Part shown: in pieces, positions 1 to 13,866 of the stretch | Layout of the letters: every line of letters starts with the position of its first letter | Numbering within the stretch: the first letter of the stretch is position 1 | DNA from: an uncultured Thermoleophilia bacterium | GTDB lineage: Bacteria > Actinomycetota > Thermoleophilia > UBA2241 | DNA length: 13,866 nucleotides | NCBI GenBank assembly: GCA_964519555.1 | Contig: CAZFJE010000074.1 | Span: forward strand, 1 to 13,866 | Direction of reading: 5' to 3' | Program-made: the position numbers and the translations under genes | Notes under the pieces: generated by a model | Databases searched by the model: none | Seen by the model: only the letters and a program-made list of their open reading frames with translations | Told to the model about the DNA's origin: nothing

Positions 1-395
1 CGGCGAGGGCCAGGGACCGTCACCCTCACCCGTCGGCCATAGTCCACCCGGACGGCGGAGACAGGGCGAAGGGGGAGTTATTGCCTCGCTGCGAATAGGG
101 ACGCCGCTCTTTGAGGCTCAAGCGCGAGCGGGACGAAGCCGACAACTAACAGTAATAAAACCAAATGCCCGAGGCGCAACATGCCATTTTGCAGGGAGTG
201 CGGAGACCACATAGCCGAGAGTGACCAATTCTGTGTCAAGTGCGGCGCGACAACGCCGTCGGGCGCATCCGGCGAGCTACAGGCTAACGATGGACGTTCG
301 CCTCGAAAGCGACGCCTAGTCACCATTATTGTTGTGGCCGTGGTACTTGCCGTAATTTTGTGTGCGCTCGTGTTCGGCCTCGGACGTTCACATCG
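1..395. repeat. Left arm of a long imperfect inverted repeat (partner 13344-13741)
   Basis: The reverse complement of 13344-13741 aligns to 1-395. Identity is 62/64 over 81-144 vs 13601-13664, including a 44/44 perfect run (101-144 vs 13601-13644). Similarity continues inward through the start codon, zinc ribbon and TM helix of the 181-945 gene. It also continues outward, with indels, to position 1, so the arm is truncated by the window. Confidence 0.85.
81..144 (+). promoter_or_regulatory. Conserved upstream block of the zinc-ribbon gene (candidate promoter/operator)
   Basis: The block lies -100 to -37 from ATG 181, and a near-identical copy sits upstream of GTG 13566. It contains a nested palindrome, ccgctc-t-ttgag-g-ctcaa-gcgc-gagcgg, at 104-131. 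gggacg (130-135) is followed after exactly 17 nt by taataa (153-158). The right copy has gggacg, 17 nt, then tactaa (13610-13615 / 13587-13592 on the minus strand). GAGG at 171-174 is a plausible SD. The promoter assignment is speculative. Confidence 0.4.
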
Positions 396-945
396 TGACG
401 GTGACGCCCTCGCAACTGTTGCCACGCCAACTGCGGCGGCCACACCAGCCCCGGCCACATCCCCGTCGGGAGCTGCCCAAGCCTCTACCAGACTCCCGGG
501 AATCGGTGGTTCAAGGACTTTCTATGACAGCGCCTACCCTGATTTTGGATTGACCGCGACCGTGGACAACACAAAGACCCTCCCGCCCGTAGAGAACGAC
601 AGTATTTGGTCCGATGTCCCCAAGTACGCGTATGGGGTGCAGCTGACAATTGAGAACACTGGACAACAGAGCTATGACGATGATCTTTCAGTTACGGCCA
701 ACAGTACCCTTGGAATCGCTGGCATCTTCACCCTCTACGACACAGATGGCAACTCCCACGGTTGGAACGACGGGGGCGATTACCCTGACGTTCTGCACCA
801 TGTGCACGTCTTGCCGGGGGAGTCGATTTCCGGTTGGGTCTATTTCGGATCAGATAACTCAATCACGCCAGTCTCTTTTGAGTTTGCTCCGAATGACATA
901 CAGGACAATGTGACCTTCAAGCCAGGTGAGTGGCAACTGCAATAG
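181..945 (+). CDS. Zinc-ribbon / single-pass membrane protein with a beta-sandwich ectodomain (tentatively DUF4352-like)
   Basis: ATG is preceded by GAGG. The N-terminus MPFCRECG...DQFCVKCG is a CxxC...CxxC zinc ribbon. A basic stretch RKRR is followed by the TM helix LVTIIVVAVVLAVILCALVFGLG and an Ala/Pro/Thr linker. The C-terminal part (YGVQLTIENTGQQ...LPGESISGWVYF) resembles DUF4352-type Ig-like domains. The domain call is from memory of the family pattern. Confidence 0.8.
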   Translation: MPFCRECGDHIAESDQFCVKCGATTPSGASGELQANDGRSPRKRRLVTIIVVAVVLAVILCALVFGLGRSHRDGDALATVATPTAAATPAPATSPSGAAQASTRLPGIGGSRTFYDSAYPDFGLTATVDNTKTLPPVENDSIWSDVPKYAYGVQLTIENTGQQSYDDDLSVTANSTLGIAGIFTLYDTDGNSHGWNDGGDYPDVLHHVHVLPGESISGWVYFGSDNSITPVSFEFAPNDIQDNVTFKPGEWQLQ

Positions 946-1052
946 TGGCAGGGGGTCGCGCTCGCTAGCGTGGGCTTGCGGCCGGGTGGCTACGCTGGCG
1001 GGACGCCGATATTAGACAGTTGCCCGGCCGCAGAGTAATGCCCCGTGGGCCA

Positions 1053-2006
1053 TCACGATGGAGGCGCGCCGAAGTCACCAACTCCGTGCCATCGGTCGCC
1101 GCCGATGTTGACATGACAGCCAGCTAGCTGAAGGCGCTGCGCAAGCTGCTGTCGCTTGGAAACGGAGTCGTCGAGACGGAGGATGTGCCGACCTGCGATG
1201 TCACTGAAGGGGCGAACCGTGCCGAGCTGAACAAGCACGGTTCTCTTAGCGTCTCTGCCCATGGCCATTCCAGCCTCAAAGATGACATTCATTCGTGCTT
1301 GAGGCGTGAAAGACTTCTCATGATCGGGGTCGGAGGATTGCTGAAAGTCAGGCAGCAGTCGCCCTTCATCGTCTGGGGTTATCAAGACCACTACCGCGGC
1401 GGCTTGGTCGAATGCTATGTCGAGAATCTCGCCGACATATGGCGTTGGATGACCCGTCCCGGCAACCGCCTCAGACCACTCAATCGGATGTAAGTCGATG
1501 GCGGACAGGAAGTCAATCAGCGAGCGTGCCGCAGCAAGGTCTCGCCCATGGACAACAAAGACGTCGCGCGCGTCGGACGGCTCGCGGCCATTCTCCCTTG
1601 CCATCTCTTCAGCGGTTGCCCTGTCCACGGAGACCTCGGTTCCATTGGATCGCACCTGTGAGGCCATTAGCTCTAAGTGACGAACGGCCGCCTCAAGGAT
1701 TCCTTTTATCTGGTTGCGGTATTCGTGAAACACATGCTGGAAGTCGTTCTTTGAATGCCAGTTGCTGCTGCTCAATACATGATCATCATAATTCATGACC
1801 CGAATGGCAAAGATATTGGTCACGTTAGTGAACTTCACGGTGAGCGGATGATTGTCACCAAAAAGCGAACGCAGTATAAGTTCTGCGTCAGTCTGCCATG
1901 CGGAGAACTGAGATGTCCAAATGTTTACTTCAAGACGTTCTAGCTCGTCCAGTGATGTCTTTATTCTTACTATGGCGTCTGAATGGCTGATTCTGTTGTT
2001 CAACAA
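1053..2006 (-). CDS. TIR-like (Cap12/PycTIR-type) domain protein with an unknown N-terminal domain; putative NADase defence effector
   Basis: The C-terminal half (aa ~148-305, nt 1092-1565) reads DVFVVHGRD...LIDFL...PIEW...VVVLITPDDEG...ARMNVIFEAGMAMG...RPFSDIAG. This matches the bacterial TIR-like nucleotide-binding family pattern (VFIVHG / LLTPDD / RQNVxFExG). The conserved Glu is retained (E244, nt 1275-1277). The start is TTG at 2006 or 2003, after GGAGA. The N-terminal ~145 aa have no recognisable motif and are AT-rich. Confidence 0.72.
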   Translation of the reverse strand: MLNNRISHSDAIVRIKTSLDELERLEVNIWTSQFSAWQTDAELILRSLFGDNHPLTVKFTNVTNIFAIRVMNYDDHVLSSSNWHSKNDFQHVFHEYRNQIKGILEAAVRHLELMASQVRSNGTEVSVDRATAEEMARENGREPSDARDVFVVHGRDLAAARSLIDFLSAIDLHPIEWSEAVAGTGHPTPYVGEILDIAFDQAAAVVVLITPDDEGRLLPDFQQSSDPDHEKSFTPQARMNVIFEAGMAMGRDAKRTVLVQLGTVRPFSDIAGRHILRLDDSVSKRQQLAQRLQLAGCHVNIGGDRWHGVGDFGAPPS

Positions 2007-2054
2007 TTCTCCAGAAATCAGATTCTTATCACCGTCGCATCGGAGTCTCGGAGC

Positions 2055-2549
2055 TTAGGTGAGATCCAATGTTAGCGGCGTGCTCTCGTCGCTCTTGGTC
2101 TTTGGAGCCTTCTTGAAAGTCACATTTGTCTCCGACGACACCGGACTTTCGATCCGCGCCGAGCCGTCCAGTAACTTCGCGACTGTGAGAAGCTGAATGC
2201 GAGGATACGCGCTCTGCCCCTCCCATCCCGCGTGGTAGAAGCCCGCCGCCGCCGCGTCTTCGCGCATTGGCTTTGTAGGCTCCGGCATTGTGATGAGGAC
2301 ACCGATAGCGGCGCCCTCGCGTTCGATGACGCCGCGCAGCTCATGGACGTGGTGACGACCCGTGTGCCCGGCCTTCACGCTCAGAATGATTTGACTTGCC
2401 GCCTGTGCGCCGCCTTGCTCCGCAAACAGTACGTTGTATGTCGCGTTGGAGTTGAACGGCGGGTCGAGATAGACGAGGTCGACAGATTCGTCGGCTACAT
2501 AGCGCCGCAAGATGTCGAGATTGTCGCCGTAATAGAGCAGGTTGCCCAC
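2055..2549 (-). pseudogene. Internally deleted N4/N6 DNA methyltransferase remnant (motif IV region fused in frame to a C-terminal nuclease-like tail)
   Basis: NLLYYGDNLDILR...VDLVYLDPPFNSNATYNVLF is a typical MTase N-terminus with the DPPF motif. At about nt 2385-2390 it jumps directly to ...SVKAGH..VHELRGVIEREGAAIGVLITMPEPTKPMREDAAAAGFY...YPRIQLLTV. That sequence is the C-terminal REase-like tail seen in long MTases of this type. The AdoMet-binding FxGxG region is absent. The ORF stays open up to 2684, overlapping cas1, but GTG 2549 directly precedes the conserved N-terminus. Confidence 0.65.
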
Positions 2550-2601
2550 GGGGTGAACGCTATCACCGTGGCGAGACAGACGAAAGGAACGTGCGCGGCT
2601 C

Positions 2602-4155
2602 TCAAGGGGTTGCGGCCTCTGCGAGGCCTCGCAGCTTTTCCCAATGTCTCGGGTGCGGAATGTACCCCCGCCGAACCCTTGCACACATCGTCAGCGACAG
2701 CCCCGTCGCCGCCTTCATCTTGCGCAGCGACACACCCTCAAGCAGCGGCAGTATCTCGCGCCTGAATACAGCCGGGTCCGGCTTGTCGTGGGTTCGATCC
2801 CATTCGATTTCCTCGCGTCGCCGTTGTGCGGTGGCCTCACCGAGTTTGCGCCGCACTTCCGCGCTATCCATCGGTTCGCGACCCTCCGCGCGCATCTTGG
2901 CAAGCGCGGCAACCCCCGACGCCACGAATGCTATTTCCAGTTGTTGCCGTTCGCCGGGCAAGCAGTCGTCACAGAATTGGCGCTCGCTGTTCGGCAAAGG
3001 TCCGCCGCAAGTTGCGCAGGTCGCGGCCGGTCTGCGCGTCTGCGAGGATATCGGTCTCGTCGGCTTGCGGCGCACGGTGTCGCGCCCGCTGCTGCGGTTT
3101 GCCTGAGTTAGCGGCGTCGGTAGGCGTTCGATCCGCGATGGAGACTTCGAGGCGAGCATGCCCGCGACGTTCTCGACGACCGGCGCAATAGCGCGCGCCC
3201 ATTGAGTAGTCGTCTCCGCGAGGGTGTGCGTCAGGGGCGCAAGTACGCGGCAGACACCTTTTCTGGTCTCAACAAAGTCTTTAGCGGTAAAGGTGCGTGC
3301 CGCGAGCAAGTCGAGTAGATAGGCGTCGACCTGCGGGCGCACCGTTTCCATTAGGTCGAGCACTAATGAGTCGCGGGATTTCTGGTCCGCGTGAAATACT
3401 CCTAACCCCGGATCGAGCCCGCAGGCTAAACAGGCAAAGCGCGTCTCTGCCTCAAGCAATGCGTAGAGGTAATTGAGCATCGCATTTGCGGGATTAGCTG
3501 CGCGACGCGGCGACCCGGTAATCGGCGAGCCACGCTGCCCGAAATTACGCCAATGCTCAGGAGTTGATTTCTCGTCTTTCTTGGCAAAGCGCAGCGTGAT
3601 GTCTCGCCAGACTCCCCAATACGCCGCAGCGCCCGTCGATTCGGCCGTAAGCATTTCCGGCAAAGAAGCGGCATTATCGGCCATTATCCTCGCGGCGGTT
3701 AATTCGGCGGCAGCATTATCCGGGAATATCGACCGCGATAGATTAATTTCCTGACCGGCTAGCTTCGCGCAAAGCACATAGCGCGCTATTTTGAGGCCAG
3801 CGGTATTTGTCGGGGCGAGCGCCAGCGCGCGACGTAGGCGCGGATCGTTTAGCCCATAATTGGCGGAGGCCGCAATTACCTCGCCATCACGGTCGATCTG
3901 CAGAAATGCGATTCCGGCGTCGGTTAACCAGCGCAGCGCCTCGAGGCTAATTGCGCCCTCGTGGCCGACAATAATTAGCCGCTTTATGCCGACAAGTGCT
4001 TTCGCGAAGCTGCGCTCGCGACGAAAACGCCCGATGCCATCGGAGACAATCAGGCTGCGATTGCGAACCCGAACCTGGACGCCGTAGCCGTCGACCACGC
4101 AGACACCGCCCGCGCAGTCGAGGCTTTGGAAGGTTGCGCTAACATAGCTCTGCAT
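2602..4155 (-). CDS. cas1: Cas1-family integrase (stand-alone, casposase-like) with a C-terminal zinc ribbon + HTH extension
   Basis: Cas1 hallmarks are present: TAESTGAAAYW (E172), RRAANPANAMLNYLYALLEAE, and GLDPGLGVFHADQKSRDSLVLDLMETVRPQVD (H255, D267/E270). The N-terminal region (SLIVSDG...IKRLIIVGHEGAISLEALRWLTDAGIAFLQIDRDGEV) matches the Cas1 beta-domain pattern. The C-terminus has CATCGG...FCDDC (aa 380-398) and an HTH-like LRKMKAATGLSLTMCARVRRG (aa 477-497). An SD-like GAAAGGG precedes the ATG. Confidence 0.9.
   Translation of the reverse strand: MQSYVSATFQSLDCAGGVCVVDGYGVQVRVRNRSLIVSDGIGRFRRERSFAKALVGIKRLIIVGHEGAISLEALRWLTDAGIAFLQIDRDGEVIAASANYGLNDPRLRRALALAPTNTAGLKIARYVLCAKLAGQEINLSRSIFPDNAAAELTAARIMADNAASLPEMLTAESTGAAAYWGVWRDITLRFAKKDEKSTPEHWRNFGQRGSPITGSPRRAANPANAMLNYLYALLEAETRFACLACGLDPGLGVFHADQKSRDSLVLDLMETVRPQVDAYLLDLLAARTFTAKDFVETRKGVCRVLAPLTHTLAETTTQWARAIAPVVENVAGMLASKSPSRIERLPTPLTQANRSSGRDTVRRKPTRPISSQTRRPAATCATCGGPLPNSERQFCDDCLPGERQQLEIAFVASGVAALAKMRAEGREPMDSAEVRRKLGEATAQRRREEIEWDRTHDKPDPAVFRREILPLLEGVSLRKMKAATGLSLTMCARVRRGYIPHPRHWEKLRGLAEAATP
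2619..2634 (+). repeat. Perfect 16-bp palindrome ctgcgaggcctcgcag, followed on the plus strand by cttttcc (terminator-like in the plus orientation)
   Basis: Read directly from the sequence. It lies in the last ~10 codons of cas1. An overlapping alternative hairpin ggcctc-tgc-gaggcc sits at 2614-2628. A T-run follows only on the plus strand. Confidence 0.35.
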
Positions 4156-4173
4156 TTCGGAAACCCTTTCTTC

Positions 4174-4204
4174 CGAGTGCCACGCCCCCGGACCGCAGCC
4201 ACGG
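4174..4204 (-). terminator. GC-rich intergenic hairpin between the 387-aa gene and cas1 (attenuator, processing site or T-tract-less terminator)
   Basis: gcccccg-gaccg-cagcca-cggtc-g-cgggggc forms a 12-bp stem with one bulge and a 6-nt loop, 20 nt after the upstream stop codon. No U-tract follows on the minus-strand transcript. Confidence 0.35.
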
Positions 4205-4223
4205 TCGCGGGGGCACTTGTCTG

Positions 4224-5387
4224 CTAGGTCGAGTCTCCTGGTAGTCCGTCGGGGAAGAGCAGGGCCCTAGCCTCGGGATGAGTGACAAGAAAGCCACCGA
4301 CCCTCTCGGGGTCCTCCCGGGCGAACATCTGGACAGCGACCAGCAGACGCTTGAATTGATCCGCGTCGTGGAGGGTCGACTTCAGCCTGGCAGGCGTGAG
4401 CGTCTCGTCTTCGACGATCTCGGGGACTTCGGCCATGAGCTGCTCAAGGATGCCGATGAGCGGCGCGAGGTCAAGCACCGTACGGGTCCCCGGCACGGGC
4501 CGTGGTCCCCTGAAGGCTGGATCGTCGAAGAGCGGCTCCAAGACAAGCAACCAGCGCGCCTGGTCGACAGCATCGCTCGGCTGCAGTGCCGCGAAAAGAC
4601 TCTCGGCACTCTTGCCGCCCGCTTGCCGCGCCACGAAGCCGATTTGGCCGACTTCCACGAGCACCTGCTGGACGTGGTCGCGACAGCGGCAGAGGTCGTC
4701 ATCTGCGAGCGCCGCTAGGCGCTCCGAGTAGCAACCAGACAGCACACTTCGGGCAACCTCGCTGACTTCGACCACGTCGCCGCTGCCCAAGGCCTTTTGG
4801 CCAAGCAGCACACCGAAGAGAAACTGCAGGCCGAGCCCTTCGACGAGCCCAGAGGAAGTGCCGTCGCTCACGGGCGGTGCCAGCAGGGATGCCATGAAGC
4901 TCGGCAACCCACCCTTGCCGACCCGCCGTCTGGCTCGGGAGGCAAGCGCTTCGCTGGGTGCAAGCCGCACGTCCTCGCTATACCCGGCCTCGACGGCCGG
5001 CTGCAGCTCGTCCGGTGACTTTGTGCGAAGGGCATCGGCTCCACTGTCGACGCGCCGAGCCACCTCTTCGAGGAAGCCGCGAACGGTGGCCATCGGCACA
5101 TGGCAGCGCTCCCACCACAGATACCACGCAAGTAGGTCGTGACGGCGGGTGCGCTTCTCCTGGCGCAACTCGCAGATGCGCAGGAGGCGGTCAGCCGCTT
5201 CAGCTGGGTAGATGAACTTTCCGCTGCCGTGTTTCTTGCCTAGCCACTGACGATCGGGTGCCGGCAGCAACCCCTCGCGGTGCCACCTGGCGAACTGCAC
5301 GTCGCTCACGCGGTAGCCGCGCTTTGCAACGAGGCGAACCAGCTCCTGCTGCGTGTGACCGTCAGCCATGGACCGACTATACATCAT
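4224..5387 (-). CDS. Hypothetical protein with an N-terminal HTH-like region (element-specific, unknown function)
   Basis: A long ORF in the cas1 orientation, immediately upstream of cas1. The N-terminus TQQELVRLVAKRGYRVSDVQFARWHREGLLP looks like a wHTH/MerR-type helix-turn-helix. The rest is helical-looking with no motif I recognise. The start could be ATG 5387 or ATG 5369. Confidence 0.65.
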   Translation of the reverse strand: MMYSRSMADGHTQQELVRLVAKRGYRVSDVQFARWHREGLLPAPDRQWLGKKHGSGKFIYPAEAADRLLRICELRQEKRTRRHDLLAWYLWWERCHVPMATVRGFLEEVARRVDSGADALRTKSPDELQPAVEAGYSEDVRLAPSEALASRARRRVGKGGLPSFMASLLAPPVSDGTSSGLVEGLGLQFLFGVLLGQKALGSGDVVEVSEVARSVLSGCYSERLAALADDDLCRCRDHVQQVLVEVGQIGFVARQAGGKSAESLFAALQPSDAVDQARWLLVLEPLFDDPAFRGPRPVPGTRTVLDLAPLIGILEQLMAEVPEIVEDETLTPARLKSTLHDADQFKRLLVAVQMFAREDPERVGGFLVTHPEARALLFPDGLPGDST

Positions 5388-5480
5388 TACTTTAGACCGT
5401 GCATCTCAGCGTCGCTTTGGTGCCGCAAAATCGCCTCCTCTACGTTTAGCGCAAGCAGAAGACAAGCGTAGAGGTGACGT
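5388..5480. promoter_or_regulatory. Divergent control region between the leftward (387-aa gene, cas1...) and rightward (ParB-MTase...polB) gene strings
   Basis: This is the only sizeable intergenic gap between divergently oriented genes. It contains an AT-richer stretch ctatacatcattactttagacc. It also has an 8-bp inverted repeat, cctctacg (5437-5444) / cgtagagg (5467-5474), whose right half overlaps the GAGGTG Shine-Dalgarno of the 5481 ATG. Confidence 0.45.
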
Positions 5481-7085
5481 ATGGAAACCGACGAACGCAG
5501 ACCTCACCACGAGGCGCAATCGGGCGAGCAGGCTCCCCCCAGGCCGACCGGCCAGCCGGCCATGGTCGCCACGGGCAGCCTGCAGCCTCACCCGCTAAGC
5601 CTGGCCATCTACGGAGACGAAGCGGTCGACCTCGAGCTGGCTGCCAGCATCGCACAGCACGGCGTCCTCGAGCCACTCTCGGTCCTTGAGGACGGCACCA
5701 TCGTCTCTGGTCACCGCCGCTGGCGGGCAGCCCAGGCCGCCGGCCTTGCCAGTGTGCCGGCCACAGTCGTGAGCTTTGACGACCCCCTTGACGAGCACAC
5801 GGCCCTCATCGAACACAACCGCCAGCGCGTCAAGAGCTACAGCCAACGCATGCGTGAGGCCGACCAGCTCGAGACAATCGAGCGCGAGCGGGCCGAGCAG
5901 CGTCGGCGTCATCACGGCGGCACCGCCCCGGGGCGTTCGGCAGACACTGCCGGCAACATTGCCGGCAGTGAGGCCGGCGAGACCCGTGACAAGGTCGCCG
6001 CCGCAGTCGGCATGAAGGCGCGTAGCTTTGCCAAGGTGCGCAGCGTCTACAAGGCTGCCCAGCAGGGCAGCGAGGTCGCAGCCAAACAGCTGAGCGCCCT
6101 GGATGCCGGCGAGATCACGATCAACGCCGCCTACCAGGATGTGCGTCGCGAGGAGGCCGGACGCTGCACCACAGGCCTGGTCGATCCCGACGCAGCACCC
6201 CAAGCGCCGGAGCAGGTTACCAGCGAGCTCGGTGACCTCTGGATACTTGGCGAGCATCGACTTGCTTGCGGCGATGCCACCGACGCAGCGCTGGTGGACC
6301 GTCTGATGGCCGGCGAGCGGGCCGTGCTGATGGCCACCGACCCTCCCTATCTGGTCGACTACGACGGCGGCAACCACCCGCAGTCCTGGCGGCACAACGG
6401 CGAACACTCAGACCCGGAGACTCAGACCAAGCACTGGGATGCCTACGTCGACCAGCGTAGCGCCGAGGATTTCTACAGCGCCTACCTGGGCAGCGCCCTG
6501 GCCGAGGCACTCACTGAGCGTCCGACCATCTACCAGTTCTTCGCCATGATGCGCTTCGAGACCGTGCTGGCCGCTTGGCGGGCGAACGGCCTGCTTGCAC
6601 ACCAAGTTGTGATCTGGCACAAGAGCCGGATCGTGCTCGGTCGTAGCTGGTACATGTACGACTACGAGCCCTGCCTGGTCGGCTGGATCGCGGGCCGCCA
6701 GCCGGAGGCCGAGCGTCGTCCGCCGGCCAACGCCGCCGCCGTCTGGACCGTCGCCTCGACCGAGGGCAACGAGGCCACGATCTCGAGCCATCCCACGGTC
6801 AAGGCCGTCGAGCTCATTCGCCGGACGATTGCCTACCACACCCAGCCCGGCGAGCTGCTCTACGAACCCTTCGCCGGCTCGGGCACCGCCATAGTCGCCA
6901 GCGAGATGACCGGCCGGCGCTGCTATGCCGTCGAGCTTGCCCCGCTCTTTGTCGACCAGGCGGTGCTGCGCTGGCAGCGCTTCAGCGGCAAGCAGGCGAC
7001 CCTGCAGGAGAGTGGCCTCAGCTTCGCCGAGGTGGCCGCCCAGCGCGCCACAGGCGACCGTTCGGCATCTGCAGCGAGGCCCTGA
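5481..7085 (+). CDS. ParB-like nuclease domain fused to a beta-class N4/N6 DNA methyltransferase
   Basis: The N-terminus LQPHPLSLAIYGDE...HGVLEPLSVLEDGTIVSGHRRWRAAQAAGLASVPATVV is a ParB/Srx-type domain with the GHRR motif. The MTase part reads LGEHRLACGDATD...LMATDPPY (motif IV, aa 286-290), then HPTVKAVELIRR and EPFAGSGTA (motif I, aa 464-469). Motif IV before motif I is the beta-class order. GAGGTG SD precedes the start. Confidence 0.88.
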   Translation: METDERRPHHEAQSGEQAPPRPTGQPAMVATGSLQPHPLSLAIYGDEAVDLELAASIAQHGVLEPLSVLEDGTIVSGHRRWRAAQAAGLASVPATVVSFDDPLDEHTALIEHNRQRVKSYSQRMREADQLETIERERAEQRRRHHGGTAPGRSADTAGNIAGSEAGETRDKVAAAVGMKARSFAKVRSVYKAAQQGSEVAAKQLSALDAGEITINAAYQDVRREEAGRCTTGLVDPDAAPQAPEQVTSELGDLWILGEHRLACGDATDAALVDRLMAGERAVLMATDPPYLVDYDGGNHPQSWRHNGEHSDPETQTKHWDAYVDQRSAEDFYSAYLGSALAEALTERPTIYQFFAMMRFETVLAAWRANGLLAHQVVIWHKSRIVLGRSWYMYDYEPCLVGWIAGRQPEAERRPPANAAAVWTVASTEGNEATISSHPTVKAVELIRRTIAYHTQPGELLYEPFAGSGTAIVASEMTGRRCYAVELAPLFVDQAVLRWQRFSGKQATLQESGLSFAEVAAQRATGDRSASAARP

Positions 7086-7113
7086 GCCTCAGTACTTTTG
7101 GAGGGAGAAAGCC

Positions 7114-7728
7114 GTGTCAGAAAGGTACAAGAGCGGGCCGTATCGTCCGACCAGAGGTCGCTTCGCAGGTCGCGAGTTTGCCTCAAAGCGGCAGTATGAG
7201 AATGCACTCGCCCAACTGAAGGGCCACGCCACGCGCAGCCGGCTGGTGCGGACCAGTGGCAAGAAGGTCGGCCCCAAAAGCCATGGGAACCTGGCAACCT
7301 CGGAGCGACAGGCGCGCTCACGAGCCCTGGCTGTCACCTCACGTATGGCGCGGGAGCGTATCTCGCTGGCCAAGGCGGCTCGGCTTGAGGGCACCACGGT
7401 GGGCAACGTTCACAAGTGGGCCGAACCTGCCCTGGAACGTAAACCCAGCGGTCGCTACGCCGCCAAGCCCAATCGTCTCTACCGGCGGATGGTGGCGATC
7501 ACAACCGACGGCGTCGTCGAGGTCGGCGTGCGCAGCTCGGGTCAAGCCTCGCTTATCTCCGTCCACCACACGGCGGTGAAGCGCTTCCTGGCCACCGGCG
7601 ACGAGGCGGGCCTGAGGCGATTCCGTAACAAGACGGTCGACGGCAGGCGGCTTGAGACCGATCCCGCCGCCCTCGAGGAACTCGAGCGGGTCGGTCAGTT
7701 CGAGTACGAGTCGATCTACGAGGACTAA
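7114..7728 (+). CDS. Hypothetical protein with a central HTH-like segment
   Basis: GTG 7114 is preceded by a strong SD, GGAGGG (7100-7105), 28 nt after the MTase stop. It is in frame with the listed 6925-7728 ORF, whose upstream part overlaps the MTase gene. The segment ERISLAKAARLEGTTVGNVHKW looks like an HTH. I recognise no other motif. Confidence 0.62.
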   Translation: MSERYKSGPYRPTRGRFAGREFASKRQYENALAQLKGHATRSRLVRTSGKKVGPKSHGNLATSERQARSRALAVTSRMARERISLAKAARLEGTTVGNVHKWAEPALERKPSGRYAAKPNRLYRRMVAITTDGVVEVGVRSSGQASLISVHHTAVKRFLATGDEAGLRRFRNKTVDGRRLETDPAALEELERVGQFEYESIYED

Positions 7729-7739
7729 ACCGAGGAACC

Positions 7740-8204
7740 GTGGAGAAAGATCCCGCCAAGAACGACCGCCGCCGGTCGCGTCGTGCACGCAAGCTCGGCG
7801 AGGACGCTGCGTGCATTCTGTGCGGTTACCATCGTTGCCTCACAGGACTGAAGCAGGTGGACCGGCGCTTCCTTGAGGAGCACCACCTTCTTGGCTGGGT
7901 AACAGACGACACGCTCACCGCCTCTCTGTGCCGTAACTGCCACGCCGAGGTGACCGAGGATCAGCTCACTGACGGCTTCGACTTCAGGTCCGCAGAGCGG
8001 TCCGCCGAAGACGAGGCGAGGTACCTTCTGCTGGCAAGCGGGCGCTTCCTGTCGAGGCTCGGGCCGAGAATGACGGATGTCGCCTATCGGTTAGACTCCG
8101 GGACATGTCTGTCAGCGCCCGCGACATCCGCCCATGAGCCTCGAAAAGATCGCCCTGCGCGCCTACGGCGAACCAAGCGCCGGGGCGCGGCGCTCTACCA
8201 GTAG
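7740..8204 (+). CDS. HNH endonuclease
   Basis: CILCG...LEEHHLLG...LCRNCHAEV shows a CxxC...HH...N..CxxCH arrangement typical of the HNH/His-Me finger (nt ~7812-7964). The GTG start comes 11 nt after the preceding stop. The 3' end overlaps polB by 71 nt. Confidence 0.72.
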   Translation: MEKDPAKNDRRRSRRARKLGEDAACILCGYHRCLTGLKQVDRRFLEEHHLLGWVTDDTLTASLCRNCHAEVTEDQLTDGFDFRSAERSAEDEARYLLLASGRFLSRLGPRMTDVAYRLDSGTCLSAPATSAHEPRKDRPARLRRTKRRGAALYQ

Positions 8205-11200
8205 GTCGCGCAAGGGCTTCAAGCCGCGCCACGTTCTTATTTTCGACACGGAGACCACCATCGACGCCGCTCAGGCGCTGCTCTTCGGGTCGTATCGCTA
8301 CGTGCGTATCCGCTGGCAGGGCAATACGCCGACTCTCTCCACGGTCGAAGAGGGCCTGATCTACGCCGACGAGCTGCCCGATGAGAACGCCGAACGCTTT
8401 ACCGTCCTGCAGGACTACCGGGCAAGCCACCCGGCGGCGCTCGATCCCACCTACAGCCACGGCCTGCCGGTCGCGCTCAGGTTCTACTCCCGCCGCGAGT
8501 TTCTCACGGAGATGTTCTATCCGGCGGTCTACGAAAGCAGGGCTTTGGTCGCCGGCTTCAACCTGCCCTTCGATCTCTCTCGCCTGGCCGTCGACTGGTC
8601 GGCGGCACGCAAGGCATTCGCGGGTGGATTCTCGCTGGCCGTCTTTGAGTACGAAAAGGACGGCGTCTGGCGCGAGAACCGCTTCAAGCCCCGCATCGTC
8701 GTTAAGTCAATCGACAGCAAGCGTGCGCTCAAAGGCTTCGCCGGCACCTTCTCACCCGACGAGATCGACACGATCCCCGAGGGCGAGACCGAGCCCGCAG
8801 AGGGCTACATCTTTCGCGGCAACTTCCTCGACCTGCGCACGCTGGGCTTCGTGCTCACCGACAAGGGCCACACTCTGGAGTCGGCGTGTGAGGCCTTCGG
8901 CGTTGAACACGGTAAGACCAAGCCCAACAAGCACGGCGAGATCACACCCGAGTACATCGACTACAACCGCCGCGACGTGCTGGCCACAACCGAGCTGCTT
9001 GAAAAGACACTTGCCGAGTACTACCGCCACCCGGTCGACCTGCAGCCCACGCAGGCCTACTCGCCGGCTTCGCTCGGCAAGGCCTACCTGCGCGCCCTCG
9101 GTATCGCTCCGGTACTCAACCGCCAGTCTGACTTTCGTAAGGACGTGCTCGGCTATGCCATGCAGGCCTACTTTGGCGGGCGGGCCGACTGTCGCCTGCG
9201 TCGCCTGCCCGTGCCGGTCGCGTATACCGACTTCACGAGCATGTACCCGTCCGTCAATGCCCTTATGGACAACTGGCGGCTGCTCACCGCGAAGCGCATC
9301 GAGGTTCTCGACGCCACACGCGAGGTTCAGGAGCTGCTTGCCCGCGTAACTATCGACGACTGCTTTGCTCCCGAGCTGTGGCCGCAGCTGCGTGTGCTCG
9401 TCAAGGTGCGGCCTTCAGGTCAGCCCCTGTCTACCCGCGCCCGCTACGACCGTCGCCGCGTCCCCGCCTCCGCCAAGGCACGCAATAAGGAGCGCCAGGG
9501 CCAAGGCTGGCAGATCGGCATCAACTACCTGACAAGCGAGAAGCCGCTGTGGCTCGCCCTGCCCGACCTCATCGCCGCGAAGATCCTAGGCGGCAAGGTG
9601 CCCGAGGTGCTCGAGGCTTGGAACCTCGTGCCGGTCGGCAAACAGTCCAGCCTCTCGGCGGTCGAGCTGCGCGGCTCGATTGCGGTTGATCCAACCAAGA
9701 CCGACTTCTTTTGCACAGTCATCGAAGAGCGCCAGCGCGTGCGCGCGAAGGCCAAGGCCGACGGCCGTGAGAACGATCCGCTGGAGGGTTTCCTCAAGGT
9801 GCTCGCCAACTCGACAAGCTACGGCGTCTTTGCCGAGTTCGTGCGTCACGAGCTGACCGGCAAGCGCACCGAGTCGGTGCGTGTCTGGGACACCGAGGGC
9901 GAGAGTTTCGCCGCAAAGACGCACGCCCCCGAGCTGCCGGGCGAGTACTGCTTCCCGCCGCTTGCCGCCTTCATCACCTCGGCGGCGCGCCTCATGCTGG
10001 CCTTGCTCGAGGCCCGCGTCACAGAGCGCGGTGGTAGCTACGTCTTTTGCGACACCGATTCCATGGCGATTGTGGCAGACGAGGAGCCCCACCTCATCGA
10101 ATGCCCCGGCGGACCGCATCTGACCGACGAGGGCAAACCGGCCGTGCTCGCCTTAGGCTGGGATGAGGTCGACGAGATCCGCGAGCAGTTTAACCGGCTC
10201 AACCCCTACGACCGAAGCGCCGTGCCAGCCCTCGTTAAGATCGAAAGGGAGAACTTCGACGACAAGGGGCGGCGCGTGCCGCTGTTCTGCTACGCGATCA
10301 GCGCCAAGCGCTATGTGCTCTTCTACAAAGACAAACGGGGAGAGCTGTCAATGCCCAAGGCCTCCGAGCACGGCCTCGGCCACCTGCTCAACCCTTACGA
10401 CCCCGACGAGGGCAACCGCATCGAAGACGGCGCTGCAGCCGATGGCAAGAGCAAGCCCAACTGGATCAAGGAAGCCTGGCACGACATCCTCGCCAAGGAA
10501 GTGACCTTGCGGGCCGCCAAGTCGCCTTCGTGGTGGCACGAGCCGGCCCTTGTTCGCATCACGATCTCAAGCCCTGCGGTGCTCGAGCCCTTCGGGGGCA
10601 TGAACACGGTCAAGCCCACCTACCGCGAGCGCGTGAAGCCCTTCAACTTCATGCTCTCGGCGCGGATCGAGGATTTCGGCTATCCGCTCGAGGTGACCGA
10701 CCCTCACCACTTCCATCTGGTCACGCGCTACACGCGCAAGCCGCGCGAGGCGCTCAAGGTCACCTGGTTCAACCGCTACGACGGCAAGCCGTACCGCGTG
10801 ACCATCGGAAGTTCGTCCGACCTTGCCGGCCAGGCCCGCATCCTCACCTACGGCGAGATGCTTGAGGACTACCGCTACCGGCCGGAGTACAAAAGCACTG
10901 CGCCGGACGGACAGACTTGCGGCCGGGAGACATCCGGTCTGCTAGGTAGGCGGTCGATTGAGGCTCTCAAGTTCATCTATGTCGGTAAGGAGTCAAACCG
11001 CCTCGAGGAAGCGCAGCAAGGCCTGCTGCACGATGAGGAAGAGGCGCTCAGCGAGTTCGACGATCCGCGCCACAGCGACTTTTGCGAGTTCGTGCTGCCG
11101 GTGCTTGCCACGATGCCGCTGTCGGTGTTGGCCACAGCGACCGGGCTACATCCGAGCACACTCAAGAGGATTCGAGCCGGGACGGCGCAGCCGCGTACTA

Positions 11201-11436
11201 ACAACGAAGACGCCCTCTGGGTGGTCGCCATCGAACACGCGCGGGCGGAGCTTACGAGGCGCGGTTTTCAGCTGCCTGAGACGCACCTTGCGGCGTTGCG
11301 CGTCTACATCGAAGCGATGTCAGCCCAGCCGCGGCAGTGCCCAGTCTGCGGGGAGCCGATGGTCAGCAGGCGTCAAAGGTATTGCAGCAACAGATGCCGC
11401 CAGCGAGCGGTACGTGCTCGGTCTCGAGCGAACTGA
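8134..11436 (+). CDS. polB: Family B DNA polymerase with 3'-5' exonuclease domain and a ~350-aa C-terminal extension ending in HTH + zinc ribbon
   Basis: Exonuclease motifs: ExoI IFDTETT (D38/E40, nt 8245), ExoII GFNLPFDLSRL, ExoIII YIDYNRRD. Polymerase motifs: motif A YTDFTSMYPS (D366, nt 9229), motif B KVLANSTSYG (K555, nt 9796), motif C YVFCDTDS (D640/D642, nt 10051), and KxY AKRY (K725). The C-terminus has LSVLATATGLHPSTLKRIRAG and CPVCGEP...RYCSNRCRQRA. Confidence 0.92.
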   Translation: MSLEKIALRAYGEPSAGARRSTSRSRKGFKPRHVLIFDTETTIDAAQALLFGSYRYVRIRWQGNTPTLSTVEEGLIYADELPDENAERFTVLQDYRASHPAALDPTYSHGLPVALRFYSRREFLTEMFYPAVYESRALVAGFNLPFDLSRLAVDWSAARKAFAGGFSLAVFEYEKDGVWRENRFKPRIVVKSIDSKRALKGFAGTFSPDEIDTIPEGETEPAEGYIFRGNFLDLRTLGFVLTDKGHTLESACEAFGVEHGKTKPNKHGEITPEYIDYNRRDVLATTELLEKTLAEYYRHPVDLQPTQAYSPASLGKAYLRALGIAPVLNRQSDFRKDVLGYAMQAYFGGRADCRLRRLPVPVAYTDFTSMYPSVNALMDNWRLLTAKRIEVLDATREVQELLARVTIDDCFAPELWPQLRVLVKVRPSGQPLSTRARYDRRRVPASAKARNKERQGQGWQIGINYLTSEKPLWLALPDLIAAKILGGKVPEVLEAWNLVPVGKQSSLSAVELRGSIAVDPTKTDFFCTVIEERQRVRAKAKADGRENDPLEGFLKVLANSTSYGVFAEFVRHELTGKRTESVRVWDTEGESFAAKTHAPELPGEYCFPPLAAFITSAARLMLALLEARVTERGGSYVFCDTDSMAIVADEEPHLIECPGGPHLTDEGKPAVLALGWDEVDEIREQFNRLNPYDRSAVPALVKIERENFDDKGRRVPLFCYAISAKRYVLFYKDKRGELSMPKASEHGLGHLLNPYDPDEGNRIEDGAAADGKSKPNWIKEAWHDILAKEVTLRAAKSPSWWHEPALVRITISSPAVLEPFGGMNTVKPTYRERVKPFNFMLSARIEDFGYPLEVTDPHHFHLVTRYTRKPREALKVTWFNRYDGKPYRVTIGSSSDLAGQARILTYGEMLEDYRYRPEYKSTAPDGQTCGRETSGLLGRRSIEALKFIYVGKESNRLEEAQQGLLHDEEEALSEFDDPRHSDFCEFVLPVLATMPLSVLATATGLHPSTLKRIRAGTAQPRTNNEDALWVVAIEHARAELTRRGFQLPETHLAALRVYIEAMSAQPRQCPVCGEPMVSRRQRYCSNRCRQRAVRARSRAN

Positions 11437-11698
11437 CTTTCCGATGCCTTGGGGGGCGCAGCGCAATCTCACCCTTCACGTCTCTGCCATCGCCACCGCA
11501 GAGGTCGTCGGTGACGCCCGCATGGGTAAGGCGTCTGATCTGGCGACCTGCCGTCCCGATTACCTCACGCGCAGGTACCATATCGATCTGGTTCCAGTCG
11601 AAGTCACTGATCGGTCGACTGTCGAAGGTGCAGTTGGTGAAATCCACAGTGTCGAAGCTAGCCAAGGTCTGCGGTGCGCGGTGCAGGGTGAAGGCCAA
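11363..11698 (-). pseudogene. Possible pentapeptide-repeat protein fragment (low confidence)
   Basis: A TTG-initiated ORF. Residues F15, F20, F25, I30, W35 and M40 (LASFD TVDFT NCTFD SRPIS DFDWN QIDM; nt 11579-11656) show strict 5-residue hydrophobic periodicity, as in pentapeptide repeats. The ORF tail runs 74 nt antisense into the polB 3' end, which is unusual for a genuine gene. Confidence 0.25.
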
Positions 11699-11740
11699 TC
11701 GACGCGCTACGAAGACGCGGCTCGCGTGGCAGCGACAAAG

Positions 11741-12295
11741 CTAGACGTTGGCCAGGATTTCGGCTCGCTTTGTTTCGTACTCGTCCGCGCTAAGAAGTCC
11801 TTGACTCCGCAGCGATGCGAGGTCGCGAAGGCGCCGCGCAACGAGCGGCTCCCCCTCGTTCCTCACGGTCGCCACGACGGGGCGATGGGTTGGTGAGCGA
11901 ACCGTGCGCACAACAGCAGGAATTGCTAGTGCAATAAATAAGCCGAACAATATTATTGTCACTAATTCTAAGAATAATGCTGTCCCATGATCTAGATACG
12001 AACTTCTCCCACCTTCAAGAACAGAAGTCACAGACGGTACTGTCGCAAGCGACCTTATGTAAAAAAATAATGTCAGACAAATTACAGCGAGTATAGATAG
12101 GGTGACGGCCAAGACAGACGATATCGTGGATTTCACGAGACCCGTCATGTCCAGCTTGCGCGGTCTATTTGCCCGACTCGTTTGCAGACTCGGAGGGCGC
12201 ACGACCGGCGCGCTCGGTACGAGCGCCGTTCCGCACTTGCGACAGAACAAGTCCCCCGTAATGGGTGGACTGCTACACTGCGGACAGAGAGCCAT
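11741..12295 (-). CDS. Zinc-ribbon membrane protein with a C-terminal SHOCT domain
   Basis: ATG 12295 is preceded by GAGGA. MALCPQCS...LFCRKCG is a zinc ribbon. There are two hydrophobic helices (ISSVLAVTLSILAVICLTLFFYI and ALFLELVTIILFGLFIALAIPAVV). The C-terminus LRDLASLRSQGLLSADEYETKRAEIL matches the SHOCT pattern. The ORF stays open to 12346, but the paralogues start directly at the zinc ribbon. Confidence 0.8.
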   Translation of the reverse strand: MALCPQCSSPPITGDLFCRKCGTALVPSAPVVRPPSLQTSRANRPRKLDMTGLVKSTISSVLAVTLSILAVICLTLFFYIRSLATVPSVTSVLEGGRSSYLDHGTALFLELVTIILFGLFIALAIPAVVRTVRSPTHRPVVATVRNEGEPLVARRLRDLASLRSQGLLSADEYETKRAEILANV

Positions 12296-12423
12296 GATTG
12301 TCCTCGCGGTTGGTCGTATCTGTCTCGTTCTCGACTCCGACGGCAAAGAGCCCCATTCGTTGATATGAGTTTCCTTGGTGGTTGTCGCGCTGGCTAAGCA
12401 ACGTCGGGTCGGCGCGTTCTTTC

Positions 12424-13566
12424 CTAGGGTCGAGTGGCGGGAATGGTGACGCCGCTATCTCCCACCGCCCACCCGTGGTTGACATCCGCGAAGGCCACTG
12501 CCTCGGGTTCGTTTGTGCCTGTACTTTGGAGGGTCCAATGGGTGCCACGGTCGCTACTTGAAAGGATGACGCCGCCGGTGGTGTTGTCAGCGCCCACGGC
12601 CCATCCATGCGAGCTATCGGCGAAAGAGACACTGTAAAGCTGGGCAGTCGTACCTGAGCTCTGCACATTCCAGGTAGCGCCGCCGTCGGTGGTGCCAAAT
12701 ATGGTTCCGTTGTCGCCCACTGCCCAGCCGTGCGAAGCATCAGCGAAAGAGACACCACGGAGCGTGCTTGCGGTACCCAAGTCTTTCGCGTCCGGGCCGA
12801 AGCCATGCTGCACGTTCCAGGTAGCGCCGCCGTCGGCGGTGGCAAGTATGGTGCCGTTGTCGCCCACCGCCCAGCCGTGCGAAGCGTCGGAGCAGGTGAC
12901 GGCGTTAAGGCCCGGAGTCGTGCCCGGGTCCTGGGCGCCCCAAGTGGCGCCGCCGTCGGTGGTTCCCAAGATGACGCTCGAGCGTGTCGAGGGGTCCACG
13001 CCCACCGCCCAACCGTGAGACGGATCGGCAAAGGAAATACCGCTGAGGAAACTCGTCGTGCCCGGGTCCTGGGCGCTCCAAGTTACACCACCGTCGGTGG
13101 TTACCAAGATGACGCTCGCACCCGTCGTCGAAGTGTCATCGCCCACCGCCCAGCCGTGCGAGCGATCGACGAACCAGACACCAAAAAGCTGAGCTGTCGT
13201 ACCCGAATTTTGCGCCCCCCAGGTAGTGCCGCCGTCGGTGGTGGCAAGGATTGTGCCACCGTCACCCACTGCCCAGCCGTGAGAAGCATCGCCGAAGCAG
13301 ACACCATGAAGCGTTTGGGTAGTCGGGTGGGCAACGCGATAATGATGCGAATGTCCCATGCCAAACACGAGCGCACACGCGATGGCAGCAAGTACGACGA
13401 CAACGACACCAATGAGGATGGCGCGGTGTCGTCTTCGGGTGGGGCGGGCTTCGCTGGCCTGAGGCTCGCCGGGCACAGCGGACGGTGTTGCAATCGCGGC
13501 GCCACATTTAGCGCAGAATTGGTCGCTTTCCACCGTGAGGTTGCCACACTGTCTGCAAAATGGCAC
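12424..13566 (-). CDS. Zinc-ribbon / single-pass membrane protein with a seven-bladed beta-propeller ectodomain (BNR/Ycf48-like repeats)
   Basis: GTG 13566 (VPFCRQCG...DQFCAKCG) aligns codon-for-codon with ATG 181 of the left paralogue. The TM helix is AILIGVVVVVLAAIACALVFGMG. Seven repeats of D.SHGWAVG....I..TTDGG.TW..Q follow. The listed ORF extension up to 13806 is Arg/Gly-rich and lies in the conserved non-coding block. Confidence 0.85.
   Translation of the reverse strand: MPFCRQCGNLTVESDQFCAKCGAAIATPSAVPGEPQASEARPTRRRHRAILIGVVVVVLAAIACALVFGMGHSHHYRVAHPTTQTLHGVCFGDASHGWAVGDGGTILATTDGGTTWGAQNSGTTAQLFGVWFVDRSHGWAVGDDTSTTGASVILVTTDGGVTWSAQDPGTTSFLSGISFADPSHGWAVGVDPSTRSSVILGTTDGGATWGAQDPGTTPGLNAVTCSDASHGWAVGDNGTILATADGGATWNVQHGFGPDAKDLGTASTLRGVSFADASHGWAVGDNGTIFGTTDGGATWNVQSSGTTAQLYSVSFADSSHGWAVGADNTTGGVILSSSDRGTHWTLQSTGTNEPEAVAFADVNHGWAVGDSGVTIPATRP
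12427..13314 (-). repeat. Intragenic tandem repeats (7 propeller blades, about 40-49 codons each)
   Basis: The SHGWAVG / NHGWAVG motif occurs seven times. The blade copies starting at 12670 and 12817 (147 nt apart) share 64/69 nt over the first 69 nt in my hand alignment. Confidence 0.8.
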
Positions 13567-13741
13567 GCAACGCCTCCGACGCAGGGTTAGTACAACATAC
13601 TGTCGGCTTCGTCCCGCTCGCGCTTGAGCCTCAAAGAGCGGCGTTCCTCTTCGCAGCGAGGCAAGAAACACCCCTTCGGCGCGTCTCCGCCGCCCACGGT
13701 GACGGTGGGGGGTGACGTTGTCCCGACGGCCGGACGCCGAG
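13344..13741. repeat. Right arm of the long imperfect inverted repeat (partner 1-395)
   Basis: See the left arm. The inner limit is where ...tgtgcgctcgtgtttggcatgggacattcgcatc stops matching 361-394. The outer limit is set only by the left window edge, so the true arm may be longer. Confidence 0.85.
13601..13664 (-). promoter_or_regulatory. Right copy of the conserved upstream block (candidate promoter/operator)
   Basis: 62/64 identical to the reverse complement of 81-144. 13601-13644 is a perfect 44-nt match. The block lies -35 to -98 from GTG 13566. The same nested palindrome maps to 13614-13641. Confidence 0.4.
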
Positions 13742-13866
13742 CCCCCGATCCGTCGGCACCCGTTGCACCCGCTCCATCCTGTCTGTGCCTGAGCCCCCGA
13801 ACCCAACCCCCGCAGCCCCGCCCGTACGCGGGCTCCCGGCCCTCGTGCGACGACCGTAGGGCAAGG

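Follow-up and report, generated by a model that had tools for sequence, protein, structure and literature searches.

The window analysed here (the whole stretch of DNA, 13,866 nucleotides) holds a block of genes enclosed by two terminal genes that both read inward (Table 1). One of the enclosed genes encodes a Cas1 of the casposase type, with PDB matches to 4n06 and 6opm, each of which bears the deposition title CRISPR-associated endonuclease Cas1; the latter entry is the Methanosarcina mazei casposase. The family B DNA polymerase (PolB) gave no match among PDB sequences, is conserved with the PolB of related elements, and lies beside Cas1 in all the relatives fetched (see below). Upstream of PolB, a small Cys/His-rich ORF with the pattern CxxC...HH...NCH is a candidate HNH nuclease; it gave no HNH profile match in Pfam, NCBIfam or PADLOC, and homologous small ORFs occupy the same position upstream of PolB in relatives. 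An HNH nuclease is typical of casposon families 2 and 3. No other cas domains were detected among the 11 ORFs scanned, and the window contains neither a CRISPR-like direct-repeat array nor a tRNA gene that might have been an integration target. The genes between the arms amount to the gene set of a casposon.

The two terminal genes share a module composed of a cytoplasmic zinc ribbon, a basic linker and a transmembrane (TM) helix, which is encoded by codons 1 to ~72 of the left gene (window 181 to ~397) and at ~13345-13566 in the right gene. The left terminal protein is present in identical form on three other contigs. For the right-end protein, look-ups with three alternative starts found no record, and a homologue search with the full protein was dominated by generic YCF48/BNR propellers and returned no near-identical copy. 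Additionally, the left terminal gene is followed by a conserved hairpin motif, which adjoins a terminus in other elements of the casposon family.

Table 1. Genes and repeat features of the window, from the left arm to the right arm (negative positions lie to the left of window position 1; TIR, terminal inverted repeat, except in the name TIR-domain protein).
Feature	Position	Strand	Remarks
Left copy of the 98-bp perfect outer block	-188..-91 (outside the window)		placed by extended-sequence alignment
Left arm, intermediate non-coding TIR part	1..80	+	71% identical to the right arm, with indels
Left 64-bp highly conserved block	81..144	+	62/64 to the right copy, 59/64 to L020
Left 5'-UTR	145..180	+	49% between arms; Shine-Dalgarno GAGG kept at 171-174
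Left terminal gene, inward, 254 aa	181..945	+	ectodomain unique, weak DUF4352 match
Conserved hairpin motif	951..1031	+	stem GCGGCCGGG/CCCGGCCGC, loop TGGCTACGCTGGCGGGACGCCGATATTAGACAGTTG; inner limit of the left terminal gene slot
CAP12/Pycsar-type TIR-domain protein	1053-2006	-	match to PADLOC candidate system PDC-S35
Truncated methylase/Mrr-type remnant	2055-2684	-	
Cas1, casposase-type, 517 aa	2602..4155	-	Pfam Cas_Cas1 1.2e-37; TIGR00287 108 bits
387-aa ORF	between Cas1 and the ParB-methyltransferase fusion		
ParB-methyltransferase fusion	5481-7085	+	
Small Cys/His-rich ORF	7740..8204	+	candidate HNH nuclease
Family B DNA polymerase, 1100 aa	8134..11436	+	Pfam DNA_pol_B_2 (PF03175) 3.4e-8
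Zn-ribbon-TM-SHOCT protein	11741..12346	-	probable start ATG 12292; between PolB and the right terminal gene
Right terminal gene, inward, 380 aa from GTG 13566	12424..13566	-	YCF48/BNR beta-propeller ectodomain
Right 5'-UTR	13567..13600	-	Shine-Dalgarno GGAGG at 13573-13577
Right 64-bp conserved block	13601..13664	-	
Right arm, intermediate non-coding TIR part	13665..13811	-	
Right outer block, inner 55 nt	13812..13866	-	98-bp block runs 43 nt past the window to the contig end

The inverted repeat that a preliminary description had reported at the two ends of the window is present. Its arms were detected as three pieces, namely 37-144/13601-13708 (108 nt, 85% identity), 171-248/13499-13576 (73%) and 324-417/13321-13414 (71%), which MAFFT joins with few indels into a single alignment, such that window 1 to ~400 is collinear with the reverse complement of ~13340-13741. 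The particulars of that description were reproduced as well: its best block (81-144 against 13601-13664) is identical at 62 of 64 positions, ATG 181 and GTG 13566 are upheld as start codons, each with GAGG or GGAGG 6-7 nt upstream, the zinc-ribbon and TM peptides match its quotation, and the similarity stops abruptly after the TM helix, where left and right fall to 46%, i.e., chance level. The statement that the repeat is built from the 5' modules of two genes holds in part: the modules are included, but more than half of the repeat is non-coding terminal sequence outward of the genes.

The repeat is also larger than the window, as its description as an arm cut by the window had implied, and continues past both window ends in the parent contig. 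This contig (JGI Ga0455670_0040352, 14,098 bp; L004), found through a look-up of the Cas1 protein, contains the window as its bases 44-13909, reversed and with one mismatch, and a contig from another sample (L001, found through a look-up of the left gene) reaches 206 bp to the left of window position 1. With both sequences added, the alignment of the arms spans 595 columns with 74% identity (BLAST E = 2e-105), and window 13742-13866, which is unpaired within the window, pairs with the sequence to the left of position 1. Extending the sequence outward, as had been proposed, thus carried the similarity to both contig ends, but the parent contig stops inside the repeat. The outermost 98 bp of the arms are 100% identical (98/98) and reach both L004 ends at the same base. 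From outside to inside, identity is a mosaic: the 98/98 block gives way to ~170 bp of 71% identity interrupted by indels; then come the 62/64 block, a 5'-UTR that has diverged but keeps its Shine-Dalgarno sequence in both arms, ~215 bp encoding the zinc ribbon, linker and TM helix, and finally sequence at chance level.

An assembly artefact is unlikely, since the left arm was assembled independently in three other samples (L001-L003, 99.9-100% identity) and sequence specific to the right arm was found again (67/67 nt) in L020, a fourth contig of independent origin. In other samples, too, several contigs are interrupted at the perfect stretches, as is expected of repeats. The symmetric ends of L004 are likewise the assembler's product of a collapsed perfect inverted repeat, and hence are not marks of the ends of the element. 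A reading of them as true termini is rejected, given that L020 has a canonical terminus ~140 bp further out and that a collapsed repeat is symmetric by construction.

Within the outer block, each arm packs four same-strand copies of the motif CACGRG into 60 nt; the background density is 0.1 per 100 nt. Three of the four copies are in 14-nt phase, and a single copy (13842-13847) falls within the window. L020 preserves the phasing but varies in the bases between the motifs. These motifs could be iterons, i.e., putative protein-binding sites. Further inward, a comparison of three arms gives 92-97% conservation for the 64-bp block and 49-79% for its neighbors. The block contains an imperfect 30-nt palindrome (CCGCTC-T-TTGAG-G-CTCAA-GCGC-GAGCGG) and occupies the interval 37-100 nt upstream of the start codon in each arm. 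An Rfam search of the whole window at E <= 1 returned no relevant match, only a chance snoRNA-like one elsewhere; RNA folding of the block and the leaders in both arms was no more stable than that of shuffles (z +0.4 to +1.2); and scans of both arms for a sigma-70 consensus and for terminators found nothing above shuffles. The block would most economically be read as a promoter/operator common to the two terminal genes, and a shared regulatory leader, the third option of the preliminary description, is plausible for this block. A subterminal site for a transposition protein is an equally compatible candidate. The block is not universal in the casposon family, as it is absent upstream of the homologous gene in a related element, L018 (see below).

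More than 3,600 homologues of this Cas1 were found at E <= 1e-10, the closest being 79% identical and several being located on contigs of 120-737 kb. Six such long-contig loci and two loci from an uncultured Actinomycetes MAG were fetched; their Cas1 proteins are 67-84% identical to the present one, and the long-contig loci are integrated casposons. A search for the Cas1 locus in GTDB genomes returned two loci, both from one uncultured Actinomycetes MAG, which is consistent with a bacterial host, and the same search in metagenome contigs returned only two distant loci (36-40%). The related elements have TIRs of 322 nt (L009/L010) and 382 nt (L011, the same as L012), both 100% identical, of 64 nt at 91% (L013), and of ~216 nt in L014, where the outer 116 nt are 98% and the inner 99 nt 85% identical, a gradient with the same pattern as in the present element. 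In addition, the two ends of L017, a contig of 13,027 bp, are the termini themselves.

The termini of these relatives read GGGATAGGGGATAGGG...GAAACG, and target-site duplications (TSDs) of 14 bp were found at the junctions of five relatives. These duplications are exact or match at 13/14 positions, and all start with GTCAA (GTCAAGACGAGCTG, GTCAAGACGAGGCC, GTCAACAGGAGCCC, GTCAAGCGGCAC(C/G)A and GTCAACCGGTGGGC); CTAG or CTAT stands 17 nt upstream of the TSD in four of the five flanks examined. L009 and L010 are copies of one element (99.9% over 11.6 kb) that differ in genomic context; the same short flanks enclose it in opposite orientations. Several relatives are bordered by degenerate or solo termini that belong to further copies. 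The cargo in the terminal slots varies among the relatives and includes BNR genes, CheB/CheR and, in L014, a 319-aa ORF whose end falls within the TIR.

When both arms were compared by BLASTN with every fetched relative other than L020, including the more distant L008-L014 with their TIRs, no similarity was detected, so that the link between the present element and the family termini rests on L020, on synteny and on short motifs. Synteny is provided by L018 (Cas1 78% identical), which has at its PolB-side end an inward gene whose first ~75 residues are 58-63% identical to both modules. This gene continues into a different ectodomain (Pfam DUF4850/DUF7937-type), and the SHOCT gene and PolB come next, as in the present element; the PolB-side end of L018 is thus syntenic with the right end of the present element. 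Related elements were suggested earlier as a place to look for the same flanking modules, and a homologous one is indeed found at the PolB-side end of L018, but the module is absent from the shorter TIRs (64-382 nt). The specific module is near absent elsewhere (1.8-5.8 billion proteins): a profile of the module, which gave two matches in a word-indexed search, found essentially one other protein (P0241, encoded on L020), and an exhaustive search of 1.8 billion representatives found, among many generic zinc-ribbon proteins, only two clusters matching over the full length at E < 1e-10. Many bacterial proteins share the generic arrangement that combines a zinc ribbon and a TM helix with a variable ectodomain (1755 profile matches at E <= 0.001).

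L020, which comes from another JGI sample, is a sister of the left arm (84% identical over 700 bp) that extends ~600 bp further out. At ~140 bp beyond the position of the L004 end it reaches the terminus GGGGATAGGGGATAGGGACGAACGAAACG, with GGTCAATCGCGCA before it. The flank at this terminus, GGCGGTCAATCGCGCA, is the family target motif of the GTCAA type, one junction having been seen, and beyond it follow ~470 bp of unrelated flank with a partial gene. The L020 terminus is located ~520 bp upstream of the start codon of its gene, and the outer 130 bp hold a palindrome, GCTCGCCGCGCTTCGCGCGGCTCGC, that is present in the L009 TIR too. By inference from L020, the arms of the present element continue for ~140 bp to the family terminus, for a total of ~730 bp. 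Neither GTCAA/TTGAC nor the double GGATAGG terminus is present in the 17 extra bases that L001 adds at the left (ACTCCCCGAATAGGACG), which align only loosely with L020, and exact-pattern scans for the terminal sequence gave 0 matches in viral contigs and 0 in JGI metagenome contigs. TSDs were seen in five relatives and a GTCAA flank at one L020 junction, L004 itself ending inside the repeat.

The integrated relatives with their TIRs and TSDs, together with an L020 arm that reaches such a terminus, argue that the arms are casposon TIRs and not host genes. We estimate a probability of roughly 80% that they are the long TIRs of an integrated casposon of an actinobacterial lineage, ~14.1-14.4 kb in size and encoding a Cas1 casposase, PolB and an HNH-like ORF. 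Of the three readings offered initially, the one that took the arms for TIRs of a mobile element is therefore supported, by the five related Cas1/PolB elements with 64-382 bp TIRs and 14-bp TSDs and by the L020 terminus.

How the arms have evolved can be followed in a three-way alignment of the left arm, the right arm and L020, scored per segment (Table 2). At all 16 of the 16 variable sites of the outer block, left and right agree and L020 differs; the non-coding outer block of the two ends evolves in concert. In the spacer, the arm that L020 agrees with changes from site to site, and in the coding part it is a sharp recombinant that changes from the right-arm type (67/67) to the left-arm type (95-96%) at a breakpoint corresponding to window ~248. 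This mosaic indicates an exchange of sequence patches, either between arm types or among co-circulating elements. The two coding modules of the present element differ at synonymous sites by pS 0.58 (0.85 in the zinc ribbon) and at nonsynonymous sites by pN 0.20; with synonymous sites near saturation, they have not been homogenised recently. To judge from this substitution pattern, the coding modules are old paralogues under purifying selection, and both are probably functional.

Table 2. Identity between the left arm, the right arm and L020 by segment, from outside to inside.
Segment	Left vs right	Left vs L020	Right vs L020
Outer block	98/98	82/98	82/98
Spacer	71%	79%	75%
64-bp block	62/64	59/64	59/64
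5'-UTR	49%	65%	74%
Zn-ribbon coding (67 nt)	50/67 (75%)	50/67	67/67
Linker coding	64%	96%	65%
TM coding	73%	95%	73%
After the TM helix	46%	95%	44%

One alternative would restrict the functional TIR to the outer non-coding part and regard everything from the 64-bp block inward as paralogous cargo genes in which promoter, leader and signal-anchor have been duplicated, in line with the shared-leader option of the preliminary description; their position would reflect the use of the ends as cargo slots in this family. This is unlikely, given that outer block, spacer, 64-bp block, Shine-Dalgarno sequence and module follow one another collinearly and continuously in both arms, which is most simply accounted for by one duplication of the whole end, and that the spacer is still 71% identical, far above saturated neutral divergence. 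What the alternative does explain is that the coding similarity is at the protein level only, with synonymous sites near saturation, that relatives have shorter TIRs (64-382 nt), from which the module is missing, that the terminal slots of relatives hold variable cargo, and that the 64-bp block is more conserved than its neighbors in three arms. It differs from the casposon TIR explanation only in where the inner limit of the functional TIR is set.

The second reading in the preliminary description, in which the arms are chromosomal zinc-ribbon paralogues that flank a Cas1/PolB island, undergo gene conversion and make the 13-kb segment invertible, survives only in its mechanism. Conversion is contradicted in the coding parts by pS and pN but holds for the non-coding segments, such as the 98/98 outer block, and for the L020 patch. 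As to host paralogues, both genes lie inside the element, L018 has the module at the same terminal position, and the module is near absent elsewhere. The patchy exchange between arm types, the occurrence of a related element in both orientations between the same short flanks, and the widespread generic architecture (those 1755 profile matches) would all suit chromosomal genes; this origin is nevertheless very unlikely, as the L020 terminus and its target-type flank lie outside the gene, ~520 bp upstream of its start, the L018 module resides inside a related element in synteny with SHOCT-PolB, the specific module hardly occurs outside these elements, homogenisation has not reached the coding parts, and the parent contig and L017 start and end in terminal repeats, like whole-element contigs. 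It is likewise very unlikely that the element is a free linear replicon (plasmid- or virus-like, with a protein-primed PolB) whose contig ends are physical termini and whose 98-bp inverted terminal repeats are homogenised by panhandle replication: the perfect repeat exactly at both ends of the 14,098-bp contig, the placement of PolB in the Pfam family of organellar and viral protein-primed polymerases, and the perfect long TIRs of relatives (322 and 382 nt), which suggest a copying mechanism, are outweighed by the 17 nt that L001 runs past the contig end, by the symmetric ends that any collapsed perfect inverted repeat gives, by the integration with TSDs of all long-contig relatives, and by the ~140 bp that L020 continues to a terminus before ~470 bp of unrelated flank.

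If the arms are long casposon TIRs, each would be composed of several layers. The outermost would be the canonical family terminus GGGGATAGGGGATAGGG, predicted ~140 bp beyond the contig ends and expected to be bordered by a 14-bp GTCAA direct repeat. The 98-bp block with its 14-nt-phased CACGRG motifs, identical between the arms, would come next, followed by the looser spacer, the 64-bp block as a putative promoter/operator, and the ribosome-binding site. The innermost part, making up the inner third of the arm, would be the first ~72 codons (zinc ribbon, basic linker and TM anchor) of an inward membrane-protein gene, with the repeat ending where the two genes switch to unrelated ectodomains. 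Cas1 would recognise the termini and integrate the element by a 14-bp staggered cut, and the phased motifs and the 64-bp block may be protein-binding or regulatory sites. As to the origin of this arrangement, one terminal ~0.7 kb, including the 5' part of a gene, may have been copied to the other end. In the simplest history, the source would be a zinc-ribbon/TM gene like that kept at the PolB side of L018, and the copied membrane-anchor module would have been fused to a second ectodomain. Since then, the non-coding parts could have remained similar through function and patchy inter-arm conversion, while the coding parts would have drifted at synonymous sites.

By gene set, TIRs and TSDs, the closest known systems are casposons, especially those of bacterial family 3 and archaeal families 2 and 4. 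As in these, a Cas1 casposase, a family B polymerase and a small Cys/His ORF are contained in one block of 12-16 kb within TIRs. Comparable elements are StrAlb-C1 of Streptomyces albulus (family 3; 16.2 kb, TIR of 116 nt, TSD of 18), AceAut-C1 (family 3; 20 kb, TIR of 602 nt, TSD of 15) and the Methanosarcina mazei casposons (TIR of 31-59 or 225 bp, TSD of 14 bp). Published casposon TIRs measure 25-602 nt, and the median TSD is 15 (PMC4046053). In M. mazei, casposons generate 14-bp TSDs whose 5' tetranucleotide is conserved; tandem insertions, solo TIRs and either orientation at the target are also described (PMC4779613). The relatives described here resemble them in their 14-bp TSDs with a 5' motif (GTCAA here, CGCA in M. 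mazei), in the tandem or solo termini beside elements, and in the use of either orientation at the target. Archaeal family 2 termini read GGGATATAGGTAAGTCAAAAAAACG and GGGATATAGG...AAAAAACG (supplement of PMC4046053), and the GGGATAGGGGATAGGG...GAAACG termini of the relatives resemble them.

The present element differs from known casposons in that its repeat (~600 bp observed, ~730 bp predicted) enters two inward genes and includes an upstream block, a ribosome-binding site and ~72 codons; instead of being uniform, its arms are a mosaic of segments that are 100%, 71% and 97% identical or similar at the protein level only. No description of gene 5' modules inside casposon TIRs was found in PMC4046053 or PMC4779613, an absence that is no proof of novelty. 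TIR panhandles have been proposed as casposon replication origins (PMC4046053). As in protein-primed linear replicons (adenovirus, PRD1, linear plasmids), the terminal copies are identical within an element (98/98) and diverged between elements (82/98 to L020); unlike in such replicons, a terminal protein gene was not identified, the family is integrated with TSDs, and homogenisation is patchy and not end-to-end. A further parallel exists in MuDR/Mutator-type transposons, in which TIRs of ~215 bp are the promoters for two convergently transcribed genes. Both repeats of the present element similarly lie directly upstream of inward genes and, by analogy, could drive their expression regardless of the insertion site. 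MuDR differs in its unrelated transposase family, its eukaryotic host and a TIR without shared coding sequence.

That casposon TIRs can measure hundreds of bp, up to 602 nt, is already known. What stands out here is that the arms, at their predicted length, would rank with the longest known, that gene starts lie inside the repeat, and that there is clear evidence for a concerted and mosaic evolution of the two ends. A more doubtful extension of the casposon TIR reading is that the long TIR acts as a portable expression-and-anchoring cassette, in which promoter/operator block, ribosome-binding site and zinc-ribbon/TM signal-anchor travel together and recombination between arms and between co-circulating casposons repeatedly fuses new extracellular domains at either end. 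The ectodomains found so far on the module are DUF4352-like, a YCF48/BNR propeller and DUF4850-type. If this were true, the terminal repeats would serve in the capture and display of cargo ectodomains as well as being the substrate of transposition, and the strict identity of the outer block would be the footprint of a replication-coupled process that copies one end to the other, in the manner of the panhandle model for self-synthesizing transposons.

The CRISPR adaptation module is proposed to descend from casposons, and to our knowledge few bacterial casposons have been described in detail. The elements analysed here give well-defined ends, i.e., GGGATAGG termini and 14-bp GTCAA duplications, to an actinobacterial lineage with thousands of metagenomic Cas1 homologues, and they provide concrete sequences for testing end recognition and target choice by casposases in bacteria. 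For genome annotation, long TIRs explain why assemblies break exactly at the ends of such elements. They also offer a natural case for studying how long TIRs stay identical. The terminal repeats of this lineage can reach 0.6-0.7 kb and engulf the starts of cargo genes, and the two ends evolve in concert and swap patches.

The termini of this casposon family read GGGATAGGGGATAGGG...GAAACG throughout and resemble those of archaeal family 2 casposons. At the junctions of L009, L010, L011, L013, and L014, all of which carry related Cas1/PolB elements, the 14-bp target site duplication (TSD) always begins with GTCAA, and the single junction on L020, a contig from another sample that carries a sister of the window's left arm, has a GTCAA flank. 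Of the five flanks examined, four have CTAG or CTAT 17 nt upstream of the TSD. Termini belonging to further copies, either degenerate or solo, adjoin L009, L010, L014, and the comparison locus L008 (14801-14902). The outer block of each arm of the window's element contains four same-strand CACGRG motifs, three of them in exact 14-nt phase, a period equal to the TSD length of the family, and these motifs are kept in the sister arm on L020.

One element was recovered in both orientations. L009 4011-15772 and L010 3913-15675 represent a single 11.6-kb casposon (99.9% identical, with 322-nt perfect terminal inverted repeats, TIRs) that is reversed between the same short flanks of 38 and 137 nt, the wider contig contexts being different. 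Two events would fit this arrangement: inversion by recombination between the TIRs, or separate insertions at a target that is itself repeated.

Another shared feature is a hairpin with the stem GCGGCCGGG/CCCGGCCGC and a 36-nt loop, TGGCTACGCTGGCGGGACGCCGATATYAGACAGTTG, which is 86-94% conserved among elements whose non-coding DNA is otherwise unalignable and for which Rfam returned no relevant match. In every case it lies near a terminus, to which its orientation is constant; this may be the Cas1 end of the element or the PolB end. The inner TIR edge of L009 falls within the hairpin, and the contig L018 starts at it. The hairpin may mark the boundary of a terminal cargo slot or serve as a recombination site.

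Coordinates of the features in the window and in related loci (negative window positions lie left of position 1; L004 is the 14,098-bp parent JGI contig of the window)
Feature	Position	Strand	Remark
CACGRG copies, right arm	window 13842-13847; beyond the window, L004 5-10, 19-24, 33-38
CACGRG copies, left arm	window -184..-122
Hairpin, window copy	951-1031		core 988-1022
Hairpin, relatives' copies	L018 3-55; L009/L010 4354-4406; L010 16080-16135; L014 14154-14211
CAP12/Pycsar-type TIR-domain protein (cargo)	window 1053-2006	-	PADLOC candidate defence system PDC-S35, 4.7e-29
209-aa ORF	window 2055-2684	-	overlaps Cas1 3' end at 2602-2684
Third Zn-ribbon/TM protein, C-terminal SHOCT domain	window 11741-12346	-	between PolB and right terminal gene
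YCF48/PSII_BNR propeller genes	L011 668-1669, 2010-2990, 12529-13434; L008 15047-16294; L009 2792-3172

PolB ends C-terminally in a CxxC...CxxC zinc ribbon (residues 1065-1090, window 11326-11403) with weak YacG/treble-clef matches, and no PDB chain matched PolB by sequence at E <= 0.01. The SHOCT gene is conserved with L018 1066-1590 (74% nucleotide identity) and appears to be semi-core in this sublineage. In the 209-aa ORF, an N-terminal methyltransferase motif (DPPF) is combined with a C-terminus of Mrr/NA-iREase-like type; its homologues comprise an intact protein of >473 aa in the comparison locus L019 (82% nucleotide identity, 206 nt) and one of 270 aa in L014, and the version in the window has probably been reduced to a remnant by an internal deletion.

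Cargo in the relatives is varied. YCF48/PSII_BNR propeller genes recur beside casposon termini, with three outward-facing copies within the L011 element, and propeller ectodomain genes seem to be a favoured terminal cargo of the family. On the 13-kb contig L017 (1-13027), which has a family terminus at each end, Cas1 is directly adjoined by CheB/CheR and SpoIIE-domain genes, so that chemotaxis-type signalling genes also appear to travel as casposon cargo. In the window, the casposon-borne CAP12/Pycsar-type protein, whose TIR designates a protein domain, may act as an anti-phage effector.

What the first reader, a model, noticed from the sequence alone, without database searches (positions are those of the whole stretch)
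1053..2006. Stand-alone TIR-like (Cap12/PycTIR-type) effector with an AT-rich orphan N-terminal domain, co-oriented with cas1
Seen: aa ~148-305 read DVFVVHGRD..LIDFL..PIEW..VVVLITPDDEG..ARMNVIFEAGMAMG..TVLVQLG..RPFSDIAG. The N-terminal ~145 aa match nothing I recognise. That half is compositionally distinct: my hand count of 1741-1980 gives 105/240 G+C (44%), against 41/60 (68%) for 6301-6360. Known: this pattern is the bacterial TIR-like nucleotide-binding domain used as an NAD+-degrading effector in CBASS (Cap12) and Pycsar (PycTIR). The Glu of the NVxFExG motif is the catalytic residue, and it is retained here as E244. Such effectors normally pair with a cyclase, but the window contains no CD-NTase, pyrimidine cyclase or ThsA-like gene. 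Inference: this is either a single-gene sensor-effector (abortive-infection type) with a novel sensor domain, or an effector responding to a signal made elsewhere. Because it continues the cas1 gene string, it may be defence cargo of the element.
Basis: partly seen in the sequence, partly recalled or inferred. Interest (0 to 1): 0.75.

Follow-up and report, generated by a model that had tools for sequence, protein, structure and literature searches.

The report
Casposon-borne single-gene TIR NADase candidate
The ORF is a real, intact bacterial TIR-like (NAD-cleaving type) protein of an already catalogued but untested one-gene defence-candidate family (PADLOC PDC-S35), and it rides as cargo inside a Cas1/PolB self-synthesizing transposon (casposon) of an actinobacterium: a solid, fairly ordinary find in an unusual vehicle.

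Summary
ORF 1053-2006(-), probable start TTG 2003 (316 aa), carries a PF10137 CAP12/PycTIR TIR domain (E 1e-27). The model is confident (pLDDT 83) and its best PDB match is bacterial TIR-STING. F149, W176, R237, N239, E243 and D268 are invariant in 72 homologues and are spaced like the SfSTING NAD+ pocket.

The N-terminal 120 aa form a four-helix bundle. It is rare, with one close relative among 1.84 billion representatives, but it is not an orphan. On its own it matches the N-terminal part of PADLOC model PDLC05005 (PDC-S35, E 2e-7).

Over 2,000 homologues combine this conserved TIR core (55-65% identity) with at least 12 unrelated N-termini. They are solitary genes in restriction-modification/toxin-antitoxin islands, integrase islands and actinobacterial plasmids, and none sits beside a cyclase.

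The low G+C of the N-terminal half is real (45% vs 58%) but mostly reflects amino-acid composition.

The window is a near-complete 14.1-kb casposon: Cas1, PolB, and about 580-nt terminal inverted repeats with 98 nt perfect. The gene lies inside it, next to an internally deleted methyltransferase. Related casposons lack it.

Best reading: a single-gene abortive-infection NADase carried as casposon cargo. It is a new member of a known kind, and its function is untested.

The parts
1053..2003 (-). Complete gene for the 316-aa TIR-like protein (the ORF as listed runs to TTG 2006; the stop codon is 1053-1055)
   Evidence: ORF list and translation. An identical protein is called from 2003 in seven metagenome samples. 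GGAG lies at 2009-2012.
1644..2003 (-). N-terminal four-helix bundle, aa 1-120: putative sensor or regulatory module, of the PDC-S35 PDLC05005 type
   Evidence: AF2 on this domain alone gives pLDDT 86 and pTM 0.80, with helices 7-23, 31-48, 53-69 and 82-119. PADLOC PDLC05005 positions 4-103 match at E 1.8e-7. phmmer against 1.84e9 representatives finds only P0002. Foldseek against PDB finds only generic helical bundles, E >= 0.3.
1566..1643 (-). Low-confidence linker, aa 121-146
   Evidence: pLDDT is below 50 for residues 122-138.
1170..1562 (-). TIR-like catalytic domain (PF10137), aa 148-278
   Evidence: Pfam E 1.1e-27. Alpha/beta fold with pLDDT 85-98. The top Foldseek PDB hit is 9lmr_B, a TIR-STING fibre, with prob 1.00 and E 4.4e-3; TRIF TIR also matches.
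1275..1277 (-).
   Evidence: It is read directly and is invariant in 72 homologues. It lies in helix 238-254, the alphaC position. The R237-x-N239-x3-E243 spacing equals SfSTING R78/N80/E84.
1056..1169 (-). Conserved C-terminal extension beyond the Pfam domain (aa 279-316; RRQxLAxRLxxAGCxVNxxGxxWHxxGDF)
   Evidence: R284, Q285, A288, R290, L291, C296, G302, W305, G309 and F311 are invariant or nearly invariant. A helix spans 281-293.
2055..2549 (-). Upstream neighbour: 164-aa in-frame internal-deletion remnant of a DNA methyltransferase of about 586 aa (DPPF motif joined to an Mrr-like C-terminus)
   Evidence: Residues 3-52 align with MTase residues 8-57, and residues 53-130 with MTase residues 481-558. 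Pfam gives NA-iREase1/Mrr_cat, and PADLOC gives MTase N-terminal hits.
2602..4155 (-). Casposase (Cas1, 517 aa)
   Evidence: PF01867 E 1e-37. PDB hits include the M. mazei casposase 6opm. It is 67-68% identical to the Cas1 of two TSD-flanked casposons in an Actinomycetes MAG.
4224..5387 (-). Unknown 387-aa protein heading the cas1 gene string
   Evidence: No family hit. It is 25% identical (E 0.002) to the positional equivalent in the related casposon L011.
8134..11436 (+). Family B DNA polymerase (1100 aa) of the casposon
   Evidence: PF03175 E 3e-8. It is 46-48% identical over its full length to the PolB of casposons L011 and L012.
1..394 (.). Left terminal inverted repeat (truncated by 189 nt in this contig)
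   Evidence: It pairs with 13343-13866. The near-identical 14,098-bp JGI contig extends both ends to a perfect 98-nt inverted repeat.
13343..13866 (.). Right terminal inverted repeat (truncated by 43 nt in this contig)

Best explanation
The gene encodes a stand-alone, one-protein abortive-infection-type immune effector. It is a member of the PADLOC candidate family PDC-S35 (subtype PDLC05005).

A conserved PF10137 TIR-like domain with an intact NAD+ pocket is fused, through a flexible linker, to a fast-evolving N-terminal four-helix bundle.

Proposed mechanism (inferred):
- In uninfected cells the N-terminal bundle keeps the TIR domains apart or inactive.
- A phage-derived cue recognised by the bundle drives self-association.
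- TIR-TIR packing then completes a composite active site, with E243 acting in cis and the invariant D268 loop in trans, as in TIR-STING filaments.
- NAD+ is hydrolysed and the infected cell stops supporting phage replication.

The gene is accessory cargo of an actinobacterial casposon. It sits in the variable region between cas1 and the left terminal inverted repeat, beside a decayed restriction-modification methyltransferase. The transposon therefore spreads it, and presumably gains from protecting its host.

Shown: domain identity, fold, conserved residues, family membership, solitary defence/mobile contexts, and location inside the casposon.

Inferred: NADase activity, activation by oligomerisation, the sensor role of the N-domain, and the anti-phage phenotype.
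For: - PF10137 scores 96.8 bits, E 1.1e-27.
- PADLOC PDC-S35 PDLC05005 matches at E 4.7e-29 over aa 9-300. The N-domain alone matches at E 1.8e-7.
- The AF2 model has pLDDT 83 with TIR topology and E243 in alphaC. The best PDB fold match is a TIR-STING fibre, prob 1.00.
- F149, W176, R237, N239, E243 and D268 are invariant in 72 homologues. The spacings F->W (+27) and R-x-N-x3-E are identical to SfSTING F6/W33 and R78/N80/E84, and D110 acts in trans there (PMC9402430).
- 2,039 homologues were found. The TIR core is 55-65% identical, while the N-termini of the top 112 fall into at least 12 unrelated BLAST clusters. This is the conserved-effector/variable-sensor pattern.
- Homologue contexts are defence or mobile. 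One lies between hsdS and hsdR with toxin-antitoxin pairs. One lies among PhD-PIN and MNT-HEPN pairs. One lies next to an integrase and excisionase. One lies near HicA and an Eco57I/AccI R-M system. Others are IS-flanked or beside relaxase genes on Actinomycetota plasmids. No cyclase or ThsA is adjacent in any of them.
- A systematic TIR survey likewise treats standalone TIR proteins as likely NAD+-depleting effectors rather than signal producers (bioRxiv 10.64898/2025.12.03.692087).
- The gene lies inside the inverted repeats. Related casposons with TSDs lack it and carry other cargo at that position.
- The gene's GC3 is 0.59 against 0.73-0.83 for the casposon core.
- The protein is identical in seven metagenome samples.
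Against: - There is no experimental evidence for PDC-S35. The term occurs in no paper of the held library.
- No solved structure is detectable by sequence, even with a profile. The active-site mapping therefore rests on motif spacing plus a Foldseek match of modest E-value (4.4e-3), not on a residue-level superposition.
- The N-domain gives only generic helical-bundle fold matches, so its sensor role is pure inference.
- Inter-domain geometry is uncertain (pTM 0.56). No multimer model could be made.
- The gene could be transcribed with cas1 (51-nt gaps, and no convincing promoter or terminator). This leaves room for a transposon-related role.
Confidence: 0.6

Rival explanations
1. It is an effector of a nucleotide-signalling system encoded elsewhere in the host genome (CBASS, Pycsar, Thoeris or type III CRISPR). 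The N-terminal bundle would then be the ligand sensor.
For: PF10137 is the TIR type used by Cap12 and PycTIR effectors. The PADLOC PycTIR and CBASS TIR effector models hit the TIR part at E 5e-6 to 7.5e-4. The host chromosome is not in the window.
Against: The PycTIR model matches only its TIR part (positions 145-269 of 288). The N-domain is a four-helix bundle with no SAVED, STING, CARF or cNMP-binding signature. None of the eight or so homologue neighbourhoods contains a cyclase. A mobile element would lose its trigger on moving to a new host.
Confidence: 0.1
2. It is a signal-producing TIR (ThsB-like) that makes a cADPR-type messenger for an effector encoded elsewhere.
For: Many bacterial TIRs are signal generators, and the catalytic Glu is intact.
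Against: No ThsA-like or other effector is adjacent here or beside homologues. ThsB proteins belong to other Pfam families (PF08937/PF13676), whereas PF10137 forms its own clade (bioRxiv 10.64898/2026.04.30.722052). Standalone TIRs were excluded from the survey of signalling TIRs as probable effectors.
Confidence: 0.07
3. It works for the casposon rather than against phages. It could be an addiction or kill-switch module, a weapon against competing mobile elements, or a regulator tied to transposition, expressed from the cas1 gene string.
For: It is co-oriented with cas1 with short gaps. No independent promoter or terminator was found. Three archaeal casposons carry divergent Sir2-like genes, another NAD-using family (PMC4046053).
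Against: The two closest casposons (Cas1 67-68% identical) lack the gene, so it is dispensable for transposition. Homologues occur widely outside casposons. Its GC3 marks it as a later acquisition.
Confidence: 0.1
4. The TIR-like fold is used for a different glycosidic-bond chemistry, such as a nucleotide or nucleoside N-glycosidase or deoxyribosyltransferase of the MilB/DRTase type acting on nucleotides or DNA, rather than for NAD+ hydrolysis.
For: TIR, MilB-type hydrolases and related folds share the alphaC glutamate (PMC9402430, Extended Data legend). NCBI names homologues only 'nucleotide-binding protein'.
Against: The best fold match is a bona fide NADase TIR. The nicotinamide-stacking residues F149 and W176 and the phosphate/ribose residues R237 and N239 of the SfSTING NAD+ pocket are all conserved.
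Confidence: 0.08
5. It is an inert passenger: a decaying gene in a decaying cargo region with no current function.
For: Its immediate neighbour is an internally deleted methyltransferase.
Against: The ORF is intact, every family-invariant residue is kept, the model is confident, and the sequence is identical in seven samples.
Confidence: 0.05

Closest known systems
PADLOC phage-defence candidate PDC-S35 (models PDLC05003-05007; best match PDLC05005)
   Same: Full-length architecture: a variable N-domain of about 100-145 aa, a PF10137 TIR core and a conserved C-terminal tail. The match is E 4.7e-29 over aa 9-300, and the N-domain alone matches at E 1.8e-7. Homologues are solitary genes in defence or mobile contexts.
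   Different: The N-domain is a rare, divergent variant. It is 17-21% identical to the other PDLC05005-type N-domains and has about 25 extra residues (aa 65-95). Only one close relative exists among 1.84e9 representatives. It is carried by a casposon. The family itself is only a computational candidate.
Cap12 / TIR-STING (SfSTING), a CBASS effector
   Same: The same Pfam TIR family (PF10137). It is the best structural match. The NAD+-pocket residues have the same spacing, and there is a candidate trans-acting Asp. Activation is probably by oligomerisation.
   Different: There is no STING (or SAVED) cyclic-nucleotide receptor domain and no CD-NTase operon. The order is reversed, with the TIR C-terminal to the accessory domain. 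Sequence similarity is too low for phmmer or profile detection against PDB.
PycTIR, the Pycsar effector
   Same: A C-terminal PF10137 TIR preceded by an N-terminal region of about 145 aa. The PADLOC PycTIR model matches the TIR part at E 5e-6.
   Different: The N-terminal part of the PycTIR model is not matched. There is no pyrimidine cyclase gene in the window or beside homologues.
Family 3 (bacterial) casposons, e.g. the Streptomyces albulus, Henriciella marina and Nitrosomonas AL212 elements (Krupovic et al. 2014, PMC4046053)
   Same: The vehicle has Cas1 casposase, PolB, an HNH-like ORF, a methyltransferase and long TIRs. Relatives have 12-nt TSDs. Casposons are already known to carry defence-type or NAD-linked cargo (Sir2-like genes, REase, MTases).
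   Different: In the paper library searched here, no paper combines the terms casposon, TIR domain and defense. Assignment to family 3 was not tested by phylogeny. PolB hits only PF03175, and weakly.

Membership tests
Pfam PF10137 CAP12/PycTIR TIR domain | HMM score above the curated gathering threshold | tested here: met
   96.8 bits against 24.7, E 1.1e-27, HMM positions 2-118 of 119.
Pfam PF10137 CAP12/PycTIR TIR domain | Flavodoxin-like TIR fold | tested here: met
   AF2 pLDDT is 85-98 across the domain, with a beta-alpha topology. The Foldseek top PDB hit is TIR-STING 9lmr_B (prob 1.00, E 4.4e-3), and TRIF TIR 9dk8 also matches.
Pfam PF10137 CAP12/PycTIR TIR domain | Catalytic Glu in alphaC plus NAD+-pocket residues | tested here: met
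   E243 is invariant and lies in helix 238-254. The R237-x-N239-x3-E243 and F149->W176 (+27) spacings equal SfSTING R78/N80/E84 and F6/W33. This is an indirect test by motif spacing, not a residue-level superposition.
Pfam PF10137 CAP12/PycTIR TIR domain | NAD+ glycohydrolase activity | not testable with these tools
   This needs an enzyme assay.
PADLOC PDC-S35 (single-gene defence candidate) | Full-length match to a family HMM, including the N-terminal region | tested here: met
   PDLC05005 matches at E 4.7e-29, aa 9-300 against model positions 4-258 of 264. The N-domain alone matches at E 1.8e-7 against positions 4-103.
PADLOC PDC-S35 (single-gene defence candidate) | Solitary gene with no conserved partner, in defence or mobile neighbourhoods | tested here: met
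   Eight neighbourhoods were examined, and the neighbours differ in each. The contexts are type I R-M/TA islands, an integrase island and plasmids.
PADLOC PDC-S35 (single-gene defence candidate) | Demonstrated anti-phage activity | not testable with these tools
   No paper in the held library mentions PDC-S35.
CBASS effector (Cap12 TIR-STING / TIR-SAVED) | Adjacent CD-NTase gene | tested here: not met
   No CD-NTase is present in the window or in homologue neighbourhoods.
CBASS effector (Cap12 TIR-STING / TIR-SAVED) | Cyclic-oligonucleotide receptor domain (STING or SAVED) fused to the TIR | tested here: not met
   The non-TIR part is a 120-aa four-helix bundle. It has no Pfam hit and only generic bundle fold matches.
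Pycsar effector PycTIR | Adjacent pyrimidine cyclase, and homology to the PycTIR N-terminal sensor region | tested here: not met
   No cyclase was found. The PycTIR model is matched only at positions 145-269 of 288.
Thoeris ThsB | Operon with a ThsA-type effector (SIR2-SLOG, Macro, TM and others) | tested here: not met
   No such gene is present in the window or beside homologues.
Casposon (the element carrying the gene) | Cas1-family casposase together with a family B DNA polymerase | tested here: met
   PF01867 E 1e-37, and PDB casposase 6opm is hit. PolB is 1100 aa, with PF03175 at E 3e-8, and is 46-48% identical to the PolB of TSD-flanked relatives.
Casposon (the element carrying the gene) | Terminal inverted repeats enclosing the genes | tested here: met
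   The inverted repeat pairs 1-394 with 13343-13866. The 14,098-bp twin contig ends in a perfect 98-nt inverted repeat.
Casposon (the element carrying the gene) | Target-site duplication flanking the TIRs | tested here: inconclusive
   Both contigs stop at or inside the TIRs, so no flank is available. The relatives L011 and L012 have 12-nt TSDs, TCAACAGGAGCC and GTCAAGCGGCAC.

The most novel reading that the evidence does not exclude
A currently mobile actinobacterial casposon, from the transposon lineage thought to have given rise to CRISPR adaptation, has captured a one-gene TIR NADase immune module. The module's rare four-helix-bundle N-domain would directly recognise a phage component, or a state of the element itself. 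The capture happened at a cargo slot that earlier held a restriction-modification gene. Casposons would then be vehicles and exchange platforms for innate immune genes, and this N-domain a previously uncharacterised pattern-recognition module.
Probability: 0.3. Interest if true: 0.55.

Novelty: new member of a known kind. Interest (0 to 1): 0.38.

Why it matters
If the protein is an autonomous NADase, it adds a compact, testable sensor-effector of 316 aa to the TIR immune repertoire. Its specificity module, a 120-aa helical bundle, swaps among at least 12 types on a nearly constant catalytic core. That makes it a convenient system for asking how TIR effectors are switched on without a second messenger.

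It also documents a TIR immune gene as casposon cargo, next to a decayed R-M methyltransferase. This extends the 'mobile elements carry defence' rule to Cas1-based self-synthesizing transposons.

Neither point overturns current views. The family is already listed as a PADLOC candidate, and defence-like cargo such as Sir2-like genes, REase and MTases was noted in casposons in 2014.

Tried and rejected
1. Sequence searches of the full protein and of a 72-sequence profile against all PDB chains found nothing. The catalytic-residue alignment therefore had to be made by fold match and motif spacing.
3. The BFVD viral fold search and tblastn against 50,697 phage genomes gave no meaningful match. Only one unannotated PHROG, 16442, hits the TIR part.
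4. Weak phmmer hits of N-domain residues 37-65 turned out to be TPR_10/TPR_12 proteins. Pfam detects no TPR in the N-domain, so this is kept only as a lead.
5. The idea that the 164-aa upstream gene (Pfam NA-iREase1) is a sensor partner of the TIR protein was rejected. It is an in-frame internal-deletion remnant of a methyltransferase, and it is absent beside homologues, including the closest one, P0002.
6. The idea that the low-GC N-half marks a recent domain swap was weakened. GC3 differs little (0.53 vs 0.61), and P0002 shows no such contrast.
7. The promoter/terminator scan of 850-2700 was at chance level.
8. Cas1-based scans returned only two close casposons in genomes and two distant loci in metagenomes. 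None has a TIR gene.
9. Literature searches for PDC-S35 and for casposon with TIR domain and defense returned nothing.
Full report
**1. The observation**

The minus-strand ORF 1053-2006 is real. A GGAG at 2009-2012 favours the second TTG (2003) as the start. Gene callers in seven independent metagenome samples call the same 316-aa protein from there, with an identical sequence.

Pfam PF10137 (CAP12/PycTIR TIR domain) is hit at 96.8 bits against a cut-off of 24.7, E 1.1e-27.

The N-domain codons are 45% G+C, the C-domain 58% and the contig 62.5%.

**2. The protein**

An AlphaFold2 model built on 72 homologues is confident (mean pLDDT 83). It has three parts:
- a four-helix bundle (helices 7-23, 31-48, 53-70 and 82-120);
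- a disordered linker (residues 122-138);
- an alpha/beta domain with TIR topology.

The best PDB fold match of the model is the bacterial TIR-STING/c-di-GMP fibre 9lmr_B (prob 1.00, E 4.4e-3, 157 columns). A second true TIR, TRIF, also appears. Sequence and profile searches of PDB find nothing, so this lineage is remote from every solved TIR.

In the 72-sequence alignment F149, H152, G153, R154, W176, R237, N239, E243, D268 and others are invariant. The SfSTING paper lists F6, W33, R78, N80 and catalytic E84 as the NAD+ pocket, completed in trans by D110 of the partner subunit (PMC9402430). The F->W distance (+27) and the R-x-N-x3-E pattern are identical here. D268, in the family's 'PFSD' loop, lies 25 residues after the Glu, against 26 in SfSTING. 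E243 lies in helix 238-254, the alphaC position that carries the catalytic Glu in all TIR-like hydrolases. The catalytic apparatus therefore looks intact. This is an indirect mapping, not a residue-level superposition.

**3. The N-terminal domain is rare but not an orphan**

- phmmer of aa 1-144 against 1.84 billion representatives finds one true relative, P0002, at 58% identity. The other five weak hits are TPR_10/12 proteins that match only residues 37-65.
- Iterative search among the N-termini of the top hits adds P0017, P0022, P0091 and P0049.
- The N-domain on its own matches positions 4-103 of PADLOC model PDLC05005, one of five models of candidate system PDC-S35, at E 1.8e-7.
- The whole protein matches that model at E 4.7e-29 over aa 9-300.
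- Modelled alone, the domain is a confident four-helix bundle (pLDDT 86, pTM 0.80). It has only generic bundle matches in PDB, E >= 0.3.

**4. The family**

There are 2,039 homologues at E <= 1e-3. The TIR core plus a conserved 35-aa C-terminal tail is 55-65% identical across them. The N-termini of the top 112 fall into at least 12 unrelated BLAST clusters. One type dominates, the 'YFHV' type with 91 members, which corresponds to model PDLC05007. Some members of about 400 aa carry an extra C-terminal domain. A constant effector joined to a swappable N-terminal module is the pattern expected of sensor-effector immune proteins.

**5. Neighbourhoods of homologues**

| Homologue | Context |
|---|---|
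| P0050 | Between hsdS and hsdR of a type I R-M operon, among toxin-antitoxin pairs |
| P0014 | Between PhD-PIN and MNT-HEPN pairs |
| P0049 | Between a tyrosine integrase and an excisionase-like HTH gene |
| P0017 | Near HicA and an AccI/Eco57I R-M pair |
| P0022 | Beside an HNH_2 gene |
| Plasmid homologues | Actinomycetota mobilizable plasmids, IS-flanked or next to relaxase genes; named only 'nucleotide-binding protein' |

No cyclase, ThsA or other recurrent partner appears in any of them. None is in a housekeeping operon.

**6. The surroundings: a casposon**

The window encodes:
- a Cas1 (PF01867, E 1e-37), whose PDB hits include the M. mazei casposase 6opm;
- a 1100-aa family B polymerase;
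- an HNH-like ORF;
- a ParB-methyltransferase fusion.

The two ends of the window are inverted repeats, 1-394 against 13343-13866. A near-identical 14,098-bp JGI contig extends the window by 189 nt on the left and 43 nt on the right. That contig ends on both sides in the same perfect 98-nt inverted repeat. The element is therefore about 14.1 kb, with TIRs of about 580 nt that decay inward to 70-85% identity.

The closest relatives are two elements in one uncultured Actinomycetes MAG, with Cas1 67-68% and PolB 46-48% identical. They are bounded by TIRs of 382 nt (perfect) and 64 nt, and by 12-nt target-site duplications. They are bona fide integrated casposons.

Neither relative has a TIR-domain gene. 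The slot between cas1 and the nearer TIR holds other cargo there, namely BNR-repeat genes. The TIR-domain gene lies 1.2-2.2 kb inside the left terminus, so it is accessory cargo of this casposon.

Its GC3 (0.59) is well below that of the core genes (0.73-0.83). This points to later acquisition of the whole gene.

The immediate upstream gene (2055-2549) is not a partner. Its residues 3-52 align with residues 8-57 of a 586-aa plasmid methyltransferase, and residues 53-130 with residues 481-558. It is an in-frame deletion of the catalytic core, i.e. a decayed R-M remnant.

**7. Mechanism**

Most likely (0.6) this is an autonomous abortive-infection NADase. The variable helical bundle senses an infection cue or holds the protein inactive. 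Self-association then brings TIR domains together, the D268 loop completes the neighbour's E243 site as in TIR-STING filaments, and NAD+ is depleted.

The steps shown are domain identity, fold, conserved pocket, family membership, solitary defence/mobile context and casposon location. Catalysis, activation mode, trigger and phenotype are inferred.

The rivals are each disfavoured but not excluded; the evidence is set out under the rival explanations:
- an effector for a signal made elsewhere (0.10);
- a ThsB-like signal producer (0.07);
- a casposon-serving addiction or competition module (0.10);
- a different glycosidase chemistry (0.08);
- an inert passenger (0.05).

**8. Comparison with known systems and novelty**

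It works like the TIR effectors of CBASS and Pycsar. It fails their membership tests, having no cyclase and no STING, SAVED or PycTIR N-terminal homology. It passes every sequence-level test for PADLOC PDC-S35, a catalogued but apparently untested single-gene candidate.

Casposons were already reported to carry Sir2-like genes, a restriction enzyme and methyltransferases (PMC4046053). The paper-library search for casposon with TIR domain and defense returned no paper.

I therefore rate it a new member of a known kind, with a rare N-domain variant and an unusual vehicle. Interest is moderate (0.38): a good experimental candidate, not a surprise.

Noticed in passing
window 1-13866; loci L016 and L019: The whole window is a nearly complete casposon. 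A near-identical 14,098-bp JGI contig extends it by 189 nt on the left and 43 nt on the right, and ends on both sides in a perfect 98-nt inverted repeat (GGTGCCACGGGTCCTGAG...). The contig probably equals the element. No flank or TSD is available. The same element occurs in at least seven metagenome samples.
   Followed up: yes
window 2055-2549 (-): A 164-aa gene annotated NA-iREase1/Mrr-like is an in-frame internal deletion of a DNA methyltransferase of about 586 aa. The N-terminal DPPF motif is joined directly to the C-terminal Mrr-like domain. It is a decayed restriction-modification remnant in the cargo slot.
   Followed up: yes
window 181-945 (+) and about 12424-13566 (-): The terminal inverted repeats contain the upstream regions and the first 70 or so codons (an MPFCxxCG zinc ribbon) of two inward-facing paralogous genes. 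Their downstream parts differ: DUF4352-like on the left, BNR/Ycf48-like repeats on the right. The related casposon L011 carries three BNR-repeat genes. The role of these genes in a casposon is unknown.
   Followed up: partly
window 11880-12150, within gene 11741-12346 (-): This is the second low-GC patch, at 41-44% G+C, the lowest in the window. It lies in a zinc-ribbon/SHOCT-domain gene with GC3 0.56, and is another probable foreign cargo gene at the opposite end of the element.
   Followed up: no
window 8134-11436 (+): The casposon PolB (1100 aa) matches only PF03175, the organellar/viral protein-primed type, and weakly (E 3e-8). It has a C-terminal treble-clef/YacG-like zinc ribbon and no PDB hit by sequence. 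Its PolB class, and hence the casposon family, was not resolved.
   Followed up: partly
window 5481-7085 (+): A ParB N-terminal domain is fused to an N6/N4 DNA methyltransferase (534 aa). It matches PADLOC MTase_II PDLC03229 at E 4e-61. It is an orphan methylase on the casposon, with the highest GC3 of the element (0.82).
   Followed up: no
window 1809-1895 (aa 37-65 of the TIR protein): The segment WQTDAELILRSLFGDNHPLTVKFTNVTN weakly resembles a TPR_10/TPR_12 repeat unit. The only extra phmmer hits are TPR_12 proteins, at E 2e-5 to 9e-4. Pfam does not call a TPR here. It is a possible clue to the origin of the helical bundle.
   Followed up: partly
homologues P0050 and P0058 (same 2.6-Mb contig); P0014, P0022 and others: The family shows domain shuffling. 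There are at least 12 N-terminal types, and forms of about 400 aa carry an extra C-terminal domain of about 110 aa. Plasmid versions have the TIR core at the N-terminus. Two paralogues with different architectures occur in one genome.
   Followed up: partly
loci L011 (184-14641) and L012 (about 2405-14715): Two different casposons lie in one uncultured Actinomycetes MAG (CAVYCN01). They share the terminal motif GGGATAGGGGATAGGGA and have similar 12-nt TSDs, TCAACAGGAGCC and GTCAAGCGGCAC. This suggests a preferred target sequence.
   Followed up: partly
window 7740-8204 (+) versus 7725-7943 (-): Gene callers chose a 72-aa minus-strand ORF here. The plus-strand 154-aa ORF, which gives weak HNH/ZorE and DUF7097 hits, is conserved in both related casposons (30-38% identity). 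It is more likely the real gene, and it overlaps the PolB start by 71 nt.
   Followed up: partly

Follow-up and report, generated by a model that had tools for sequence, protein, structure and literature searches.

A family-3 casposase locus from an uncultured Thermoleophilia bacterium compared with its chromosomally integrated relatives

Described casposons and the core genes of the window

Casposons, rare self-copying transposons that insert by means of a Cas1 enzyme, are thought to be ancestral to the machinery that integrates spacers into CRISPR arrays. Those of family 3 are known from very few bacterial genomes. For families 2 and 3, reports mention methyltransferase cargo along with HNH and a small conserved protein; tandem insertions at a single target have been reported for the archaeal casposons of family 2. 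Reviews describe casposons as uncommon and mostly archaeal (PMC6452270). In the family-2 element of Aciduliprofundum boonei, the casposase recognises the 3′ end of a tRNA-Pro gene (PMC9939771) and the polymerase falls into a family B group named after its CDTDS motif C (PMC7544198).

The window, that is, the whole 13,866-nt stretch of DNA analysed here, very probably represents the interior of a family-3 (bacterial) casposon whose ends lie just beyond the contig. The element belongs to this already described bacterial family and is not a new element type. Its conserved machinery would consist of a casposase gene divergent from an operon of three genes, for a 204-aa HTH-like protein, an HNH-like nuclease and a family B polymerase:

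2602..4155, minus strand: casposase (Cas1), 517 aa, with the Cas1 domain at aa 19-315; its C-terminus carries a zinc ribbon (C380/C383/C395/C398) and then an HTH-like helical domain
7114..7728, plus strand: conserved 204-aa core protein with an HTH-like segment at about aa 83-117
7740..8204, plus strand: divergent HNH-like zinc-finger nuclease, overlapping the polB start by 71 nt
8134..11436, plus strand: family B DNA polymerase, 1100 aa, with a CDTDS-type motif C, a C-terminal HTH-like segment and a zinc ribbon

The closest reference Cas1 is that of AceAut-C1, which likewise has a C-terminal zinc-binding domain and HTH. The two loci share PolB, HNH (putative in the window) and methyltransferase-type cargo, and the target-site duplication (TSD) measures 15 bp in AceAut-C1 as compared with 14 bp in the clade of the window. 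AceAut-C1 resides in another host phylum and spans 20 kb with 602-bp terminal inverted repeats (TIRs). StrAlb-C1 (Streptomyces albulus), the S. spinosa element, HenMar-C1 and NitAL212-C1 also have bacterial hosts and belong to the same Cas1 clade, but their Cas1 proteins are less similar to that of the window (30-41%), and those of StrAlb-C1 and HenMar-C1 are devoid of extra C-terminal domains. The TSDs published for other family-3 members (17, 1 and 14 bp) do not contain TTGAC. The TSD of NitAL212-C1 measures 14 bp, and its terminus, GGGGTATG...CCCAAACGCC, loosely resembles the GGGATAGG...AAACTGCC of the window clade. The archaeal family-2 casposons of A. boonei and Methanosarcina mazei have the core set of Cas1, PolB, HNH and HTH in common with the window, where the HNH and HTH proteins are putative; they too carry HTH extensions on Cas1 and PolB, their TSDs measure about 14-15 bp, and the casposase fold matches (6opm). 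They differ in their archaeal hosts and in a Cas1 that is only 27-30% identical to that of the window.

The initial annotation had proposed a casposon, or a derivative of one, with Cas1 as the integrase. This proposal is supported by the placement of the casposase, by its intact residues, and by the TIRs and 14-bp TSDs of relatives. The accompanying suggestion that the accessory set and the PolB architecture might not fit described families did not hold: Cas1 is of family 3 with an extension of the AceAut-C1 type, PolB has the CDTDS motif C, and the small conserved protein, the methyltransferase cargo and the putative HNH gene have counterparts reported for families 2 and 3. Taken alone, the window adds one further member to family 3, a modest result; the comparative work described below weighs more.

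Casposase, polymerase and companion proteins

In profile searches, the minus-strand ORF at 2602-4155 matched Pfam Cas_Cas1 (1.2e-37) and NCBIfam cas1 (4.5e-31). The residues E172, H255, D267 and E270, pointed out beforehand together with other Cas1 hallmarks, proved to be correctly numbered; they fall on the catalytic columns of an alignment with reference Cas1 and casposase sequences and are unchanged in 109 full-length homologues. Homologues also keep the cysteines of the zinc ribbon and the HTH-like segment at the C-terminus. When the references of Krupovic 2014 (supplement 3; PMC4046053) were ranked by BLASTP, the top five matches were all of family 3, namely AceAut-C1 (224 bits, 45.6% identity), S. 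spinosa (215), StrAlb-C1 (169), HenMar-C1 (145) and NitAL212-C1 (135), as against 77-105 bits for family 2, 73 for family 1 and at most 50 for CRISPR Cas1. A tree of trimmed reference sequences, built by neighbour-joining rather than maximum likelihood, united the window clade with AceAut-C1 at 96% bootstrap and nested both in the family-3 group with 94-100% support. The top structural match of the Cas1 model in Foldseek was the M. mazei casposase 6opm (E 1.6e-18, TM 0.77). On the choice between casposase and CRISPR Cas1, which the initial annotation had left to phylogenetic placement, BLASTP, the bootstrap tree and Foldseek agree: the protein belongs with the AceAut-C1 type of family-3 casposases, apart from CRISPR Cas1.

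Generic Cas1 models do score well on this protein, and its best sequence match in the PDB is the CRISPR Cas1 from A. fulgidus, as one would expect if the locus were a remnant of a CRISPR-Cas adaptation module adjoining an unrelated polymerase gene, with cas2 and the array outside the window. Phylogeny and synteny contradict this explanation, to which we attach hardly any credence. The window Cas1 clusters among the casposases at a large distance from CRISPR Cas1, and Cas1 is linked to PolB in about 70 of 80 related genome loci; Cas1, the 204-aa protein and PolB keep their synteny in nearly all of these loci, and in most of them the gene for the 204-aa protein lies upstream of the HNH and PolB genes. 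There is no cas2 in the window, and a CRISPR array was found in a single locus out of 93 (L026), at about 5.8 kb from the Cas1 gene and with a terminus-type motif in between. Periodic, CRISPR-like repeats near relatives were also considered; three of the four matches were coding tandem repeats, the fourth being the array of L026.

Profile and repeat searches of the window revealed no tRNA, Rfam match or repeat-spacer array, and none of the substantial ORFs contained a domain of Cas2 or of a tyrosine, serine or DDE recombinase. The lack of cas2, array and recombinases had been read from the sequence at the outset. Compared with the Cas1-Cas2 integrase of CRISPR-Cas systems, the window protein has the same fold and catalytic tetrad and presumably the same integration chemistry; however, it occurs without cas2 or array, it lies on a separate branch, and it would integrate an entire element of 11-18 kb in place of a spacer. 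Also discarded was the possibility of a pipolin, defined by a primer-independent PolB and a tyrosine recombinase: no ORF of the window contains a tyrosine recombinase domain, and the relatives are bounded by terminal inverted repeats and 14-bp TSDs, with Cas1 as the sole candidate integrase.

The polymerase carries the complete set of Exo I-III and Pol A/B/C/KxY motifs and matches Pfam DNA_pol_B_2 at 3.4e-8. All of the motifs quoted in the initial annotation were found, and an alignment of 26 sequences showed the key residues to be invariant, both in the exonuclease part and the first polymerase motif (D38/E40, N143/D147, Y277/D281, D366..SMYP) and in the remaining polymerase motifs (K555..YG, D640-T-D642, K725-R-Y727). 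The top PDB matches of its AlphaFold model (pLDDT 84) are exclusively family B polymerases, among which the phi29-type and archaeal-type enzymes score alike in Foldseek (about 1e-10). Its motif C is of the CDTDS type, like that of the group holding the A. boonei casposon polymerase; by this motif it may be of the family-2/3 casposon type, as distinct from the protein-primed type of family 1.

The ORF abutting polB, which had been taken for an HNH gene, carries an invariant CxxC...HH...CxNCH pattern and has weak database matches to the McrA HNH domain (E=0.0024) and to ZorE (E=0.0027); its putative identity as an HNH nuclease is drawn from the motif and these matches. The HTH matches of the 204-aa protein are marginal (E 0.02-0.03), and a PDB profile search with this protein returned no match.

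By analogy with characterised casposases, Cas1, whose integrase activity we infer, would join the 3′ ends of the element to the target with a 14-bp stagger, and repair of the resulting gaps would generate the 14-bp duplication. Copying of the element would presumably be the task of the polymerase. Recognition of the ends and of the target would presumably involve the zinc-ribbon and HTH extensions of Cas1 and PolB, along with the small HTH-like protein.

Termini, target sites and movement of related elements

The search for TIRs and TSDs suggested by the initial annotation was successful in close relatives. In 29 loci, the terminus GGGATAGGRGAYAG flanks the core on both sides, and a 14-bp TSD is present in 25 of the 29. 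The conserved terminus of these relatives, GGGATAGGRGATAGG, is shared across phyla and comes with terminal inverted repeats of 30-390 bp. In 17 of the 25 elements, the 14-bp duplication ends in TTGAC, a sequence resembling the −35 box of promoters. A preference for promoter −35 boxes would set the window clade apart from the A. boonei casposon with its tRNA-Pro 3′ end. Targeting of tRNA genes was evaluated as a general rule and rejected: only some insertions lie near tRNA genes, and the common feature is the TTGAC box. All of the resolved relatives are integrated in a chromosome and have TSDs.

Two loci, L005 and L006, share an 11,587-bp element that is 99.92% identical between them, yet lies in opposite orientations and has different TSDs and flanks. 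This element adjoins a tRNA-Ile promoter and is bounded by 338-bp TIRs and perfect 14-bp TSDs. The presence of a near-identical element at two sites is direct evidence that relatives of the window element have moved recently.

The nearest genome-resolved relatives are Actinomycetes MAGs, with Cas1 proteins 67-68% identical to that of the window. The analysis itself took the host of the window element to be a high-GC bacterium, probably an actinomycete. The wider clade comprises Acidobacteriota, Eremiobacterota, Gemmatimonadota and Chloroflexota as well as isolates of Tunturiibacter, Tsukamurella and Streptomyces; one Streptomyces genome (L057) has both the window-clade PolB and the canonical terminus, and Tunturiibacter psychrotolerans X4BP1 (L036) contains a complete copy of 12.7 kb. 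Altogether, the polymerase is encoded in the genomes of at least 455 bacterial species.

With rather more doubt than confidence, we put forward a broader reading of these data. The window would be a member of a very large, active and uncharacterised clade of bacterial casposons, present in hundreds of soil species from at least five phyla, with near-invariant GGGATAGGRGATAGG termini and a strict 14-bp TSD. Insertion would take place at the 3′ edge of a sigma-70-type −35 box (TTGAC), leaving the downstream copy of the promoter intact, a rule unreported for casposons in the literature searched. The target preference at the level of the family may be new. If this reading is true, the view of casposons as mainly archaeal and rare would change, and the cultured hosts (Tunturiibacter, Streptomyces, Tsukamurella) would allow a first study of casposon transposition in vivo. 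Furthermore, should the family-level features be unreported, they would provide testable DNA substrates and cultured hosts for work on target choice by a Cas1 integrase.

Ends and cargo of the present copy

Outside the core, the window contains the arms of an inverted repeat that closes the contig and a set of genes that would be cargo or flank. They encode a ParB-methyltransferase, a candidate defence protein with a TIR domain, the decayed remains of a restriction-modification gene and three membrane proteins with zinc ribbons, in addition to a protein with no assigned function.

1..417, no strand: left arm of the contig-terminal inverted repeat, starting 189 nt left of the window on the contig and running to about 417
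181..945, plus strand: zinc-ribbon / transmembrane / DUF4352-like protein
970..1031, no strand: 62-nt hairpin repeat between convergent genes
1053..2006, minus strand: cargo, CAP12/Pycsar-type TIR-domain protein (Pfam PF10137, 1.1e-27)
2055..2549, minus strand: cargo remnant, with a methyltransferase motif-I fragment (DPPFN) and an Mrr/NA-iREase1-like nuclease fragment
4224..5387, minus strand: fast-evolving protein of about 381-387 aa, no assigned function, located between the casposase gene and the operon that diverges from it
5481..7085, plus strand: cargo, fusion of a ParB_N domain with an N6/N4 DNA methyltransferase
11741..12346, minus strand: zinc-ribbon / transmembrane / SHOCT protein, within the variable stretch that follows polB
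12424..13566, minus strand: zinc-ribbon / transmembrane / BNR (Ycf48-like) beta-propeller protein, transcribed from the contig end towards the interior
13321..13866, no strand: right arm of the contig-terminal inverted repeat, extending 43 nt past the window to the contig end

The outermost 98 nt of the inverted repeat are identical in both arms and, on the left, lie fully outside the window. Within the window, the left arm is about 74% identical to the right arm, with a near-perfect core of 66 nt at 79-144, and probably forms the inner portion of a long terminal inverted repeat. Since the perfect 98-nt repeat at the contig ends probably represents collapsed TIRs, the true ends of this copy are likely to lie just outside; the assembly would have broken inside the perfect terminal inverted repeats. 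Breaks of this kind occur in related elements, one contig ending in a 77-nt perfect terminal repeat (L039) and another starting 2 nt before the terminus (L093).

The initial annotation had described the ends as not obvious; consensus and matrix scans corrected this remark, showing that neither the window nor any other part of the 14.1-kb contig contains them. The terminus consensus had no match in the contig with three mismatches allowed. Scored with a position matrix derived from 48 termini, the contig reached −4.1 at best, less than shuffled controls, where real termini score 15.7-48.2. It follows that TIRs and TSD are established for the relatives and not for this copy. Homology between the contig ends and the subterminal TIR regions of relatives was considered as well; the best match, 14 nt at E=0.07, was not significant and was rejected as evidence because a reverse-strand control scored better. 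Exact-pattern scans of metagenome contigs for an extension, using the terminal repeat and the leader core, matched nothing, the source contig included; nor did a scan of viral contigs or exact-protein look-ups of the two end genes (the BNR gene also with M first).

An absent terminus motif is what a decayed or domesticated derivative would show, its core fixed and immobile between two paralogous host membrane-protein genes after loss of the termini. Indeed the contig-terminal inverted repeat consists of paralogous gene starts, the 5′ UTR and N-terminus of gene 181-945 being paralogous to those of gene 12424-13566, and the genes concerned may belong to the host, on either side of a decayed element. 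Moreover, BNR genes lie outside the intact element in relatives (L005, L007 and L013), and one cargo gene is a degraded remnant. We nevertheless judge this explanation unlikely. The catalytic and polymerase motifs are all intact, and variable cargo starts directly after polB as it does in complete elements. The nearest relatives (L007, L008, L093) retain canonical termini 2-3.3 kb from the core, a spacing comparable to that between the window core and the contig ends. A perfect 98-nt repeat beside sequence of 74% identity is, furthermore, what one would expect of a collapsed repeat in an assembly graph. The BNR genes of L005 and L007 sit just inside terminus remnants.

An inverted repeat reaching the last base at both contig ends, together with an element-encoded family B polymerase, could also bring to mind a linear extrachromosomal element of plasmid or virus type, present in full and terminating where the contig does. 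This appears very improbable: no gene for a capsid, a terminal protein or packaging was detected, the family terminus is missing from the end sequence, a length of exactly 98 nt is in keeping with a k-mer overlap, and the chromosomal integration of all resolved relatives points the other way.

With the interior of a family-3 casposon as the preferred reading, gene 181-945 is either end-proximal, inward-reading cargo or a flanking host gene. The TIR-domain protein, listed at the outset as possibly a TIR-like effector, also matches the candidate single-gene defence system PDC-S35 (PADLOC, 4.7e-29). The neighbouring ORF 2055-2549 is likely to be a decayed restriction-modification gene. The 4224-5387 protein is confined to an actinobacterial subclade; a word-indexed search gave only four homologues, positional homologues are 17-24% identical, and Pfam, PHROG and PADLOC yielded no match. 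Where the window has the SHOCT gene after polB, its closest relative (L092) has another gene that bears no relation to it. As for the repeats, the predicted RNA fold of the leader repeat is no better than that of shuffled sequences and the fold of the hairpin repeat at 970-1031 is marginal against shuffles (z = −1.9); the hairpin repeat is found again in related loci at 97% identity.

Gene content of the window and affiliation of its Cas1

The window takes up nearly all of a 14,098-bp metagenome contig (JGI 3300041809 Ga0455670_0040352). Its GC content is about 62% and it is packed with 11 genes, leaving few gaps between them.

Genes of the window
181-945, + strand, zinc-ribbon/transmembrane protein
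1053-2006, - strand, CAP12/Pycsar-type TIR-domain protein
2055-2549, - strand, methyltransferase/Mrr-like remnant
2602-4155, - strand, Cas1
4224-5387, - strand, protein without assigned function (387 aa)
5481-7085, + strand, ParB-methyltransferase fusion
7114-7728, + strand, conserved 204-aa protein
7740-8204, + strand, HNH-like ORF
8134-11436, + strand, family B polymerase (PolB)
11741-12346, - strand, zinc-ribbon/SHOCT protein
12424-13566, - strand, zinc-ribbon/BNR propeller protein

Public gene calls on the contig include a 150-aa ORF after polB (11444-11896, + strand) and a 72-aa antisense ORF (7725-7943, - strand), and miss the SHOCT and HNH-like genes; the latter two were preferred because of their domain matches and conservation in relatives. 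No window ORF matched Cas2 or any recombinase of the tyrosine, serine or DDE type, and searches of the window for tRNAs, Rfam matches, tandem arrays and CRISPR-like periodic repeats came back empty. Thus, ORF and repeat searches bore out the initial annotation, which had reported cas2, a repeat-spacer array and other recombinases to be missing here.

Cas1 matched the Pfam Cas_Cas1 (1.2e-37) and NCBIfam cas1 (4.5e-31) models. All of 109 full-length homologues keep residues E172, H255, D267 and E270, which align with the positions that are catalytic in reference Cas1 and casposase sequences. The protein was compared with 19 references taken from the alignment of the original casposon paper (PMC4046053, supplement 3). 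The top score was obtained with AceAut-C1 of family 3 (45.6% identity, 224 bits), the other family 3 members giving 215 (S. spinosa), 169 (StrAlb-C1), 145 (HenMar-C1) and 135 bits (NitAL212-C1), against 77-105 bits for family 2, 73 bits for family 1 and at most 50 bits for CRISPR Cas1. In a neighbour-joining tree of the window protein, 12 relatives and the references (100 bootstraps), AceAut-C1 groups with the window Cas1 and its relatives at 96%, and this group nests with S. spinosa and StrAlb-C1 at 94% and with NitAL212-C1 at 100%. Nesting within CRISPR clades, which would speak against a casposon, was seen neither in the scores nor in the tree. The best PDB match of the structure model (pLDDT 85) was the M. 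mazei casposase (6opm, E 1.6e-18, TM 0.77), which outranked every CRISPR Cas1. The C-terminal extension of 200 residues, in which four cysteines are invariant and a helical segment is conserved, agrees with the zinc-binding and HTH arrangement reported for the Cas1 of AceAut-C1.

Polymerase and accessory genes

The key PolB residues in the exonuclease motifs (Exo I, II and III) and in motifs A, B, C and KxY were invariant in an alignment of 26 sequences, with members as low as 46% identical to the window protein. Top PDB matches of its AlphaFold model (pLDDT 84, pTM 0.83) were family B polymerases only, with phi29, archaeal 9°N/Tgo, Pol alpha and Pol epsilon each at about 1e-10. Motif C reads FCDTDS. 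A divergent cluster named after this motif, PolB_CDTDS, is kin to the main and the protein-primed groups and includes the A. boonei casposon polymerase (Kazlauskas et al. 2020, PMC7544198). Motif C suggests placing the window polymerase in this cluster; the equal likeness of the predicted structure to phi29-type and archaeal-type enzymes fits the intermediate position of PolB_CDTDS. The C-terminus comprises an HTH-like segment and a zinc ribbon, the former recalling family 2 casposons, in which an HTH is common to Cas1 and PolB.

The HNH-like ORF is kept in relatives, with an invariant CxxC...HH...CxNCH pattern; its best database matches were the McrA HNH domain (E=0.0024) and ZorE (E=0.0027). 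Profile matches and invariant motifs showed the Cas1 and PolB description of the initial annotation to be accurate and make its HNH call, the least secure of the three, plausible.

The TIR-domain protein matched the PADLOC candidate defence family PDC-S35 (4.7e-29), and the ParB-methyltransferase is a gene type common on mobile elements. The 164-aa ORF at 2055-2549, in which a methyltransferase motif-I fragment is joined to an Mrr-like one, looks like the wreck of a gene. Positional homologues of the 387-aa protein exist in several relatives at only 17-24% identity, including some loci where PolB is 71-87% identical. These accessory genes, which the initial annotation had considered might not fit the described casposon families, all fall within cargo already reported for casposons.

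The three zinc-ribbon proteins, all encoded outside the core (Cas1, 204-aa protein, HNH-like ORF and PolB), share an N-terminal cytoplasmic zinc ribbon followed by one transmembrane helix and differ in their C-terminal domains (DUF4352-like, SHOCT and BNR/Ycf48-like propeller, respectively). A 62-nt hairpin sequence, GCGGCCGGGTGGCTACGCTGGCGGGACGCCGATATTAGACAGTTGCCCGGCCGC, lies at 970-1031 between two convergent genes. It has a 97% identical copy in a related locus (L006, 16083-16144), where the adjacent genes are about 70% identical, and parts of it recur in L010/L011 and at the inner edge of the terminal inverted repeats (TIRs) of L005/L006. Possible explanations are a conserved terminator and a small repeat that is mobile.

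Relatives, termini and target site

Cas1 and PolB each have thousands of homologues, those of PolB nearly all annotated as hypothetical. Scanning one genome per species gave at least 455 genomes that encode PolB, those listed including Acidobacteriota, Actinomycetes, Eremiobacterota, Gemmatimonadota and Chloroflexota; isolates among the matches listed were Tunturiibacter, Tsukamurella and Streptomyces. In almost all loci with sufficient flank, Cas1 is divergently oriented 2-4 kb upstream and the 204-aa protein immediately precedes HNH and PolB.

A conserved terminus (consensus of 48 termini, GGGATAGGaGATAGg...AAActgCCC) flanks the core on both sides in 29 loci, delimiting elements of 10.9-18.1 kb. 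A 14-bp target-site duplication accompanies 25 of these elements and is perfect in 24. In 17 of the 25 (L005, L006, L013, L015, L017, L018, L036, L042, L044, L047, L048, L052, L059, L070, L087, L088 and L089) the duplication ends in TTGAC, and the host flank continues with a TANNNT hexamer after a spacer of roughly promoter length; hence, insertion takes place at the 3' border of a -35-like box. The promoter stays whole through the downstream duplication copy, so that one copy is left intact. Part of the targeted promoters drive tRNA genes, most insertions having no tRNA nearby, and both orientations occur.

Loci L005 and L006 encode identical Cas1 proteins, 69% identical to that of the window. 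Their common segment (11,587 bp, 99.92% identity, 338-bp TIRs) is bordered by perfect 14-bp duplications (CAGCTCGTCTTGAC and GTCAAGACGAGGCC) and adjoins a tRNA-Ile promoter in opposite orientations, with different outer flanks. Together, these features show recent transposition. Terminus remnants adjoin the intact elements of L005, L006 and L007, showing that one target is used repeatedly. The 14-bp target sequence of L007, GTCAACCGCGGGGC, occurs there repeatedly, which with the remnants indicates tandem or serial insertions at a single site. In two loci, BNR-propeller genes directly adjoin, on the inner side, the degenerate remnants found next to intact elements (L007 14845-16344; L005 3163-4048).

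With its Cas1 among family 3 casposases and relatives showing TIRs, 14-bp duplications and recent movement, the initial casposon interpretation was right. The further proposal of an unusual architecture outside the described families did not hold: the element is an additional family 3 casposon. Features that may be new at the family level are how widely the clade occurs in soil bacteria, its conserved terminus, the recent movement evidenced directly, and the targeting of the -35 box; none of them turned up in the open-access literature searched, and subscription journals may hold a prior description.

L007 is 77% identical to the window in Cas1 and 48% in PolB (protein); the PolB of L092 is 87% identical, and the two gene regions of L093 are each about 74-75% identical (DNA). 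Such discordant similarities suggest that modules pass between casposons. A genuine CRISPR array in one related locus (L026, 137-517, 32-nt repeat GTTTCAATTCACGCGCCCGCGTAGGGCGCGAC) lies about 5.8 kb from a casposase gene, with a terminus-type motif between them at 2674; the array is probably the host's own. In some acidobacterial members (L070, 5679-6062; L065, 5779-6258) a gene downstream of the casposase gene contains coding tandem repeats of 96 nt (32 codons).

Position of the ends of this copy

The initial annotation had found the ends not obvious. Indeed no ends are visible; beyond that, the terminus, degenerate forms included, is absent altogether from the window and the full contig. The contig ends form an inverted repeat, identical over the outermost 98 nt and about 74% identical over the next 500 nt, the inner part spanning the 5' UTRs and the zinc-ribbon/transmembrane N-termini of the two end genes. 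Alternatively to an element cut short by assembly, this could be a decayed copy sitting between paralogous host genes. A collapsed repeat yields an abrupt switch from perfect to diverged sequence, at a length near common assembler k-mer sizes. Two other assemblies, of related elements, break comparably: L039 is bounded by a perfect terminal repeat of 77 nt, and L093 starts 2 nt before a terminus. Canonical termini of the nearest relatives lie 2-3.3 kb from the core, a distance comparable to the 2.5 and 2.8 kb of sequence present here; the region 3' of polB is variable cargo in relatives, and the BNR genes of L005 and L007 lie just inside terminus remnants, reading inward. A search for sequence extending the contig past its ends found none. 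Taken together, the repeat boundary, the related assemblies, the core distances, the variable cargo and the BNR positions make it somewhat more likely than not that the contig stops just short of the true ends.

Within the 5' UTRs of the end genes, a 66-nt core (79-144 and 13601-13666) is almost perfectly conserved. RNA folding of this region was no better than that of shuffled controls; its identity is about 85% over 108 nt, versus 71-73% in the coding sequences of the end genes.

Follow-up and report, generated by a model that had tools for sequence, protein, structure and literature searches.

Homologous helix-turn-helix domains terminate both the Cas1 integrase and the PolB replicase of a probable bacterial family 3 casposon

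The casposase Cas1 and the B-family DNA polymerase (PolB) encoded in the 13,866-bp stretch of DNA analysed here (the window) end in a homologous helix-turn-helix (HTH) domain of ~55 residues, located at aa 457-514 of Cas1 and aa 976-1034 of PolB. The window most probably comprises almost all of an AceAut-C1-type family 3 casposon of ~14 kb, hosted by a bacterium of soil or sediment, in which the paired C-terminal HTH domains would serve as docking domains, a reading to which we assign a probability of roughly 80%. The CRISPR adaptation machinery is presumed to descend from casposons. The Cas1/PolB HTH pairing is confirmed for this element and is largely a known feature of casposons.

Results

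The genes and ends that define the element are as follows.

1..417, no strand assigned: left terminal inverted repeat (TIR), its outer end beyond the window and the contig
2602..4155, minus strand: casposase Cas1, 517 aa; core, then zinc ribbon, helical hairpin and HTH
4224..5387, minus strand: 387-aa protein adjoining Cas1, with a putative HTH-like N-terminus judged from its sequence alone
5481..7085, plus strand: fusion of ParB_N with an N6/N4 DNA methyltransferase (Pfam ParB_N E 1.5e-12, N6_N4_Mtase E 1.4e-12)
7117..7728, plus strand: conserved protein of ~204 aa with an HTH-like stretch, ISLAKAARLEGTTVGNVHKW
7740..8204, plus strand: HNH endonuclease, a hallmark of casposon families 2 and 3, located immediately before PolB, whose start it overlaps
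8134..11436, plus strand: B-family DNA polymerase of the casposon family 2/3 type, 1100 aa; C-terminal HTH, then zinc ribbon
13321..13866, no strand assigned: right TIR, its outer end beyond the window and the contig

The Pfam domain Cas_Cas1 covers aa 20-301 of the casposase (E 1.2e-37), 40 homologues all retain its catalytic residues E235, H255, D267 and E270, and its core is 45.6% identical to the Cas1 of the family 3 casposon AceAut-C1 over 296 aa (E 3e-73). The grouping with family 3 follows a ranking of pairwise Cas1 identities, made without a tree, in which AceAut-C1 is followed by StrAlb-C1 (33%), HenMar-C1 (31%), NitAL212-C1 (30%) and the family 2 element MetFor-C1 (26%). Cas1 and PolB are divergently transcribed from the element centre. 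PolB carries FDTETT as its ExoI motif and FCDTDS as motif C, the latter consistent with the PolB_CDTDS group (PMC7544198). A weak, local match of PolB to Pfam DNA_pol_B_2 had suggested a protein-primed or primer-independent polymerase of a pipolin-like element. This reading was rejected because a PolB core HMM built from homologues matches the PolB of the family 2 casposon MetFor-C1 at E 2e-186 (HMM positions 9-847). The HNH endonuclease likewise resembles that of MetFor-C1 (L080 7180-7518; BLASTP E 2.3e-9) and exhibits the motif CxxC...EEHH...CxNCH. Of the smaller genes, the 387-aa protein yielded neither a Pfam match nor a match to the shared HTH module, although its position is conserved in three relatives (L082, L084 and L085), and a 204-aa gene occupies the position of the ~204-aa protein in L082, L083 and L087, for which we found no significant Pfam match and no match to the shared module. 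When compared with the small HTH proteins of families 2 and 3, the latter (ORF204) matched F2_213 at E 0.056, and the two HTH-like proteins of the window are weakly supported as such.

Long inverted repeats run to both ends of the source contig (L086), with bases 1-606 pairing with 13510-14098 at 100% identity for the outer 98 nt and 71-85% for the remainder. The repeats are therefore at least 606 bp long, and the outer ends and any target site duplication (TSD) of this copy would lie outside the contig. The same TIR layout is found in relatives, including locus L001, in which a perfect 382-bp TIR abuts a 12-bp direct repeat (TSD), TCAACAGGAGCC. Position 11470 of the window, where homology to the 87% relative L082 ends, was initially taken as the right end of the element, but is instead a core/cargo boundary, because the real inverted repeats sit at the contig ends. 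Short TIRs were also sought immediately beyond the stop codons of Cas1 and PolB, but neither the window nor the related loci gave a consistent candidate. A repeat-array search detected no CRISPR array, no tRNA gene was found, and no other cas domains occurred among the ORFs scanned against Pfam. AceAut-C1 is the closest known system: like the present element, it has a bacterial host, an HNH nuclease, a Cas1 with core-ZBD-HTH architecture and a PolB described as "PolB-HTH, phage 434 Cro-like", and its TIRs (602 bp) are close in length to those seen here. It differs in size (~20 kb) and cargo, while the PolB examined here has an additional C-terminal zinc ribbon, the AceAut-C1 tails having been compared by annotation only.

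The tails of the two enzymes are built from the following parts.

2962..3018, minus strand: Cas1 zinc ribbon, aa 380-398, CxxCG-x10/11-CxxC, CATCGGPLPNSERQFCDDC
2791..2961, minus strand: Cas1 linker, aa 399-455, with two long predicted helices (aa 399-423 and 432-455) joining ribbon to HTH
2614..2787, minus strand: Cas1 HTH module, aa 457-514, defined by hhalign against PolB tails, AF2 and Foldseek
11059..11235, plus strand: PolB HTH module, aa 976-1034, defined by hhalign against Cas1 tails, AF2 and Foldseek
11338..11433, plus strand: PolB zinc ribbon, aa 1069-1088, CxxCG-x11-CxxxC, followed by a basic C-terminal helix, CPVCGEPMVSRRQRYCSNRC

A preliminary description of this DNA had aligned two HTH-like segments by hand, FRREILPLLEGVSLRKMKAATGLSLTMCARVRRG in Cas1 (aa 464-497) and FCEFVLPVLATMPLSVLATATGLHPSTLKRIRAG in PolB (aa 983-1016). 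Its residues and coordinates are exact, and the alignment holds 12 identities over 34 positions, a similarity beyond chance. BLASTP of the two tails returned 19 identities over 61 positions (E 7e-5), and their Smith-Waterman score of 59 (32 +/- 5.4 in shuffles) was reached by just 1 of 2000 shuffled sequences. The profile-profile comparison that the same description had called for is stronger still: hhalign aligned the family profiles of the two HTH domains with 97.9-98.9% probability (E 3e-13 to 3e-17), whereas reversed and column-shuffled controls did not exceed 1.9%. Reciprocal searches agreed, with the Cas1 HTH HMM finding PolB at 1.7e-7 and the PolB HTH HMM finding Cas1 at 5.9e-8; no other ORF in the window was recognized by either HMM (next E ~0.5). 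Furthermore, the similarity extends into the helix before the HTH and a G-x-x-x-P turn behind it. The recognition helix is strongly conserved in Cas1 (S-x-R/T-Y/M-C-S/A-x-I-R-R-G), its PolB counterpart being variable, and the Cas1 tail additionally carries a G-x-x-(V)PHPRHW motif.

Structure prediction by AF2 placed four helices in register under the sequence alignment. The predicted helices span aa 461-472, 477-484, 488-495 (the recognition helix) and 502-515 of Cas1, and aa 982-992, 996-1003, 1007-1015 and 1022-1042 of PolB. Mean pLDDT was 92.8 for the Cas1 tail and 87.7 for the PolB tail, with values of 93-98 across the PolB HTH. Judged from these models, the shared domain is a predicted four-helix XRE/Cro-like HTH preceded by a conserved "DPxxDxF..hLPxL" helix. 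Foldseek neighbours of both tails were XRE/Cro HTH domains, with those of PolB coming from the PDB and BFVD, and the top neighbours aligned over 51-60 columns with an rmsd of 1.8-3 A and a target-normalised TM score of at most 0.70. Individually, the Foldseek E values (0.1-1.5) were non-significant, as is expected at 55 residues, and the fold was assigned from the consistency of the match lists. The best structural neighbours common to both predicted tails were the XRE/Cro-C1 regulators Aca11 (9lx2), the AcrIIA15 N-terminal domain (8jfr), C.Kpn2I (4yba), SinR (3qq6) and 434 Cro (2cro). Unlike these free-standing repressors, the module described here is fused to enzymes and has the DPxxDxF..LPxL leader helix as well as, in Cas1, the G-x-x-(V)PHPRHW motif. 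Pfam matches to HTH_3, HTH_31 and HTH_26 were weak and below the gathering score. When the PDB was searched by sequence with the profile of the Cas1 tail, the outcome was generic zinc-ribbon noise that did not include the tail of 6OPM, which is disordered in that structure.

Could the resemblance be due to chance, or to the generic likeness of any two HTH domains? The domain is short, its single Foldseek matches are non-significant, and no Pfam HTH family was reached at the curated threshold. However, the profile-profile E values, with the failure of the reversed and shuffled controls, already refute this reading, and the reciprocal HMM matches, which are exclusive to these two ORFs of the window, as well as the likeness reaching into the flanking helix and turn, also argue against it. 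The same is true of the distribution of the module: across 79 related loci, the ORFs with matches are those of Cas1 or PolB, or short ones that mostly adjoin these, and a combined profile finds 3854 cluster representatives among 1.84 billion proteins rather than the huge XRE superfamily. We therefore consider this explanation scarcely tenable.

The best 150 of these 3854 matches all align to the tail of the Cas1 family. At least two of the 150 (P0371 and P0381) resemble PolB tail fragments, and some contain 2-3 tandem copies of the module. Since these best 150 were the matches inspected, a minority of unrelated module carriers is possible among the weaker ones. A number of proteins with non-Cas1 N-termini (P0282, P0295, P0333 and others) were set aside as candidates for unrelated carriers, as they resemble frameshifted or mis-called high-GC ORFs with a Cas1 tail. 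A few isolated copies of the module were also observed in loci L038, L045 and L061.

The preliminary description further held that a zinc ribbon and the HTH together form one module, present in both enzymes in swapped order. Both ribbons do have 11 residues between the cysteine pairs and share CxxCGxP, and AF2 models both confidently, although metal binding is a prediction. As a shared unit, however, they have no more than a generic likeness. For the second knuckle, all 109 Cas1 tails have CxxC and all 25 PolB ribbons have CxxxC, and the cross-HMM matches of the ribbons (E 0.07 and 0.33) are worse than those of unrelated zinc-ribbon ORFs of the window. In Cas1, cysteines C380, C383, C395 and C398 are invariant, the ribbon is modelled at pLDDT 86-97 and it occurs in all 109 full-length homologues, whereas the PolB ribbon is sporadic, being present in 25 of 113 PolB homologues and in 6 of the 48 PolBs adjoining a related Cas1 (~12-22%). 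The PolB C-terminus (CxxCG-x11-YCSxxCRxRAxR) weakly matches the "probable treble clef" family DUF2116 (PF09889; E 8e-4 to 0.01) with 19.7 bits, below the curated gathering score of 26.8; no match to DUF2116 was obtained with the Cas1 ribbon, which gives only weak generic matches to DZR_2 and NOB1.

It could still be argued that zinc ribbon and HTH are one composite module, which was first duplicated or transferred whole and later permuted between the two proteins. Both parts do occur on both proteins of this element, with the common CxxCGxP motif and 11-residue spacer, and hhalign aligned the ribbons with 56-92% probability, albeit over just 17-18 columns. Such a history is nevertheless very unlikely, and is largely refuted by the consistent difference in ribbon subtype, with CxxC in Cas1 as opposed to CxxxC plus a basic helix (helix 142-155 of the AF2 tail model) in PolB. 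The cross-HMM results and the disparity in ribbon occurrence point the same way, as do the spacers between ribbon and HTH, which consist of a 57-residue helical hairpin in Cas1 (helices H28-52 and H61-84 of the AF2 tail model, mean pLDDT 92.8) and of two different helices in PolB. Because the ribbon subtypes differ, the cross-profile matches are insignificant and the PolB ribbon occurs in only ~12-22%, the two do not constitute a single module. Judging by the sequence comparisons, it appears that the ribbon and helical hairpin upstream of the HTH are obligatory in the casposase and that the PolB of this clade has acquired an unrelated, treble-clef-like ribbon downstream of its HTH.

The HTH pairing, by comparison, is conserved in the lineage and already known from casposons. 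The survey of Cas1/PolB pairs proposed in the preliminary description covered the 79 related loci, most of which show the cas1-polB pairing, and 48 of these have a PolB ORF reaching the end of the core. The HTH was found in 42 of these 48 PolBs and in nearly all of the related Cas1 proteins. Counted in species-representative genomes, this family 3-like bacterial clade comprises 471 loci, spread over soil Actinomycetota, Chloroflexota, Acidobacteriota and further groups.

Family 2 casposons (M. mazei, A. boonei and MetFor-C1) also have a similar HTH at the ends of both the casposase and PolB. Their PolB core is orthologous to that of the window, with the HTH in an equivalent position after a GKE(S/A)N motif, and their HNH is homologous, but they lack a zinc ribbon, reside in archaea and have short TIRs. 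Within each family, Cas1 and PolB HTH domains align with high probability by hhalign (98.9% in family 3 and 96-98.9% in family 2), and in the family 2 element L093 the two are 51% identical (E 2e-18). Between families, in contrast, 105 family 2 Cas1 tails gave at most 7% against either the Cas1 or the PolB module of the window, and the PolB HTH domains of the two families gave 38-48% over 17 columns, a comparison of limited power because only 7-8 sequences underlie the family 2 PolB profile. By hhalign, the tails showed no detectable similarity to the HTH of family 2, typified by M. mazei residues 342-406.

Discussion

Krupovic et al. had already noted similar HTH domains on family 2 Cas1 and PolB in 2014 (PMC4046053). 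Table S2 of the same study lists PolB-HTH for ten casposons, including the family 3 elements AceAut-C1 (434 Cro-like HTH) and NitAL212-C1, and AceAut-C1 is annotated there as Cas1-ZBD-HTH. Hence, the suggestion in the preliminary description that such a module had not been described for a PolB does not survive, since the pairing has been on record from that year. Their HHpred analysis led from the family 2 tails to 3hot, 4l5e and 1x3u, and from the family 3 PolB tails to 1zug (Cro-type) and 3t76 (VanU-type). The similarity between Cas1 and PolB is stated in that paper for family 2 only, whereas it is supported statistically here for the family 3 clade.

Based upon these features, several inferences can be made regarding the function of the pair. 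Each HTH may be a docking domain that brings its enzyme to casposon DNA, target DNA or a common partner; productive integration would presumably depend on the casposase HTH, as it does in the M. mazei enzyme of family 2, and the PolB HTH would tether the replicase to the element. In the study of that enzyme by Hickman et al. (2020, PMC6977970), the casposase lacking the HTH was inactive, the HTH being essential for integration but disordered in the crystal, and the domain on its own showed no binding to DNA; target-site recognition was proposed as its role. The preliminary statement that the family 2 HTH is implicated in binding DNA ends is at odds with that report, and no casposase HTH is known to bind DNA (PMC6977970).

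The pattern of likeness within and between families bears upon this question. Because the HTH domains stay alike within casposon families and diverge between them, the two were probably exchanged between genes or constrained by a shared partner, for which the TIR is a candidate. The greater likeness within than across families suggests domain exchange or co-evolution, as far as can be read from sequence. It is conceivable, if tentative, that Cas1 and PolB HTH domains evolve in concert within each casposon family, with a recent swap in at least one family 2 element (that with 51% identity), a notion not stated in the casposon literature cited here. If true, a common ligand, either an element or target DNA site or a protein partner, would have driven repeated exchange or strong co-evolution and would physically couple integration with self-replication. 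Within family 3, Cas1 and PolB HTH domains of the same element were no closer than those of different elements (p 0.44 for the domain, p 0.10 for the recognition helix), and therefore ongoing exchange or element-specific co-adaptation is not seen in this family.

A more specific proposal, in line with the preliminary description, is that the shared HTH targets casposase and PolB to the same terminal sequence, thereby coupling replication to excision and integration. The homology of the domains is in its favour, the long TIRs could carry binding sites, and a common ligand would explain why the paralogous HTH domains of each family are alike while orthologues diverge. We nonetheless regard it as rather unlikely. 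The consensus recognition helices differ between Cas1 and PolB, nothing convincing by way of repeated motifs was detected within the TIRs of L001 and L086, and the published family 2 work points to target-site recognition by a domain that does not bind DNA in isolation (PMC6977970). Two further observations count weakly against it, namely the lack of Cas1/PolB co-variation within elements and the near-identity of the Cas1 HTH or recognition helix where the TIRs are unrelated in sequence (the window compared with L085; L001 compared with L086).

Alternatively, the HTH domains could function through protein contacts or regulation, whether by Cas1-PolB association, oligomerisation, docking on the two small casposon proteins or auto-repression of the divergent operons. 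The XRE/Cro fold is typical of small repressors, cas1 and polB diverge from the element centre, some casposases carry 2-3 modules in tandem, and the failure of the isolated family 2 HTH to bind DNA would fit as well. Conversely, the usual binding of element or target DNA by transposase-fused HTH domains speaks against this alternative, and the casposase without its HTH fails in purified in vitro integration, in which no other casposon proteins are present (PMC6977970). On balance, a role restricted to protein contacts or regulation is improbable, and docking of each enzyme to casposon DNA, target DNA or a common partner is the preferred reading.

What is added to the known pairing is its strong statistical support in a very large family 3-like clade of bacteria, together with confident structural models and clear domain boundaries that are usable for experiments. 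Added to this is the contrast within and between families, which hints at a common ligand of integrase and replicase. Should such a ligand exist, it would offer a tangible starting point for understanding how copying and insertion are coordinated in self-synthesizing transposons.

Organization of the element

On the evidence of its genes, the element of the window appears to be a family 3 casposon near AceAut-C1. Its Cas1 core is 45.6% identical to the AceAut-C1 Cas1, 30-41% identical to other bacterial family 3-type Cas1 proteins of Krupovic's alignment and 26% identical to one family 2 casposase. The PolB core HMM matches the polymerase of the family 2 casposon MetFor-C1 (E 2e-186), and motif C of PolB (FCDTDS) is of the same type as in the A. 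boonei casposon polymerase, a member of the PolB_CDTDS group. Cas1 and PolB are divergently transcribed and enclose genes for a 387-aa protein, a ParB_N-N6/N4 methyltransferase fusion and a ~204-aa protein, as well as a small, unannotated ORF without any Pfam match that overlaps the polB start and encodes an HNH endonuclease. Neither a CRISPR array nor a tRNA gene is present.

Main features of the window
1-417 and 13321-13866 (1-606 and 13510-14098 of source contig L086): inverted repeats
1053-2006, minus strand: CAP12/Pycsar-type TIR-domain protein, cargo
~2055-2549, minus strand: short NA-iREase1/methylase-remnant gene, cargo
2602-4155, minus strand: Cas1
7740-8204, plus strand: HNH endonuclease (E 2.3e-9 to the HNH of MetFor-C1; motif CxxC...EEHH...CxNCH)
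8134-11436, plus strand: B-family polymerase, 1100 aa
Further cargo: Zn-ribbon/DUF4352 protein; Zn-ribbon-SHOCT protein; BNR/PSII_BNR repeat protein

The window corresponds to bases 190-14055 of L086 (14,098 bp), both ends of which bear inverted repeats that match perfectly in the outermost 98 nt and at 71-85% identity from there inward to ~600 bp. Given this perfect match at either contig end, the assembly probably broke inside the terminal inverted repeat (TIR). In the related locus L001, a perfect TIR of 382 bp (184-565 / 14260-14641, terminus CGGGATAGGGGATAGGG) borders directly on a 12-bp target-site duplication, the direct repeat TCAACAGGAGCC; this locus is a complete casposon, apparently of recent insertion. 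Two other relatives have inverted repeats of 64 nt (L002) and 109 nt (L085), spaced 12.2 kb. TIRs at the ends of L086, together with the same layout in close relatives, argue for an element of ~14 kb.

Cargo is placed between the TIRs and the Cas1-PolB core (181-2549 and 11741-13806), and this casposon clade may harbour defence-type genes. L085 likewise has a TIR_2 gene, which adjoins PolB, and a BNR protein. Inside the BNR-repeat gene of the window, direct repeats of 93-181 nt and 63-87% identity (12436-13314) simply mirror the repeats of its protein. Among elements, the Cas1 half and the PolB half have been reshuffled (contigs of 8209 and 120885 bp; L082, L085): the closest Cas1 relatives (77-79% identity) adjoin PolBs only ~49% identical to that of the window; by contrast, the 87% PolB relative (L082) has a Cas1 ~81% identical in DNA sequence.

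Homologous HTHs on Cas1 and PolB

The preliminary description had proposed that the tails beyond the two enzyme cores share an HTH-like segment, and this similarity (Cas1 aa 457-514, PolB aa 976-1034) is real. All the residues it quoted are in place, the segments share 12 identities over 34 aligned positions, and the Cys clusters of both proteins have an 11-residue spacer and CxxCGxP. Pairwise BLASTP of the tails gave 19/61 identities (E 7e-5), and their Smith-Waterman score of 59 (32 +/- 5.4 when shuffled) was reached in one of 2000 shuffles. The homologues of each enzyme number in the thousands and have conserved tails, whose profile-profile alignment yielded 97.9-98.9% probability (E 3e-13 to 3e-17, 56-64 columns) versus ≤1.9% for reversed or column-shuffled control PolB alignments. 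Against the six-frame translation of the window, the Cas1-tail HMM recovered PolB (1.7e-7) and the PolB-tail HMM recovered Cas1 (5.9e-8), the best match to any other ORF being only E ~0.5.

HTH and zinc-ribbon folds are also predicted by AlphaFold2 models built with family alignments (pLDDT 92.8 for the Cas1 tail; 87.7 for the PolB tail, 93-98 over its HTH). In the Cas1 model, the ribbon is followed by long helices (aa 399-423, 432-455) and then by helices 461-472, 477-484, 488-495 and 502-515; the PolB model has helices 982-992, 996-1003, 1007-1015 and 1022-1042, after which come two more helices, then the ribbon and finally a basic helix at the terminus. The four HTH helices of the two proteins coincide under the hhalign alignment. 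Foldseek listed mostly XRE/Cro-type HTH proteins for both models, among them Aca11, the AcrIIA15 N-terminal domain, R-M controller proteins, SinR, HipB, 434 Cro and phage HTH_XRE proteins, with rmsd 1.8-3 A across 51-60 columns and target-normalised TM-scores up to ~0.7. Each E-value exceeded 0.01 (>0.1 in both PDB searches), as is expected of so small a domain. Pfam matches to HTH_3, HTH_31 and HTH_26 were sub-threshold only.

When the combined module profile (A3) was searched against 1.84 billion cluster representatives, 3854 proteins matched at E<=1e-3. Among the best 150 of these 3854, every match aligned to the Cas1-family tail, whether the protein was a full-length casposase or a fragment, at least two (P0371, P0381) resembled PolB tail fragments, and no unrelated carrier was found, contrary to what a ubiquitous tail would predict. 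Seeming non-casposase carriers look like mis-called high-GC ORFs. Some casposases have two or three tandem HTH modules at the C-terminus (P0241-P0271; loci L022, L036, L048, L069, L072). In the 79 loci fetched, 42/48 neighbouring PolBs that reach the core end carry the module. A Cas1-family scan of species-representative genomes returned 471 loci in MAGs of at least seven phyla (Actinomycetota, Chloroflexota, Acidobacteriota, Gemmatimonadota, Eremiobacterota, Dormibacterota and others), far exceeding the handful of bacterial casposons listed in the cited casposon papers. MAGs from soil and sediment very commonly contain casposons of this type, and several hold at least two copies (L001/L002, L042/L055, L054/L058, L061/L062).

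Separate fusions of the zinc ribbons

The zinc ribbon and HTH had further been regarded as one module in swapped order. The HTH homology stands; the composite unit does not, the ribbons being of different subtypes and that of PolB rare. As their second knuckle, 109/109 Cas1 tails have CxxC; in 25/25 PolB ribbons this knuckle reads CxxxC and leads into a basic R-x-R-A-x-R helix. Cross-HMM matches (E = 0.07 and 0.33) were poorer than those to unrelated zinc-ribbon ORFs of the window, and hhalign aligned 17-18 columns only. Every Cas1 homologue has a ribbon versus 25/113 PolB homologues, and it occurs in 6/48 PolBs adjoining a related Cas1. The likeness of the ribbons is only generic, and the differing knuckles, insignificant cross-matches and sporadic PolB ribbon point to two independent fusions.

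Possible concerted evolution and roles of the HTHs

After retrieving family 2 casposases and PolBs, we compared four HTH profiles. Cas1 and PolB matched each other at 98.9% probability within family 3 and likewise within family 2 (96%, E 3.8e-9, once the outlier L093 was left out), versus 7% for Cas1 between families and 38-48% over 17 columns for PolB, the family 2 PolB profile being shallow (7-8 sequences). The PolB HTH occupies an equivalent position in both families, after a conserved GKE(S/A)N motif. The greater similarity of paralogues than of orthologues suggests that the two genes exchanged the domain after the families diverged, or that both copies co-evolved under one constraint; the integrase and polymerase HTHs may thus evolve in concert. 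In L093, a metagenomic family 2 element, the casposase (3673-4923, minus strand) and PolB (6968-9637, plus strand) HTH tails share 51% identity across 51 aa (E 2e-18), much more than in other family 2 elements, a pattern resembling a recent copying of the domain from one gene into the other. Within family 3, same-element and cross-element Cas1/PolB pairs scored similarly (mean BLOSUM 34.8 versus 34.4, p 0.44; recognition helix alone, p 0.10), giving no sign of ongoing exchange.

The PolB HTH had been thought undescribed, which is incorrect. Krupovic et al. 2014 (PMC4046053) already remarked on the likeness of the Cas1 and PolB HTHs in family 2, and their Table S2 annotates AceAut-C1 PolB as "PolB-HTH ... 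Phage 434 Cro-like HTH" and NitAL212-C1 PolB as "PolB-HTH ... VanU", a point restated in a 2023 review. Equally, calling the family 2 HTH a known DNA-end binder was an overstatement. The casposase HTH is needed for integration in family 2, the M. mazei deltaHTH casposase being inactive; the HTH was disordered in the complex, no DNA binding was detected for the isolated domain, and it was proposed to recognise sequence adjoining the integration site (Hickman et al. 2020, PMC6977970). Its role was considered "to be investigated" by Beguin et al. 2019.

The original interpretation is partly supported, in that both enzymes carry homologous XRE-like HTHs conserved across the clade. Its shared-termini version, by which the HTHs would aim both enzymes at the same element termini, is weakened, because the recognition helices of Cas1 and PolB differ, the Cas1 HTH is near-constant among elements with unrelated TIRs, and searching the TIRs for repeated motifs yielded none. 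The present comparison quantifies Cas1/PolB HTH homology in a large bacterial family 3-type clade. The HTH may dock Cas1 and PolB either on DNA, of the casposon or of the target, or on a partner common to both, and a common ligand would keep the two copies alike.
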